NCBI GenBank assembly: GCA_016938675.1
Contig: JAFGUF010000001.1
Coordinates: 134,249-198,248, forward strand
Direction of reading: 5' to 3'
DNA: 64,000 nucleotides
DNA from: Clostridia bacterium
GTDB lineage: Bacteria > Bacillota > Clostridia > Christensenellales > UMGS416
Numbering within the stretch: position 1 is the stretch's first letter; each line of letters starts with the position of its first letter. The notes beneath the pieces were generated by a model that was not told the DNA's origin, ran no database searches, and saw only the letters and a list, made by a program, of their open reading frames with translations. Shown piece after piece: positions 1-64,000 of this stretch. The translations under genes were made by a program, and so were the position numbers.

Positions 1-153
1 TATGGCTATTGCATCGCTGAGGATACAGGCGGATTTCGCAACGATCCTGACAGGTGGAACCAGCTGGATGTATTCATGAACACCAAGGATGAGTGCTATA
101 TCTGGGGCAGGCGATATAATGTAAAGGTATATATTTTAAGAAGAGGATATTAA
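1..153 (+). CDS. 3D-domain protein, C-terminal fragment (gene begins upstream of the window)
   Basis: Frame 1 is open from base 1 to TAA at 151-153. It translates to ...YGYCIAEDTGGFRNDPDRWNQLDVFMNTKDECYIWGRRYNVKVYILRRGY. The DTGG...D motif is typical of the C-terminal 3D domain of YabE-like proteins, which precede ksgA/rsmA in Firmicutes. Confidence 0.45.
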   Translation, partial: YGYCIAEDTGGFRNDPDRWNQLDVFMNTKDECYIWGRRYNVKVYILRRGY

Positions 154-162
154 GTTTAATAT

Positions 163-984
163 ATGAATGAATTAAAACAGGCTCTTAATGATTATGGGTT
201 CTTCACGAAGAAATCTCTTGGGCAGAATTTTCTTTTTGATAAGAACATTCTCGCCAAGATTGCGAATGGCTCAGATGGTGTATGCCTCGAGATTGGCCCT
301 GGTCCGGGAGGCCTTACAGAGGAGCTATGCAAAAGATGCGACAAAGTAGTAGCAGTTGAGATTGACACTAAAATATTTGAATTTCTTAAAGATTATATGA
401 GTGCATATGAAAATCTTGCGTTAATAAATGCTGATTTCCTTAAACTTGATATATATAAGCTATATGAAGAACATATAAAAAAGCCATTTAATGTGGCTGC
501 AAATCTTCCTTATTATATAACTACTCCTGTTTTAATGAAGATACTGGAGTCCTCTCTGCCGGTAAAAAAAATCAAGGTACTTGTGCAGAAGGAGGTTGCA
601 TCTCGAATTGCTTCCCCTCCCGGAAGCAGGGAATATGGCGTGCTTTCCGTTATGGTGCAATGCAGGGGAAGCGCAAAAGTGTTGTTTGATGTACCGCCGG
701 GCGCTTTTTCTCCTCCACCAAAGGTTACCTCATCCGTAATAGAAATAGAAATATCAGAATCTAAAAAGATAGACAGCACTTATGATGATTTCCGCCGCTG
801 CGTAAAAAGCGGATTTTCCAACAGGCGAAAACAGATGGCAAATAACATTGCAGTTGACTATGGCATATCAAAAGACAGAGTTTACAAAATATTTGATACA
901 ATGGGCATTGATAGAGATATAAGAGCTGAGAAATTATCATTTCAACAATTTGATGAATTGTGCTATAATTTAAAAAAAATTTAA
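163..984 (+). CDS. rsmA: 16S rRNA (adenine1518/1519-N6)-dimethyltransferase RsmA/KsgA
   Basis: 273 aa. Has the LGQNFL motif, the SAM-binding EIGPGPGGLT motif and NLPYYITTP. Confidence 0.93.
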   Translation: MNELKQALNDYGFFTKKSLGQNFLFDKNILAKIANGSDGVCLEIGPGPGGLTEELCKRCDKVVAVEIDTKIFEFLKDYMSAYENLALINADFLKLDIYKLYEEHIKKPFNVAANLPYYITTPVLMKILESSLPVKKIKVLVQKEVASRIASPPGSREYGVLSVMVQCRGSAKVLFDVPPGAFSPPPKVTSSVIEIEISESKKIDSTYDDFRRCVKSGFSNRRKQMANNIAVDYGISKDRVYKIFDTMGIDRDIRAEKLSFQQFDELCYNLKKI

Positions 985-1000
985 ACTAGAGGTACCAAAA

Positions 1001-1336
1001 ATGGATTGTATTTTCTGCAAGATAATTGCCGGAGAGATTCCCTGTGATAAGGTATATGAAGATGAAAAAGTGCTTTGCTTTAATGACATTGCGCCGAAAG
1101 CGCCTATTCATGTTCTGGCTGTCCCGAAAAAACATACAGCAAACCTTCTGGAAGTTGGCGACGACAAAGAGATGCTCAACGATATTAATTATGCAATCAA
1201 GAAGGTCGCTGAGAAAATGAATATCGCAGAAAATGGCTTTAAAACTGTGATTAACACTGGCACAGATGGCGGACAGAGCGTTAATCATTTGCATTTTCAC
1301 ATTCTGGGCGGAAAGAAATTCGGCGAAGATTTATAA
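1001..1336 (+). CDS. HIT family (histidine triad) nucleotide hydrolase
   Basis: 111 aa. CIFCKI N-terminus and the histidine triad HLHFHILGG. Confidence 0.9.
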   Translation: MDCIFCKIIAGEIPCDKVYEDEKVLCFNDIAPKAPIHVLAVPKKHTANLLEVGDDKEMLNDINYAIKKVAEKMNIAENGFKTVINTGTDGGQSVNHLHFHILGGKKFGEDL

Positions 1337-1434
1337 TAAAAAGAAATATAAGTAAAAAATATCTTGCTTTTTATTTCAAGGTTTGTTATTATAGCAAAGG
1401 ATTAAGCAAAATTTTAAGAAAGGCAGGTCGTAAA

Positions 1435-1506
1435 ATGATCAGGTTATTTTTCAGTAATGGTGTAAAAGTGAATATTGGTTTTAGTCGATCTGTCGTTTTA
1501 AATTAA
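1435..1506 (+). CDS. Candidate 23-codon leader peptide (MIRLFFSNGVKVNIGFSRSVVLN) upstream of the ABC exporter pair
   Basis: ATG at 1435 is preceded by a purine-rich AAGAAAGGCAGG. The ORF ends at TAA 1504-1506, about 27 nt before an intrinsic terminator. A sigmaA-like promoter (TTGCTT-17-TATTAT, about 1366-1394) lies upstream. Coding status is inferred, not shown. Confidence 0.3.
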   Translation: MIRLFFSNGVKVNIGFSRSVVLN

Positions 1507-1532
1507 CGTTTAGTTATTTATGCTGTTAGTTA

Positions 1533-1561
1533 AACCACAGGTTCGGCCTGTGGTTTTTTTG
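1533..1561 (+). terminator. Intrinsic terminator / attenuator in the 5' leader of the ABC exporter operon
   Basis: CCACAGG-TTCGG-CCTGTGG stem-loop followed by a T7 run, 27 nt before the ABC gene start at 1588. Confidence 0.7.
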
Positions 1562-1587
1562 CGTCTGTCAATAACAAGGGGAATATT

Positions 1588-3423
1588 ATGAAAAACAAAA
1601 AAGAAAAGAAAAAATTAAAAGAAGAAAATAAGAAAAAAGTAAGGCTTTTATATAGGTTCACTAAAGGTGCAAGAGGAGATTTTGTATCAGGTATGCTGTT
1701 TGTTATATTTGAGAATTTCTTCAACTTCCTAGGGCCTTTATTTCTGGCACTGGCAGCAGATATACTGGTTAAATCAGCAAATTTGCATTATCCAAAGATT
1801 ATATTGAGAATGGTTGAACTTGGCGGCGGCGCAGAAGAGCTATATACACATATTTATTTTATAGCTATAGCTTTTGTAATTGCGATGTCTCTGCGGTCAC
1901 TGTTCCTTTTCGTCCGCTCAAAGTATTTGGCAAGAGGAAGCGAAACAGTAGCCCGAAAAATGAGAAATGAAGTATATGACCACATCCAAAGGCTGCCTTA
2001 TGAATACCACGTTAACGCAGAAACAGGAGACCTGATACAAAGGTGCACAACAGATGTAGACACAATAAGGCGTTTTCTGGCGGTGCAGCTGACGGAGATA
2101 GTACGCGTTATTACAATGGTTGCAATTGCGCTAGTGATACTAATACCAATAAATACGCTGCTTACTGCGCTTTCAATGGTGCTGCTGCCCGTGATATTGG
2201 GAGCGTCCTTCTACTTCTTTAAGAAAGTTCAGGAACAGTTCCAGAAGGTTGATGAAACTGACGGCGCGCTGTCAACCATCCTTCAGGAAGGGCTCACTGG
2301 GGTACGAGTAGTAAGGGCATTTGGCAGAGAAGAATTTGAAAGAGAAAAGTACAGCAAAAAGAACATTGAATTAAGGGACAAAACTTATATCCTTATTAAA
2401 TACTTTGCTATTTTCTACGCTGCAACTGACGTAATAGTAGTTGCCCAGCTTTTGATATGCATAGTGCTTGGAATTGTTTATGCTGTACAGGGAATAATAT
2501 CCGTAGGCCAATACATAATGTTTGTTTCATATGTAAGAATAATGATCTGGCCGATAAGGCAATTTGGCAGAGTGCTGGCTGACATGGGCAAAGCGATAAT
2601 TTCATCCGGAAGGCTTAATGAAATACTTGAGGAAGAGCTTGAGAAAAACAGTCTTAATCCGATTCAGGCTCCGCTTGACAAGGACATTGAGTTCAAGAAT
2701 GTCAACTTCGCCTACGGTGAAACAAAAGTACTTAAGAACATATCTTTTACTGTCAAAAGTGGCGAAACCGTGGCTATACTCGGCGCTACAGGAAGCGGGA
2801 AGTCAACTTTGGTGCAGCTATTGCAGAGACTGTATGAAGTGGAGGATGGCGAAATACTAATCGGCGGAGTCAATATCCGTGATATAGACAAGTACCATCT
2901 GAGAAAGAGAATAGGTATTGTTCTTCAGGAGCCATTCCTGTACTCAAGGACTATAGAGGAAAATATAAAAATAGCCGAAGAACATGTGGAACTTCCATGT
3001 ATAGAGGAGTCAGCGAAGATAGCGTCAATACACGACGTAATACTTGGCTTCGAAGAAGGCTATAACACATTAGTAGGAGAACGGGGAGTAACATTATCCG
3101 GCGGACAGAAGCAGAGGATTGCGATAGCCAGAACGGTACTTCGCGAGAGCGACATACTGATATTCGATGATTCATTATCAGCGGTTGACACTGAGACAGA
3201 CGCAAAAATACGCAGCTCGCTGAATGAAAGAAAGAATAAAATAACAACATTTATTATTTCGCACAGAATATCAACGCTTATGGAGGCAGACAGGATACTC
3301 GTGCTTAAAGATGGACATATCGTGCAGCAGGGAACACACGATCAGCTAATAGGCATTGACGGGCTATACTCAAGAATATGGAAAATACAAGCCTCAATTG
3401 AACAGGAAGAGGAGGTTAATTAA
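1588..3423 (+). CDS. ABC transporter ATP-binding/permease protein (type I exporter half-transporter, subunit 1)
   Basis: 611 aa. N-terminal 6-TM domain plus NBD with Walker A GATGSGKST, signature LSGGQKQR and Walker B ILIFDDSLS. RBS AAGGGGA. Confidence 0.9.
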   Translation: MKNKKEKKKLKEENKKKVRLLYRFTKGARGDFVSGMLFVIFENFFNFLGPLFLALAADILVKSANLHYPKIILRMVELGGGAEELYTHIYFIAIAFVIAMSLRSLFLFVRSKYLARGSETVARKMRNEVYDHIQRLPYEYHVNAETGDLIQRCTTDVDTIRRFLAVQLTEIVRVITMVAIALVILIPINTLLTALSMVLLPVILGASFYFFKKVQEQFQKVDETDGALSTILQEGLTGVRVVRAFGREEFEREKYSKKNIELRDKTYILIKYFAIFYAATDVIVVAQLLICIVLGIVYAVQGIISVGQYIMFVSYVRIMIWPIRQFGRVLADMGKAIISSGRLNEILEEELEKNSLNPIQAPLDKDIEFKNVNFAYGETKVLKNISFTVKSGETVAILGATGSGKSTLVQLLQRLYEVEDGEILIGGVNIRDIDKYHLRKRIGIVLQEPFLYSRTIEENIKIAEEHVELPCIEESAKIASIHDVILGFEEGYNTLVGERGVTLSGGQKQRIAIARTVLRESDILIFDDSLSAVDTETDAKIRSSLNERKNKITTFIISHRISTLMEADRILVLKDGHIVQQGTHDQLIGIDGLYSRIWKIQASIEQEEEVN

Positions 3424-5255
3424 TGAATTATTACGAAGAAGAATTTGAAACGAAAAAAGTAGATATACGAACATGGAAAAAGCTGCTTCAGTATGCTGCA
3501 AGGCACAAGAAAGCACTGATTATAATGAGCATTTCAATGGTTATAATAGCGGTATTTGACGTTATCATTCCATACATGCGCTCATACGCCATAGATGAAT
3601 ATATACTTCAGGAAACCACAAAGGGACTAGGCTGGTTTACGGCCATTTACATGAGCGTTTCCATAGTAGTCGGCTATATTGTGTATTTGTTTATTTACAA
3701 AGCTGGCTTTTTGGAAACATACATAACATACGACATAAGAAGGGACGCCTTCAATAACCTGCAAAAATTATCATTTTCATATTATGATGTAACGCCTGTA
3801 GGATTTATAATGGCAAGGATGACATCGGACGCTGTGCGCCTCGGCGAAACAATTGCATGGGCGCTGGTGGACATGGTATGGGGAGCTTTTTTCATGGTAG
3901 CGGCTCTCATCGGAATGTTCATAATGAACTGGAGGCTTGCGCTTATTGTATTAGTTGTAGTGCCGCCGATAGCGATTATATCAGCATACTTCAGCAAAAT
4001 AATACTTAAGTATCAGAGGCGCGTAAAGAAGACAAATTCAAGGATAACATCAGCATTCAATGAAGGCATAATGGGAGCTAGGACAACCAAAAGCCTGCAC
4101 AGGGAAGATGCCAACTTTAAAGAATTTGACGAACTCACCGGAAAAATGAGGAATTCATCCATAAAGGCAGCCGTAATATCAGCTATCTATATGCCGATCG
4201 TTATGACAATAGGTGCTGCTGCCACAGGTGCAATGCTGTGGTTAGGCGGTGAGCAGGTGCTAAGTACAGCTATTAAGCTGGGTGAGCTAAACTTCTTTAT
4301 ATCCATGTCTACGATGTTCTTTGAGCCTATATACCAGATATCCAGGATATTTGCGGAGCTGCAGTCCTCACAGGCAGCAGCGGAAAGAGTTATTGGCCTA
4401 GTAGAGGCAAAAAGTGATATAATAGACGCACCTGAGGTAATTGAAAATTACGGTGATGCCATACATCCGAAAAAGGAAAACTGGCCCGATATAAATGGCG
4501 AAGTTGAATTCAAAAATGTTACCTTCAAATACAAAGGCGGAGAAAAAGTATTAAGTGACTTTGACCTTAAAGTAAAAGCCGGCTCAACAATAGCAATAGT
4601 TGGCGAAACCGGAAGCGGAAAGAGCACAATTGTCAACCTTCTTTGCAGATTTTATGAGCCAACTGACGGCGAAGTGCTGATTGACGGAAAAAACTACAAA
4701 AAGTATCCGCAGATATGGCTGCATTCCAATCTTGGATATGTGCTTCAGACGCCGTTTCTGTTTTCAGGGACAATAATGGATAATATCCGCTACGGCAAGC
4801 TGGATGCGACAGATGAAGAGGTTATAGAGGCTGCAAAGCTTGTTGACGCAGACGCATTCATAAATAAACTGCCTGAGGGATACAGTACATCAGTAGGAGA
4901 GGGCGGAAGCAAGCTTTCTACTGGTGAAAAGCAGTTGGTTTCCTTTGCTAGAGCTATACTTGCAAATCCTGCGCTGTTTGTGCTGGATGAAGCGACAAGC
5001 TCAATAGATACTGAGACCGAGGCAAAGATACAAAACGCAATTGAAAAGGTTCTGACGGGCAGGACAAGCTTCATAATTGCCCACAGACTGTCTACTATCC
5101 GCCACGCAAACAGGATAATAGTAATATCAAAAGGAAAAATTATTGAAGACGGCACGCACAAGGAACTGATGAAAAACAAAAAGCACTATTATGAGCTTTA
5201 CACCAATCAGTTTAAGCAGGAACAGGAAAACGAAATATTGGGAATAGCAAACTAA
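3423..5255 (+). CDS. ABC transporter ATP-binding/permease protein (exporter half-transporter, subunit 2)
   Basis: 610 aa. Walker A GETGSGKST, signature LSTGEKQL, Walker B LFVLDEATS. Start overlaps the upstream stop (TAATG), implying a heterodimeric pair. Confidence 0.9.
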   Translation: MNYYEEEFETKKVDIRTWKKLLQYAARHKKALIIMSISMVIIAVFDVIIPYMRSYAIDEYILQETTKGLGWFTAIYMSVSIVVGYIVYLFIYKAGFLETYITYDIRRDAFNNLQKLSFSYYDVTPVGFIMARMTSDAVRLGETIAWALVDMVWGAFFMVAALIGMFIMNWRLALIVLVVVPPIAIISAYFSKIILKYQRRVKKTNSRITSAFNEGIMGARTTKSLHREDANFKEFDELTGKMRNSSIKAAVISAIYMPIVMTIGAAATGAMLWLGGEQVLSTAIKLGELNFFISMSTMFFEPIYQISRIFAELQSSQAAAERVIGLVEAKSDIIDAPEVIENYGDAIHPKKENWPDINGEVEFKNVTFKYKGGEKVLSDFDLKVKAGSTIAIVGETGSGKSTIVNLLCRFYEPTDGEVLIDGKNYKKYPQIWLHSNLGYVLQTPFLFSGTIMDNIRYGKLDATDEEVIEAAKLVDADAFINKLPEGYSTSVGEGGSKLSTGEKQLVSFARAILANPALFVLDEATSSIDTETEAKIQNAIEKVLTGRTSFIIAHRLSTIRHANRIIVISKGKIIEDGTHKELMKNKKHYYELYTNQFKQEQENEILGIAN

Positions 5256-5269
5256 TAAAGAGGACATAA

Positions 5270-6013
5270 ATGAGATATGTGTTAAGCTGCATCAGGCGTG
5301 CAGTAGAAGACTTCAACATGATAAAAGAAGGTGACAGCATTGCCGTAGGTGTATCCGGGGGCAAGGACTCCATGGTGCTCTTGAAGGCAATGCACCTTTA
5401 CAGGTATATATCCAAGGCAAAATATGACCTACACGCAATAACCATTGATCTAGGCCTTTCAGAGAGCTTTGATACAACTCCTGTAAAAGAGCTTTGCGAT
5501 GAATGGGGCATTAACTATCACGTAATAAAAACAGATATTGGAAAAATAATTTTCGAAGAAAGAAAAGAAAAAAGCCCGTGTTCATTGTGCTCTAAAATGC
5601 GCAGAGGCGCTATACACGACGCGTGCAAGGAGCTGGGAATAAACAAAGTAGCCCTCGGTCACCACAGGGAGGACGTAATAGGCACCTTTCTGATGTCCTT
5701 GCTCTATGAAGGCAGAATCAACACATTCTCACCACTTACATGGATGGATAGGTCTGATATGGTGCAAATACGCCCGATGATATATGCACCAGAAAAGGAA
5801 GTGATCTCGGCAGCGAAAAGAAACAACCTGCCTATAATAAAAAGCCCCTGTCCGGCGGACAAGGAGACAAAAAGACAGGATATGAAAGAACTGCTAAAGA
5901 CATTGAACACCTATAGAGATGACGGCGATGCAGCAAAATACATAATGCACGCAATAAGTGAAGTAGACTCCTATCATCTATGGGACAAAATAAAGAGGCG
6001 GCCGGGAGAATAA
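5270..6013 (+). CDS. ttcA: PP-loop ATPase, tRNA 2-thiocytidine synthetase TtcA family
   Basis: 247 aa. PP-loop SGGKDS, CSLCSKMRRG and GHHREDV motifs. Confidence 0.8.
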   Translation: MRYVLSCIRRAVEDFNMIKEGDSIAVGVSGGKDSMVLLKAMHLYRYISKAKYDLHAITIDLGLSESFDTTPVKELCDEWGINYHVIKTDIGKIIFEERKEKSPCSLCSKMRRGAIHDACKELGINKVALGHHREDVIGTFLMSLLYEGRINTFSPLTWMDRSDMVQIRPMIYAPEKEVISAAKRNNLPIIKSPCPADKETKRQDMKELLKTLNTYRDDGDAAKYIMHAISEVDSYHLWDKIKRRPGE

Positions 6014-6913
6014 TCAGAAAATCTCGGCACCTTTTGATGAGGCGGGAGATGAAAACAATTTGTATTCTCCGATACCTTCTAAGTATTCAGACATAGATTT
6101 TATAAATAATTGAGCGTCGCCTGTTACTATGCAGCACATAGTCGGGCCTGCGCCGGAAAGATAGAAAGCATGTGCTCCCAAAGCATATGCTTTATTTTTT
6201 ACTAGGTCATAGTTTGGTATCAGGCTCTTCCTATATGGCTGATGCAGATAATCTTCGCATGCGGCTTTCAGGTTGCCCTCCAGTCCGTTTACAAGTGAGG
6301 CTGTAAGGACGACTGCATTGCCCGATGAATGGACTGCATCATGAAAGCTGTATTCATTGGGAAGCACTTTTCGCGCGTCGCTGGTTTTTAGATGAAAATT
6401 CGGAATAATAAAAACAAATTGAAACTTATCGTGAGGCATCAGCTTAACATAGGTTACTTTTTTATTCTCATCCATTGAAGCTGCTGTCATGCCGCCGAGA
6501 AAAGCGGGCAGCACATTATCCGGGTGTCCGTCCATAGATACTGCCAGGCTTAGCATCTCCTCAAAGTCCAATTTTTCTCCGGAAAGCTTGTTTGCCGCGA
6601 GGATTCCGCCGACTATGCATGCCGCGCTGGAGCCTAAGCCGCGGGCAAAAGGGATATTATTCTCTTGGGTAATTTTAACCGGAATGAAAGCTACGCCTAA
6701 ATAATCATACGATTTCTTCATCGCCTGCACTATCAGATTGGTATCATCTGTCGGTATTATGCCTTTTTCGTCATCAGGGATTACTATTTCCAGAGTGTCA
6801 CTTTTTTCAACAGTAATAAAATTGAAGAGCTCAACTGACATGCCCAGGCAGTCAAAACCGGGGCCGAGATTTGTGGTGGTTGCTGGAATCTTTACTTTAA
6901 AAATAATAATCAC
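6014..6913 (-). CDS. thrB: Homoserine kinase ThrB
   Basis: GHMP kinase with PATTTNLGPGFD and GLGSSAA motifs. The track ORF extends to a GTG at 6961, but that extension overlaps a structured leader. An in-frame GTG at 6913 (or an ATT at 6910/6907), next to AAAGGA, gives the usual spacing of about 10 aa before PATT.NLGPGFD. The exact start is uncertain. Confidence 0.88.
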   Translation of the reverse strand: MIIIFKVKIPATTTNLGPGFDCLGMSVELFNFITVEKSDTLEIVIPDDEKGIIPTDDTNLIVQAMKKSYDYLGVAFIPVKITQENNIPFARGLGSSAACIVGGILAANKLSGEKLDFEEMLSLAVSMDGHPDNVLPAFLGGMTAASMDENKKVTYVKLMPHDKFQFVFIIPNFHLKTSDARKVLPNEYSFHDAVHSSGNAVVLTASLVNGLEGNLKAACEDYLHQPYRKSLIPNYDLVKNKAYALGAHAFYLSGAGPTMCCIVTGDAQLFIKSMSEYLEGIGEYKLFSSPASSKGAEIF

Positions 6914-7137
6914 ATCCTTTAAAATAAATCTTTGCAGCTGACCTGATTTTTGACCCCACACTCGCCAACTGTACGTATTGCTCGGGGTGCATTCCCGTCA
7001 CGCCTCGTCTCTCTTAGCTGCGCTAAGGTTGGACTTACCTCTAAACCGCGCCATGCTCACTGATATTTTTACCAGCTTATGTGGATCGTTTTGCCCGCGA
7101 CTAGCATCGACTTTCAATCACAGACCTGCAAAGATTA
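6914..7137 (-). promoter_or_regulatory. Structured 5' leader of thrB of unassigned class, transcribed from a TTGCAG-17-TATAAT promoter (7172-7144)
   Basis: Leader of about 220 nt that is GC-richer than its flanks. Minus-strand CTTTGCAG (7133-7126) pairs with CTGCAAAG (6937-6930). TGATT (7120-7116) pairs with AATCA (6948-6944). Together these enclose about 170 nt containing several local hairpins. No credible ORF. Confidence 0.5.
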
Positions 7138-7193
7138 TGTGATATTATACTATTAATCATTAAATACTGCAATTTATTTATGCCTTGGGAATT

Positions 7194-7565
7194 TTAATGG
7201 TGCAATCTTTCGATCAAGCTATTAAAGTCTTTAACATTACGCCTTGACCGCAAAATACCCCAATTAGTTTTCTTGCTTAGTGGAATAATTTCCGGGATTA
7301 AATAATATGCAGCTTGTCTAACAATTTTGCTGACCTTGATCCATCCCTGTATTTTAACTTTTGAGTTTTTAATTAAAATTACTATATATGAGTATGAGCC
7401 TTGTTTTTCAGTCTGGAAACAATAATTCGCATTGTATTCATCTATGAATTCAGGAACAAACAAGCCACCAGCTTTAAAAACTGAATTTTCTGCCCATTCA
7501 TTAATAATGGAATGTATACCTTCGAAGTACTCAAGGAAAACAGTTGTCTTATTTGGTTTGCTCAT
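7194..7565 (-). CDS. Hypothetical protein (about 123 aa)
   Basis: ORF with a good RBS (AGAGGTG) before the ATG at 7565. No motif recognised. Confidence 0.55.
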   Translation of the reverse strand: MSKPNKTTVFLEYFEGIHSIINEWAENSVFKAGGLFVPEFIDEYNANYCFQTEKQGSYSYIVILIKNSKVKIQGWIKVSKIVRQAAYYLIPEIIPLSKKTNWGILRSRRNVKDFNSLIERLHH

Positions 7566-7616
7566 AATCACCTCTAAAATCTTTTAATATTAATATACAT
7601 ATAGTGTAATAAAATG

Positions 7617-8237
7617 TCAATTGTCAGAATGAGCAATTAAAAATTTTCTTGCACTGATTACATCCGGATGAGGCGACAAATACAAATCATTATCAAGCAT
7701 GTAATCAATATATACAAGGCACGCCTTTTCAAGAGAAATATTAAGCGCTGTTTCAACTTCACCTAGATAGGGCGGAGTGCCTTCTTGATCCCACATTATT
7801 TTATCGGCAATAAATAAAGCCATATCAAATTTAGATGGATTTTCTTTCAGTGTTGTATGGCAGGCAATTGCTGATAAAATTTCATTGTCAGTAACGTTAA
7901 ATACCTCTTTAGCTATTAGTGCTGATATTTTCTGATGCATAAGAACCGGGATTTCTATTTCAATAGCAATTGTTTTTATGCCGTATTCATAACATATTTC
8001 TGCATATTCATTTCTCGGGATAACAATAGAGATATCATGGAGGTAGGCGGCGGTATCAAGCCATTTTGAATTAAGCTTGTATTTCTCTGCAATTTCCTTA
8101 ACTTTCTCGGCGACATTTTTTGTATGAAGCAATACAATATCTTTATGGTACATTTCAAGAAGTAGGTTGCAGTTATCGCTTATATTGCTGCCGATAGCAG
8201 CATTTTTTATTTGTTCAAACATTAATCCATTATACAT
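7617..8237 (-). CDS. HD-domain phosphohydrolase (YqeK-like)
   Basis: 206 aa. H...HD metal-binding pattern (LHTKNVA ... AAYLHDIS) and later conserved His residues. Confidence 0.65.
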   Translation of the reverse strand: MYNGLMFEQIKNAAIGSNISDNCNLLLEMYHKDIVLLHTKNVAEKVKEIAEKYKLNSKWLDTAAYLHDISIVIPRNEYAEICYEYGIKTIAIEIEIPVLMHQKISALIAKEVFNVTDNEILSAIACHTTLKENPSKFDMALFIADKIMWDQEGTPPYLGEVETALNISLEKACLVYIDYMLDNDLYLSPHPDVISARKFLIAHSDN

Positions 8238-8388
8238 TAGTTTATTATTTTAAAGCAATAAGCTAGTTTCTTTAATATGTTAACTTACTTATTAATAGAA
8301 TATTAAGTTTATGAATATTGAGTGTATAAAACCAATGATATGGAGTTTTAGTGATATAATAAGCCGCACTAAAAAATCAGGGGGCATT

Positions 8389-9255
8389 ATGATTAAAATT
8401 ATTACCGACTCAACTTCATATATTCCTGTGGAGTTAGTACAAAAATATGACATCACAGTACTTTCGCACCGCATCACAATGGACGGCAGGGAATATCCTG
8501 AAACACAGCTCACAAATTTAAGCTTCTTTAAGAAAATCAGCCAGCTTGATGAACTACCGGTTTCTAATCCACCGACTTACGACACTATTCTTGAAGCATT
8601 TGATCAGGAAGTTAACGCGGGCAATCATGTAATCGGCGTTTTTATATCCGACCAAATAAGTGAAACAGTGTCCAGAGCCAATAAGGCAAAAGATTTTATA
8701 ATGAAGAAAAATCCAAGGGCGAAAATTGCAGTTATTGATTCAAAGAGCACATGTATGGCTTTGGGGATTGTCGCGCTTACAGCAGCCGAAAAGAATGAAC
8801 AAGGCGCATGGCTTGAAGACGTAGTTGACGCGGCAAACTCAGCAGTTGCTCGCAACAGGATACTATTCGCTCCAAAAAAGCTTGACCAAATGGCAAAGAG
8901 CGGTAAAATCGGAAAGGCTCAGGCCTTGCTTGGAAACTTAATGCAGATGATTCCGTTGCTTACAACAGTAAACGGCGAGATTGCTCCGCTAGAAACCATA
9001 AGAACGCGAAGCAGGGCAATTGACAGAATGCTTGAAATAATGAAACAAGACGTTGACACTCTAGGAATCAATAAAGTCGTTGTTACTCATATAGACGATA
9101 TTGATGAAGCAATAATATTGTCAAATAAGATTAAAAAGGATTTCAATATTGACGCAGAGATTTCAGAGATTGGTCCAGCGGTAGGGGTATCAGTAGGGCC
9201 GGGGACTATCGGACTGATTTACAACACAATGGATGCTTTTCCGAAGACTGCATAA
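8389..9255 (+). CDS. DegV family fatty-acid-binding protein
   Basis: MIKIITDSTSYIP N-terminus typical of DegV, with GPAVGVSVGPGTIGL near the C-terminus. The ATG at 8389 follows a GGGGG RBS. The track's longer start at 8311 is unlikely. Confidence 0.88.
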   Translation: MIKIITDSTSYIPVELVQKYDITVLSHRITMDGREYPETQLTNLSFFKKISQLDELPVSNPPTYDTILEAFDQEVNAGNHVIGVFISDQISETVSRANKAKDFIMKKNPRAKIAVIDSKSTCMALGIVALTAAEKNEQGAWLEDVVDAANSAVARNRILFAPKKLDQMAKSGKIGKAQALLGNLMQMIPLLTTVNGEIAPLETIRTRSRAIDRMLEIMKQDVDTLGINKVVVTHIDDIDEAIILSNKIKKDFNIDAEISEIGPAVGVSVGPGTIGLIYNTMDAFPKTA

Positions 9256-9260
9256 AAATG

Positions 9261-9288
9261 AAAAGGGCCGATTAACGGCCCTTTTTTT
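9261..9288. terminator. Bidirectional intrinsic terminator between convergent degV and xylB
   Basis: AAAA-GGGCCG-ATTAA-CGGCCC-TTTTTTT. Confidence 0.8.
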
Positions 9289-9307
9289 GGTACAAACTTA
9301 TGATCCT

Positions 9308-10804
9308 TTAGTCATCAAATCTTTTTTCAAGGTCTGTATACAAGCCCTTGAATGTCTTTAAAATCTTTTCGTATTTTGCAACATTTTCAGCAATAGGCAT
9401 GGTGAGGGTTTCCTCAGTCAGTGACTTTGCCGCTTCCTCAACGCTTGCCCATATGCCTGCACCAACGCCAGCAACAATGGCTCCGCCGTATGCTCCGCCT
9501 TCAGCTGCTCCTGTTAAGGTTTTAACCGGCAAATTGAATATATCGGCCTGTATCTGCCTCCAGAGGGGGCTTTTGCTGCCGCCGCCTGATGATAAAATTT
9601 CTTTTGGCTGCATGTCGGGCTTTGCGTTCTGTATAAGCTCATAGATCTCTTTTAGGCCGAATGTTACACCCTCCATTACTGCACGTGCCATGTCCCCTAA
9701 ATCATGCTGAAGCGCCAGTCCATAGAATACGCCTTTTGCATTTGGGTTTGCATGGGGGCAGCGTTCACCTGTGAGATATGGCAGGAACACAACGCCTCTG
9801 GCGCCAACGCCGCTTTTTTCCGCTCCAGCGTTTATTTCGCTGAATGGGTCTGAGCTGTGCTTATAAAATGTGTTTTTGAACCATTCCAATGAGCCGCCAG
9901 ATGAAAGCTGGCAGCCGAAGGCTGACCATTTGTCTTTTGAATTATTGCAGAAAAACTGGAGCTTGCCTTCTGGATTTTCGCCGAATCCGTCAAGTGACAT
10001 GGCAACGACTCCTGATGTACCGATAATTAAGCCTAGAGTTCCTTCCTTGACTATTCCCATTCCGGTGCTCTGTATTACGGCATCTCCGCCGCCCGCATAC
10101 ACTTTTGTTCCGGCTTTTAATCCTGTTTCCGCGGATGTCGCTTCTGTTACAAAGCCTGCAAGTTCGTCTGATTCAATTGATTTAACAAACATGCCTTTGT
10201 CAAAACCTATCTTCTCAATTAGTTCATAGTTCCAGTCACGTATCTTTACATTAAAAAGCCCTGTGCCTGAAGCATCCGAAACCTCTGTTAATTTTTCACC
10301 GGTAAATAAAAAACGGATATAGTCTTTTGGCATAAAGAACATATTTGTTTTAGCGTAGTTTTCAGGCTCATGCTTTTTCAGCCAAAGCAGCTTGCCGCCT
10401 GTAAAGCCAGTGAGCATTGTATTATTTGAATATGAAACCAGCTCGTCAAGGCCTCCAGCAGCTTCAATGATTTCGTCGCATTCTGCCTGTGTGCGCTGGT
10501 CATTCCACAAGATAGCGTTTCTTACTACATTGTCGCTTTCATCCAGTGCAACAAGGCCGTGCATTTGCCCGGAAAAGCCGAGTGCAATGATATCTGAGTT
10601 ATCTACGCCGCTTTCAGCTACAGCTTTTTTCATAGCCTTTTTTGTGCCGTTCCACCATTCCTGGGGGTCCTGCTCGGACCAGCCATCCTGAGGAATAATG
10701 AGTGGGTAGTTTTCTGTTGCTGAGGACTTTACCTGTCCTTTTTCGTCAATTATTATGCATTTTACGCCCGAAGTTCCTACATCAATTCCTGCTATATATT
10801 TCAT
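9308..10804 (-). CDS. xylB: Xylulokinase / FGGY-family carbohydrate kinase
   Basis: 498 aa. IGIDVGTSGVK N-terminus, FGGY family signatures, and a length and profile typical of XylB. RBS AAGGTGGTG. Confidence 0.85.
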   Translation of the reverse strand: MKYIAGIDVGTSGVKCIIIDEKGQVKSSATENYPLIIPQDGWSEQDPQEWWNGTKKAMKKAVAESGVDNSDIIALGFSGQMHGLVALDESDNVVRNAILWNDQRTQAECDEIIEAAGGLDELVSYSNNTMLTGFTGGKLLWLKKHEPENYAKTNMFFMPKDYIRFLFTGEKLTEVSDASGTGLFNVKIRDWNYELIEKIGFDKGMFVKSIESDELAGFVTEATSAETGLKAGTKVYAGGGDAVIQSTGMGIVKEGTLGLIIGTSGVVAMSLDGFGENPEGKLQFFCNNSKDKWSAFGCQLSSGGSLEWFKNTFYKHSSDPFSEINAGAEKSGVGARGVVFLPYLTGERCPHANPNAKGVFYGLALQHDLGDMARAVMEGVTFGLKEIYELIQNAKPDMQPKEILSSGGGSKSPLWRQIQADIFNLPVKTLTGAAEGGAYGGAIVAGVGAGIWASVEEAAKSLTEETLTMPIAENVAKYEKILKTFKGLYTDLEKRFDD

Positions 10805-10822
10805 GCCGCACCACCTTCTTAG

Positions 10823-11845
10823 TTAATTAAAGTTGTATTTTAATTTAATTTCGTTCTTAGTATATGTTTTTTTGCCTGTTGTCATTCGCTTTGTCATTAT
10901 GCAGCTAAAGAGCTCCTTTATGCACTGATAGCCTTGCTCAAAAGGCTGCTGGCATATTGTTGCATCAATTATACCGCTTTTTATCAGTTCAATTCTGCCT
11001 GGCGAAGTATCGCATGTGACTATTACAAAATCATCAATTCTGCCGCTTTCTTTTAATGCCTGAATGCCTCCGTCTACGCCTGCAGCCGCGAAATAGAACC
11101 GACTTAGGGAGCTGTCACTCTCAACAGCCCTTTTTACAAGATCGTATGAAAGAGTATCTTTGTCCTTGTTTTCAACTGTATCAATAATTGAAAGGGCAGG
11201 GTATTCCGCATTTATTACGTCAATGAAACCTTTCACACGCTGATTATGTCCATATACAGAGTGAGAGCCGGTAATCACTAGAATGTTGCCGCTGCCTTTT
11301 GAAAACAGGCCCATCATGGCTCCAGCTGTCTGTCCGGATTTATAATAGTTACATCCGATATAGTCTATACTGTGTTCTCCTTCAACATCCGTGTTGAGCG
11401 CGATGATCGGAAGGTCTTTTATACTTTCTAGCTTTTTTATTATTCTCTCGTCATTAATCGGAGTAATCGCAAGGGCGTTGATACCGGAGTTAATCAGTTC
11501 ATCTATCTTTGCGAGTTCCTGCTCAACATTGAATCCATCTATTTTCTTGATCAAAACAGAAATTCCGAATTCAGCTATTTCGTCTTTCGCGGAGTTTATG
11601 CCGTCTATTACATCGTTGAAGAATTCATTGCTCTCAGAGTAGATTATGACTCCGATGGATAGGTTCTGCTGAGACATTGCCAGCGACTTGGCCGCGAGAT
11701 TAGGCTTATAACCGTAGTCTTTAGCGATTTTTAGTATTTTTGCCTCAATTTCAGGGTTTACTCCGCCGCGGGAATTAAGCGCCCTGTCAACAGTGCCTCT
11801 GGATACCTCCGCAAGCTCCGCTATTTGTTTTATCGTTATTGCCAA
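10823..11845 (-). CDS. LacI family transcriptional regulator
   Basis: 340 aa. N-terminal HTH (TIKQIAELAEVSRGTVDRALN) and a periplasmic-binding-protein-like sugar-binding core. TTG start. Confidence 0.88.
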   Translation of the reverse strand: MAITIKQIAELAEVSRGTVDRALNSRGGVNPEIEAKILKIAKDYGYKPNLAAKSLAMSQQNLSIGVIIYSESNEFFNDVIDGINSAKDEIAEFGISVLIKKIDGFNVEQELAKIDELINSGINALAITPINDERIIKKLESIKDLPIIALNTDVEGEHSIDYIGCNYYKSGQTAGAMMGLFSKGSGNILVITGSHSVYGHNQRVKGFIDVINAEYPALSIIDTVENKDKDTLSYDLVKRAVESDSSLSRFYFAAAGVDGGIQALKESGRIDDFVIVTCDTSPGRIELIKSGIIDATICQQPFEQGYQCIKELFSCIMTKRMTTGKKTYTKNEIKLKYNFN

Positions 11846-11971
11846 TTGAATACCTCTTTGCCTGATTCATCGCTTTGCGTGTCCGTGCACGATATCAGAT
11901 ACAATAATTATATCAAAATGATTTGTAATGTCAAAGTGTTTTAAATAGTAAATTTTTCACCAGGCTAAATA

Positions 11972-12000
11972 ATATGAAAAGCCGCCAGTTACGGCGGCTG
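11972..12000 (-). terminator. Intrinsic terminator after plsY
   Basis: AGCCGCC / GGCGGCT stem followed on the minus strand by TTTTC. Confidence 0.65.
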
Positions 12001-12013
12001 AAATTTTCATGTG

Positions 12014-12676
12014 TCATTCTTGTTTTGCTTTATCTTTCTTGTGGAAAAGAGGTTTCTCTTCTCCCTTGAAAAGCCTTATGATGTTTTCCCTGTGAAGGAA
12101 CAAAATCAATGCTCCAAGGCATGTGAGGAATATTCTGTGCTGTAAGGTGTAATTTTCTGTAAAGCAATTAGCCAAAGGAAATATCCATGCGGCTATAGGG
12201 TAGAGCAAAAATACTGTGATTGAGGCTGTCGATACATAGCGCGTAATCACTATTGATAAAATTGCTGCTACTATCATCATTCCTGCAAGCAGCGGGTTAA
12301 ACGCCAGAAGTATCCCTGCGCTTGATGCTACACATTTTCCGCCCTTGAAATGAGAGAATATCGGGAAAGCGTGGCCTAATACAACGCCGCTTGCGGCGCA
12401 TATCATTGCAAGTTCAGGGTCAACTGTGCCCAGCTTCATCGCAATGAATTTAGCGAGCAGAGTGGGCAGCAAACCTTTAAGCAAATCTAAAATAAAATTA
12501 ATAATTCCGAATTTTGCTCCCATTACCCTGAAAACATTCGTTGAGCCGGCGTTGTTGCTGCCTTTTGTCCTTATGTCATACCCGGCATATTTTCGCGAAA
12601 TAAATACTGCCGGAGAAAAAGAACCGATGAAATAGCAGATTACTGCAATCAGGATGAATATCCATACATGTTCCAT
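12014..12676 (-). CDS. plsY: Glycerol-3-phosphate acyltransferase PlsY
   Basis: 220 aa polytopic membrane protein. GSGNxGxTN-like motif (GSNNAGSTNVFR) and HxFP (GHAFPIF). Confidence 0.9.
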   Translation of the reverse strand: MEHVWIFILIAVICYFIGSFSPAVFISRKYAGYDIRTKGSNNAGSTNVFRVMGAKFGIINFILDLLKGLLPTLLAKFIAMKLGTVDPELAMICAASGVVLGHAFPIFSHFKGGKCVASSAGILLAFNPLLAGMMIVAAILSIVITRYVSTASITVFLLYPIAAWIFPLANCFTENYTLQHRIFLTCLGALILFLHRENIIRLFKGEEKPLFHKKDKAKQE

Positions 12677-14001
12677 TATTCCTGTCCTCCTCTTGTTCTT
12701 GGTGTAATTTTTATTGGTGTACCTGTAAAATCAAATGATTTACGCAAATGGTTCTCTAGGTATCTTTCATACGATTTCGGCATCAGCTCACAGTCATTAA
12801 CGAAGAATATAAAGTGCGGCGGCGCTTCCCCTACCTGTGTGGCATAGAGTATATTGAGCTTTCTGCCTTTGCTGGTAGGCGGTGACACCATCATCACAGC
12901 GTCGTCAATTGCATCATTAAGCATTCCTGTCGATATATGCAAATGGCTTTTTTCATTAACTTCATTCACAAGCTCAAGCACCTTATGTACCCTTTGCCCT
13001 GTCAGGCATGATATAAACTGCATTGGAGCGTAATCAATAAAATACAGTGTTGAAAAAATATTGTTTTTGAATTCCTCTGCTGTCTTGGTGTCTTTTTCAA
13101 TAAGATCCCATTTATTTACGACGACTATGCATGCCTTGCCCATCTCTGCAACGTAGCCTGCTATTCTTGCGTCCTGCTCGCTGACGCCCTGTTCCGCATC
13201 CAGCACAATTATTGCAACATCGCATCGGCGAACAGCTGTAAGCGCCCTGATAACAGAATACCTCTCTAGAGATGCATCCTCAATTTTCGCCTTTTTTCTC
13301 ATACCGGCTGTGTCAATTATAATGTAGTCTTTGCCGTCGGCACTGAAAAACGTATCAATGGCGTCTCTAGTTGTTCCGGGTATGTCGCTGACTATAACTC
13401 GGTTGTCGCCTGTTATGGCATTGACCAGTGAGGACTTTCCTGCGTTTGGCTTTCCGACAATTGCTATCTTTATTGTGTCCGATTTTTCATCTTCTATTAG
13501 TTCATCTGGAATCTCGGCAATAACTGCATCCAAAAGGTCGCCAAGGCCCATGCCCTGAACAGATGAAACAGGATAGGGAGTGCCCATGCCAAGCTCATAA
13601 AACTCGTACATCAATTCCTGATAGTTAATGTGGTCAACTTTATTTACGGCCAATACGACCGGTTTTTTGCTTCTGCGTAATAAATCAGCTACTTCATGGT
13701 CGGCTGCTACCAGCCCGTCCTTGGCATCTGTAAAGAATATGATAACGTCTGCTGTCTCCATAGCCAGTTCAGCCTGCCTGCGCATCTGAGAGAGCAGTAC
13801 ATCCTCTGTGTTTACTTCTATGCCGCCTGTATCTATTAGAGTGAATTCATTATTCTGCCATTTTGCGTCTGCGTAAATCCTGTCCCTTGTTACGCCCGGT
13901 ATATCTTCAACAATAGCTATTCTACGGCCGACAATTCTATTAAAAAACGTAGATTTACCTACGTTTGGCCTTCCGACTATTGCTACTAATGGTTTTGCCA
14001 T
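12676..14001 (-). CDS. der: Ribosome-biogenesis GTPase Der (EngA)
   Basis: 441 aa. Two tandem GTPase domains (GRPNVGKST and GKPNAGKSS P-loops) plus a KH-like C-terminus. Confidence 0.95.
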   Translation of the reverse strand: MAKPLVAIVGRPNVGKSTFFNRIVGRRIAIVEDIPGVTRDRIYADAKWQNNEFTLIDTGGIEVNTEDVLLSQMRRQAELAMETADVIIFFTDAKDGLVAADHEVADLLRRSKKPVVLAVNKVDHINYQELMYEFYELGMGTPYPVSSVQGMGLGDLLDAVIAEIPDELIEDEKSDTIKIAIVGKPNAGKSSLVNAITGDNRVIVSDIPGTTRDAIDTFFSADGKDYIIIDTAGMRKKAKIEDASLERYSVIRALTAVRRCDVAIIVLDAEQGVSEQDARIAGYVAEMGKACIVVVNKWDLIEKDTKTAEEFKNNIFSTLYFIDYAPMQFISCLTGQRVHKVLELVNEVNEKSHLHISTGMLNDAIDDAVMMVSPPTSKGRKLNILYATQVGEAPPHFIFFVNDCELMPKSYERYLENHLRKSFDFTGTPIKITPRTRGGQE

Positions 14002-14004
14002 TTT

Positions 14005-15336
14005 TTATCCTTTCGCTGCGCCTTCTATGATCGATTCTATCATGGCGTAGCCGTCAATTTCTTGTACAATTGCTTTAGCGCCCAATGACTGCTCTACATA
14101 CTCAATATCAGTATTGTCAAGGAATACATTTCCTCCGTCTTTCAGCGTGCTTGCGGGCACAATTATAACATCACATTCAATATTTTTCAACTGGTTTACT
14201 ATGTCCCTGCCGCACAAGAGCCCCGCAACAGTAATGCTATCACCAAAATGATTATTGAGAATTTTCACTACATTTACATTCAAATTTTCAGCCTTGCTTA
14301 TAATCAAGTCAATCATACTCTTAATTTCTGTATATGCAGATACACCTGTTACAGAAACAATTTTTATATCTGTATCTATGCATGCTATCTCTTTTTCGTA
14401 TACCGTGAGTGCGTCATTAAATTCAGATTTCAGTTCGCTGAACATTCCAACGCCGTTGCTTAGCTGTGGGTAATGCTCACCCGTTTTAAAAATGGGGTAG
14501 GGCAGGCTTGCCTTGCTGTAGAATTCATCGGAAGCAAAAACAAAATTAATCCCTTTGTCCTTCTGATAAATTTTATTGTATGCTTCTATTTTCTTTATAA
14601 TCTCTTTTGCTTTATCCTCATTCACCGCTTCAAGCTTTGGCAGGCTGTCCCTGTGCCCTGATAGCCCCACCGGAACAACAGCAAGCGAGCGTACGTAAGG
14701 ATATAGTCCGTAGAGGTATTCAATTGTCTCGTCCAAAACTTTGCCGTCATTTATGCCGGGGCATAGAACAACCTGTGTATGCATAATTATGTTGTTCTCG
14801 GCAAGATAAGTAAGCTGCTGTTTTATTCGGTCAGCTTTTTTGCTTAGCATTAGGTTTTTTCTTGCCTCGCCGTCTATCGCATGCACCGAGATATAAAGCG
14901 GTGAAGCCTGCCTTTTTACAATCCTTTCGAGTTCCTTATCGGATATATTAGTAAGCGTCACATAATTACCGAAGAGCACGCTGTACCGCCAGTCATCATC
15001 CTTTATATAAAGACTTTCGCGCATGCCCCTTGGCAATTGATCCACAAAACAGAAAAGGCAGTTATTGACGCATTGCCTATCAGCAGGATACATATTTTCT
15101 TCATACTCTATTCCGAGAGGCTCTGTGGGTTCTTTCTCAATGATGGCTGTGTGCTTTTTATCTTTTCTCAAAAAAGATATTTCAAGATTGCTTAATGAGT
15201 TGAAATAGTTGTCGTCGATGAAATCCAGCACAGGTTCGCCGTTTATAGATTCTACAATATCTCCATGCTTTAGCCCGGACTTTTTAGCAGGAGAATTTTT
15301 ATATAATGATTTAATTTTTTTATTTGCAGTATTCAT
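14005..15336 (-). CDS. PDZ-domain / DUF512 radical-SAM-like protein
   Basis: 443 aa. N-terminal PDZ-like segment (GLKHGDIVESINGEPV) and a CxxxCxxC cluster (CVNNCLFC). Its position upstream of der is conserved in Clostridia. Confidence 0.75.
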   Translation of the reverse strand: MNTANKKIKSLYKNSPAKKSGLKHGDIVESINGEPVLDFIDDNYFNSLSNLEISFLRKDKKHTAIIEKEPTEPLGIEYEENMYPADRQCVNNCLFCFVDQLPRGMRESLYIKDDDWRYSVLFGNYVTLTNISDKELERIVKRQASPLYISVHAIDGEARKNLMLSKKADRIKQQLTYLAENNIIMHTQVVLCPGINDGKVLDETIEYLYGLYPYVRSLAVVPVGLSGHRDSLPKLEAVNEDKAKEIIKKIEAYNKIYQKDKGINFVFASDEFYSKASLPYPIFKTGEHYPQLSNGVGMFSELKSEFNDALTVYEKEIACIDTDIKIVSVTGVSAYTEIKSMIDLIISKAENLNVNVVKILNNHFGDSITVAGLLCGRDIVNQLKNIECDVIIVPASTLKDGGNVFLDNTDIEYVEQSLGAKAIVQEIDGYAMIESIIEGAAKG

Positions 15337-15462
15337 TAGTACTCCTAATTAAGTATACGTAATTATACTTTATAATTAATAATTTAACAATTTATTATTT
15401 ATTCATTTCTCGAATTACATGTTATAATGAATCAAATATTTATAAATTTGAGGTTAAACAAA

Positions 15463-15756
15463 ATGAACGAAAATGAAAATGATAATCAGATAACATTATA
15501 TGATGATGACGGCAATGAGCTGAACATGGAGATACTCGAATACTTTCTTCTGAAAGGCCAGGAATATGTGATGCTCACAGATATGGACACAGAACCAGCA
15601 GAAGGCGATATAGACATATTTTTAATGCAAGTCAATATCCTTGATGACGAAATGGAGGAGTTTGTGCCTATTGACCCGGAGAAAGAAGACGAGGTATATG
15701 CGTTTGCAGAAAAGCTTGTGAGCGGAGAAATAGAAAACCCCGACGAATTTTATTAA
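15463..15756 (+). CDS. DUF1292 family protein
   Basis: Acidic small protein with ITLYDDDGNELNMEILEYF...GQEYVML, typical of DUF1292. The ATG at 15463 follows a GAGG RBS. Confidence 0.7.
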   Translation: MNENENDNQITLYDDDGNELNMEILEYFLLKGQEYVMLTDMDTEPAEGDIDIFLMQVNILDDEMEEFVPIDPEKEDEVYAFAEKLVSGEIENPDEFY

Positions 15757-15765
15757 TTTCACGTA

Positions 15766-15794
15766 TTGACCTACCCGGTCATTTTTGAGATAAT
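15766..15794 (+). promoter_or_regulatory. TetR gene promoter (TTGACC-17-GATAAT) with an overlapping palindromic operator TGACC-N5-GGTCA (15767-15781)
   Basis: Read directly. The -10 ends 8 nt before the ATG at 15803 and no SD is present, which suggests a leaderless mRNA. Confidence 0.5.
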
Positions 15795-15802
15795 GAAGCT
15801 GC

Positions 15803-16426
15803 ATGAACGACATTATTAAAAATATACCGGAAAGTAAGCGAGACAGAATATTAAACAGTGCTTTTGAAGAATTCAGCAGGTACGGCTTTAGCAATACCTC
15901 AACAAACAACATAGTTGTTAATGCTGACATATCAAAGGGGCTTTTGTATCATTACTTTGGAAGCAAAGATAAGCTTTATGAGGTTCTTAAGGAACTCGCG
16001 GCTGAGCTTGCTTTCAGGGACACTGTCGATGAAATTAACTGGAACGAATCAGACATATATAGAAGGGTAAAACAATACTACAAAATAAAGATTCGAATTG
16101 CAAAGCAATACCCTTATCTGTTCCGGTTTATTGATTCTGTACGCTATGAGATGGGTGAAAGCGCTCTGGATGAATATATATCTACTATTTCGCCGGCACT
16201 ATATAAAAATCTATTAACTTACAATGTTGATTTCACAAAATTTGATGACTCGATAGACATAAGAAAATCAGTCAATATAATACAATGGACAATAGAGAGA
16301 TATGTAGACAAGGCAATTGAAGATATTATACATTTCGACATTATAGATGAAGATAAAATATGGCAGCAGGTTGATGCATATATTGTTATATTGAAACACG
16401 CATTTTATAAAAAGGGATATGTGTAG
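15803..16426 (+). CDS. TetR/AcrR family transcriptional regulator
   Basis: 207 aa. N-terminal HTH (ILNSAFEEFSRYGFSNTSTNNIVVNADISKGLLYHYF). Confidence 0.88.
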   Translation: MNDIIKNIPESKRDRILNSAFEEFSRYGFSNTSTNNIVVNADISKGLLYHYFGSKDKLYEVLKELAAELAFRDTVDEINWNESDIYRRVKQYYKIKIRIAKQYPYLFRFIDSVRYEMGESALDEYISTISPALYKNLLTYNVDFTKFDDSIDIRKSVNIIQWTIERYVDKAIEDIIHFDIIDEDKIWQQVDAYIVILKHAFYKKGYV

Positions 16427-16475
16427 GTTTATATTTAATCATTGACAATTACGCTTATTTTATTATAATGTACAT

Positions 16476-16712
16476 AAGAAAATATTGGCTGTGAAAAAGA
16501 GGAGTAAATACCAGTACACTTATCAGAGAGGCCGGGAATGGTGCGATCCGGCTTAAGCAGAGGTATTGAAGGTCGCTTTTGAGCCTCCGTGGTGAACTAA
16601 AGTAGCTTCGGACGTTGTCCGCGTTAAAGACAAATGAGTGTGCAGCATTTATGCTGCGAATCAAGGTGGTACCGCGAACCGCTTCGTCCTTGTGATGGAG
16701 TGGTTTTTTTGT
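16476..16712 (+). promoter_or_regulatory. T-box riboswitch leader (probable Val specifier) controlling the small ORF, valS and folC
   Basis: Promoter TTGACA-16-TATAAT (16442-16469). Stem I AG bulge AGAGAG and distal loop GGGAATGGTGCGA. Specifier-loop candidate GAA-G-GUC-G. Canonical T-box AATCAAGGTGGTACCGCG (16658-16676). Terminator ending in T7 (about 16676-16710). Confidence 0.92.
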
Positions 16713-16734
16713 ACACAGAAAAGGAAGATGTGAT

Positions 16735-16935
16735 ATGAATTTCAATGTAGACGGAGGTTATTGGAAACTGGGGCTTATGCTTTTGGGTGCTTTGCTTGCC
16801 TATGGAGCTGGCTTCATTTCTGCAAAGTTAGTCGCAGAGGATGAGGCAAAAAGAACAAAAGTAAAACTTGCGCTGAAGGCTGCAGGCTTTGTGCTTGTTC
16901 TTGCGGCAGCAATCCTGATTATGTTCTTGGATTGA
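16735..16935 (+). CDS. Small two-TM membrane protein (66 aa) located between the T-box and valS
   Basis: RBS AAAGGAAG 7 nt before the ATG. Two hydrophobic helices flank a charged loop (AEDEAKRTKVK). Confidence 0.55.
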   Translation: MNFNVDGGYWKLGLMLLGALLAYGAGFISAKLVAEDEAKRTKVKLALKAAGFVLVLAAAILIMFLD

Positions 16936-16980
16936 TTTTAACAGAAGGGCAAAAGCTTTAGCAATATAAAAGGAGATTTT

Positions 16981-19596
16981 ATGGAAAAAACGTATAACAG
17001 CAAAGAATGCGAACAGCGCATATATAAAAACTGGGTTGAAAAAGGCTACTTCCACGAAGAGCCTGATAAATCCAGAGAACCATTTTGCATTGTGATACCA
17101 CCGCCCAATATAACGGGCCAGCTTCACATGGGCCATGCGCTTGACAACACGATGCAGGATATTTTAATTAGATTTAAAAGAATGCAGGGATTTTGCACAC
17201 TGTGGCTACCCGGAACAGACCACGCATCCATAGCAACAGAAGTTAAGATACTTGAGCAACTCGCAAAAGAAGGAATTACTAAGGATGACTTAACGCGCGA
17301 AGAATTCCTTGATAAGGCATGGGAATGGTATAAACTCTACGGCGGCAGAATCGTTGAGCAGCTCAAAAGGCTTGGCTCATCCTGCGACTGGCAGAGGGAG
17401 CGATTCACAATGGACGAAGGCTGCTCAAAGGCTGTACGTGAAGTGTTCGTAAAGCTTTATGATAAGGGCCTTATCTATCAGGGGGACAGGATAATCAACT
17501 GGTGCCCGGACTGCAGGACAGCTCTATCTGACGCAGAAGTAGAATATGAGGAAAAAGCATCGCACCTTTGGCATTTGGAGTACCCTCTGACTGACGGAAG
17601 CGGATACATCGTAGTTGCCACCACACGGCCCGAAACAATGCTTGGCGATACAGCCGTTGCGGTTAATCCAGAAGATGACAGGTATAAAGGGATGGTTGGC
17701 AAGACTGTAATGCTGCCATTGATGGACAGAGAGATACCTATTATCGCAGACAGCTACGTAGAGATGGAGTTTGGTACGGGAGCAGTAAAGATAACTCCGG
17801 CACATGACCCTAATGATTATCTGATGGCCGAACGCCACGATATTGCTACGATTAACATAATGAACGAAGACGGAACATTAAACAGCAATGCCGGCAAGTA
17901 CGCAAAGCTGCCTGCCGCAGAGGCTAGGCGAAAGATCGTTGAGGATCTCAAGGCGATAGACAAGTTGGTAAAAACCGAGGACTACACGCACAAAGTAGGC
18001 ACTTGCTACAGATGCTCAACTACAGTTGAACCGCTTATTTCAAAGCAGTGGTTTGTTAATATGCAGCCTCTTGCCGAACCTGCGATAAAGGCGGTAGAAG
18101 ACAGTGATGTAGAATTTGTTCCTGAAAGATTCAGCAAAATATATTTTAACTGGATGAATAACATAAAGGACTGGTGCATTTCTCGTCAGCTATGGTGGGG
18201 GCACAGGATACCCGTATGGTACTGCAACGACTGCGGGCACATAATGGTAAAAAAAGATGATCCAAGCACCTGCGATAAATGCTCAAGCAAAAACATCAGG
18301 CAGGATGAAGATGTTCTGGACACATGGTTTTCATCAGCATTGTGGCCCTTTTCAACACTGGGCTGGCCGGAAGATACTGCAGAGCTTGAATATTTCTACC
18401 CCACAAATGTTCTTGTAACAGGATATGATATCATTTTCTTCTGGGTAGCTAGAATGATATTTTCAGGCCTTGAGCATATGGGTGAAAAACCATTCAGCCA
18501 CGTTCTAATTCACGGACTTGTACGTGACGCACAGGGCAGGAAGATGAGTAAATCGTTGGGCAACGGTATTGATCCCATTGACGTAATCGAAGAATTCGGC
18601 GCAGACGCTCTTCGCTTTTCAGTAACATCAAACAGCGCACCCGGCAACGATATGAGATTCAACGAATCAAAAATTGAGGCAGCACGCAACTTTGCGAATA
18701 AGATATGGAACGCCGCAAGATTTGTTCATATGAATATTGATGGTCAAAAACCAGAAAAAATAAATATCGCCGAAACAGACGCCGCAGACAAATGGATACT
18801 TTCTCAGCTTAACGGCGTAATAAAGGAAGCTACTCGCAATTTAGAGACATTCGAATTGGGCTTGGCTTTGCAGAAGGTATATGATTTCATATGGTCTGAG
18901 TTCTGTGACTGGTATATTGAGCTGAGCAAGGCAAAGCTTTATGAAGGAACAGAAAGCCAGAAGAAAAATACGACAGCCGTTTTGTATCATGTTCTCATAG
19001 AGTCGCTAAAGCTGCTGCATCCATTCATGCCTTTTGTTACAGAAGAGATTTATCAAAACCTTGAAGGCAGCGATCAATCAATTATGATAGATAAGTGGCC
19101 TCTATATGATGATAAAATGGACTTTGAAGAGGCAGCAAAAATGGAGCTCGTCAAAGACATTATACATAAAATCCGTAATATCCGTGCGCAGATGGATGTA
19201 CCCGCAAACAGAAGGACGACAATTTACATAAGCCCAAAAGAAGGCGTTGACCTAACAGACAGCACGGATTACATAAGGAGGCTCGCATCAGGAGAAAAGG
19301 TTGAACTGCTCCAAAAGGACTCTGAGGATTCTTCAATGGTCAGCATAGTATCAGATGCAGGCAATATATATCTGCCGCTAAATGAGCTGATAGATTTCGA
19401 GAAGGAAAAGGCCAGGGTACAAGGGGAGATTGAGCTGACCAAAAGCGAGATAGCGAGAGCTGAAGGAATGCTTAAAAATGAAAAATTTGTAGCTAAGGCC
19501 CCTGAAAATGTTGTACAGAAAGAAAGGGACAATCTTGCAAATAATCGGGAAAAACTGACACAGCTTGAATCTTCGCTTGAAAAGCTTGAAAACTAA
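16981..19596 (+). CDS. valS: Valine--tRNA ligase
   Basis: 871 aa. HIGH ([14 protein letters not shown]) and KMSKS motifs, plus a C-terminal coiled coil. Confidence 0.97.
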
Positions 19597-19598
19597 TT

Positions 19599-20888
19599 AT
19601 GAATTTTAAAGAAAGTGTACAGTACGTTGAGTCAGCTAATAGAAAATCACGAGATAAAGCTGACCTTAGCGTGATAAGAGAGCTGCTAACTAGGCTTGGC
19701 AATCCGCAAAACAACTTTAAATCAATCCACATAGCAGGCACAAACGGAAAAGGCTCCGTTTGTGCCTTTGTGGAGTCCGCGCTCAGGGTGCAGGGATACA
19801 AAACCGGGCTTTTCACTTCACCTTACATTACTGTCTTTAATGAAAGAATAAGGGTGTGCGGAAAAAACATAGAGAACGAAGAGTTCGCTTTGCTTGCAAG
19901 CAAAATAAGAAATATTGCAGAAGGCATGGAAGTGGACGGATATCCTCTTGCGTCTTTTTTTGAAATGCTCACAGCTATTTCGTTTAAATACTTCAGCGAC
20001 TTGGGTGTTGAAGTCGCAGTCATTGAAACAGGAATCGGCGGCACATACGATTCAACAAACGTAATAAACCCAATTCTTAGTATTATAACGTCTATAGGCT
20101 ATGACCATATGAATATACTTGGCAATACGATAGAGGAGATTGCAGAAAACAAAGCAGGCATCATTAAGCTTAATTGCCCTGTAGTTATTTCTCATCAGGC
20201 ATATGATGAGGCTTATGCTGTTTTCCTCAATAAAGCTATGCAGCTTAATGCACCGCTTTTTGCTCTAGAAAAGAGTCAAATACTCATCGACTTCGTTGGG
20301 CTGGATGGCGCACAGTTTAATTTTACATATGATGGTTTAAAAGCCGATATTAAAACTACACTGATAGGCATTCATCAGGTGTACAATGCTTCCTGCGCTT
20401 TTCTGTCATTATGTGTACTATCACAGTACAGTGACATCAAAATGTCACCTAAAAGCATTTTGAAGGGTATTGAGGAGGCTCAGTGGCCGGGCAGGATGGA
20501 AATTCTAAGAAATTCACCGCTTGTAATAGTAGATGGTGCACACAATGAGCAGGCTGCGGGATATCTTGTTAATTCAATCAAGAATTTTATACCTTCAGGA
20601 AAAATTAATGTAATTTTCGGTACAATGAAGAGAAAAAATTATTTAGCCATGGCAAAAAAGCTAAAGGAAATTGCTGAATGCATCTACACAGTATCCATTA
20701 ACGATGATAACTCTATGGACGGCAAAGAACTCTTAGAAGAACTTAAAGAGCTTAATTTGAATGCGGAATCTTTAGGTAGTTTTGTTGAAACTTATGAATT
20801 TCTTGTCGAAAAAGGAGAAAAACCTATTCTGATTTGCGGATCTTTATATCTGGCGGGAGAGGCGAGAAGGCATATCCTTTTGAAGTAA
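19599..20888 (+). CDS. folC: Bifunctional folylpolyglutamate synthase / dihydrofolate synthase
   Basis: 429 aa. Mur-ligase P-loop HIAGTNGKGS. The valS-folC order is conserved. Confidence 0.92.
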   Translation: MNFKESVQYVESANRKSRDKADLSVIRELLTRLGNPQNNFKSIHIAGTNGKGSVCAFVESALRVQGYKTGLFTSPYITVFNERIRVCGKNIENEEFALLASKIRNIAEGMEVDGYPLASFFEMLTAISFKYFSDLGVEVAVIETGIGGTYDSTNVINPILSIITSIGYDHMNILGNTIEEIAENKAGIIKLNCPVVISHQAYDEAYAVFLNKAMQLNAPLFALEKSQILIDFVGLDGAQFNFTYDGLKADIKTTLIGIHQVYNASCAFLSLCVLSQYSDIKMSPKSILKGIEEAQWPGRMEILRNSPLVIVDGAHNEQAAGYLVNSIKNFIPSGKINVIFGTMKRKNYLAMAKKLKEIAECIYTVSINDDNSMDGKELLEELKELNLNAESLGSFVETYEFLVEKGEKPILICGSLYLAGEARRHILLK

Positions 20889-21068
20889 TGTTATAAATAT
20901 TTAAATTTAACCTTAATTTAACATTTATTTAAACTATATTGTGCACAGTGTACAATTGAATTAACACAATATTTGTGCGCAGTAAACATAGCAATTTAGC
21001 ACAATAAACTGTATAATTAACAATGGATTGAAAATACGAAACGTTTTAATTATATTAGGAGGATAATA

Positions 21069-22184
21069 ATGGCAACAGTAACAATGAAAAGTTTGTACAA
21101 GCTGTATCCGGGTGGTGTTCAGGCAGTTAGTGATTTTTGTCTGGATATTCAGGACAAGGAATTTATCGTTTTGGTTGGTCCTTCCGGCTGCGGTAAAACA
21201 ACTACATTACGTATGGTTGCAGGACTTGAGGATATTTCTGAAGGTGAACTTTATATCGGTGATAAGCTGGTTAATGATGTAGCTCCAAAAGACAGAGACA
21301 TTGCGATGGTTTTCCAGAATTACGCTTTGTACCCTCATATGACAGTATACAATAATATGGCATTCGGCCTTCAGCTCCGTAAAACCCCTAAAGACGAAAT
21401 AGACAGGCGTGTTAAGGAAGCAGCCGGCATATTAGGCATTGACCACCTTCTTGAGCGCAAACCGAAAGCTTTGTCCGGCGGACAAAGACAGCGTGTTGCT
21501 TTAGGACGTGCTATCGTTCGTGAACCAAAAGTTTTCCTTATGGACGAGCCTCTCTCAAACCTTGATGCTAAGCTGCGCGGACAGATGAGAACAGAGATAA
21601 CTAAGCTTCACCAGAGACTGGAAACAACATTTATCTATGTTACACATGACCAGACAGAAGCTATGACAATGGGTACAAGAATCGTTGTTATGAAAGACGG
21701 ATACATTCAGCAGATTGATCCGCCGCAAAAGCTCTATGACGATCCTAACAATTTATTCGTTGCAGGATTTATCGGAACACCTCCGATGAACTTCTTCTAT
21801 GACGTTAAACTCGTAAGAGAAGGCAAGAATATGTTTGCAATTTTCAAGGATGCAAAGCTTCCAATTCCTGAGGAACGTGCAGCATCTGTAAAAGACCAGT
21901 CATATTTCGAAGGCAAATCAGTTATCATGGGAATACGCCCAGAGAACCTTTATGATAAGACAGCTGAGTTCCCACAGGCAACAGCAAAGGCTAAAGTTGA
22001 AGTTGTTGAATTAATGGGAAGCGAAACATATCTTTACCTTTCAGTTGAAGGCAGCGATACAAATACAATCGCACGTGTAGACTCAAGAAGCGTTTCAAGA
22101 GCAGGCGATCACATTGATATAGCTTTAGATATGAGATCTGTTCACTTCTTTGATTCTGATTCAGAGATTTCACTGATGAAATAA
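21069..22184 (+). CDS. Sugar ABC transporter ATP-binding protein (MsmK/UgpC/MalK family), orphan ATPase
   Basis: 371 aa. Walker A GPSGCGKTT, LSGGQRQR, Walker B FLMDEPLSNLD, and a C-terminal MalK-type regulatory domain. No permease or binding-protein gene is adjacent. Confidence 0.92.
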   Translation: MATVTMKSLYKLYPGGVQAVSDFCLDIQDKEFIVLVGPSGCGKTTTLRMVAGLEDISEGELYIGDKLVNDVAPKDRDIAMVFQNYALYPHMTVYNNMAFGLQLRKTPKDEIDRRVKEAAGILGIDHLLERKPKALSGGQRQRVALGRAIVREPKVFLMDEPLSNLDAKLRGQMRTEITKLHQRLETTFIYVTHDQTEAMTMGTRIVVMKDGYIQQIDPPQKLYDDPNNLFVAGFIGTPPMNFFYDVKLVREGKNMFAIFKDAKLPIPEERAASVKDQSYFEGKSVIMGIRPENLYDKTAEFPQATAKAKVEVVELMGSETYLYLSVEGSDTNTIARVDSRSVSRAGDHIDIALDMRSVHFFDSDSEISLMK

Positions 22185-22203
22185 TTCACACAGATTGATA
22201 CGA

Positions 22204-22236
22204 AAAGGAAGCTGATTTATGGCTTCCTTTTTTTAT
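22204..22236 (+). terminator. Intrinsic terminator after the sugar-ABC ATPase
   Basis: AAGGAAGC-N9-GCTTCCTT followed by a T-run. Confidence 0.8.
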
Positions 22237-22388
22237 GCCCATAATAAACACGAACAATTATTTAAAAATATTCAATAATATTCGAATTTTACACTTCATT
22301 AGCTTGACAGAGCATACCTTTTTTATTAAAATAAGTAGGGAATTTTTTTCCTAGTAACTGCGCATTACATGCGCGGGAAGGTAAGCTT

Positions 22389-23672
22389 ATGTCAACAGTA
22401 GTACTTGTAGGAACTCAGTGGGGTGATGAAGGCAAAGGCCGCTTTGTGGACTTTCTGGCAGAGAAGGCCAAGCTTGTTGTACGCTTTCAGGGCGGAGACA
22501 ACGCTGGACACACAGTTGAAACAGGGGGCAAAACATATAAGCTGCACCTTATACCATCAGGAATTTTTTACAAAGATAAAACCAATGTAATAGGAAGCGG
22601 TGTGGTAATAAACCCTGCAGCCTTAATCGAAGAGATGGATATGCTGAAAGCAGCAGGCATAGATTATTCAGGGCTTAGAATAAGCGCAAGAGCACAGGTG
22701 ATTATGCCGTGGCATATGGCTTTTGATAAAATATTTGAAGAGCGACTTGGGGATAGTGCGTTAGGCACTACGCACAAAGGAATTGGCCCAGCATACATGG
22801 ACAAAGCTGAACGCATAGGCATCAGAATATGCGACCTCATGGACGACAAAATAATGTATGAGAAAATTTCTTCTGTTTGTTCAAAGAAGAATGATATACT
22901 TGTTAATTTCTACAAAAGCGAGGCTTTTGATGAGAAGCAGGTTATTGCAGACTATAAGGCATATGCCGATAAAATACGTCCCTATGTTATTGATGCTGCC
23001 GACCTTATCTATTCTGAAATTGAAAATGGTGCAAACGTATTATTTGAAGGCGCACAGGGCACACTGCTTGATTTGAATATGGGCACGTACCCCTTTGTCA
23101 CATCATCACATCCAATTGCGGGCGGCGTATGCATCGGCACTGGCATCGGGCCGACTTGCATAGACATGGTGTTGGGCATAGCCAAGGCATATACCACAAG
23201 AGTAGGTGCAGGCCCGTTCGTAACAGAATTAAATGATAAAACAGGTGAAGCGATAAGGGAGAAGGGCCATGAATACGGAGCAACAACCGGAAGGCCCAGA
23301 AGATGCGGCTGGCTGGACACAGTGATTTTAAAATATTCTGCACGAGTAAACGGATTAACACATCTTGCAGTTTCCAGAATGGATACGCTCGGCGGTTTTG
23401 ATGAAGTAAAAATATGCACCGGATATAAAAAGGATGGCAAAATAACAGATGTATTCCCTGTTAAATGGGAAGACCTTGACAGCTACGAGCCAATATATGA
23501 AACTTTGCCGGGATGGAGCGATGACATATCGCACATCAGAAAATTCGAAGAACTGCCGGAGAACGCGCAGAAATACATCAAGAGAATCGAAGAGCTGGTA
23601 AAGGTTCCGGTTGTTATGCTGGGTGTTGGTGCAGCGAGAGAACAGGCAATCGTAAGAAAAGAATTATTCTAA
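22389..23672 (+). CDS. purA: Adenylosuccinate synthetase
   Basis: 427 aa. QWGDEGKGR P-loop and GIGPAY motifs. Promoter TTGACA-17-TAAAAT at about 22304-22332. Confidence 0.97.
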   Translation: MSTVVLVGTQWGDEGKGRFVDFLAEKAKLVVRFQGGDNAGHTVETGGKTYKLHLIPSGIFYKDKTNVIGSGVVINPAALIEEMDMLKAAGIDYSGLRISARAQVIMPWHMAFDKIFEERLGDSALGTTHKGIGPAYMDKAERIGIRICDLMDDKIMYEKISSVCSKKNDILVNFYKSEAFDEKQVIADYKAYADKIRPYVIDAADLIYSEIENGANVLFEGAQGTLLDLNMGTYPFVTSSHPIAGGVCIGTGIGPTCIDMVLGIAKAYTTRVGAGPFVTELNDKTGEAIREKGHEYGATTGRPRRCGWLDTVILKYSARVNGLTHLAVSRMDTLGGFDEVKICTGYKKDGKITDVFPVKWEDLDSYEPIYETLPGWSDDISHIRKFEELPENAQKYIKRIEELVKVPVVMLGVGAAREQAIVRKELF

Positions 23673-23798
23673 AATACAAAATTCAATACTTAAATGAGCA
23701 GGGCAGCAGAAATTTTTTCGCTGCCTTTTCTTATTATTATGGAAGTAAAACAGATATTATGTTATTATTTCTTTATAAAGAACAGAAGGAGAAAAAGC

Positions 23799-24653
23799 AT
23801 GATAGAATTAATGCTAAAAATTCATGAGCTTAGATCGCCGCTTCTAAATAAAATAGTTGAATATATTACAATTTCAGCAGAGGAAACTGTGCTCATTCTA
23901 TTTATGTGCATCGTGTATTGGTGCATAAGCCGAGAAAACGGATACAAGCTGATTTTATCCATAATATTCGCATCTGCATCAAGCGCCGCACTTAAGCTAA
24001 TTTTCAAGGTGGAGAGACCCTGGATTAAGGATGAAAGAATAGTGCCCATTCGCACGGAAACAGCGGGAGGATACTCCATGCCCAGCGGGCACACGCAGAC
24101 AGGGGCTTCGCTATGGTTTTCACTTCAAAGGTCATTCAGGAAAACATGGCTTACGATTATCGCATACACGATGATGCTGCTTATCGCATTTTCACGCGTA
24201 TATCTAGGCGTACATACCCCACAGGATGTCTTAGCAGGTTTGGGATTTGCTGTTGTTGGTGTGTTGATTTCGCATTTTGCGGTAAATAAAGCTTTAGAAA
24301 AAAATAGTGTTATTCCGTTCCTGATATTTGCTGCTGTAGCTACAGTTGGATTATCTTTCTTTGTAGATGAAGGGTATTACAAAATGACCGGGCTATTTAT
24401 CGCGTTGCCGCTGGCTTTTTATCTGGAAAATAAATTCGTCAGGTTTACTGCAAAAACTAAGTTTTTCAAACAAATTTTAAAGCTGATTATCGGGTTCGTA
24501 ATTGTAATGGTTTTCAAGGAAGGGCTGAAGCTTGTGATGCCTGATTTTATAATCTTTGATACGCTAAGGTATTTCTTTGTAGGCATTGCCGCGCTGTATC
24601 TTGCACCGCAGATTTTTGTGCTGCTTAAGTTGTCTGAGAAGAAAGCTGAATAA
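23799..24653 (+). CDS. PAP2 family membrane phosphatase
   Basis: PAP2 motifs KxxxxxxRP (KLIFKVERPW), PSGH (PSGHTQ) and SRxxxxxHxxxD (SRVYLGVHTPQDV). The ATG at 23799 follows GAAGGAG. The track start at 23694 is unlikely. Confidence 0.85.
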   Translation: MIELMLKIHELRSPLLNKIVEYITISAEETVLILFMCIVYWCISRENGYKLILSIIFASASSAALKLIFKVERPWIKDERIVPIRTETAGGYSMPSGHTQTGASLWFSLQRSFRKTWLTIIAYTMMLLIAFSRVYLGVHTPQDVLAGLGFAVVGVLISHFAVNKALEKNSVIPFLIFAAVATVGLSFFVDEGYYKMTGLFIALPLAFYLENKFVRFTAKTKFFKQILKLIIGFVIVMVFKEGLKLVMPDFIIFDTLRYFFVGIAALYLAPQIFVLLKLSEKKAE

Positions 24654-24663
24654 TGTATCTTTT

Positions 24664-25104
24664 ATGAAGGCTTTACATTATAGCTTAGAAGAAACTTCGA
24701 ATGAAGATGTCGACATTATTTATAAAATCAAGAAAAATTCAATTTTTGAATATGTTGAGCCGATTTGGGGATGGGACGAAGAATATCAGTTGAATGATTT
24801 TTATTCTTCATTTATACCAGATAGATTTAGAAAAATTATATCTGATAGAAGAATTATAGGATTTATTGAATTGCATGAAAATAAGCATTCAATCAATATC
24901 AGCGAAATACATATAATAACTCAATATCAGAGCAGAGGTATAGGGACAAGCATAATAAGCAATATTATTCATGAAGCATACACTAATAAGAAAAAGGTAA
25001 CTCTGGGGTGCTTTAAAAATAACCTTAAAGCCAAAAAGCTATATGAAAAGCTTGGTTTCCAAACAACAGAAGAGACAGAAACGCATTACTGCCTTGAAAA
25101 ATAA
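24664..25104 (+). CDS. GNAT family N-acetyltransferase
   Basis: About 146 aa. Acetyl-CoA-binding Q/RxxGxG/A motif (QSRGIGTS) and YEKLGF. ATG at 24664. Confidence 0.8.
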   Translation: MKALHYSLEETSNEDVDIIYKIKKNSIFEYVEPIWGWDEEYQLNDFYSSFIPDRFRKIISDRRIIGFIELHENKHSINISEIHIITQYQSRGIGTSIISNIIHEAYTNKKKVTLGCFKNNLKAKKLYEKLGFQTTEETETHYCLEK

Positions 25105-25111
25105 TTTCACT

Positions 25112-25139
25112 AAACTCTCGTTTGAGAGTTTATTTTTTA
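25112..25139 (+). terminator. Intrinsic terminator after the GNAT gene
   Basis: AAACTCTC-GTTT-GAGAGTTT followed by a T-run. Confidence 0.75.
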
Positions 25140-25292
25140 TTCAAATTTATTATTTGTGTCACAAAACAATACATTTATGAGTAGTAGAAGTGAACGGATT
25201 ATATATAATCGCTTTATAAAGCATAAAATTAAACTAATTAAAATAAAGTGGCTCTCATAATTTTTTAAATACGAGAGCCTTATTTCTGTCAT

Positions 25293-26477
25293 TTAGTAGA
25301 ACAGTGATTTAATGATATACGCTATGCTGATGCCAAGGTAAGTACCCACCGCATATCCGAAAATACCTGTTATCAAGCCGCTTAATATAACATGTCTGTT
25401 GTTCATTGCTTCCGCTACAGGCGCGATAAAGGCCGGGCCGTATACGCCTGCAGTAGATGTTATGATAGCAGTATCTGCGTCAATTTTGAAAATCTTGCAC
25501 AAAATCAAATGAAGAATGATTGCACCGAACATTACAGACGCTGTGAAGGCAAGGAAAACAGGTGAGGACTTGAAGAAAAGATCAATATCAACTGTTGCTC
25601 CAATTGCGATAGAGAAAATATAAACCGCATATTGCCCCATTGCTGCCGTGCCTTTTGTATTTCGAAGCTTTGGCCAAAAAGATAGAGCAATTGAAAATGT
25701 AGTTACAGAAAGTATAAGGACTAGCATGTTTATCTCGCCTGTAATAAGCAGTGCAAGGCCAACGGATACACCAGTAACCAGAACTGCTATTAAAAATGCA
25801 AATCCGATATGAAGCCATCCTTTTTTAAGCCCGTCCTCAAATATCGGCTCAAGTGCGGGAATATGCACATCTTCAGATGAAACCACTTTGCTTTCATCAA
25901 ATTTCGGAAGTATTTTTCTGTATAGCTTTACGACTACGCTGCCAAGGAGAATAAAATATAATCCGCCGCAGAGCATGTCGCTCATATTGACTATTCCTAT
26001 GTTGTCCTTTGTCATTTCAAGGCTTTGTCCGATTGCGTTAAGGTTTGGTGTTCCTCCTGTATAGCAGCCTGTAAGCATGCCTGCTACTTTCCAACCCTCA
26101 GGCAGCTTGTCGGCGAAAAGCATTCCCATTGTAAGGGAGATAACGAGCGCAGAAATAATCACTAAAAGAAATGACTTTATAGTATCCTTTGCCAAGTGCA
26201 GCCATTTCACAATATCTGCTGAAAACAAAATAAGCGCTATTGCAATTGGCACGCTGATGCTGTAGATGTTTTCAGACACAACTGAATTCCATCCTAAAAA
26301 CGGAATATTCGAAAGCACAATACCCGTCAGGTAGCACAAGACAATAGGGCTTAGGAATTTAATTACTTTATTTTTTTTCGCTAAAACTACAAAAACCTGT
26401 GGTAAGAAAAATATAACGGCAATTTGCAGAACGACCAATCCTACGCCAATAAAGCCGCCGGTGAATAAATCTGACAT
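25293..26477 (-). CDS. Polytopic integral membrane protein (DUF819/YjcL-like putative transporter)
   Basis: 394 aa with more than 10 predicted TM helices. Family assignment is from overall resemblance only. Confidence 0.5.
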   Translation of the reverse strand: MSDLFTGGFIGVGLVVLQIAVIFFLPQVFVVLAKKNKVIKFLSPIVLCYLTGIVLSNIPFLGWNSVVSENIYSISVPIAIALILFSADIVKWLHLAKDTIKSFLLVIISALVISLTMGMLFADKLPEGWKVAGMLTGCYTGGTPNLNAIGQSLEMTKDNIGIVNMSDMLCGGLYFILLGSVVVKLYRKILPKFDESKVVSSEDVHIPALEPIFEDGLKKGWLHIGFAFLIAVLVTGVSVGLALLITGEINMLVLILSVTTFSIALSFWPKLRNTKGTAAMGQYAVYIFSIAIGATVDIDLFFKSSPVFLAFTASVMFGAIILHLILCKIFKIDADTAIITSTAGVYGPAFIAPVAEAMNNRHVILSGLITGIFGYAVGTYLGISIAYIIKSLFY

Positions 26478-26612
26478 AAAAAATACCTTATCCTTATAAA
26501 TTATTATTAATCAGTTTATTATAGCATTAAATGAAGTATTTTCATTCTACGAACGAAATTATGTATAATATGTTACACTTTCTTTACATAAGATATTATT
26601 ATGTGTTATAAT

Positions 26613-27208
26613 TGCTCCACGGTGGTGCAGTATTCTAGTCAGCACCACTGCTTTTGAAGGCGGGGCTAAAAATCCGTCAAAGGGCAAATCGATGAAGCTT
26701 CTTGTGCTGGCTGCCGATGCCCAATCGGGGGCTTGTGCTGGGAGATAAGGAAGAAGGGCGATCCGCAACGGCATGTGGGCGATGACCCAGCTTCCATGGA
26801 GACCTGACCGAGTGGCATGAACTTTTAAAGTGTTACTTGCCGGGATTAAACCTGCAATGCGGTGATACAAAGCTGTGTGCAGTGTAGCCTGCCTTGAGTG
26901 AGAATGGTGGATTGCTGGAACACATTCTTTTCCCGAGTGGATCCGAGGGGATTGAATGATTGCCTCCTGAAACCACTTTTGCAAAAGAGGCTAGAAAGCA
27001 GTGGAACTGTCGAGGAAAGCTCCTAGACTGAAAATTAAAAGCATAGTGGGGATTATAGTGCGCACTAAGTGGTAGTCCAGCCCCGGTGTTGGCAACACAT
27101 CGGCGCGGGGTTCAAAAGGAAACTGCTTTACCGGTGACGGGAAGTACCCTTCGGGGAAAGCCAGCTGGACCAATGTCGCAAGGTTTATCCACTATGCTAC
27201 CACCTCAA
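26613..27208 (+). ncRNA. ole: OLE (ornate, large, extremophilic) RNA candidate
   Basis: About 590 nt with no plausible + strand ORF, and visibly GC-richer than the AT-rich flanks. Many hairpins, including a + strand-specific G-U pair (GGTGGTGC 26621-28 / GCACCACT 26642-49) and CCC-UUCG-GGG (27147-56). Promoter TTTACA-18-TATAAT (26583-26612). Directly upstream of oapA-dxs-tlyA-nadK-argR-recN, the published OLE context. Boundaries are approximate. Confidence 0.8.
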
Positions 27209-27213
27209 TTTAT

Positions 27214-27804
27214 TTGGAGATTGCTTTGAATAAGACTTCAAAAACAAATAATACAACAAAATGGTCATGGGTGATAAAAATATTCGCTGTGACTATTATA
27301 TTAGCTTCATTACTATCATTGGCCTCAGAAGCTGCATTGAGGAATTTTTCTCTTCCGCTTGCTTTTCTGGCTCTGATTTTTTTTGTTTTTTTGGGTATTT
27401 TGTTTGATACGATTGGCGTAGCAGTGGCTACAGCAGACATGACGCCCTTCGTAGCAATGAGCTCAAAAAGAGTGCGTGGAGCAAAAGAAGGGCTATTCTT
27501 GCTGCAGCGCGCTGAAATAGTCGCGAATATCTGCAATGACGTAGTGGGAGATATCTGCGGAATAATAAGCGGTGCAGCCGGCGGAATAATAGTGATTACA
27601 CTGGTATCAAAAATTGAAAACATTTCTTCGCTTATGATTTCAGTAATTTTAAGTGCGTTAATTGCAGGTTTCACTGTTTCCGGAAAAGCATTAGGCAAAA
27701 TAATTGCGATGAGAGACAATAAAGAAATTGTTCTTATTGTCGGCAGGGTGATACATGTATTCACCGGCATATGGAGAAAAGATAATGGAAAATATTTTAA
27801 ATAG
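27214..27804 (+). CDS. oapA: OLE-associated protein A (OapA), 4-TM membrane protein
   Basis: 196 aa with four hydrophobic helices and a DxxxD motif (NDVVGDI; D codons at 27538 and 27550). It lies immediately downstream of the OLE candidate and upstream of dxs. TTG start at 27214. An alternative TTG at 27226 is preceded by GGAGA. Confidence 0.78.
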   Translation: MEIALNKTSKTNNTTKWSWVIKIFAVTIILASLLSLASEAALRNFSLPLAFLALIFFVFLGILFDTIGVAVATADMTPFVAMSSKRVRGAKEGLFLLQRAEIVANICNDVVGDICGIISGAAGGIIVITLVSKIENISSLMISVILSALIAGFTVSGKALGKIIAMRDNKEIVLIVGRVIHVFTGIWRKDNGKYFK

Positions 27805-29674
27805 TATAAACGAACCAAGTGACATAAAAAAACTAAGCATTAGCGAGCTTAAAGACCTTGCAGTAGAAATAAGGCGCATGATCATTAAAACTGTTGCAAA
27901 AAACGGAGGTCATCTTGCGTCCAATTTAGGAATAGTTGAGGCAACGCTGGCAATACATAAAGTATTTGACCTGCCGAAAGACAGCATCATTTTTGATGTA
28001 GGCCATCAATGCTATACACACAAGATAATTACAGAAAGAAAAGATGATTTTTATACATTGCGCCAGCAAGGCGGCATAAGCGGATTCCCAAAACGGGAAG
28101 AGAGCACATATGACAGTTTTAACACCGGCCACTCGTCCACATCCATATCTGCTGCTGTAGGCATGGCTAGGGCTAACAGGCTGCAGGGGAAAAACAACCA
28201 TGTTGTGGCTTTAATAGGCGACGGAGCACTGACCGGGGGCATGGCATGGGAAGCTATAAATGACCTTGGGCATAACAAGGAAAAGGTCATAATAATTCTC
28301 AATGATAATGAAATGTCAATCAACAGGAACGTAGGCGCAATGTCAAGATACCTGAATACTCTGCGCACAAAGAGCGGATATGTACACGCGAAGCTTTCGG
28401 TTTCCCGCTTTATGAAATCCGTTCCCGGCATCGGCAAACCCATATATGATTTTTTCTCAAGACTTAAAGACAGCTTCAGGTTCCTCTTCATGAACAACAT
28501 GCTTTTTGAGGAAATGGGCTTGAAATATTACGGGATATTGGACGGGCATGATATCAGGCTGATGACCAGAATACTGGAGCAGTGCAAGGAAATAAACGGC
28601 CCAGTGCTTATTCATATAAAAACAAGAAAAGGCAGAGGCTACAAATATGCCAGCAGCCTGCCTGATCAGTACCATAGTACGACTCCTTTTGACATAAAAA
28701 CAGGTGAGAAGAAAAACAAAGGAAAATATAATCTTCCTGTACAGATGTCTGAAAGGCTTATTAAGCTGGGAGCAAAAGACAGCCGTATATGCGTCATAAC
28801 AGCTGCGATGCAAAGCGGATGCGGCCTGGATGAATTTAAGAAGGCAAATCCGACACGCTTTTTTGATGTTGGTATAGCTGAAGCTCACGCTGTAACTATG
28901 GCCGCAGGGCTGGCAGCGGGAGGTATGAAGCCGGTTTTTTCGGTGTATTCCACCTTTTTGCAGCGAGCATATGACCAGATTGTTCATGATGTCTGCCTGC
29001 AGAATCTGCCTGTAGTATTTCTAGTGTACAATAGCGGCATTGTGGGGAGTGACGGAGAAACGCATCAGGGAGTGTATGACATTTCTTTTCTCAGGCACAT
29101 ACCGAACCTGAAAATAATTTCACCTTCGTCAAAGCAAGAGGCTGAAAACGCTCTAGACTTTGCTTTCTCTGCGGACGCTCCTATCGCGCTGCTTCTGGGT
29201 AATCAGCTGCCAGAGCATAACCTTTATAATTCACAGCAGAACAATATGTATAAATGGGCAATGGTTACAAAGGCAAAATATAAAAAGGTAGCTTTAATAT
29301 CAAACTCCAGCCTCTTAGTTCAGTGCATGGACGCCGCCATTGATAAAAAACACTATAGCTACACGGACGTATTTAATGCTAGGTCAATAAAACCCTTAGA
29401 TAAGCAGATGCTTGGATATATCGCTAATAATTATGAGATAATAATCACCGTTGAAGATAATCTTTTGCAAGGGGGATTCGGCAGCGCAGTGCTTGAGCAC
29501 CTTAATAAGTACGAAAGTGCTAAAAACCACATTATATGCCTCGGATATGATGACATATACATAGAGCACGGCTCGAAAGAATTCATTTACAATAAATATT
29601 CACTCGATACAGAAGGTATTAGTAAGCTTTTAGACAGCCTGAAATTAAGCAACGAGGATAAAAATGCAGGGTAA
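27785..29674 (+). CDS. dxs: 1-deoxy-D-xylulose-5-phosphate synthase
   Basis: About 629 aa. GGHLASNLG, the TPP-binding GDGALTGGMAWEA motif, and a transketolase-like C-terminus. The ATG at 27785 (RBS GGAGAAAAG) overlaps the oapA 3' end by 20 nt. Confidence 0.96.
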   Translation: MENILNSINEPSDIKKLSISELKDLAVEIRRMIIKTVAKNGGHLASNLGIVEATLAIHKVFDLPKDSIIFDVGHQCYTHKIITERKDDFYTLRQQGGISGFPKREESTYDSFNTGHSSTSISAAVGMARANRLQGKNNHVVALIGDGALTGGMAWEAINDLGHNKEKVIIILNDNEMSINRNVGAMSRYLNTLRTKSGYVHAKLSVSRFMKSVPGIGKPIYDFFSRLKDSFRFLFMNNMLFEEMGLKYYGILDGHDIRLMTRILEQCKEINGPVLIHIKTRKGRGYKYASSLPDQYHSTTPFDIKTGEKKNKGKYNLPVQMSERLIKLGAKDSRICVITAAMQSGCGLDEFKKANPTRFFDVGIAEAHAVTMAAGLAAGGMKPVFSVYSTFLQRAYDQIVHDVCLQNLPVVFLVYNSGIVGSDGETHQGVYDISFLRHIPNLKIISPSSKQEAENALDFAFSADAPIALLLGNQLPEHNLYNSQQNNMYKWAMVTKAKYKKVALISNSSLLVQCMDAAIDKKHYSYTDVFNARSIKPLDKQMLGYIANNYEIIITVEDNLLQGGFGSAVLEHLNKYESAKNHIICLGYDDIYIEHGSKEFIYNKYSLDTEGISKLLDSLKLSNEDKNAG

Positions 29675-30470
29675 GCGGCTGGATAATTATATAGTTGAGA
29701 TCGGCGAATGCCCGTCAAGAGAAAGCGCGAAGCGGCTGATAATGGCAGGCAAAGTGCTTGTGAATGAAATAGTTATATCGAAGGGCTCATATATTGTCAA
29801 GGATTCGGATTTAATCAGAATCAAAGAAAGACAGAAATTTGTAAGCAGGGGAGGGCATAAGCTGGAAAAGGCACTTGAAGTCTTTCCCGTTGATGTAAGC
29901 GGCCTTTCAATATTGGACATTGGCGCTTCAACAGGAGGGTTTACAGACTGCCTGCTGCAAAACGGCGCTAAAGAAATATGCGCAGTTGACGTAGGGTACG
30001 GCCAGCTGCACTGGTCTCTGCGCAATGACGAAAGAGTTAAAGTGCTTGAGCGTACAAATGCAAGATATATTACTCCTGAAATTTTAGAAAAGAAATATGA
30101 CGCTGCAGTTTGTGATGCGTCATTTATTTCGCTTAAGCTTCTTCTGCCTGCAATTGATGACTGTACTGATGATGGTGCCTTTTTTATTGGCTTGATCAAA
30201 CCTCAGTTTGAATGCGGAAAAGAAAACGTTGGCAAAGGCGGAGTCGTAAAGGATGAAAATGTCCATGCTGAAACAGTTGAAAGCGTTATAGATTATATTA
30301 ACTCCAATACTTCATTTAGTGTGCTGCAGCTGGATTTTTCGCCAATAACCGGTCCGAAAGGAAATATTGAATTTCTTGTGTTCTGCCGTAAAAATGTTAA
30401 GGAAACGCATATAAATACATTACAAATTATTAAAAATGCACACCTGTTCTTTAAAAATACAAAAAACTAG
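29664..30470 (+). CDS. tlyA: TlyA family rRNA 2'-O-methyltransferase (hemolysin A-like)
   Basis: 268 aa. N-terminal S4 domain, FtsJ-like methyltransferase, and the motif DIGASTGGFTDCLLQNGA. Confidence 0.92.
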   Translation: MQGKRLDNYIVEIGECPSRESAKRLIMAGKVLVNEIVISKGSYIVKDSDLIRIKERQKFVSRGGHKLEKALEVFPVDVSGLSILDIGASTGGFTDCLLQNGAKEICAVDVGYGQLHWSLRNDERVKVLERTNARYITPEILEKKYDAAVCDASFISLKLLLPAIDDCTDDGAFFIGLIKPQFECGKENVGKGGVVKDENVHAETVESVIDYINSNTSFSVLQLDFSPITGPKGNIEFLVFCRKNVKETHINTLQIIKNAHLFFKNTKN

Positions 30471-30489
30471 TTTATTAAAATAAAAAATA

Positions 30490-31371
30490 ATGTATAATAT
30501 TAACATGAATAAAAATTGTGCAGACTGCAAAGTAGGAATTGTGTTAAATTCCGGCAATAAAAAAACAGCAGAAATCAAGCAGGAGCTTTACTCAAAACTC
30601 CTAAGCAAAAACCTTGATACTGTGGTTTATGATGGTGATATTGCCCACTCAGATGCATTAGATGATTTTTCATCTTCATTGGATCTAATCTTTGCAATAG
30701 GCGGAGACGGCACGCTGCTATCTGTATTAAGAAGCTGCGGCAAGAAGGGCGTGCCAGTTATCGGCATTAACGCCGGAAGAAAAGGATTTCTTGCAGAAAT
30801 ATCTACTGAAGAAATTGACTTTGCGATTGAAAAAATAATTTCTAAAAGCTATTCCATTGAGGAAAGGCTTATGCTCGAAGCTACTGTTGTGAGCGAAGAC
30901 GGCGAAGAAGTATCAAAAGATATTATTGCTGTCAATGATTTCAACGTAGCAAGGCATGGCTATGCACGCATGATACGCCTGGAAGTCTATATAGACGATC
31001 AGCTGGCAGACAGCTTTGACGCTGACGGCGTACTTGTATCCAGCCCTATTGGCTCCACCGCTTATTCCCTTTCAGCGGGCGGGCCTATTATTTTGCCGGG
31101 TATAGACTGCATTCTTATTACGCCGGTATGCTCTCATTCGCTGCATGCCCGGCCTATGATAACACCTGATAATGTAAAAATAAAAATTGTAGCTAAAGAC
31201 CAGCTGCATGATGTAATAACGACGATTGACGGACAAAGCCTGATATCAGTGCCTGTAAAAGGATATATTGAAATAACTAAATCCAAGTTTAAGGCCAGGT
31301 TTGTGAGATTTCGTAACGAAGATTATTATTCGAGGTTCTGGAAGAAGATAATAAACTGGAGCATTAACTGA
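30490..31371 (+). CDS. nadK: NAD+ kinase
   Basis: 293 aa. GGDGTLL motif and the NadK C-terminal domain (SSPIGSTAYSLSAGGPI). The start could be the ATG at 30505. Confidence 0.93.
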   Translation: MYNINMNKNCADCKVGIVLNSGNKKTAEIKQELYSKLLSKNLDTVVYDGDIAHSDALDDFSSSLDLIFAIGGDGTLLSVLRSCGKKGVPVIGINAGRKGFLAEISTEEIDFAIEKIISKSYSIEERLMLEATVVSEDGEEVSKDIIAVNDFNVARHGYARMIRLEVYIDDQLADSFDADGVLVSSPIGSTAYSLSAGGPIILPGIDCILITPVCSHSLHARPMITPDNVKIKIVAKDQLHDVITTIDGQSLISVPVKGYIEITKSKFKARFVRFRNEDYYSRFWKKIINWSIN

Positions 31372-31395
31372 AAAAGAATTGTGAGGACTTAAATT

Positions 31396-31848
31396 ATGAC
31401 TAAAAATCAAAGACAGCTTGCTATACTTGAGACAATTGACAAAAAGGAAATACATACTCAGGGTGAGCTGGTGGAGGAAATACTCAATCTTGGATTTGAC
31501 GTAACTCAAGCCACCATTTCGCGCGACATAAACGAACTTAAGCTGATAAAAATATCAACTGAAGACGGCAGTCATAAGTACGCTACGCAGGATAAAGCAA
31601 CGGATAAACTCTCGGGTAGGAAACTTCGTATTTTCTACGAGAGTGTCATATCAGTTAAGCGCTCGAAAAACATCATTATAATCAATACGCTGACAGGCAG
31701 CGCGAATGCAGCAGCAGAGACAATAGATTCGCTCCACTGGGATGGTATACTCGGCACAATTGCTGGTGACAACTGCATTATGGTGATACTGGATGAAGAA
31801 ATTGATGGTGATGAAATTTACCAAAAATTCAGCAACTTGCTTGCATAA
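31396..31848 (+). CDS. argR: Arginine repressor ArgR/AhrC
   Basis: 150 aa. Winged HTH (TQGELVEEILNLGFDVTQATISRDINEL) and a C-terminal oligomerisation domain (GTIAGDNCIMV). Confidence 0.93.
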   Translation: MTKNQRQLAILETIDKKEIHTQGELVEEILNLGFDVTQATISRDINELKLIKISTEDGSHKYATQDKATDKLSGRKLRIFYESVISVKRSKNIIIINTLTGSANAAAETIDSLHWDGILGTIAGDNCIMVILDEEIDGDEIYQKFSNLLA

Positions 31849-31893
31849 TATGATATAATAAATTTTAAGAAATTCAGGGAAGGACAACACGGC

Positions 31894-33609
31894 ATGCTGC
31901 AATATCTATCAATAAGAAACGTAGCTGTAATAGAAAGTGTAGAGATAGAATTTGAAGACGGGCTTAATATCTTAACCGGTGAAACAGGCGCCGGAAAGTC
32001 CATCGTGATTGATTCAGTGAATCTGGCTCTGGGCGAAAGAGCAGACAAGAACATGATACGAACTGGAACGGATAAAGCCGTAGTTCAGGGTGTTTTTGAT
32101 TTAAGCAAATCTCCGGTATCCAAAGCATTGCTTAAGGGATACTTCGATATAGATGATAATGAGCTTGTTGTAATAAGAGAACTTTCAGCAAACGGCAGGA
32201 ACGTTTGCAAGATAAACGGCAATGTCGCTACACTAATGCAGCTAAAAAGCATTACATCCTCACTTGTCGATATTCACGGCCAGCATGAGCACCAGTCGCT
32301 GCTGGACGAAGCAAATCATATTAAGGTCGTAGACGGCTTTTCAGGCGAAGAGCTGGCGTCTCTTAAGAATCTTTACAGGCAGAAATTTCACGAATATATT
32401 AAAACAAAAGAAGAGATTGAATCCATGCAGCTCAATGAACTGGAACGACAGAGACAGATTGAGATGTACCAGTTTCAGATACGCGAAATAGACGAAGCAA
32501 AGCTGCAGACTGACGAGGATAACATCCTAAAGGAACAACGCCAGCTTCTTATTAGTTCCGAAGACATAAAGCGCTGTATAGACAATGCTCATTTTGCTCT
32601 TTCTGGAAGCGAGGAGGGGGCATCTATTTCAATGCTTGTACAGGTGGCCTATGATAACCTGGCAGCACTGGCGGAGATTGATAAAACGCATGCGCCTCTG
32701 GCCTCACGCCTTGAGGAGCTGATTATTGAGCTTGATGATATATCTGATGAAGTAAGAATCCTAGAGAGGGATTTCGACTTCGACCTAAATGACCTTGAAG
32801 AAATCGAAAACCGCCTCATGCTTCTAAAAAGGTTAAGCAAAAAGTATGGCTCTGATGTAAACGAGATAATAGTATACAGAAAAGAAATCGGCGAAAGGCT
32901 TCTGCTTTTGGATGAACATGAAATAATTCTGGATGAGCTGGAGAGAAGGGAAAAATCTCTTTATGACCAGTGCCTCAATATAGCCGTTCAGATGTCTGAG
33001 ATTAGAAAATCTGCTTCAATGCAGCTTCGCTTAAGGATTCTTGAGCAGCTTGCAGACCTTGGCATGGAAAATTCTGAATTCGAAACGCAGTTTGTATCAT
33101 CAACAGATGAAAACGGAGAATATATACTTGGCAAAAAAGGCATAGACAATGTAAGGTTTTTGATATCCACAAACCTAGGCGAAGATGTAAAGCCTCTGCG
33201 CGGAGTAGTATCCGGCGGTGAGCTTTCCAGGATAATGCTGGTTTTAAAGAGTATAACAGCACAAATTGACGATATAGACACGCTGATATTTGATGAAATA
33301 GATACCGGAATAAGCGGCGAAATGGCTAGGGTAGTGGGGGAGAAACTGGCTGTTATTGCATCCGGCAGGCAGGTAATATGCGTAACACACTCTGCGCAGA
33401 TAGCAGCGCTCTCGGACAATCATTTATTTATTTCAAAGAAAGTTGAAGATAATAAGACAAAGACGCTGATTACAAAGCTTGATATTGACCAGCGCTACAA
33501 AGAGATATCCAGGCTTGTTGGCGGAACAACAATGAGCTATTTAAGCGATGAGCACGCGAAGCAGATCATACACTATTCCAATGAGTTTAAGCAGAAATAT
33601 AGAAGCTGA
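31894..33609 (+). CDS. recN: DNA repair protein RecN
   Basis: 571 aa. SMC-like, with N-terminal Walker A (GETGAGKS), a long coiled coil, a C-terminal signature (SGGELSR) and Walker B (LIFDEIDTG). Confidence 0.96.
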   Translation: MLQYLSIRNVAVIESVEIEFEDGLNILTGETGAGKSIVIDSVNLALGERADKNMIRTGTDKAVVQGVFDLSKSPVSKALLKGYFDIDDNELVVIRELSANGRNVCKINGNVATLMQLKSITSSLVDIHGQHEHQSLLDEANHIKVVDGFSGEELASLKNLYRQKFHEYIKTKEEIESMQLNELERQRQIEMYQFQIREIDEAKLQTDEDNILKEQRQLLISSEDIKRCIDNAHFALSGSEEGASISMLVQVAYDNLAALAEIDKTHAPLASRLEELIIELDDISDEVRILERDFDFDLNDLEEIENRLMLLKRLSKKYGSDVNEIIVYRKEIGERLLLLDEHEIILDELERREKSLYDQCLNIAVQMSEIRKSASMQLRLRILEQLADLGMENSEFETQFVSSTDENGEYILGKKGIDNVRFLISTNLGEDVKPLRGVVSGGELSRIMLVLKSITAQIDDIDTLIFDEIDTGISGEMARVVGEKLAVIASGRQVICVTHSAQIAALSDNHLFISKKVEDNKTKTLITKLDIDQRYKEISRLVGGTTMSYLSDEHAKQIIHYSNEFKQKYRS

Positions 33610-33642
33610 TGTATCACTTCTATTATGATTCATTATTGATTT

Positions 33643-33672
33643 AAAAAAGGGACTGAATTTTCAGTCCCTTTC
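33643..33672. terminator. Bidirectional terminator between recN and the thioredoxin gene
   Basis: AAAAAA-GGGACTGA-ATTT-TCAGTCCC-TTT. Confidence 0.8.
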
Positions 33673-33679
33673 ATATTTA

Positions 33680-34174
33680 TTACCTGTATTTATCAATAAG
33701 GTCCAGATAAAGCTGCTTGTATCCTGCTCCCATTTGCGAATCTACAGGCTCACCGTCCTTGTAAATATATACCATTGGAATTCCGGTTATTCTGAATTCG
33801 TATGAAATATTCGGATTTTCATCTACGTTCAGCTTATAGAGTGTGATGCCTTCCTCGGCGCTTATCTCCTCAAGAATAGGAGCAAGCTGTAGGCAAGGGC
33901 CACACCATGCCGCCCAGAAGTCAACCATTACGATTCCAGTGGAATTATCAATTATATCGTGATATGTATCATCGGTCAGGTGGATTATTTCAGCCTCACC
34001 GGAAACTGTATCAGCGGTTTCTTCGGTATCCGCATCTATATTTTCAGTGTCAGCGTCTGCAGCGTTCTCTGTTTGTTCAGCCGTTGCAGCATCTGTCGGT
34101 TCAGTATTCATGCATCCCGCCAGAATAGACGAGATTAATAGTATAAATGTAATCAGTAATATATTCTTTTTCAT
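33680..34174 (-). CDS. Thioredoxin-domain lipoprotein (extracytoplasmic)
   Basis: 164 aa. Lipobox LAGC, an acidic low-complexity linker, then a thioredoxin fold with WCGPC. Confidence 0.85.
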   Translation of the reverse strand: MKKNILLITFILLISSILAGCMNTEPTDAATAEQTENAADADTENIDADTEETADTVSGEAEIIHLTDDTYHDIIDNSTGIVMVDFWAAWCGPCLQLAPILEEISAEEGITLYKLNVDENPNISYEFRITGIPMVYIYKDGEPVDSQMGAGYKQLYLDLIDKYR

Positions 34175-34232
34175 ATATTGCCCCTTTCTTATTTAAGGAA
34201 ATATAACATTGATTTAAGTTAATTATATCCTT

Positions 34233-34269
34233 AAATAAAAATGAGTTATGTGCTTTTGTCACATAACTC
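34233..34269 (-). terminator. Intrinsic terminator after pfk
   Basis: Perfect 10-bp stem GAGTTATGTG/CACATAACTC followed on the minus strand by ATTTTTATTT. Confidence 0.8.
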
Positions 34270-34284
34270 ACATCCTTTTCTTCA

Positions 34285-35355
34285 CTAGTCTCCAAAGGAT
34301 ATTCCTAGCCTTCTGGCATCCTCAACCATTTCACAGTCCTTTGGCACTAATTTTAGTTTTCCAGCTACTTCGCTTAATTTATTTGACGATATTTGATTAT
34401 TCTCCAGAGCAACGGTTCTTCCGAACTTTTTATCCTTTATCAGCTCTGCAGCATGAACGCCAAACCTGGTGGAAAGTATTCTGTCATATGCTGAAGGGCT
34501 TCCTCCGCGGACAACGTGCCCGGGGGATACAACACGTGTTTCAAACCCGGTTTTAGTCTGTATTTTATCTGCAACTCTGTGAGCCACAGAAAAGTAACCC
34601 GATTCCTTCCGGTATTCTTCCATTTCCTTTGCGGACATTGCTGACTCTTTTTTTGAAATCGAGCCTTCCGCAATGGCAACAATGGAAAAATTCTTGCCAG
34701 AAACTGTTCTTTTTTCAACTGCTTCAATAATTTTATGATGCTCAAAGGGGATTTCAGGTATCAAAATGATGTCAGCTCCGCCCGCAACGCCCGCATAGAG
34801 ATTCAGCCATCCTGCTTTATGTCCCATCAGCTCAATAATCATAACTCTGCCATGGGAGCTTGCAGTTGTATGTATCCTGTCTATAACATCAGTAGCGATG
34901 TCAACTGCTGTGTGAAAACCGAATGTAACTTCCGTTCCCCATAAATCATTGTCTATTGTCTTCGGAAGGCCGATTACATTCAAACCCTCATCAGACAGCA
35001 TATTTGCCGATTTGTGAGTTCCGTTGCCGCCAATCGTAACCAGACAGTCTAGATTCATTTTCTCATAATTTTCTACCATTGACTTGACTTTATCTATGTT
35101 ATCTTCTCCGATATTGCGCATTTCCTTAAAAGGCTGGCGCGATGTCCCGAATATTGTTCCGCCCAGTGTGAGTATGCCAGAAAACTGGTATGGCTCCATT
35201 TTTGTGTAATTTCCGTGGATCAATCCGTGGTAACCGTCATCAATCCCAAATATTGTTACATTATCAAACATCTCATATGATGCCTTAGCGACGCCTCTTA
35301 TTGCTGCATTTAGGCCGGGGCAGTCTCCTCCGCTTGTAAGAATTCCAATATTCAT
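34285..35355 (-). CDS. pfkA: 6-phosphofructokinase (ATP- or PPi-dependent; phosphoryl-donor motif reads GGNG instead of GGDG/GGDD)
   Basis: MNIGILTSGGDCPGLNAAIRG N-terminus, PKTIDNDL, and MGHKAGW. The ATG at 35355 follows AAAGAGGG. The track's longer start at 35436 is unlikely. Confidence 0.9.
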   Translation of the reverse strand: MNIGILTSGGDCPGLNAAIRGVAKASYEMFDNVTIFGIDDGYHGLIHGNYTKMEPYQFSGILTLGGTIFGTSRQPFKEMRNIGEDNIDKVKSMVENYEKMNLDCLVTIGGNGTHKSANMLSDEGLNVIGLPKTIDNDLWGTEVTFGFHTAVDIATDVIDRIHTTASSHGRVMIIELMGHKAGWLNLYAGVAGGADIILIPEIPFEHHKIIEAVEKRTVSGKNFSIVAIAEGSISKKESAMSAKEMEEYRKESGYFSVAHRVADKIQTKTGFETRVVSPGHVVRGGSPSAYDRILSTRFGVHAAELIKDKKFGRTVALENNQISSNKLSEVAGKLKLVPKDCEMVEDARRLGISFGD

Positions 35356-35541
35356 ATAATCCCTCTTTATTTTTGTCATTAGTACTTTAATAATTATTAT
35401 AAAATATACATGAGCGATTTGCAAATATGTGAACAAATTTAAAACTGTGCTCTTATTAAGGAAAATAATGTTTTAAACATATCTAGCCGTTTATATATCT
35501 ACGTGTATTCATATTTACAGAAAAGAAGGAGTTAGTTACTT

Positions 35542-36411
35542 ATGTTAAAATTTGGTTTTATTGGACTTACAAATTTTAGTGAAGCTTTATGCGTAAATTT
35601 GCTTAAAAAGGTTAACGCGATGGCATATGTGAGCGATAGCAGCATAGCGAGGGTTGAATTCTGCGGACAGCATGGAGCAGTGCCTTGTGAACTTGACACG
35701 GATGTTATCGACAGAGCGGACTTGATTCTGCTTTCATATGAAAATTTTGTTGACCTCCAAGCAACGATTTACAGCATCCTAGGCAACCTGACATCGCAAA
35801 AAATTATTTTGGATTTATCTATTATTTCGCCTGCGGAATCTCAGGAAATATCGGCAATGGTTAAGCCGACAGGCGCAGAATACTGCGACCTAGCAATTCT
35901 TAACACCCTTCAAGAGGTGGAAAGCAGCCAGGCGACCATTCTCTTTGGCGGAGCAGCTAGTGTGTATCTGAGGATACAGGAATTCCTTAAGCTTATGGCA
36001 GGCAATTCATTAAAAACAGGGAATATAACTTCAGCGCTTTCTACTAAAGTATGCTACAACATTCTTTATGCACAGATTCAAAACGGCGTAAATGAAATGC
36101 TTATCTATGCTTCAAAGGCAGGAGTCTTAGCAGACGATGTGATAGACGCTGTACAAGCAAGCCCTATCAAGAACACTTTCCTTGAGCAGAACGGAAAGAA
36201 AATTGCAAAAGGCGATTATTCCGTTAAAAATAAAATTAAGCATGTATTCAAGCAGCTGAATATCGCACATGACTTTACACTTAGCAATAAGATACCGATG
36301 AAGGGCCTAGAGCACACATTGAAGCTATATGAGTCAGCAATAGACAGAAAGCTTGAAAATCATGATATAGCTGAAGTGTATACAATAGTTGAAAGAGCAA
36401 GCCATAGCTAA
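35542..36411 (+). CDS. Beta-hydroxyacid dehydrogenase-like (NAD_binding_2/11 fold) protein with a degenerate dinucleotide-binding loop
   Basis: 289 aa. The N-terminus FGFIGLTNFSEA replaces the usual GFIGLGxMG. The family Lys/Asn region is retained (ALSTKVCYN). Confidence 0.6.
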   Translation: MLKFGFIGLTNFSEALCVNLLKKVNAMAYVSDSSIARVEFCGQHGAVPCELDTDVIDRADLILLSYENFVDLQATIYSILGNLTSQKIILDLSIISPAESQEISAMVKPTGAEYCDLAILNTLQEVESSQATILFGGAASVYLRIQEFLKLMAGNSLKTGNITSALSTKVCYNILYAQIQNGVNEMLIYASKAGVLADDVIDAVQASPIKNTFLEQNGKKIAKGDYSVKNKIKHVFKQLNIAHDFTLSNKIPMKGLEHTLKLYESAIDRKLENHDIAEVYTIVERASHS

Positions 36412-36432
36412 ATTTTAAAGGATTGAGTTTAC

Positions 36433-36466
36433 AAAAAGGCTTTTATTCAATTTAAAAGCCTTTTCT
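36433..36466 (+). terminator. Intrinsic terminator
   Basis: AAAAGGCTTTT-N9-AAAAGCCTTTT. Confidence 0.75.
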
Positions 36467-36482
36467 GTTATAATAATTTATT

Positions 36483-36962
36483 ATGATTAATTATATAAAA
36501 ATTGAAATGATGAAGTATAATCACGGCGACACAAGAAGAATTAACCATGCGCTAAAGGTTCATTCCTATGCAAAAATAATTGGGGAGGCGGAAAACCTTA
36601 AAGAGGATGAGCTTTTCACATTAGAGGCTGCTTCCGTTCTTCACGATATTGGCATAAAGGAATGTGAAAGGAAATATAGTAAATGCGGCGGCTATTATCA
36701 GCAAATTGAAGGCCCACCTGTCGCAAGGCAGCTACTTTCAGAAATTGATATGGACAGCTCAAAATTAGAAAGAGTTATTTATCTAATAAGCAGGCATCAC
36801 ACATTTAAAAATGTTGATGGCAGGGACTATCAAATTCTCCTTGAAGCTGACCTCATTGTAAACGCGCAGGAAGAATATATCTCAGAGTACGCATTCAGGA
36901 ACGCAGTGGATAAGCTATTTGTAACAGAAATGGGCAAATATTTATCAAGTGTTGTCTTATAA
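36483..36962 (+). CDS. HD domain-containing protein
   Basis: 159 aa. H...HD pattern (INHALKVH ... SVLHDIG ... SRHH). Confidence 0.7.
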   Translation: MINYIKIEMMKYNHGDTRRINHALKVHSYAKIIGEAENLKEDELFTLEAASVLHDIGIKECERKYSKCGGYYQQIEGPPVARQLLSEIDMDSSKLERVIYLISRHHTFKNVDGRDYQILLEADLIVNAQEEYISEYAFRNAVDKLFVTEMGKYLSSVVL

Positions 36963-37793
36963 ATCTATATCAAGAGATTGCTCATAGACTGAGCTCTTAG
37001 GCAGGCCTCTGTCTTTTGCGACAGCCTTTACAGCGTCCATTTTGCTCATTCCGCTATCAATATAGCTTCTGATATGCTCTTTAATGTCAACATTCATCCA
37101 GTCTTCTGTGCTTGCTTCTTCAGATTTATCTATTATAATTACATATTCGCCTCTGGCTCCGTTTTCATCTAAAAATAAACTGATTTTAGCAGGATTATCA
37201 ATGATTATTTTTTCATGCAGCTTTGTAAGTTCGTTTGCAAGGCATATTTTTCTGTCGGAAAATATATCATTTAGCAATTTGATTGTCTTTTGAAGCCTAT
37301 GAGGCGTTTCGTAGAGTATAATTGGCCTCTTCTCTGTTTCCAGAAAGTTGAGCCTTTCCTTTATCAGCTTAGATTCTTTCGGGAGAAATCCCTCAAAAAC
37401 AAACTGCGCACTATCGAAACCTGATAGCGCAAGCGCTGTAATAGCTGCGCACGCACCGGGAATGCACTCAATTGCGAATCCACTTTTTCTGGCGTCACGA
37501 ACCAGCTCGTACCCAGGGTCGCTGATGCATGGCATTCCGGCATCTGTAACAAGTGCGATATTTTTACCCTGCTCAAGAAGGCCGACTACTTTATCGCCTG
37601 CTTCACGCCTGTTATGGTGGTGATAGGATATCATCGGCGTTTTAATATCATAATAGTTAAGAAGCTTGATGGTGCGCCTTGTATCCTCAGCGGCTATTAT
37701 ATCCACCGACTTCAGTGTATCAATTGCGCGGAATGTTATATCAGCAAGGTTTCCTATTGGCGTTGCGACTATGTACAGTACTGCATTTTTCAT
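36957..37793 (-). CDS. rsmI: 16S rRNA (cytidine1402-2'-O)-methyltransferase RsmI
   Basis: 278 aa. Tetrapyrrole-methylase fold, LYIVATPIGNLADIT N-terminus, ISDPG motif. Confidence 0.92.
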   Translation of the reverse strand: MKNAVLYIVATPIGNLADITFRAIDTLKSVDIIAAEDTRRTIKLLNYYDIKTPMISYHHHNRREAGDKVVGLLEQGKNIALVTDAGMPCISDPGYELVRDARKSGFAIECIPGACAAITALALSGFDSAQFVFEGFLPKESKLIKERLNFLETEKRPIILYETPHRLQKTIKLLNDIFSDRKICLANELTKLHEKIIIDNPAKISLFLDENGARGEYVIIIDKSEEASTEDWMNVDIKEHIRSYIDSGMSKMDAVKAVAKDRGLPKSSVYEQSLDIDL

Positions 37794-38563
37794 TTATTTA
37801 TGTCCATATTATATATTTTGTATACATCGTCCATGTAGCTGTTATTTTCATCATATACTATAAGAGGCGGCTCAATGATCATGTTTGGCTTTGCGTTTTT
37901 TATACCCTCTATTAGAAAGATGTTTGCGTTATTATTAATTTTGCTGTGGATGAACCTGCACCGCTTCGGCTCAATACGGTGTTCTTTCATTGTTTCAATT
38001 ACATCAGACAGCCTTTCAGCCCTGTGGGACATCACTAACTTTCCGGAATATTTTAAAAGCTTGGCAGAGGATGAAATAATATCTGCAAGTGTGCCGTTGA
38101 TTTCAAACCTTGCAATTTTTCTTGCTTCGCTGTCGCTCTCTTTCCCCGTATTTATGGGAAGGTAGGGCGGGTTGCAGATTATTGTATCGTATTTAGATAT
38201 GCCGAGTTTTTCCGGAGCGTCGCGCAGGTCCATGTTATAAGGGAAAACTTTTTCTTCAAGGTCATTGTACTTAACTGAACGCCTGCACATATCGAATAAT
38301 TCGCTTTGTATTTCAACACAGTCAATTCTCGCAGTTTTGTAATGTGCACTAATAAGCAGGGCAACAACGCCCGTCCCTGAGCACATATCCATAACAATAT
38401 CTTTGGGTTTGTATGATGCAAAGTGACTCAATAGCACAGAATCGGTTGAAAACTTAAAAAAATCGCTGCTTTGTATAATTTTAAAACCCTTTGCCTGCAG
38501 GTCATCTAAAGTTTCATTACTTTTTAATTCGATATTTTCTTTCAAATTGTGTACTGCCTTCAT
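37790..38563 (-). CDS. tRNA (adenine37-N6)-methyltransferase TrmN6/YfiC-like
   Basis: 257 aa. SAM-binding DMCSGTGV and catalytic NPPY (ICNPPYL). Overlaps the rsmI start by 4 nt. Confidence 0.8.
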   Translation of the reverse strand: MKAVHNLKENIELKSNETLDDLQAKGFKIIQSSDFFKFSTDSVLLSHFASYKPKDIVMDMCSGTGVVALLISAHYKTARIDCVEIQSELFDMCRRSVKYNDLEEKVFPYNMDLRDAPEKLGISKYDTIICNPPYLPINTGKESDSEARKIARFEINGTLADIISSSAKLLKYSGKLVMSHRAERLSDVIETMKEHRIEPKRCRFIHSKINNNANIFLIEGIKNAKPNMIIEPPLIVYDENNSYMDDVYKIYNMDINK

Positions 38564-38695
38564 TTAATCAATATATTATATATTATGCAGCAAAGTTTAT
38601 CAACGAGCGGGACGCTGAAAATGGAGGTAAAATCTTGTATGTTTGGATTGAATACTGTATAATTAATTGAAATATTCAAGGTAAAAAAGGAAGAA

Positions 38696-40048
38696 ATGAA
38701 TTATATAGAAAAACTTATTGATATATCAGAAGGCCTTACTTACTCTGTTAAGACTTACGGATGCCAGATGAACGTAAATGATTCTATGAAGATAATGGCT
38801 GTTATGAATGAGTGCGGTTTTCATTACACAGAATCAGTCTACGAAAGCAATATTGCAATAATAAACACCTGCTGTGTTCGCGAAAACGCCGAAAATAAAG
38901 TCCACGGACTGGTTGGAAACATAAAAAAACTTAAGGAAAGCGGCCGTAACAAGGCGCTTATTGTGCTGGGATGCATGATGCAGCAGGAAGGCTACGCAGA
39001 GGAGTTTATGTCGCGCTATTCGCAGGTAGATGCTGCGCTTGGAACCTCAGACAGCGCTAAACTGCCGGAAACTATATATAAGATTCTGACCAATTCTGAA
39101 AGAGCTGCGGATTTATCAAGTGCTACAAAAGAAATTGATGAAAATGCAAGGCCGTTTCGTCATTACAGAATCAGTGAATTCGTCACCATTATGACAGGAT
39201 GCAACAATTTCTGCACATACTGTGTTGTTCCATATGTTCGGGGCAGAGAAAGAAGCAGAGAACCCAAAGACATAATCTATGAAATAAATGAGCTCACCGC
39301 ACACGGAACAAGAGAAATTGTACTGCTTGGGCAGAATGTGAATTCATATGGAAAAGGCTTTGATGAAAAACTTGATTTTTCAGATTTGATACAGAAGATA
39401 TCGGATGAAACTGATGTTAAAAGAATCCGTTATATGACATCCCATCCAAAGGATTTGTCGCCTAAACTCATTGACACAATAGCCGAAAACCCACTAGTAT
39501 GCAAGCATATACATCTTCCCGTGCAATCAGGAAGCACTAAGATACTTAAGCAGATGAACAGGGGATACACAAAGGATGATTACTTAAAGCTCTGTGATAA
39601 CCTAAAAAGTAAAGTCGGCGATATAATCTTGAGCACAGATATTATAGTGGGATTTCCCGGCGAAACAGATGAGGACTTCAAGGATACGCTAGATGTCGTC
39701 AGCAGAGTGCAATATGGGTCTGCTTTTATGTTCAAGTATTCCATAAGAACCGGCACAAAAGCGGCCAGTATGGCTGATCAGGTTGATGAGGACATTAAAT
39801 CAGACAGGCTGCAGCAGCTTCTGACATTGCAGGAAAAATATACGAAGAAAACTGCTGAAAGGTATCTTGATAAAACGGTTGAAGTGCTTGTTGAAAGCAC
39901 GCATACAGAGCACAGAAACGTAGTCGGAAAGACATCACAGAATCTCTCTGTTGCGCTGGAATCAGAATGTCAGGTTCAAGCAGGCGATTTATTAAACGTT
40001 AAAATCAACGAAATTAAAACTCATACATTGATTGGCAAGATTATATAG
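38696..40048 (+). CDS. miaB: tRNA-2-methylthio-N6-dimethylallyladenosine synthase MiaB
   Basis: 450 aa. UPF0004 N-domain (TYGCQMN), radical-SAM CNNFCTYC, and a TRAM C-terminus. Confidence 0.93.
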   Translation: MNYIEKLIDISEGLTYSVKTYGCQMNVNDSMKIMAVMNECGFHYTESVYESNIAIINTCCVRENAENKVHGLVGNIKKLKESGRNKALIVLGCMMQQEGYAEEFMSRYSQVDAALGTSDSAKLPETIYKILTNSERAADLSSATKEIDENARPFRHYRISEFVTIMTGCNNFCTYCVVPYVRGRERSREPKDIIYEINELTAHGTREIVLLGQNVNSYGKGFDEKLDFSDLIQKISDETDVKRIRYMTSHPKDLSPKLIDTIAENPLVCKHIHLPVQSGSTKILKQMNRGYTKDDYLKLCDNLKSKVGDIILSTDIIVGFPGETDEDFKDTLDVVSRVQYGSAFMFKYSIRTGTKAASMADQVDEDIKSDRLQQLLTLQEKYTKKTAERYLDKTVEVLVESTHTEHRNVVGKTSQNLSVALESECQVQAGDLLNVKINEIKTHTLIGKII

Positions 40049-40064
40049 AACGGCAAGGGGAATT

Positions 40065-42686
40065 ATGAGCAAACTTTCACCAATGATGACACAATATATG
40101 AAGCTAAAAGAGCAGCATCAGGACTGTATGCTGTTTTTCAGGCTGGGTGATTTTTACGAGCTTTTCTTTGATGATGCAATACTTGCATCAAAGGAGCTTG
40201 ACCTGACATTGACAGGTAGAGACTGCGGGCTAAAAGAGCGTGCACCGATGTGCGGAGTGCCTTATCATGCTGTAAACATATATATAAAAAAGCTGATTAA
40301 AAAAGGCTACAAGGTGGCAATATGCGAGCAGACTACGCTGCCTGAAAAAGGCGTTAAGCTGGTTGAAAGAGAAGTAATAAGAATAGTTACTCCGGGAACA
40401 ATCATAGAAGAAGACCTTTTAAATGAAAGTGAAAACAACTATATTATGTCCTTAGTATACGAAAATGGTGAAATAGGATTTGCATACGCTGACGTATCAA
40501 CAGGACACTTTTATATTGGAACCTCTCTGAAAGACAACCTTTTAACCGGGCTTACAGATGAGCTTTCGCGCCTTAACCCTGCAGAAATTATAATAAACGA
40601 CGATTTTAACGATTTCTTAAACGAATATCCAGTGCTAGCGAAGCAATACAGCTTCAGCATAGACGCAGCCATTAAAGAATATTACAGCGCAGAATATTCA
40701 GGTGCGCTTGTTAGAAAGCATTTTCAGGGCAATGAGACCATGCTGGAGTCTGTAGAAAGCTCCTCAATGGCAGCTTCCGGTGCTTTAATAAAGTATCTTT
40801 CAAATACTCAAAAAAATGCTTTGCTGCAGCTCAATAAAGTCTCCATTTACAAGCCGTCTAAATTCATGAAAATAGATACATTTACAAGAAACAGCCTTGA
40901 GCTGACCAAAACCATTAGAGATTCTCGCAAAAAAGGATCGCTGCTTTGGGTAATAGATAAAACATCAACGTCACTGGGAAGCCGCAAAATAAGGCAGTGG
41001 CTTGAGCAGCCTCTATTGGACAAAGACCAGATAGAAAACAGGCTGAGCGCTGTAGAATATCTAAAAAAAGACCCAATGCTCATGGAGAACATAAAAGAGC
41101 AGCTGAAATACATTAAGGACATTCAAAGACTTTCAACTAAAATTGCCTACGCTAGCATAAACCCGAGAGAATGCCTGATGCTAAAGACTTCTCTCCAAGT
41201 ACTGCCAGAATTAAAAAAATTAATAGATAGAAGCAAAACTTCGCTGCTTAATGAGTGTTTTGATAATATTGATACCCTTAATGATGTGTACGATTTGCTG
41301 GATGCCTCAATTCAGGATAACCCTCCGACTGCAATAAAGGACGGCGGCGTAATAAAAAGCACCTATAATGAGGTGCTGTCAGAGTTGCTGGACATAATGG
41401 AAAACGGGCAGGGAATAATTGAAAACATAGAAAAAGCTGAGAGAGAACAGACTGGAATAAAAACACTTAAGATTAAGTATAACAGAGTTTTTGGCTATTT
41501 TATAGAAGTCACAAGGTCCAATCTTGATCTTGTACCGTACAGGTACATAAGGAAGCAAACCCTTGCCAACAATGAAAGATACATTACAGAGGAGCTGAAG
41601 GAATTAGAAGACAAGATACTTGGAGCAAAGGAAAAAAGTGTATCACTGGAGCAGGATATTTTCAGCGACATAAAGAACGCTCTTAAAACGCAAATAAGAA
41701 GGCTGCAAAAATCAGCAGAATATATCTCCATTGTCGACACATTGGTCTCTCTTGCGACGGTAGCCAATGAGAACGGATACTGCAAGCCTGAAATAAACAC
41801 AGACGGAATTATAGACATAAAGAGCGGACGCCACCCGGTTGTTGAGGCTGCATCAAATATTAATTCGTTTGTCCCCAATAATTCGTATCTGGACATGGCT
41901 GCCGATCGCTTCATAATAATAACCGGGCCTAATATGTCGGGCAAATCAACATATTTAAGGCAGGTTGCACTGATTAACATATTGGCGCAGATAGGCAGCT
42001 TTGTACCCGCAATAAGCGCAAGCCTGCCTATAACCGACAGGGTGTTTTCACGGGTAGGGGCATCGGATGATTTATTCCTTGGCCAGTCAACTTTTATGGT
42101 CGAGATGACCGAAGTTGCGCACATTCTTAAAAACGCAACGGAAAATTCTCTTATTATCCTTGACGAAATAGGCAGAGGCACATCTACCTTTGATGGGCTT
42201 AGCATCGCTTGGAGCGTAACAGAATATATCTGCGACAGAAAGAAAATCGGCGCTAAGGCCTTGTTTGCAACGCACTATCATCAGCTAAGCGAACTGGAAG
42301 GCAAAATTGAAGGCCTAAAAAACTACAGTGTTGCCGTAAAAGAATATAAAAATGAAATTATTTTCATGCGGAAGATTATAAAAGGCGGCTCTGATAAAAG
42401 CTTCGGCCTGCACGTTGCAATGCTTGCAGGTATCCCGCAGCTTGTCATTGAAAGAGGCGAGTCCATACTCAAGCAGCTTGAGGCTGCTGACATTAATAAT
42501 GTTTCAATCTACAATAATACGTTTAATGAAATATTAGAAGGCGATAAGCCTGAAACAAAGGAAAAGAAGGATCGAATTGAGGTCCTTAATAAATTGGCTG
42601 AAGAGATAAAGGAAGTTGACCTCACTGTCACTACGCCGATTGAAGCATTTATGCTTCTAAAGAAATATAAAGATAAACTGGGGTAG
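40065..42686 (+). CDS. mutS: DNA mismatch repair protein MutS
   Basis: About 873 aa. TPMMxQY-type N-terminus (SPMMTQYMKLK), Walker A GPNMSGKST, and DEIGRGTST. ATG at 40065. Confidence 0.97.
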   Translation: MSKLSPMMTQYMKLKEQHQDCMLFFRLGDFYELFFDDAILASKELDLTLTGRDCGLKERAPMCGVPYHAVNIYIKKLIKKGYKVAICEQTTLPEKGVKLVEREVIRIVTPGTIIEEDLLNESENNYIMSLVYENGEIGFAYADVSTGHFYIGTSLKDNLLTGLTDELSRLNPAEIIINDDFNDFLNEYPVLAKQYSFSIDAAIKEYYSAEYSGALVRKHFQGNETMLESVESSSMAASGALIKYLSNTQKNALLQLNKVSIYKPSKFMKIDTFTRNSLELTKTIRDSRKKGSLLWVIDKTSTSLGSRKIRQWLEQPLLDKDQIENRLSAVEYLKKDPMLMENIKEQLKYIKDIQRLSTKIAYASINPRECLMLKTSLQVLPELKKLIDRSKTSLLNECFDNIDTLNDVYDLLDASIQDNPPTAIKDGGVIKSTYNEVLSELLDIMENGQGIIENIEKAEREQTGIKTLKIKYNRVFGYFIEVTRSNLDLVPYRYIRKQTLANNERYITEELKELEDKILGAKEKSVSLEQDIFSDIKNALKTQIRRLQKSAEYISIVDTLVSLATVANENGYCKPEINTDGIIDIKSGRHPVVEAASNINSFVPNNSYLDMAADRFIIITGPNMSGKSTYLRQVALINILAQIGSFVPAISASLPITDRVFSRVGASDDLFLGQSTFMVEMTEVAHILKNATENSLIILDEIGRGTSTFDGLSIAWSVTEYICDRKKIGAKALFATHYHQLSELEGKIEGLKNYSVAVKEYKNEIIFMRKIIKGGSDKSFGLHVAMLAGIPQLVIERGESILKQLEAADINNVSIYNNTFNEILEGDKPETKEKKDRIEVLNKLAEEIKEVDLTVTTPIEAFMLLKKYKDKLG

Positions 42687-42688
42687 AA

Positions 42689-44590
42689 ATGGCTGCTAGG
42701 AAGAAAATAAACATACTGGATGAATCCATCGCAAAGAAAATAGCTGCAGGAGAAATTGTAGAGAACCCGGCTTCTGTTGTTAAGGAGCTTATTGAGAACG
42801 CAATTGACGCGGATGCAAAAAATATAAGCATTGAAATAAAGGACGGCGGACGGGAATATATTTCGATATCTGACAACGGAACAGGAATTGCCGCGGATGA
42901 CACAAAGCTTGCTTTTATTCGCCATGCAACAAGCAAAATATCGTCACTTGACGACTTATACAATATCCACCAGATGGGCTTCCGAGGCGAAGCCCTATAC
43001 AGTATTTCGGCAGTATCTAAGGTAACTTTGATATCCAAGGCTGTTGATGAAGCCGTTGGCTCTCTTACTTCTGTTGAAGGCGGAGAAATAATAAAAAACC
43101 ACGAATACGGCTGCCCGGACGGAACAACAGTAATTGTAGAAGATTTATTTTTTAATACTCCTGCAAGAAAGAAATTTATGAAGAGTACTTCAGTTGAAAC
43201 ATCAAATATCAGCAATGTGATACAAAGATATATGCTTTCATACCCAGAAGTTTCCTTTAAATTTATAAACAATGATAAAGTAATCTATTTCACGAACGGC
43301 GACAGCAGCCTAAAGAATGCTTTATTCACTATCTATGGCAAAAATGCTGCTGAAAATATTGTTGAGTTCAGCACGATTGAATCATCAGGCATATCATTCA
43401 GCGGATGCCTCGGGAATAAAAACCTGCTTGGCAAGTCGCGCAATAACCAAACTGTCTTTATAAACAGGAGATATGTTAAGGATAAAAACATTACTGCAGC
43501 GCTTGAAGAGATGTATAGCTCAAACTTGATGAAAAACACATATCCGTTCTTCATAATCAATGTAAATATCAATCCATTACTCGTTGATGTAAATGTTCAC
43601 CCGCAGAAACTAAACGTAGTTTTCAGTAACCTGAGGCAGCTGCTCGATGAGCTCAACATGCAGCTTAAGCCATACTTTGATTTGATTAACGGTCAGGTTA
43701 TAAGCTTCGAAACTGAAAAAATAAAGACAACATCTAAAAATGCAGATGTATTTGATGCAGCGAATGGCATCCCGGATTTCAAGGACGCATCAAAAAGCCT
43801 GACAGAAAAGATAAATAAAGAAATCATTGAAGAACATATCGTAGATATCAATATACCGGAAGAAGAGAATGAATCCTTTGCTAATTTTGCATATAAGCTT
43901 AATGATTTCAACTACAAATCAGCCTTAGTCCTCGGTGAAGACAAGGCTCCGAGCAATGAACTAAGGCAAAGCAGCACGGCAGTAAGCGCGGATTATTCAC
44001 AGGCAGATTTCAAAAGATTAAGCAGGAGCTATACGGTTATCGGAACCGCCTTCAATGGATATCTATTTGTAGAGAGCGATGAAACCGTATATATATTTGA
44101 CCAGCACGCTGCTCATGAAAGACTGATATATGAAAAATATATGGAAACATTTAAAAACAAATCTGCTGTTACGCAGAATCTTCTGATTCCACAGACTATT
44201 GATTTGCCATATGATGATATTTTAATCGTAAACGAAAATATTGATTCATTTATCAAAGCCGGATATATCCTAGAGGTCAATGATTTGAGCGTTGATATAA
44301 CCGGCGTGCCAATTTTTTTAGGTCAGCCTCAGCTCACCGGATTTTTCAAGGAAATCTTGGCTAATATCAGAGATACTGCAAGCCATGAAGGCGACGCAGA
44401 AGAGAAGATAATCAGCATGTCCTGCAAAAAAGCGGTAAAAGCTGGTGACAGGCTGTCAGACAAGGAAATCAAGCAGCTTATTGATATGGTTATAGATGAA
44501 GAAATAAAGCTTACATGTCCGCACGGAAGGCCGTTTGTTTCAACTATTACAAAAAAGCAGATTGAAAAGCGGTTTGGCAGGATCGTATGA
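42689..44590 (+). CDS. mutL: DNA mismatch repair protein MutL
   Basis: 633 aa. GHKL ATPase N-terminus (IAAGEIVENPASVVKELIENAIDA) and a C-terminal endonuclease motif region. Confidence 0.96.
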   Translation: MAARKKINILDESIAKKIAAGEIVENPASVVKELIENAIDADAKNISIEIKDGGREYISISDNGTGIAADDTKLAFIRHATSKISSLDDLYNIHQMGFRGEALYSISAVSKVTLISKAVDEAVGSLTSVEGGEIIKNHEYGCPDGTTVIVEDLFFNTPARKKFMKSTSVETSNISNVIQRYMLSYPEVSFKFINNDKVIYFTNGDSSLKNALFTIYGKNAAENIVEFSTIESSGISFSGCLGNKNLLGKSRNNQTVFINRRYVKDKNITAALEEMYSSNLMKNTYPFFIINVNINPLLVDVNVHPQKLNVVFSNLRQLLDELNMQLKPYFDLINGQVISFETEKIKTTSKNADVFDAANGIPDFKDASKSLTEKINKEIIEEHIVDINIPEEENESFANFAYKLNDFNYKSALVLGEDKAPSNELRQSSTAVSADYSQADFKRLSRSYTVIGTAFNGYLFVESDETVYIFDQHAAHERLIYEKYMETFKNKSAVTQNLLIPQTIDLPYDDILIVNENIDSFIKAGYILEVNDLSVDITGVPIFLGQPQLTGFFKEILANIRDTASHEGDAEEKIISMSCKKAVKAGDRLSDKEIKQLIDMVIDEEIKLTCPHGRPFVSTITKKQIEKRFGRIV

Positions 44591-45528
44591 GCAACGGCAA
44601 TCTGATTGTAGTGCTTGGCCCTACAGCGAGCGGAAAAAGCGGCCTCGCAGTCGAAATAGCTGAAAAATATAACGGTGAGGTCGTCTCGTGCGATTCTATG
44701 CAGGTATATAAAGGACTATCCATCAGCACGGCGCAGCCTACAAAAGAAGAAATGAACGGTATTCCTCACCATCTGATCGGCTTTTTTGATATAACTACAA
44801 ATTTCAACGCCGGAGAATACCAGAATCTCGCGCGAGAAGCAATTGCGGACATACAAAACCGCGGTAAACTGCCAATATTATGCGGCGGTACCGGTCTTTA
44901 TATTGATTCAGTGATCTATAATATGGATCTTGCGAATGTGCCGGAAAACACTGAGATAAGAAGAAAATATTCCGAATACTTCAGTGAACATGGAGCGCAT
45001 GCGCTGCATGATATACTGGCAAATAAATCTCCTGAAATGGCAAATCGTATACACCAAAATAATGTTCAAAGAGTTATTAGAGCGCTGGAAGTATATGACA
45101 TGACAGGGTCTGAAAAAAAAGAATATTACAATAAGAATATGAAAAAATTCAGTTATGACAGACTGTTAATATTCGGCCTAAAGTGGGACAGGGCAGAGCT
45201 CTATGAACGGATTGACCGTCGCGTGGACATGATGATAGAAGCAGGATTAGTAAACGAAATAAAAACTGCGCGAGAAAATGGATTAAAAAGTACGAATACG
45301 GCTTATAAAGCAATAGGGTGCAAGGAATTATATAGATATTTTGACAACGAAATAAGCCTTCAGGATGCAATTAAACAAATAAAACAGTATTCAAGAAACT
45401 ACGCCAAGAGACAAATTACGTGGTTTAAGCGTATAGAGGAAATAAATTGGATAAATTGCATTGCTGAAACCGGTTACATGAGCGGAAAATCAGAAATCTT
45501 CACAAAGATAGAAAATATTTACTTTTAA
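44587..45528 (+). CDS. miaA: tRNA dimethylallyltransferase MiaA
   Basis: 313 aa. P-loop GPTASGKS, DSMQVYKG and HHL motifs. Confidence 0.95.
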   Translation: MSNGNLIVVLGPTASGKSGLAVEIAEKYNGEVVSCDSMQVYKGLSISTAQPTKEEMNGIPHHLIGFFDITTNFNAGEYQNLAREAIADIQNRGKLPILCGGTGLYIDSVIYNMDLANVPENTEIRRKYSEYFSEHGAHALHDILANKSPEMANRIHQNNVQRVIRALEVYDMTGSEKKEYYNKNMKKFSYDRLLIFGLKWDRAELYERIDRRVDMMIEAGLVNEIKTARENGLKSTNTAYKAIGCKELYRYFDNEISLQDAIKQIKQYSRNYAKRQITWFKRIEEINWINCIAETGYMSGKSEIFTKIENIYF

Positions 45529-45574
45529 TTTTTTACATTCTGATATATAATAAATATGTGTAAAGGAGATAGTT

Positions 45575-45811
45575 ATGAATAAAAGTTATTTAATTCAAGA
45601 TGCATTCTTGAATCAGGTACGAAAGCTTCACATGCAAGTAACAATTCATTTAACAAACGGCTATCAGTTAAAAGGCCAGGTTAAGGGGTTTGATAATTAT
45701 GTTGTTGTTTTTTCGTGCGATGGAAAACAAATGATGATTTATAAGCATGCCATTTCTTCTGTAACTCCAGCTGAACCCATCACATACACTACGGAGGAGC
45801 CCGAAGAGTAA
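45575..45811 (+). CDS. hfq: RNA chaperone Hfq
   Basis: 78 aa. Sm1/Sm2 motifs (IQDAFLN ... GFDNYVVV ... IYKHAIS). Confidence 0.95.
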
Positions 45812-45812
45812 A

Positions 45813-47060
45813 TTGAGATTATCAAAAACTGAAGTCAATAATCTTGTATCTGGCGTTGAAATGAAATATGCCAGATACTTTGCTACTATTGATAAAATTG
45901 CACTTTATAACCAGAAGAAGGTGCTTGAAGCTTTCCAGAAAGCCAGAGTTGAAAGCAGGCATTTTTCCGGTAGCACAGGCTATGGATATGGTGATGAAGG
46001 CAGATACAAATTGGAGGAGGTTTTCACAGCAGTTTTCGGCAGTGAGGCCTCTTTAGTGCGTAGCCAGTTCGGCAGCGCAACCCACGCAATTGTAATGAGC
46101 CTCAGAGCGCTGCTTAAGCCCGGCGATACACTATTTTCAATAACAGGACAGCCCTATGATACCGTATATAATTCAATAAAAAGTAAAGGGCAGGGGAGTG
46201 CGCTCGAAGATTACGGCGTAAAATATGATGACATTAATTTACTTGATGACAAAGACATAAATTATGCCGGAATAGAGAAATACCTTCAGTCTAATCGTCC
46301 AAAAGTTATTTTTATACAGAAATCACGAGGCTATATGTGGCGTGAAGCACTGATCAATACAGAAATTGAAAAAGTTATTAAATTAATCAGGTTAGTTTCA
46401 CCCAATTCTATTGTTTTTATTGATAATTGCTATGGTGAGTTTGTCGAAGAGTCTGAGCCGTGTGAAATAGGCGCAGATGTATGCATCGGTTCATTAATAA
46501 AAAATCCCGGCGGGTCAATTGCTCCTACAGGAGCCTATATAACAGGCAAAAAGCAGTATATTGATGAAATTTCTTCCTTTTTTTATGCAGTCAATCTAAA
46601 TGATGAAATCGGATCATATGAGCAGGGATACAGGCTGCTTTTTCAGGGTCTTTTTATGGCTCCGCATATTGTAGCGCAGTCAATGAAGTGCGCGCTGCTT
46701 TTTTCTGCAGTATATAAAGAGCTGGGGTATGATGTAATGCCTGCTCCGGAATCTGTGCGCGGCGATATCACCCAAAGCATGAGGCTTGCAAGCAAAGAAG
46801 AATTATTAAGTTTTTGCCGTAAAATACAGAAGGCATCTCCCGTTGACTCGCACCTTGTGCCTGAGCCTTGGGAAATGCCAGGATATTCTGATAAAGTTAT
46901 TATGGCCGCAGGGACATTTGTTCAGGGAGCCTCTATTGAGCTCTCAGCTGACGCTCCTGTCGGAAATGAACCTCCATATATGGTCTACCTGCAGGGCGGA
47001 ATAACATATGAGCACTGTAAAATAGCGCTTATTAATACATTAACGGATGCGTCTGAATAG
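45813..47060 (+). CDS. Methionine gamma-lyase / cystathionine beta-lyase family protein (YnbB, 'aluminium resistance' COG4100 type)
   Basis: 415 aa. ALYNQKKVLEAFQ...HFSGSTGYGYGDEGR N-terminus characteristic of the family. TTG start at 45813. Confidence 0.8.
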   Translation: MRLSKTEVNNLVSGVEMKYARYFATIDKIALYNQKKVLEAFQKARVESRHFSGSTGYGYGDEGRYKLEEVFTAVFGSEASLVRSQFGSATHAIVMSLRALLKPGDTLFSITGQPYDTVYNSIKSKGQGSALEDYGVKYDDINLLDDKDINYAGIEKYLQSNRPKVIFIQKSRGYMWREALINTEIEKVIKLIRLVSPNSIVFIDNCYGEFVEESEPCEIGADVCIGSLIKNPGGSIAPTGAYITGKKQYIDEISSFFYAVNLNDEIGSYEQGYRLLFQGLFMAPHIVAQSMKCALLFSAVYKELGYDVMPAPESVRGDITQSMRLASKEELLSFCRKIQKASPVDSHLVPEPWEMPGYSDKVIMAAGTFVQGASIELSADAPVGNEPPYMVYLQGGITYEHCKIALINTLTDASE

Positions 47061-47666
47061 TGCTGTAACCTTTCCTAATATCTGAACTTCCTCTGCCGGA
47101 TATATAAGCGGATCCATTGTTTCATTTTCCGGCTGAAGCCGCACGTTTTTACCCTCCAGATAAAATGTTTTTACCGTTGCTTCATCATCGCCAATCAAGG
47201 CAACAACAATATCGCCGTCAAATGCGTAATTCTGCCGTTTAATTACTATGAAATCGCCATCGTTTATTCCGACTTCTATCATGCTTTCGCCACGCACCTT
47301 TAGCGCGAAAGAATCTTCATCAGCTACAATGTATTTTGGCATTGGAAGGTATTCATGTATATTTTCATCGGCAAATATCGGCATTCCGGCTGTAACCGTT
47401 CCTAAAAGCGGAACTGTAAGCGATCTGTTTCTGGCCTGCCTGTCTGCATCATCAATCTCAATTGCTCTTGATTTTCCGCTGCCGCGCCTAATGAAGCCTT
47501 TGTTTTCAAGCCTTGTAAGGTGTCCATGAACTGTAGAGGTGGATGTCAATCCGACTTCATTGCAAATATCCCTTACAGATGGCGGATAATTATGCTCTTC
47601 GACATAATCTTTAAGGTACACATAGATTTTCCGCTGCATTCCCGTTAATTCGTTTATATCTTTCAT
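47040..47666 (-). CDS. lexA: SOS repressor LexA
   Basis: 208 aa. Winged-HTH N-terminus and an S24 peptidase domain with the Ala-Gly cleavage region (VTAGMP), catalytic Ser (GESM) and Lys. Confidence 0.96.
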   Translation of the reverse strand: MKDINELTGMQRKIYVYLKDYVEEHNYPPSVRDICNEVGLTSTSTVHGHLTRLENKGFIRRGSGKSRAIEIDDADRQARNRSLTVPLLGTVTAGMPIFADENIHEYLPMPKYIVADEDSFALKVRGESMIEVGINDGDFIVIKRQNYAFDGDIVVALIGDDEATVKTFYLEGKNVRLQPENETMDPLIYPAEEVQILGKVTALFRRIR

Positions 47667-47722
47667 AAATAAAGCTCCTGTAAATGTATTAACTACATAA
47701 TAGCACTGTCATGCGAGAATGT

Positions 47723-47736
47723 CAAACCATTGTTCG
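47723..47736 (-). promoter_or_regulatory. SOS (Cheo) box CGAACAATGGTTTG overlapping the -35 of the lexA promoter (TTGACA-17-TATTAT, 47725-47697)
   Basis: The minus-strand sequence CGAACAATGGTTTGACA matches the Firmicute LexA operator consensus CGAAC-N4-GTTYG. Confidence 0.7.
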
Positions 47737-47738
47737 CA

Positions 47739-48893
47739 TTAATCATCAAAATAATCTATGTTTTTTGGGGCTTCTTTGCGTCTGTCTTCGCTGATAGCGG
47801 CATAGTGCTTCTTTGTGGTATTTACATCTTTATGCCCGAGAACATCAGCAACCAGATAAATATCGCCAGTATTATGGTACAAAGCAGTGCCGAAAGTGCT
47901 TCTGAACTTATGCGGAGATATATTTTTGAGCGGATTCACAATCTTTGTATATTTATCAACCAGTTTTTCAACAGCTCTATGCGTGATTCTATTATTTTGA
48001 AGGGAAATGAATAGGGCATCTGCGTCCTTTCCCTTGATTTCTATCTTTTCCCGCTGACTAATGTATGCCCTTAGGATATCTTTGGTATAATTAGAATAGT
48101 ATAATATCGCCTGGCTTCCGCCTTTACGAGTGACCTTGAAGGCATTTTCATCAAAATAGATGTCTTTTATGTCAATTCCTATTAATTCGCTCAATCGTAT
48201 ACCCGTATCAAGCAGCAAAACAATGATAGCAGTATCTCTCAATACAGTTTTTTTGTGATATCCGGCTTCTTTGGGCGTCAATCCTTCACCTGATTCTACA
48301 ATTTGAACTAATTTAACAATTTCATCCGGCGTTAAGCGCAAAATAGTCTTTTCTTTTATCTTTGGCGAGTCAATTATGCCAGTTGCATCTTCAGAAATCA
48401 GCCTGTGTTTAAGCAAATAAGTAAAAAACGAGCTTATTGCGGATAATTTACGCTTTTTCCCAGGGTTTGTATTGCTATAGGTGTATCCATTTTTCTCATA
48501 AGAGCTGATATAATGCAGAAATTCCTCTATATCCTTTGTTGTAATTGCCTTTATATGGGATATATTAACATATTGTGAAGGGTGAATGGGAGCAGGGGGT
48601 TTATCCTGAATTTCATCAGCATCTTCATTATTTTCAAGCGTTTCACCAATGTTTTCCGAATCAATTGAATAATAAGAAACGTACTGATCATAATGTGGTC
48701 TAATGTCAGCAAAGGAGTCACATTGAGTATAAAGATATTCAAAGAAGATTATTAAATCGTTAGCGTAATTTATTCTGGTTAAAATGGATGTATTGCTGGA
48801 AGCTGCTATAAAAAAATCATAGCAGAGGTCAGGAAGCTTGAAAAGCAGTTTTCTTAATCTTTCATTGTTTTGCGCATTATTATTAATATCCAT
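47739..48893 (-). CDS. Tyrosine site-specific recombinase (XerC/XerD/phage-integrase family), orphan
   Basis: 384 aa. C-terminal catalytic motifs (R in DTGIRLSEL; HKFRSTF; LGHKDVNTTKKHY). Extended N-terminal SAM-like domain. Confidence 0.88.
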   Translation of the reverse strand: MDINNNAQNNERLRKLLFKLPDLCYDFFIAASSNTSILTRINYANDLIIFFEYLYTQCDSFADIRPHYDQYVSYYSIDSENIGETLENNEDADEIQDKPPAPIHPSQYVNISHIKAITTKDIEEFLHYISSYEKNGYTYSNTNPGKKRKLSAISSFFTYLLKHRLISEDATGIIDSPKIKEKTILRLTPDEIVKLVQIVESGEGLTPKEAGYHKKTVLRDTAIIVLLLDTGIRLSELIGIDIKDIYFDENAFKVTRKGGSQAILYYSNYTKDILRAYISQREKIEIKGKDADALFISLQNNRITHRAVEKLVDKYTKIVNPLKNISPHKFRSTFGTALYHNTGDIYLVADVLGHKDVNTTKKHYAAISEDRRKEAPKNIDYFDD

Positions 48894-48923
48894 ATAAATC
48901 GCCTTAATAGTAGTGTTTAAAGC

Positions 48924-48963
48924 TCCAACTATTCGTAAAACCTGCGTTTTACGAATAGTTGGA
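48924..48963 (-). repeat. Perfect 18-bp inverted repeat (TCCAACTATTCGTAAAAC-CTGC-GTTTTACGAATAGTTGGA) at the 5' end of the recombinase transcript
   Basis: Read directly. It lies 3-4 nt downstream of the predicted TSS. Confidence 0.9.
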
Positions 48964-48972
48964 TATATGTTG

Positions 48973-49001
48973 ATTATACACTTCTCTTATGTTTTTGTCA
49001 A
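48973..49001 (-). promoter_or_regulatory. Consensus sigmaA promoter TTGACA-17-TATAAT for the recombinase gene
   Basis: On the minus strand, -35 is at 49001-48996 and -10 is at 48978-48973. Confidence 0.65.
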
Positions 49002-49009
49002 AATATTAA

Positions 49010-49045
49010 TAAAAAAACAGACAAAAATTATTTCTCGTCTGTTTT
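49010..49045 (-). terminator. Intrinsic terminator ending the yerC-pcrA-ligA-...-nif3 operon
   Basis: ACAGAC-N14-GTCTGT followed by T7 on the minus strand. Confidence 0.75.
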
Positions 49046-49066
49046 TGATATTTAATTATTTGCTTT

Positions 49067-49897
49067 TTACTTCGGTGAAATTACTCCGCTCATTCTGATT
49101 ACTTCTATTCCGCGCTTTTCCAGTTCATTCATCAGTCCGTTTATTCCTACGGAATCGCTGGCCATGTGCCCTGCCACCAAAACGTTTCCAATCCCCTGCT
49201 CCTTAACTTTCGCTATGTCTCCGAATGGTATATGCATATTGACCAAAGTTCCCACACCAGCCTCAAAGTATGCCTTATATACGTCTGCTCCGCCTCCAGT
49301 ACCGCCTGCCATTATTGCAAAAGGCTTTCCGCAGTAGTCTTCCTTGTTTCCAACTCTTACTTTTGGTTCGCTTAACGAGTTTTTATATTCAGGTATTGTC
49401 ATCAGTTCGTCTATCAAATCCTGAACGGTAGCCTTAGGATTTGCATCATATACTTTATCCAGGTGCTGCTGTATTGTTCTTTCAGCTATAAAATCGCAAG
49501 GCGAATGTATGCCAATATATGGTATTTTAAGGAGCTTCGCCGCTGATGTCGCCTGGTCATAGTTTGCGGGGTGTAAATTTACGCTTACTTCCTCCATTTT
49601 TGGCACTAATACTTTCTGCGCCTTATTTATGGGGACCCCCGCTGCAACCATTCTATCTATTTGTTTTTTCATTACTTCCGTAAAATTTGTTTTTGTTGTG
49701 TCGCCTATCGGGTGATGCCCTATTACGCAGTCAACGCCCAGTTCTTTTGCAAGCAGCAGCTCGGCAGTGCCCATATCAACACCTACAAGCACCTTTTTTA
49801 TGTTTTCACCTTCTACAATTATCGCAGAATCAGCTGGTATTTGGTCAATTTTAGCAAGTTCTAATGCCAGTTCCATTATTTCTCTTGTATTCATCAC
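49067..49897 (-). CDS. Nif3-like (DUF34) dinuclear metal-centre protein
   Basis: 276 aa. GHHP motif and a C-terminal AGHMASD metal-ligand region. Confidence 0.65.
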   Translation of the reverse strand: MMNTREIMELALELAKIDQIPADSAIIVEGENIKKVLVGVDMGTAELLLAKELGVDCVIGHHPIGDTTKTNFTEVMKKQIDRMVAAGVPINKAQKVLVPKMEEVSVNLHPANYDQATSAAKLLKIPYIGIHSPCDFIAERTIQQHLDKVYDANPKATVQDLIDELMTIPEYKNSLSEPKVRVGNKEDYCGKPFAIMAGGTGGGADVYKAYFEAGVGTLVNMHIPFGDIAKVKEQGIGNVLVAGHMASDSVGINGLMNELEKRGIEVIRMSGVISPK

Positions 49898-49911
49898 TTT
49901 CCTCCTAAGTA

Positions 49912-55063
<5,152 letters not shown>

Positions 55064-55067
<4 letters not shown>

Positions 55068-55357
55068 TTTTCCACCTTGGTTATTACTGATTTATATCCG
55101 CCAGCTCCGTAGTTAAGCGCTCTGTTTACCCTGCTTATAGTTGCCGAACTTGCGCCTGTTTCCTTTGCAATTTTGCTGTAGGTTACGCCCTGCTCAAGCA
55201 TCAGCGCCACATGGTATCTCTGTGCCATAGCCTGAATCTCAGTTATCGTGCATAGGTCCTCGAAAAAAGTATAGCACTCTTCTACGCTGTTAATAGACAC
55301 TATGGCTTTATACAATTCATCTATTGATTTATTCTGAATAACCGGCTCACGAGACAT
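55064..55357 (-). CDS. YerC/YecD family TrpR-related protein
   Basis: 97 aa. LCTxxEIxAMAQR ... ATISRVNRAL pattern. The yerC-pcrA-ligA order matches Bacillus. Confidence 0.85.
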
Positions 55358-55684
55358 AATCTTACCTCACATTTATTGTATTGATATAAGTCAATCCTAC
55401 TATGTTAATATTATAACATATATAAAAATATTTAAAAACCTCTCTTTGGCTATTGCAGAAAATATATTGCATTTATTTTAGTTTAATTTGTGTACATATT
55501 ATTAAAGCGTCTCTTTTTCTATTGTATATATCTTTTAATTGTATATAATATAATGTATGGGAATTTATATTTTGGGTTATTGCCTGTAATTTGCACGGTA
55601 TTTCAATTTATTCTGTTAAATATGATTAAGTCTGCTCAAAATAAACCATATATAAAGCAGTGTATTTTTTGTGAAGGTGTTTAT

Positions 55685-58600
55685 ATGAAGAGAATTGGTA
55701 TTGTATGGATAGTTATGGCTCTGTTAATTGCAATTTTATTAACATCCTGTAGTGAGAACCCCATTAAAACTTATGATAAGAACTTCGTGCTTGCAACCCC
55801 TGATAACCTGCACGAAATTTTGCTTGAAAGAATTGATTTGTCTGCAAAGGATTTAAATCTGACAAATGAAGAAAGCAATGCTCTAAAAAAATACAGTAAA
55901 TACGGCAATGTGTTGAGGGCTGTTACATACGAATGGCCCGGCAAGAGCGAGCTGCTTTCATATGGAGACTCTTTCTATCAGGTTGGAGCAGACATTTTCG
56001 AGATGGAGGCAATTTCTAAAATTCTTGGAGTTAACATAGAAATTGAGCAGATGCCTTATTCTGAAGCATTGCCCATGCTGGAAAAAGGACAGTTTGATAT
56101 AATGCCTGGTGTCTATCCAACGGAGCAACTGCTCTCCGATACTGAAACATTTGAAACAAATACAGCAACTGACTATATTTATGCATATTCAACAACAGGT
56201 ATTCAGATTAGCAGCATCAACGATCTGAAAAACCTTCGAATAGGCGTCATTAAAAATTTGAATATTTTTACTCCTGAAATTGAAGAAGGCCTTCACGATT
56301 CAGGAATATATTATACGCTGGATAATAGCTTTGAAACTGAGTTCGATGCGCTTACAGCACTTCGGAATGATGAAATTGATATAATCATTCAGACATTTTC
56401 TACAAACCTTATATACTATCAATGCTATCCCGTTAACGTTTCTCAGATTTTTGATGAATATGCCTCAAAAATGCTTTTTACAAAAATTAGAGACCAAAGA
56501 GAAGACATTCAATATATTATATCGGCAATCCAGAAAATATATGATTATAATGATTACATGCAGCTTCTCAAGCAGGACTATATGGACATGTATTCTGCTA
56601 TGATTGTTTCTACCGGTGCTGTTTTTTCCTATGCGGAAACTTCATTTATATCCAATATATCTCAGACACCTATTAAGGTGCTGGCTGTCGCCAATTCCTC
56701 GCCGTATATTTACTATGATGATCTTGCAGGCGAATGGAAAGGTATCAGCTATGAGGTTTGGGATGCAGTGGCTACTGCTGCAGGAATACCATATGAAATT
56801 GAATCATCAGAATATGATTCATTTAATTTGTTCAATCAAATAGCCGAAGGCTTCCCGCCCAGTGCTTCTGTAATTATTCCTATGTACGAGTCCCCGGAAA
56901 AGGAAGGATATCTCATATTCTCAACTCCTGTAGTTACAGATAAGTTCGTAATAGTAGGTTTACATGAAACTGAGAATCTTTTTGAAATTCATGACCTTGC
57001 AAATAAAAAGGTCGGAATAGTTGAAGGCCTTGAGGCGACAACCGCGCTAAAGACCTATATGCCATATGAAGATTATGTAACGGGATTCACTTCAAATGAT
57101 GATCTTATAAACGCTCTGCTTGCAGGAACGATTGACTATATTGTTCTGTCAGAAACAGAGTTTAACGGTTATTTCTATGAAGACCATCATTATGAAATAA
57201 CGATTAAGTATGAGCTTGATAAAGCAAACTCTTCAATTGCATTCTTTGACAATGAGGACGGAGCTGCTTTGCAGTCAATATACAACAAAGTTGTTCCTTT
57301 TATTAAGTCCAGACAAATTATTGAGCAATTCTCAACTATTGATACGAATATAAACCAGGTTATGAAAGCGCGAAACAGGGACATGCTGTTCATGTTTATG
57401 CTGATGTTTGTCATCATCATCCTGTTCCTTGTTTATTTTATCCGCCGCCTTACAGTAGCAAATAAGAAAGTAAGAGAGATAGCATTCGTTAATGCAATAA
57501 CTGGACTTCAAAACAGAACTGCTTTCTACAATGACAACACCATTGCCAGCGGTTCGCTGATATTCGTTGACCTTGACGACTTCAAGAGAATCAACGACGT
57601 ACACGGACATGATATCGGCGATATGTTCGCCCATGAGATAGCACAGCGCATTATGGCGATAGCAAGCGAGTTTGACCTGAAGGCATATACGATGGATATC
57701 GACAGCTTTATCCTGATGGATGACGGCGCTTATAATGAGGATAAGCTTGTTTCTATTTCAGCCAAAGTTCTGTATGAGGTTTCAAAAAGCGTCAGAATCT
57801 ATGACATTGACCATAAGCTCACAGCCTCAATTGGAATCGCAGTTAAAAGAGACGAAAGAGGTATGGAAGAGCTGTTCAAAAAGGCTGATACCGCCCTATA
57901 TCTTGCTAAAGAACGCGGAAAGAACAGATACGTTGTAGCATCTGAAGATGAGTTCCAGATACATAGGAAAAAGCAGTTCTTGAACGAAAGGCTTACAAAA
58001 GAAACCATTCAGAATGAAATCGTTCCTTATTTCCAGCCGAAGGTTGACATTCGTGACGGAAAGATTATCGGCGTTGAGGCACTTGCACGTTGGAACTCCA
58101 AGGAAGAAGGCATGCTGTTCCCTGATGAAATACTTCCGGTTCTTGCTGAAAACGGGCTGCTGCCTATACTTGACATATCCATATTGACTAAAACATGCAA
58201 GATATATGCCGATTGGGTGCAAAAGAAACTAATCGAGCCTAACTTTATTGTATCCTGCAATATGTCCTATCTTACAATTGAGGCTTTTGATATCGTCGCT
58301 GCAGTCACTCAGATTCATAATAATCTCGATATTCCATTCAGAGCATTGGAGATAGAAATCAGTGAAACTGATCTGATGGCACATTTAGATGATATCAGCG
58401 AGAAACTGGTTGATCTTGCAAAACTAGGCGTGAATATATCCATTGATAACTTTATGGCTGATAAAAAGGTTATGACACAGATATCCAAACTGCCCATTAA
58501 TGTAATCAAGCTGGATAAGTCTCTCCTAAGAGACGGAATAAACAAAAAATCAAGAGAAGTATATGAGCTGGTCAGCGGCCTAGCAAGAAGGCTTAATATC

Positions 58601-58750
58601 GGCCTGATTGTTGAAGGCGTTGAGACGCCAGAACAAATACAGCTGCTTAAAGAAATCCCTATTTACAGAGCTCAAGGATATTATTACAGCAAGACAGTAA
58701 GCAAAGCACATATTGAAAATGACTTGAGAGTAAAATATATTTATAGATAG
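55685..58750 (+). CDS. Lipoprotein with two extracytoplasmic solute-binding-like domains, one TM helix, a degenerate GGDEF domain and an EAL domain
   Basis: The ATG at 55685 follows GAAGGTG. Lipobox LLTSC. GGDEF is replaced by DIDSF. The EAL domain keeps EALAR, N, EISE, KLD, EGVE and QGY, but DDFGTGYSS is replaced by IDNFMADKK. The track start at 55490 is unlikely. Confidence 0.85.
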   Translation: MKRIGIVWIVMALLIAILLTSCSENPIKTYDKNFVLATPDNLHEILLERIDLSAKDLNLTNEESNALKKYSKYGNVLRAVTYEWPGKSELLSYGDSFYQVGADIFEMEAISKILGVNIEIEQMPYSEALPMLEKGQFDIMPGVYPTEQLLSDTETFETNTATDYIYAYSTTGIQISSINDLKNLRIGVIKNLNIFTPEIEEGLHDSGIYYTLDNSFETEFDALTALRNDEIDIIIQTFSTNLIYYQCYPVNVSQIFDEYASKMLFTKIRDQREDIQYIISAIQKIYDYNDYMQLLKQDYMDMYSAMIVSTGAVFSYAETSFISNISQTPIKVLAVANSSPYIYYDDLAGEWKGISYEVWDAVATAAGIPYEIESSEYDSFNLFNQIAEGFPPSASVIIPMYESPEKEGYLIFSTPVVTDKFVIVGLHETENLFEIHDLANKKVGIVEGLEATTALKTYMPYEDYVTGFTSNDDLINALLAGTIDYIVLSETEFNGYFYEDHHYEITIKYELDKANSSIAFFDNEDGAALQSIYNKVVPFIKSRQIIEQFSTIDTNINQVMKARNRDMLFMFMLMFVIIILFLVYFIRRLTVANKKVREIAFVNAITGLQNRTAFYNDNTIASGSLIFVDLDDFKRINDVHGHDIGDMFAHEIAQRIMAIASEFDLKAYTMDIDSFILMDDGAYNEDKLVSISAKVLYEVSKSVRIYDIDHKLTASIGIAVKRDERGMEELFKKADTALYLAKERGKNRYVVASEDEFQIHRKKQFLNERLTKETIQNEIVPYFQPKVDIRDGKIIGVEALARWNSKEEGMLFPDEILPVLAENGLLPILDISILTKTCKIYADWVQKKLIEPNFIVSCNMSYLTIEAFDIVAAVTQIHNNLDIPFRALEIEISETDLMAHLDDISEKLVDLAKLGVNISIDNFMADKKVMTQISKLPINVIKLDKSLLRDGINKKSREVYELVSGLARRLNIGLIVEGVETPEQIQLLKEIPIYRAQGYYYSKTVSKAHIENDLRVKYIYR

Positions 58751-58770
58751 GTGCAAAAATAGCTATTATT

Positions 58771-58804
58771 GGGCAGTGTTTTTTTAGGCTCTGCCCATTT
58801 TTAT
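58771..58804 (+). terminator. Intrinsic terminator after the GGDEF-EAL gene
   Basis: GGGCAG-N14-CTGCCC followed by ATTTTT. Confidence 0.6.
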
Positions 58805-58886
58805 ATCCGAATAAACTTTTGATTAAATACAGGTATTTTTTAATTGATTTTTATAGGATGTTATGTTAGAATAACCTTTGTCAATC

Positions 58887-58971
58887 GCCGAAGTGATGAA
58901 ATTGGCAGACGTGCTTGACTCAAAATCAAGTGCCTACGGGCGTGCCGGTTCGAATCCGGCCTTCGGCACCA
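58887..58971 (+). tRNA. tRNA-Leu (anticodon CAA), CCA encoded
   Basis: Acceptor stem GCCGAAG/CTTCGGC. Anticodon stem CTTGA/TCAAG with loop CTCAAAA. Long variable arm. T-arm GGTTCGAATCC. Promoter TTGATT-17-TAGAAT upstream. Confidence 0.93.
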
Positions 58972-58972
58972 G

Positions 58973-59003
58973 ACAGTCTCATTAAATATGAGGCTGTTTT
59001 TTA
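58973..59003 (+). terminator. Intrinsic terminator after tRNA-Leu
   Basis: 10-bp stem ACAGTCTCAT/ATGAGGCTGT followed by T6. Confidence 0.8.
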
Positions 59004-59040
59004 TTTTCACATTTTTTATAAAATAATTATTAAATTTTAA

Positions 59041-59078
59041 ACAAAATAAAAACAGCACTGCAATAAGCAAAGCTGTTT
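59041..59078 (-). terminator. Intrinsic terminator ending the FucNAc-type sugar operon
   Basis: AACAGC...GCTGTT stem followed on the minus strand by TTTATTTT. Confidence 0.55.
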
Positions 59079-59104
59079 ATTTTCTTATGAAATGAATTCT
59101 TCTC

Positions 59105-60229
59105 TTACTTCCCCCACACTACTCTGTTAATATAATCTGTGTAGGATAATATAATCCTCAGAACTTTGTCTGATACATTAGGCATGCTGTAGTCAGAGAC
59201 TAGCCTTAAGGTATCCCTGCTTTGTGTTTCGAGCACTGCAAGGCCCTGCAGTATACGTTCCTTCTTTAGCCCAACCATCATAACCGATGCTTCTTCCATA
59301 GCTTCGGGCCTTTCGTGGGCCTGGCGAATATTAAGCGCCTTGAAGCCAAGAATTGACGATTCTTCACTAATGGTTCCGCTGTCACTCAACACGGCTTTTG
59401 CGTTCTTTTGCAGCTTTACGTAGTCATTAAATCCAAGCGGAGCTAATGTCTTTACGAGCGGACTGAACTTAATCTGTTTAGCTTCTATCATCTTTCTTGT
59501 GCGAGGATGTGTGCTGACTATTACTGGCAGATTGTAGTGCTCTGCGATTTCATTAAGGCTTTCAACCAAATCATTAAAATTAGTTTCAGAATTGATATTT
59601 TCCTCCCTATGCGCCGAAACTACAAAATACTCCTTGCTTGTAAGTCCTAGCCTTTCAAGAGCGTCAGATGCGTCTATATCGTCTTTTCTTGAGTTCAGCA
59701 CTTCATACATAGGGCTGCCCGTTTTTATCACCATATCGGGGCTCAAACCCTCGCGAAGAAGATATTCACGGGCTATATCGCTGTAGGTGAGATTGATGTC
59801 TGATATATGGTCAACAATTTTTCTGTTTGTCTCCTCCGGTACACGCTGGTCAAAGCACCTGTTTCCGGCCTCCATGTGAAAAACGGGAATATGGTATCTC
59901 TTCGCAGCCACCGCACACAGGCAGCTGTTTGTGTCGCCCAGCACTAGGAAAGCATCCGGCTTCACCTCATTTAGTACCGCATCAATCTTTACAAATATAT
60001 TCCCGATGGTCTCTATTGCTGTGCCTGTTGCCGCGTTCAGAAAATAATCGGGCTTTTTAAGCTTGAAATCATTGAAAAACACTTCATTCAGCTCATAATC
60101 ATAGTTTTGACCGGTGTGGACAAGAACATGCTCAATAGCCTCAGATTCGTCTAATTTATTTATAACTGCAGAAAGCCTGATAATTTCCGGCCTGGTACCA
60201 ACCACAGTCATTACTTTCAGCTTTTTCAT
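59105..60229 (-). CDS. fnlC: UDP-N-acetylglucosamine 2-epimerase (non-hydrolysing), FnlC/Cap5G type
   Basis: 374 aa. VVGTRPEIIRL N-terminus and the WecB family profile. Third gene of a CapE/F/G-like trio. Confidence 0.88.
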   Translation of the reverse strand: MKKLKVMTVVGTRPEIIRLSAVINKLDESEAIEHVLVHTGQNYDYELNEVFFNDFKLKKPDYFLNAATGTAIETIGNIFVKIDAVLNEVKPDAFLVLGDTNSCLCAVAAKRYHIPVFHMEAGNRCFDQRVPEETNRKIVDHISDINLTYSDIAREYLLREGLSPDMVIKTGSPMYEVLNSRKDDIDASDALERLGLTSKEYFVVSAHREENINSETNFNDLVESLNEIAEHYNLPVIVSTHPRTRKMIEAKQIKFSPLVKTLAPLGFNDYVKLQKNAKAVLSDSGTISEESSILGFKALNIRQAHERPEAMEEASVMMVGLKKERILQGLAVLETQSRDTLRLVSDYSMPNVSDKVLRIILSYTDYINRVVWGK

Positions 60230-61341
60230 TCCTGCACCTCCAAATAGTAAGTATCGGGATTATTAGGGTCAAAGCATTCATTGGCCCACATCAGTGTTAC
60301 CATGTCACAATCACCAAGATTTTCGATATTATGAGTATATCCCACCGGTATATCAACAACTTCCATCTTTTCGCCGCTTACAAAGTATTCTATGATTTCA
60401 TCGCAATCAATTTTGCGGAATCGGATTACTCCGCTGCCGCTGACAACCAAGAATTTTTCATTTTTTGTGTGATGCCAATGGTTCCCCTTTGTAATACCAG
60501 GCTTTGATATGTTTACAGAGAACTGTCCGTTGTACTTTGTGCGCACAAACTCGGTAAATGATCCTCTGTTATCTTTATTCATAGTTAGCTCATAGCTGAA
60601 CCTATCCTTCGGCAGATAGCTCAAATATGTGCTGTATAGCTTTTTTGTGAAAGCATCAGACATATCCGGCACATAGAGATTCTGCCTGCTTTCCTTAAAT
60701 GAATGAATAAGCCTTACTATTTCACCCAGCTTTACAGTATGAACCACAGGAACTTCGCAAAACCTCCCTACTCTGTTTTCATTTCCATCCAATGAATTGA
60801 TCAGCTCATACACTAAATCATCAATATAAACAAGATTCATTATGACGTTTTCATCATTAACCTGAATCGGCAAACCATTAGCAATGTTGTTGCAGAATGT
60901 CGCAACAGCGCTGTTATAATTGGGCCTGCACCACTTGCCAAATACATTCGGGAATCTGTATACCAGAACTTTGGCACCTACTTCTTTCCCATATTCAAAA
61001 ATTAAATCTTCACCGGCTTTTTTGCTCTTTCCATAGGGATTGTCAAGCTCGGCCTGAATTGAAGAAGATATCATTATGGGACAATTGTTATGATGCTTTT
61101 TTAGGCTTGCAAGCAAATCAGATGTAAATCCGAAATTGCCCTCCATGAATTCGTCCTGATTCTGAGGACGGTTAACACCTGCTAAATGAAAAACAAAGTC
61201 ACAGGATGCGCAATATTCATCAAGAAAGCTAGATGGAGTATCTATATCAAATTCGTAAATATCACAAAAATCCCGATTCTTAAGCTCAGCAATCAGGTTT
61301 CTGCCGATAAAGCCCTTCGCTCCGGTAATCAGGATATTCAT
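60226..61341 (-). CDS. fnlB: Cap5F/FnlB-type reductase (SDR N-domain plus cupin-like C-domain)
   Basis: 371 aa. ILITGAKGFIG Rossmann N-terminus. Length and two-domain layout match Cap5F/FnlB. Overlaps both neighbours by 4 nt. Confidence 0.8.
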   Translation of the reverse strand: MNILITGAKGFIGRNLIAELKNRDFCDIYEFDIDTPSSFLDEYCASCDFVFHLAGVNRPQNQDEFMEGNFGFTSDLLASLKKHHNNCPIMISSSIQAELDNPYGKSKKAGEDLIFEYGKEVGAKVLVYRFPNVFGKWCRPNYNSAVATFCNNIANGLPIQVNDENVIMNLVYIDDLVYELINSLDGNENRVGRFCEVPVVHTVKLGEIVRLIHSFKESRQNLYVPDMSDAFTKKLYSTYLSYLPKDRFSYELTMNKDNRGSFTEFVRTKYNGQFSVNISKPGITKGNHWHHTKNEKFLVVSGSGVIRFRKIDCDEIIEYFVSGEKMEVVDIPVGYTHNIENLGDCDMVTLMWANECFDPNNPDTYYLEVQE

Positions 61342-62360
61342 TTACTATTCCATTCTTTCAACTCATCGCGGATATAGGAAAGCGTCATAAGCTTCTCTTT
61401 AACTTCTTCTACATTGAGCCGCCTTGTATTGTCGGAATTGTATTCCTGCTGCGTAGAGAGTTTTTCGTCGCCTTCGACAAAATATTTCGCATAGTTAAGC
61501 CCACGCTTGTCTGCCGGAACTCTAAAGAAATCCTTTAGGTCTTCAGCCTTTATATATTCTTCTTTTGTCAGAAGAGTTTCGTATTTCTTTTCACCGTGGC
61601 GCGTACCTATTATATTAATTGGGTTGTCAGCGTTGAACATATCTTTCAGAGCCTGAGCAAGGTCTCTGATTGTTGAAGCAGGAGCTTTCTGCACCAATAT
61701 GTCGCCTGCCTCAGCGTTATTAAATGCAAAAAGAACTAGCTCAACAGCCTCCTCTAAGCTCATAAGGAACCTTGTCATATCTGGGTCTGTTATAGTTAAT
61801 GGATTTCCGCTTTTAATCTGCTCTATGAACAGAGGAATAACAGAGCCTCTTGATGCCATTACATTGCCGTATCGAGTGCCGCAGATGAGTGTTTTTTTCG
61901 GGTCAACAGTTTTTGATTTTGCTACGAATACCTTTTCCATCATCGCCTTTGATATGCCCATTGCGTTTATCGGATATGCCGCTTTATCGGTTGATAAGCA
62001 TATTACTTTCTTAACACCGGATTGGATTGCCGCGTTAAGCATATTATCAGTTCCTAAAACATTCGTTTTAACTGCTTCCATTGGGAAGAATTCGCAGGAA
62101 GGAACCTGCTTAAGCGCAGCCGCGTGGAAAACATAATCAACGCCATACATCGCATCCCTAAGGCTTTCTATATTTCTTACATCGCCGATAAAGAATTTAA
62201 TTTTATCGTTGTTGTATAATATGCGCATATCATGCTGCTTTTTTTCATCTCTGGAAAATATCCTTATTTCGGCGATATCTGTGTCAAGGAACCTCCGTAG
62301 CACTGCATTTCCGAACGATCCTGTTCCACCTGTAATTAATAAAGTTTTATTCTTAAACAT
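61338..62360 (-). CDS. fnlA: UDP-GlcNAc 4,6-dehydratase / 5-epimerase, CapE/FnlA type
   Basis: 340 aa. LITGGTGSFGNAV, and the polysaccharide-biosynthesis (CapD-like short form) profile with MGISKAMMEK. Confidence 0.88.
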   Translation of the reverse strand: MFKNKTLLITGGTGSFGNAVLRRFLDTDIAEIRIFSRDEKKQHDMRILYNNDKIKFFIGDVRNIESLRDAMYGVDYVFHAAALKQVPSCEFFPMEAVKTNVLGTDNMLNAAIQSGVKKVICLSTDKAAYPINAMGISKAMMEKVFVAKSKTVDPKKTLICGTRYGNVMASRGSVIPLFIEQIKSGNPLTITDPDMTRFLMSLEEAVELVLFAFNNAEAGDILVQKAPASTIRDLAQALKDMFNADNPINIIGTRHGEKKYETLLTKEEYIKAEDLKDFFRVPADKRGLNYAKYFVEGDEKLSTQQEYNSDNTRRLNVEEVKEKLMTLSYIRDELKEWNSK

Positions 62361-62375
62361 GGGTTTCCCTTCCTT

Positions 62376-63605
62376 CTAATTGAAAAATCTATCAATTTCG
62401 TCCAGCAATTTCTCCTTGCTGAAGTTATTTTCATAATATTTTAGGGCATTTTTGCCCATCAATGTCAGCTCTTCTTCTGCTTTCTCTGACATGTAAATAA
62501 TGTTTTCTGCCAGTTTATCCGCATCACCAGGTGCGCCGCACAGGCCGCATTCGGCAGAATTTATTATATCCGCTGCTTCCCCTGATGCTGAAGCCAATAC
62601 AGGCATGCCGCAGGCCATATACGACTGAAGCTTAGCCGGGATTGTCATCCTAAATAGAGGACTTTCATTGAAGCATAGTATTGCAGCGTCGTTTTTAGCC
62701 ATTAAATCAGGAATCTTGTTAGCCGGTTGCCTTTCGGTGAGGATAAACATATCTTTGACCGTTAGTTGCTCAATTATTTTAACGAAATCCTCTTTGTATC
62801 TTCCGTCACCAACAATATTAAATACTATTTTGCCGCCCATGCCTTTTGCCTTGATAATTTCGGCTGCTTTCGGCAGCACATCAAGCCCTTGAGCGTAGCC
62901 TATATTGCCGGCGAATATAATGCTGAACTTCCCATCTGCCGCTTTGCACTTTTCCATTGGCTTATAAAAATCTTCCGCGTACTGAGGCCAGTAAAGTACC
63001 TTTTCCTTCTTTACGCCTCTCGCCTCGATTGAAAGCTTAAAGCTATTCGATCCCGTTAAAATCAGATTGCATCCTCTGTAAATATAGTCTACCATTTTGC
63101 CAAGTTGATTTAATATAAGCTTATTTTTTATGCCTGCAACTATCTCCACATTATCAGGCCAAAGGTCCAGAACATAAAGATAACATGGTATTTTATGCTT
63201 TTTGGCATACCATACTCCGATTAAGGCCTGTGTCATTGGTGAAGTCTCATGGATAAAAACATAGTCAGCCTTAAGTGACGTGAAAGCCTTCCAGAAAAAG
63301 CCTGACACAACAAAAGAAAAGTAATTAAGAGCCAGCATTAAGGAATTTTTCCCTCTTGCTACGAGAGGTATACGGATAATATCAATTCCCTTATAATTCT
63401 CTTTCCTTTTTTTGAAAAGCCCATAACCTTTATAGAACCTGCCCTCAGGATAGTTAGGAATACCGGTTAAAACAGTGACTTTGTATCCTCTTTTTACCCA
63501 TTCTTCGCAGATGTCATTTATTCTGAATTGTTCCGGGTAAAAATATTGAGAAATTACTATAATATGCTTGCTCACAATTTGTTCACTTTCCGTATTTCCT
63601 GTCAT
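62376..63605 (-). CDS. Glycosyltransferase family 4 (WbuB-like, probable L-FucNAc/6-deoxy-HexNAc transferase)
   Basis: 409 aa GT-B fold. The C-terminal E-x7-E-type region is weakly recognisable. Positioned directly upstream of fnlABC. Confidence 0.75.
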   Translation of the reverse strand: MTGNTESEQIVSKHIIVISQYFYPEQFRINDICEEWVKRGYKVTVLTGIPNYPEGRFYKGYGLFKKRKENYKGIDIIRIPLVARGKNSLMLALNYFSFVVSGFFWKAFTSLKADYVFIHETSPMTQALIGVWYAKKHKIPCYLYVLDLWPDNVEIVAGIKNKLILNQLGKMVDYIYRGCNLILTGSNSFKLSIEARGVKKEKVLYWPQYAEDFYKPMEKCKAADGKFSIIFAGNIGYAQGLDVLPKAAEIIKAKGMGGKIVFNIVGDGRYKEDFVKIIEQLTVKDMFILTERQPANKIPDLMAKNDAAILCFNESPLFRMTIPAKLQSYMACGMPVLASASGEAADIINSAECGLCGAPGDADKLAENIIYMSEKAEEELTLMGKNALKYYENNFSKEKLLDEIDRFFN

Positions 63606-63670
63606 CTTTTTAGGCTTTCATTCAAAAGAATTTTATACTATTTGCAATGCTAAGTCAAGGTTATTAAGGC

Positions 63671-63708
63671 ACATAAACAATTGAGGTATGCATCGCTGCA
63701 TACCTCAA
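63671..63708 (-). terminator. Intrinsic terminator after the second degV gene
   Basis: Perfect 12-bp stem TTGAGGTATGCA-TCGC-TGCATACCTCAA followed on the minus strand by TTGTTTAT. Confidence 0.7.
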
Positions 63709-63723
63709 AAAGTTCATTATTTT

Positions 63724-64000
63724 TTATCTTTTGCTTCCTAGGAAGAACAACGCTATGGTTCCCGGCCCGGAATGTGCCCCTACTACGGGGCCAATGTAGC
63801 TATACATAATCTGCTTTATGTTTGGAAACTCAGCCTGAATCATATCGCCCAATTGATGTGCCTCATCTAGGCAATCCCCGTGGCTTACAAATATTGTCTG
63901 GTCAGTATCTGTAAATATACTTTCCTTCATCAGCCTGATCAGCTCTTTTAGCGCCTTTATGCGACCTCTTTGTTTATTAAGAAGTACTAGCCGCCCTTCA
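63724..64000 (-). CDS. DegV family protein, C-terminal part (gene continues beyond the window end)
   Basis: The frame is open to base 64000 (...EGRLVLLNKQRGRIKALKELIRLMKESIF...). C-terminal IGPVVGAHSGPGTIALFF is typical of DegV. Confidence 0.8.
   Translation of the reverse strand, partial: EGRLVLLNKQRGRIKALKELIRLMKESIFTDTDQTIFVSHGDCLDEAHQLGDMIQAEFPNIKQIMYSYIGPVVGAHSGPGTIALFFLGSKR

Follow-up and report, generated by a model that had tools for sequence, protein, structure and literature searches.

OLE RNA is a large, folded non-coding RNA whose hosts are Bacillota, typically anaerobic or extremophilic, and which was reportedly described by Puerta-Fernandez et al. in 2006 (Rfam RF01071). About 2,800 representatives have been catalogued, and the consensus of the full-length type was updated by Fernando and Breaker in 2024 (PMC11332333). 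About a quarter of its nucleotides (25%) are conserved to a very high degree, and these lie in blocks that separate the stems. Two variants are recognised beside it, the first with shortened P7–P9 and an OapB site that is often missing, the second without P7 and P8 (PMC11332333). The 5′ and 3′ ends of the RNA pair as P1, and a stem of about 12 bp, P3/P3.1, encloses domain 1 (PMC12265935). Expression, membrane localisation via the protein OapA, and a need for the RNA under stress are known only for Halalkalibacterium halodurans and for the surrogate host E. coli (PMC12265935).

The 64-kb stretch of DNA analysed here (the window) contains a locus that is almost certainly the ole gene of an uncultured Clostridia bacterium, encoding a canonical full-length OLE RNA. 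The preliminary description had read positions 26613–27208 as such an RNA, to be verified with the Rfam covariance model and by covariation among relatives; both bear the reading out, as does the OapA-family gene that follows. The RF01071 model matches the plus strand at 26606–27219, scoring 489.3 bits where the gathering score is 50 (E 1.6e-140), over model positions 1–616 of 616, without truncation and with posteriors near 1. Canonical pairs are formed at 136 of the 159 base pairs of the model, with 19 non-canonical and four gapped, the non-canonical pairs lying mostly at the variable tips of P7, P8 and P9. The locus adds one ordinary member to a family that is already known; its features are collected in Table 1.

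Table 1. Features of the ole–oapA locus, in order of their position in the window.
Feature	Coordinates	Strand	Basis or remark
Divergent DUF819 membrane-protein gene (context, outside the RNP)	25293–26477	−	Occupies the usual place of ispA
Sigma-70-type promoter: −35 TTTACA (26583–88), 18-nt spacer, TG extension, −10 TATAAT (26607–12)	26583–26612	+	11/12 matches
OLE RNA structured core, 584 nt, P1 to P1	26621–27204	+	RF01071, canonical pairs, covariation, folding z
P1, 5′ strand GGTGGT (partner ACCACC)	26621–26626	+	98% paired; 3/6 pairs compensatory; also in MFE fold
Long-range 11-bp helix, 5′ strand CCACTGCTTTT	26645–26655	+	11/11 pairs covary; 76% paired; MFE fold
P4 hairpin, conserved A-rich loop GCTAAAAA (26665–72)	26659–26678	+	Rfam model; 95% paired
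Conserved junction AAGGGCAAATCGATGAAG, P4a / J4a-5 region	26680–26697	+	Near-invariant columns; roles published
P5/P5.1 stem, terminal loop GCCCA (26719–23)	26698–26744	+	95% paired; 12 covarying pairs; loop invariant
P6/P6.1 stem, conserved GGG/CCC pairs, loop ACGGCA (26768–73)	26749–26795	+	Covariation helices 5–6
J6/7 ATGGAGA, invariant GGAG (columns G193–G196)	26796–26802	+	Alignment; k-turn 3′ half by PMC12286853
P7 stem-loop, 42 nt, marker of full-length type	26803–26844	+	14 covarying pairs
P8 stem-loop, 31 nt, marker of full-length type	26852–26882	+	Covariation helices 8–9
P9 long arm (P9–P9.3), 100 nt	26891–26990	+	Rfam model; covariation helices 10–13
Long-range helix, 3′ strand GAAAGCAGTGG	26994–27004	+	Covariation helix 2; MFE fold
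Small hairpin GAG-GAAAG-CTC, then invariant CTAGACTG	27012–27030	+	100% paired; 3/3 pairs covary
3′ domain (domain 2; P12–P15 multi-stem junction)	27040–27198	+	Helices 16–22: 81–99% paired, nearly all pairs covary
P13 CCGGTG-[T27089 bulge]-TG-GCAA-CA-CATCGG	27083–27103	+	89% paired; 37/40 with GNRA loop
P14.1 hairpin, GTGA (GNRA) tetraloop 27134–37	27125–27145	+	39/40 with GNRA
P1, 3′ strand ACCACC	27199–27204	+	Covariation helix 1; MFE fold
GGAG ribosome-binding site of oapA	27216–27219	+	11 nt past P1 end, 6 nt before in-frame TTG 27226
oapA, 192 aa, TTG start, four-segment membrane protein	27226–27804	+	Motifs, topology, linkage
dxs, tlyA, nadK, argR, recN cluster	27755–33609	+	Same order in other OLE loci

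With the full-length type the window RNA shares its length from P1 to P1, the helices of the model, including P7, P8 and a long P9, and the finer elements P1, the P3-type stem, the A-rich P4 loop, the GNRA loops of P13 and P14.1, the P13 bulge and the k-turn junction sequences. The gene order, with oapA immediately downstream and then dxs-tlyA-nadK-argR-recN, agrees as well. The host would fit too, if the depositor's label is right: the window's proteins match exactly those of a public MAG named 'Clostridia bacterium'. It differs in having GGAUCC as its P9 loop instead of the majority GGCC, still self-complementary; in a variable linker after CUAGACUG that lacks a hairpin; in a P6 3′ strand reading CUUCC; and in its upstream neighbour, a divergent DUF819 gene instead of ispA. 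Conserved core nucleotides and oapA linkage are common to variants 1 and 2 also, but since P7, P8 and P9 are 42, 31 and 100 nt long and the OapB site appears intact, the window OLE is neither variant.

The structure of the region exceeds what chance would give. Over 26600–27199 the GC content is 0.475–0.545, against 0.275–0.33 in the flanks, a contrast that had been pointed out earlier and that the figures uphold. The plus strand of the OLE region folds to −211.1 kcal/mol (z = −2.79; none of 100 shuffles as good), whereas the minus strand shows no excess (z = −0.95). A structure-blind MAFFT alignment of 40 sequences, the window with 39 diverse metagenome OLEs at 58–89% identity, has 86.8% of its pair cells paired as against 40–47% in slid controls, and a covariation score of 0.477 as against 0.11–0.15, the observed values being somewhat favoured over the slid controls by a structure string projected from the window's own row. 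Compensatory changes that alter both sides are found at 136 of the 172 pairs, and any observed measure was reached by none of 500 shuffles, so that the family structure is supported with 39 independent relatives. Of the alignment columns about 100 are invariant and about 130 nearly so, and among the former an 18-nt probe motif, invariant through selection, is to be discounted. The blocks of the window agree with the upper-case consensus of RF01071, and every invariant block is intact, with the proviso that a consensus base at all invariant columns follows from the construction of the list.

The same data bear on the idea that the locus is a pseudogene, a decaying OLE copy without function that the model can still recognise. 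The 19 non-canonical and four gapped pairs and the loss of the usual ispA neighbour could be taken as signs of decay, but the match is full-length, the invariant blocks of the 40-sequence alignment are all preserved, and the pairs vary across that alignment by compensatory change. Differences from the two closest relatives (loci L001 and L019) are moreover concentrated in paired positions, oapA is intact with all the motifs of its family, and the near-consensus promoter is conserved in all three loci. We regard a remnant as highly improbable.

The individual helices require some revision of the preliminary description. All four that it listed are present where it placed them, but its three local hairpins differ from the conserved folds. 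The hairpin GGTGGTGC/GCACCACT is 66.6% paired in the alignment, against a shuffle mean of 66.7%, and 332 of 500 shuffles reach as high a value; it is not conserved. GTGTT-GGC-AACAC and CCC-UUCG-GGG are 46% and 71% paired in relatives, less than the P13 and P14 helices with which they compete (88–89%). Conversely, the pairing of GGTGGT with the ACCACC near the 3′ end, put forward as a mere alternative, proves to be the conserved closing helix of the RNA, with three covarying pairs. The 11-bp long-range helix, which RF01071 gives as unpaired (26645–55/26994–27004), corresponds by position to the published P3/P3.1 stem, its name here being taken from the text of PMC12265935; the pairing percentage in Table 1 is lowered by outer pairs that the alignment blurs.

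Two further elements vary within the family. A small hairpin at model positions 424–435 is unformed in the window. Its lineage-specific loss was considered and rejected, because this linker is variable family-wide, the hairpin being predicted in just 19 of 65 sequences. The P9 terminal loop of the window carries the self-complementary GGATCC (26939–44), where most OLEs have GGCC. In 67 of 75 sequences this loop is self-complementary, where 39 would be expected. The figure is descriptive only, since the automatic picker missed the window's own loop and the two arms of any hairpin stem are reverse complements in any case, which confounds the statistic.

The region is non-coding. As had been noted, the plus strand has no plausible reading frame, none of at least 50 aa lying between 26478 and 27213. 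On the minus strand the two frames reported previously do exist (26559–26984, 141 aa; 26991–27173, 60 aa), together with a third, at 26666–26818, that had been missed. If the former two encoded proteins, the RNA structure would be incidental, and the start position of the longer frame is indeed kept in L001; its substitutions, however, are spread evenly over the codon positions (19/12/13 against L001 and 18/17/18 against L019), and 82% and 68% of them, respectively, are at positions paired in the RNA, a class that accounts for 54% of the region. Stop codons interrupt the shorter frame in both relatives and the longer one in L019, neither frame has a Pfam match even at E ≤10, and across 94 OLEs the longest open minus-strand stretch is just 96 codons at the median. 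The Rfam match lies on the plus strand, and it is the minus strand that lacks a folding excess. Translation of a minus-strand frame, which had been named as the observation that would overturn an OLE assignment, is contradicted by the absence of codon-position bias and by the stops in relatives, and we give it next to no credence; the plus-strand OLE RNA is the reading followed below.

The gene after the RNA is, judging from its sequence, a true oapA. Its product appears in the public record as MBN2878152.1, a 'hypothetical protein' (exact 192-aa match), no Pfam or NCBIfam family matches it even at E ≤10, and a profile built from 33 OapA proteins linked to OLE has no sequence match in the PDB. 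In the absence of a library match, we assign it to the family by its motifs, its topology and the conserved linkage. OapA proteins are characterised by four transmembrane helices and a conserved basic cluster on one face (PMC12265935), and a DxxxD motif distinguishes them from CNNM domains (PMC11332333). The window protein has hydrophobic segments at residues 16–34, 41–59, 110–128 and 133–151. Between segments 2 and 3 runs a basic stretch, SSKRVRGAK, that aligns with the conserved block PFHxMAxxKxxGAK, and the DxxxD lies in CNDVVGDICG, with D105 invariant and D109 at least 90% conserved. Structure comparison likens OapA to the transmembrane domain of CNNM proteins, and the occurrence of MpfA is anticorrelated with that of ole (PMC11332333); a CNNM/CorB-like fold and dimer would accordingly be expected of the family. 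Set beside the MpfA and CorB CNNM transporters, the window protein has four segments and the DxxxD motif, without CBS or CorC domains; it gives no Pfam CNNM match at E ≤10 and no PDB sequence match, as expected for a kinship based on structure. A genome with the full OLE RNP is expected to encode OapB, a KOW/SBB protein of about 100 aa, and OapC, a YbxF/L7Ae homologue of about 80 aa, and to lack mpfA. Genes for oapB, oapC and mpfA are missing from the 64-kb window, the whole of which was searched for oapB and oapC.

An OapA homologue directly follows OLE on the same strand in 78 other loci, and oapA is directly downstream in 48 of the 52 OLE loci with 3 kb or more of downstream sequence, with dxs (40/52), tlyA (26/29) and nadK (22/29) behind it. 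The order oapA-dxs-tlyA-nadK-argR-recN given in the preliminary description was recovered gene for gene. The exact RecN protein occurs in two short-read assemblies, SRR13394436 and SRR13394437; an exact look-up of OapA returned none. A GHMP kinase beside a raiA RNA, considered as ispE, which would have tied another ornate RNA to isoprenoid genes, was rejected, being a homoserine kinase.

Upstream, the expected context does not hold. Most OLE loci lie mid-operon after ispA, the usual upstream neighbour, and the preliminary description cited this arrangement for the family. In the window ispA was found neither upstream nor elsewhere in the 64 kb, and its place is taken by the DUF819 gene, a divergent upstream neighbour in no OLE loci but the window, L001 and L019. 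With ispA so replaced, ole would stand first in its transcription unit. The TTTACA-18-TATAAT promoter noticed before stands up to scrutiny, and is conserved in L001 and L019; the start predicted from it, at about 26619–26621, coincides with the first helix. An own promoter, earlier thought worthy of remark, is instead typical of ole, a −10-like box occurring at the corresponding position in 56 of 103 OLE loci, and at a control position in 12 of them. From its motif the sigma-70-type promoter is presumably active. No terminator was found between OLE and oapA, whose ribosome-binding site begins 11 nt past P1, and the RNA would therefore share a transcript with oapA; dxs-tlyA-nadK-argR-recN are probably co-transcribed with both.

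This arrangement invites the suggestion that the region acts mainly in cis, as a long structured leader, riboswitch- or attenuator-like, controlling oapA-dxs. Here the oapA mRNA would literally have ole as its 5′ leader, with a promoter directly upstream, no terminator before oapA and a spacer of 21 nt, and the spacer is at most 40 nt in 34 of 71 loci. Yet most OLEs lie within an operon and not at a 5′ end, no expression platform (terminator/anti-terminator or Shine-Dalgarno sequestration) is evident, and the size of about 600 nt and the dimeric architecture (PMC12286853) go beyond any known leader. Experimentally, the family is trans-acting, abundant and membrane-localised as an RNP with OapA, OapB, OapC and bS21 (PMC12265935, PMC9723947, PMC7936274, PMC12054373); for H. 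halodurans, the cited literature reports a stable processed OLE RNA apart from the oapA mRNA, and also that a deletion of ole can be complemented in trans. A mainly cis-acting leader is thus very unlikely, and the locus is best understood as the source of a trans-acting RNA.

How that RNA would work can be outlined by analogy, with expression, processing, dimerisation, protein binding, membrane location and physiology drawn wholly from the literature, namely the genetics and biochemistry of H. halodurans and the cryo-EM structures of Clostridium OLE RNAs. Transcription would start at the first helix from the promoter at 26583–26612, giving one transcript with oapA and probably the five genes behind it. 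The RNA would fold into the family structure, closed by P1 (26621–26/27199–204), with the 11-bp stem (26645–55/26994–27004) separating domain 1 (P4–P9) from the 3′ domain (P12–P15).

In the solved dimers the contacts are the A-rich L4, the complementary L5.1 and L6.1, and a self-complementary L9.3 kissing loop (PMC12265935, PMC12286853). Each has its counterpart in the window: L4 GCUAAAAA (26665–72), from the P4 loop that is a published dimerisation contact (PMC12265935, PMC12286853); L5.1 GCCCA and L6.1 ACGGCA, where the GGC of the latter is complementary to the GCC of the former; and L9.3 GGAUCC. Dimerisation through these loops may therefore be expected by analogy. The C. acetobutylicum and C. 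botulinum cryo-EM dimers (PMC12286853; Wang et al. 2025, cited in PMC12265935) come from the same class, Clostridia, and are described as dimerising through the same domain-1 elements (L4, L5/L6, L9.3).

OapA, a membrane protein, would bind the RNA and bring it to the membrane; its site has been mapped near P4a (PMC9723947), which in the window falls within the conserved junction at 26680–26697, where a palindrome, ATCGAT (26688–93), and the 5′ half of the published k-turn are found. The k-turn for OapC, seen by cryo-EM, involves junction J4a/5 with J5/6 or J6/7 (PMC12286853, PMC12265935). AUCGAUGAAG (26688–97), GGAGA (26798–802) and the GGG/CCC of P6 are all present and invariant in the alignment, the k-turn being read from sequence alone, and OapC may bind there. 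OapB recognises the GNRA tetraloop and bulge of P13, with P14.1 as a weak second site (PMC7936274). Its determinants are found at sequence level in CCGGTG[T]TG-GCAA-CACATCGG (27083–27103), with the tetraloop at 27092–95 and a single bulge two pairs below the loop, and the OapB site is predicted to be intact. Protein bS21 binds at conserved G-C pairs of P6 (PMC12054373). In the window the P6 3′ strand, CUUCC, is an imperfect mimic of the anti-Shine-Dalgarno sequence, which makes binding of bS21 at P6 less certain for this RNA.

The assembled particle, again by analogy, would aid tolerance of short-chain alcohols, cold, excess Mg2+ and poor carbon sources, a role probably tied to CNNM-like divalent-cation transport by OapA. 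The tight linkage of ole and oapA might itself be functional, co-translational insertion of OapA carrying or threading the still-attached RNA to or into the membrane; we consider this unlikely. If true, such delivery in cis would bear on how OLE RNA gets into the membrane, which is of interest for an RNA that is among the most intriguing of bacterial non-coding RNAs, large, ancient-looking, membrane-associated and perhaps membrane-spanning. For annotation the locus is instructive, as protein-only gene calling would miss OLE, leaves oapA as a 'hypothetical protein' and could call spurious minus-strand frames. The details particular to this lineage, ole as the apparent first gene of its unit after the loss of ispA and the GGAUCC variant of the kissing loop, are unsurprising and may serve comparative work on OLE RNA.

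Run against the window, the Rfam covariance model for OLE RNA (RF01071), the check proposed for the OLE candidate in the preliminary description, gave a full-length match at 26606–27219 on the + strand, spanning model positions 1–616 of 616 with posterior probabilities near 1, and scoring 489.3 bits (gathering score 50; E 1.6e-140). This match is decisive for OLE identity. The element is a canonical full-length OLE RNA gene (ole) with its oapA, and is of a kind already known, an Infernal survey of GTDB R214 Bacillota genomes having found 2,822 OLE representatives (PMC11332333). Because P7 (26803–44), P8 (26852–82) and the long P9 (26891–990) are all there, each close to its consensus length, together with an intact OapB site, it is of the ‘full-length’ type, and is neither of the reduced variants 1 and 2 (TANB77 and RF39 clades; PMC11332333). 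Identical segments of the window are present in two read-set assemblies.

No + strand ORF of at least 50 aa lies between the divergent gene (start 26477) and the ORF at 27214, and the segment is GC-rich as described (0.475–0.545 over 26600–27199, against 0.275–0.33 in the flanks). The minus-strand ORFs at 26559–26984 (141 aa) and 26991–27173 (60 aa) exist but are not the only two, a third at 26666–26818 having been overlooked. From 26619 to 27206 the + strand folds with a minimum free energy (MFE) of −211.1 kcal/mol (z = −2.79), which none of 100 dinucleotide shuffles equalled; for the minus strand z is −0.95 and 19/100 shuffles are as good. The folding of the region exceeds chance from sequence alone. 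Substitutions were compared with the two closest relatives, the OLE loci L001 (89% identity) and L019 (86%). In the 141-aa ORF these are spread evenly over codon positions (19/12/13 and 18/17/18, respectively), and 82% and 68% of them hit positions paired in the RNA, against the 54% of the region that such positions occupy. Both relatives have stop codons in the 60-aa ORF, and L019 has one in the 141-aa ORF; neither ORF has a Pfam match even at E ≤10. To judge from these comparisons, the minus-strand ORFs over OLE are spurious and not coding.

The RF01071 consensus structure was transferred onto the window sequence, with the transcription checked against the DNA; 136 of its 159 pairs are canonical, 19 are non-canonical and four fall on deleted positions, most of the failures being at the tips of P7, P8 and P9, which are variable. 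Relatives comprised 120 metagenome-contig loci, collected with an 18-nt conserved OLE probe, and L001, from a species-representative genome, whose own OLE scores 503.6 bits. The window and 39 dereplicated relatives (58–89% identity to the window) were aligned with MAFFT, blind to structure, and scored for the Rfam pairs together with two long-range helices absent from the Rfam structure. Standard pairs occupy 86.8% of cells, against 40–47% with the 3′ partners slid by 1–3 columns. Both sides change in 136/172 pairs, the covariation score is 0.477 versus 0.11–0.15 for the slid versions, and none of 500 shuffles reaches any observed measure. Projection of the structure from the window's own row confers some advantage over the slid controls. 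An 11-bp stem (26645–26655/26994–27004) covaries at all 11 positions and corresponds by position to the published P3/P3.1, proposed as the membrane-spanning segment of OLE (PMC12265935). The closing helix P1 (26621–26626/27199–27204), 98% paired with three covarying pairs in the 40-sequence alignment, is recovered with this stem in the single-sequence MFE fold.

P1 is the pairing of GGTGGT with ACCACC that had been offered merely as an alternative; the short helices preferred to it are present where they were placed, but do not hold as conserved folds. The local hairpin GGTGGTGC/GCACCACT (26621–28/26642–49) is 66.6% paired versus 66.7% when shuffled (332/500 shuffles as high), and the 5′ strand of the long-range stem shares nucleotides with its 3′ arm. 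For GTGTT-GGC-AACAC (27086–98) the proportion of paired cells is just 46%; the family register there, CCGGTG-[T27089]-TG-GCAA-CA-CATCGG, is 89% paired and forms a GNRA tetraloop (GNRA in 37/40 sequences) and, two pairs beneath it, a single bulged nucleotide, loop and bulge being the recognition determinants of OapB (PMC7936274). CCC-UUCG-GGG (27147–56) is 71% paired, and its GGG is part of an invariant GGGAAA junction; its CCC pairs with 27108–10 in P14, a helix that is 88% paired and shows five or six different pair types at the majority of its positions.

Further elements with roles known from published OLE work (PMC12286853, PMC9723947, PMC12054373) are listed in the table. The P9 terminal loop is GGAUCC (26939–44), against GGCC in most relatives and GAGCUC, GGUACC, UUUAAA, GUGCAC or GGGCCC in others, all self-complementary, although stem symmetry confounds the self-complementarity statistic, which serves only as a description. 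The observation also takes in L001, L019, L089 and L036: the loop sequence shifts while its self-complementarity stays. This accords with the kissing-loop contact of the OLE dimer seen by cryo-EM (PMC12265935, PMC12286853). The OLEs of L079, L091 and L071 carry extra hairpins of up to ~100 nt after P5 and inside P8 (alignment columns about 145–185 and 410–510), which shows OLE length variation beyond the published reduced variants.

Elements of the OLE locus and other features of the window
Feature	Position	Strand	Remarks
A-rich P4 loop	26665–72	+	sequence level
P4a/J4a-5 block with ATCGAT	26688–93 (ATCGAT)	+	sequence level; putative k-turn part
J6/7 GGAGA		+	sequence level; putative k-turn partner of P4a/J4a-5 block
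P5.1 loop GCCCA and P6.1 loop ACGGCA		+	complementary GCC and GGC
P6 conserved GGG/CCC pairs		+	sequence level
P14.1, GNRA-capped		+	sequence level
oapA	27226–27804	+	TTG start 27226 (most likely); GGAG at 27216–19, 6 nt before
DUF819 gene	25293–26477	-	divergent membrane-protein gene
thrB ORF	6014–6961	-	homoserine kinase
raiA-motif RNA	6929–7134	-	RF03072; 169.9 bits, gathering 101.3
125-aa ORF	7194–7571	-	no confident family match
T-box leader	16482–16694	+	135.8 bits
96-aa ORF	16455–16745	-	probably spurious
Valyl-tRNA-synthetase-like gene	16981–19596
159-aa ORF	36483–36962	+	weak HD-domain match only (E 4.3e-05), no confident family
lexA	47040–47666	-
Xer-type tyrosine recombinase	47739–48893	-	adjoins lexA
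GGDEF-EAL protein gene	55490–58750		1086 aa
tRNA-Leu (CAA)	58887–58971	+	single

The 192-aa oapA product is identical to MBN2878152.1, labelled only ‘hypothetical protein’, and has no match to a Pfam (even at E ≤10) or NCBIfam family. It contains four hydrophobic segments, with a basic cluster separating the second from the third, and the DxxxD that separates OapA from CNNM domains (PMC11332333); among 33 OLE-linked homologues D105 is invariant and D109 is at least 90% conserved. The OapA family, for which neither Pfam nor NCBIfam has a model, strongly conserves the motif CNDV(V/I)GD(I/V)xG. On sequence grounds, the product fits the published description of OapA. In 78 of the collected loci a homologue lies directly 3′ of OLE on the same strand; almost every locus lacking a match is too short downstream. 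As mechanically called, the dxs ORF begins at 27755 and shares 50 nt with the end of oapA (27755–27804, +); translation of dxs may really start at a later codon, given that its DXP-synthase domain match sets in at residue 15.

The downstream order dxs, tlyA, nadK, argR, recN is as claimed, and recurs at other OLE loci (dxs 40/52, tlyA 26/29, nadK 22/29). The expected upstream ispA is absent, with none anywhere in the 64-kb window; a polyprenyl synthetase occurs in 41/57 loci having a same-strand upstream ORF. The divergent DUF819 gene stands in its place, as in L001 (1068–2252, -) and L019, and ole therefore heads its transcription unit in the window. The promoter-like TTTACA-18-TATAAT (26583–26612) matches 11/12 consensus positions and has a TG extension. 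Such a promoter is not special to this locus, a −10-like box preceding P1 in 56/103 loci versus 12/103 at a control position. No terminator was found between OLE and oapA, the spacer being 21 nt versus a median of 41 nt (71 loci).

Elsewhere, the raiA-motif RNA gives the 64 kb another class of large structured non-coding RNA in addition to OLE. It lies directly upstream of thrB, whose real start is probably further downstream, since the mechanical start overlaps the RNA by ~30 nt; the 125-aa ORF separates it from an HD-domain gene. The T-box leader, overlain by the 96-aa ORF, precedes the valyl-tRNA-synthetase-like gene, and the tRNA-Leu follows the GGDEF-EAL gene. The best NCBIfam matches of the recombinase are XerS, XerA, XerC and XerD, each under its curated cut-off.

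By analogy with studied systems (PMC12265935, PMC11332333, PMC12054373), the RNA would dimerise and be bound by OapA, which would bring it to the membrane, with OapB, OapC and bS21 binding at their listed sites. The particle may help cells withstand alcohol, cold, excess Mg2+ and poor carbon sources, CNNM-like cation transport by OapA being one possible route. Coming from an uncultured organism, the locus makes the biochemical function of the OLE family no more testable, and its main value is one of annotation: the RNA itself, an oapA labelled hypothetical, and the spurious minus-strand ORFs.
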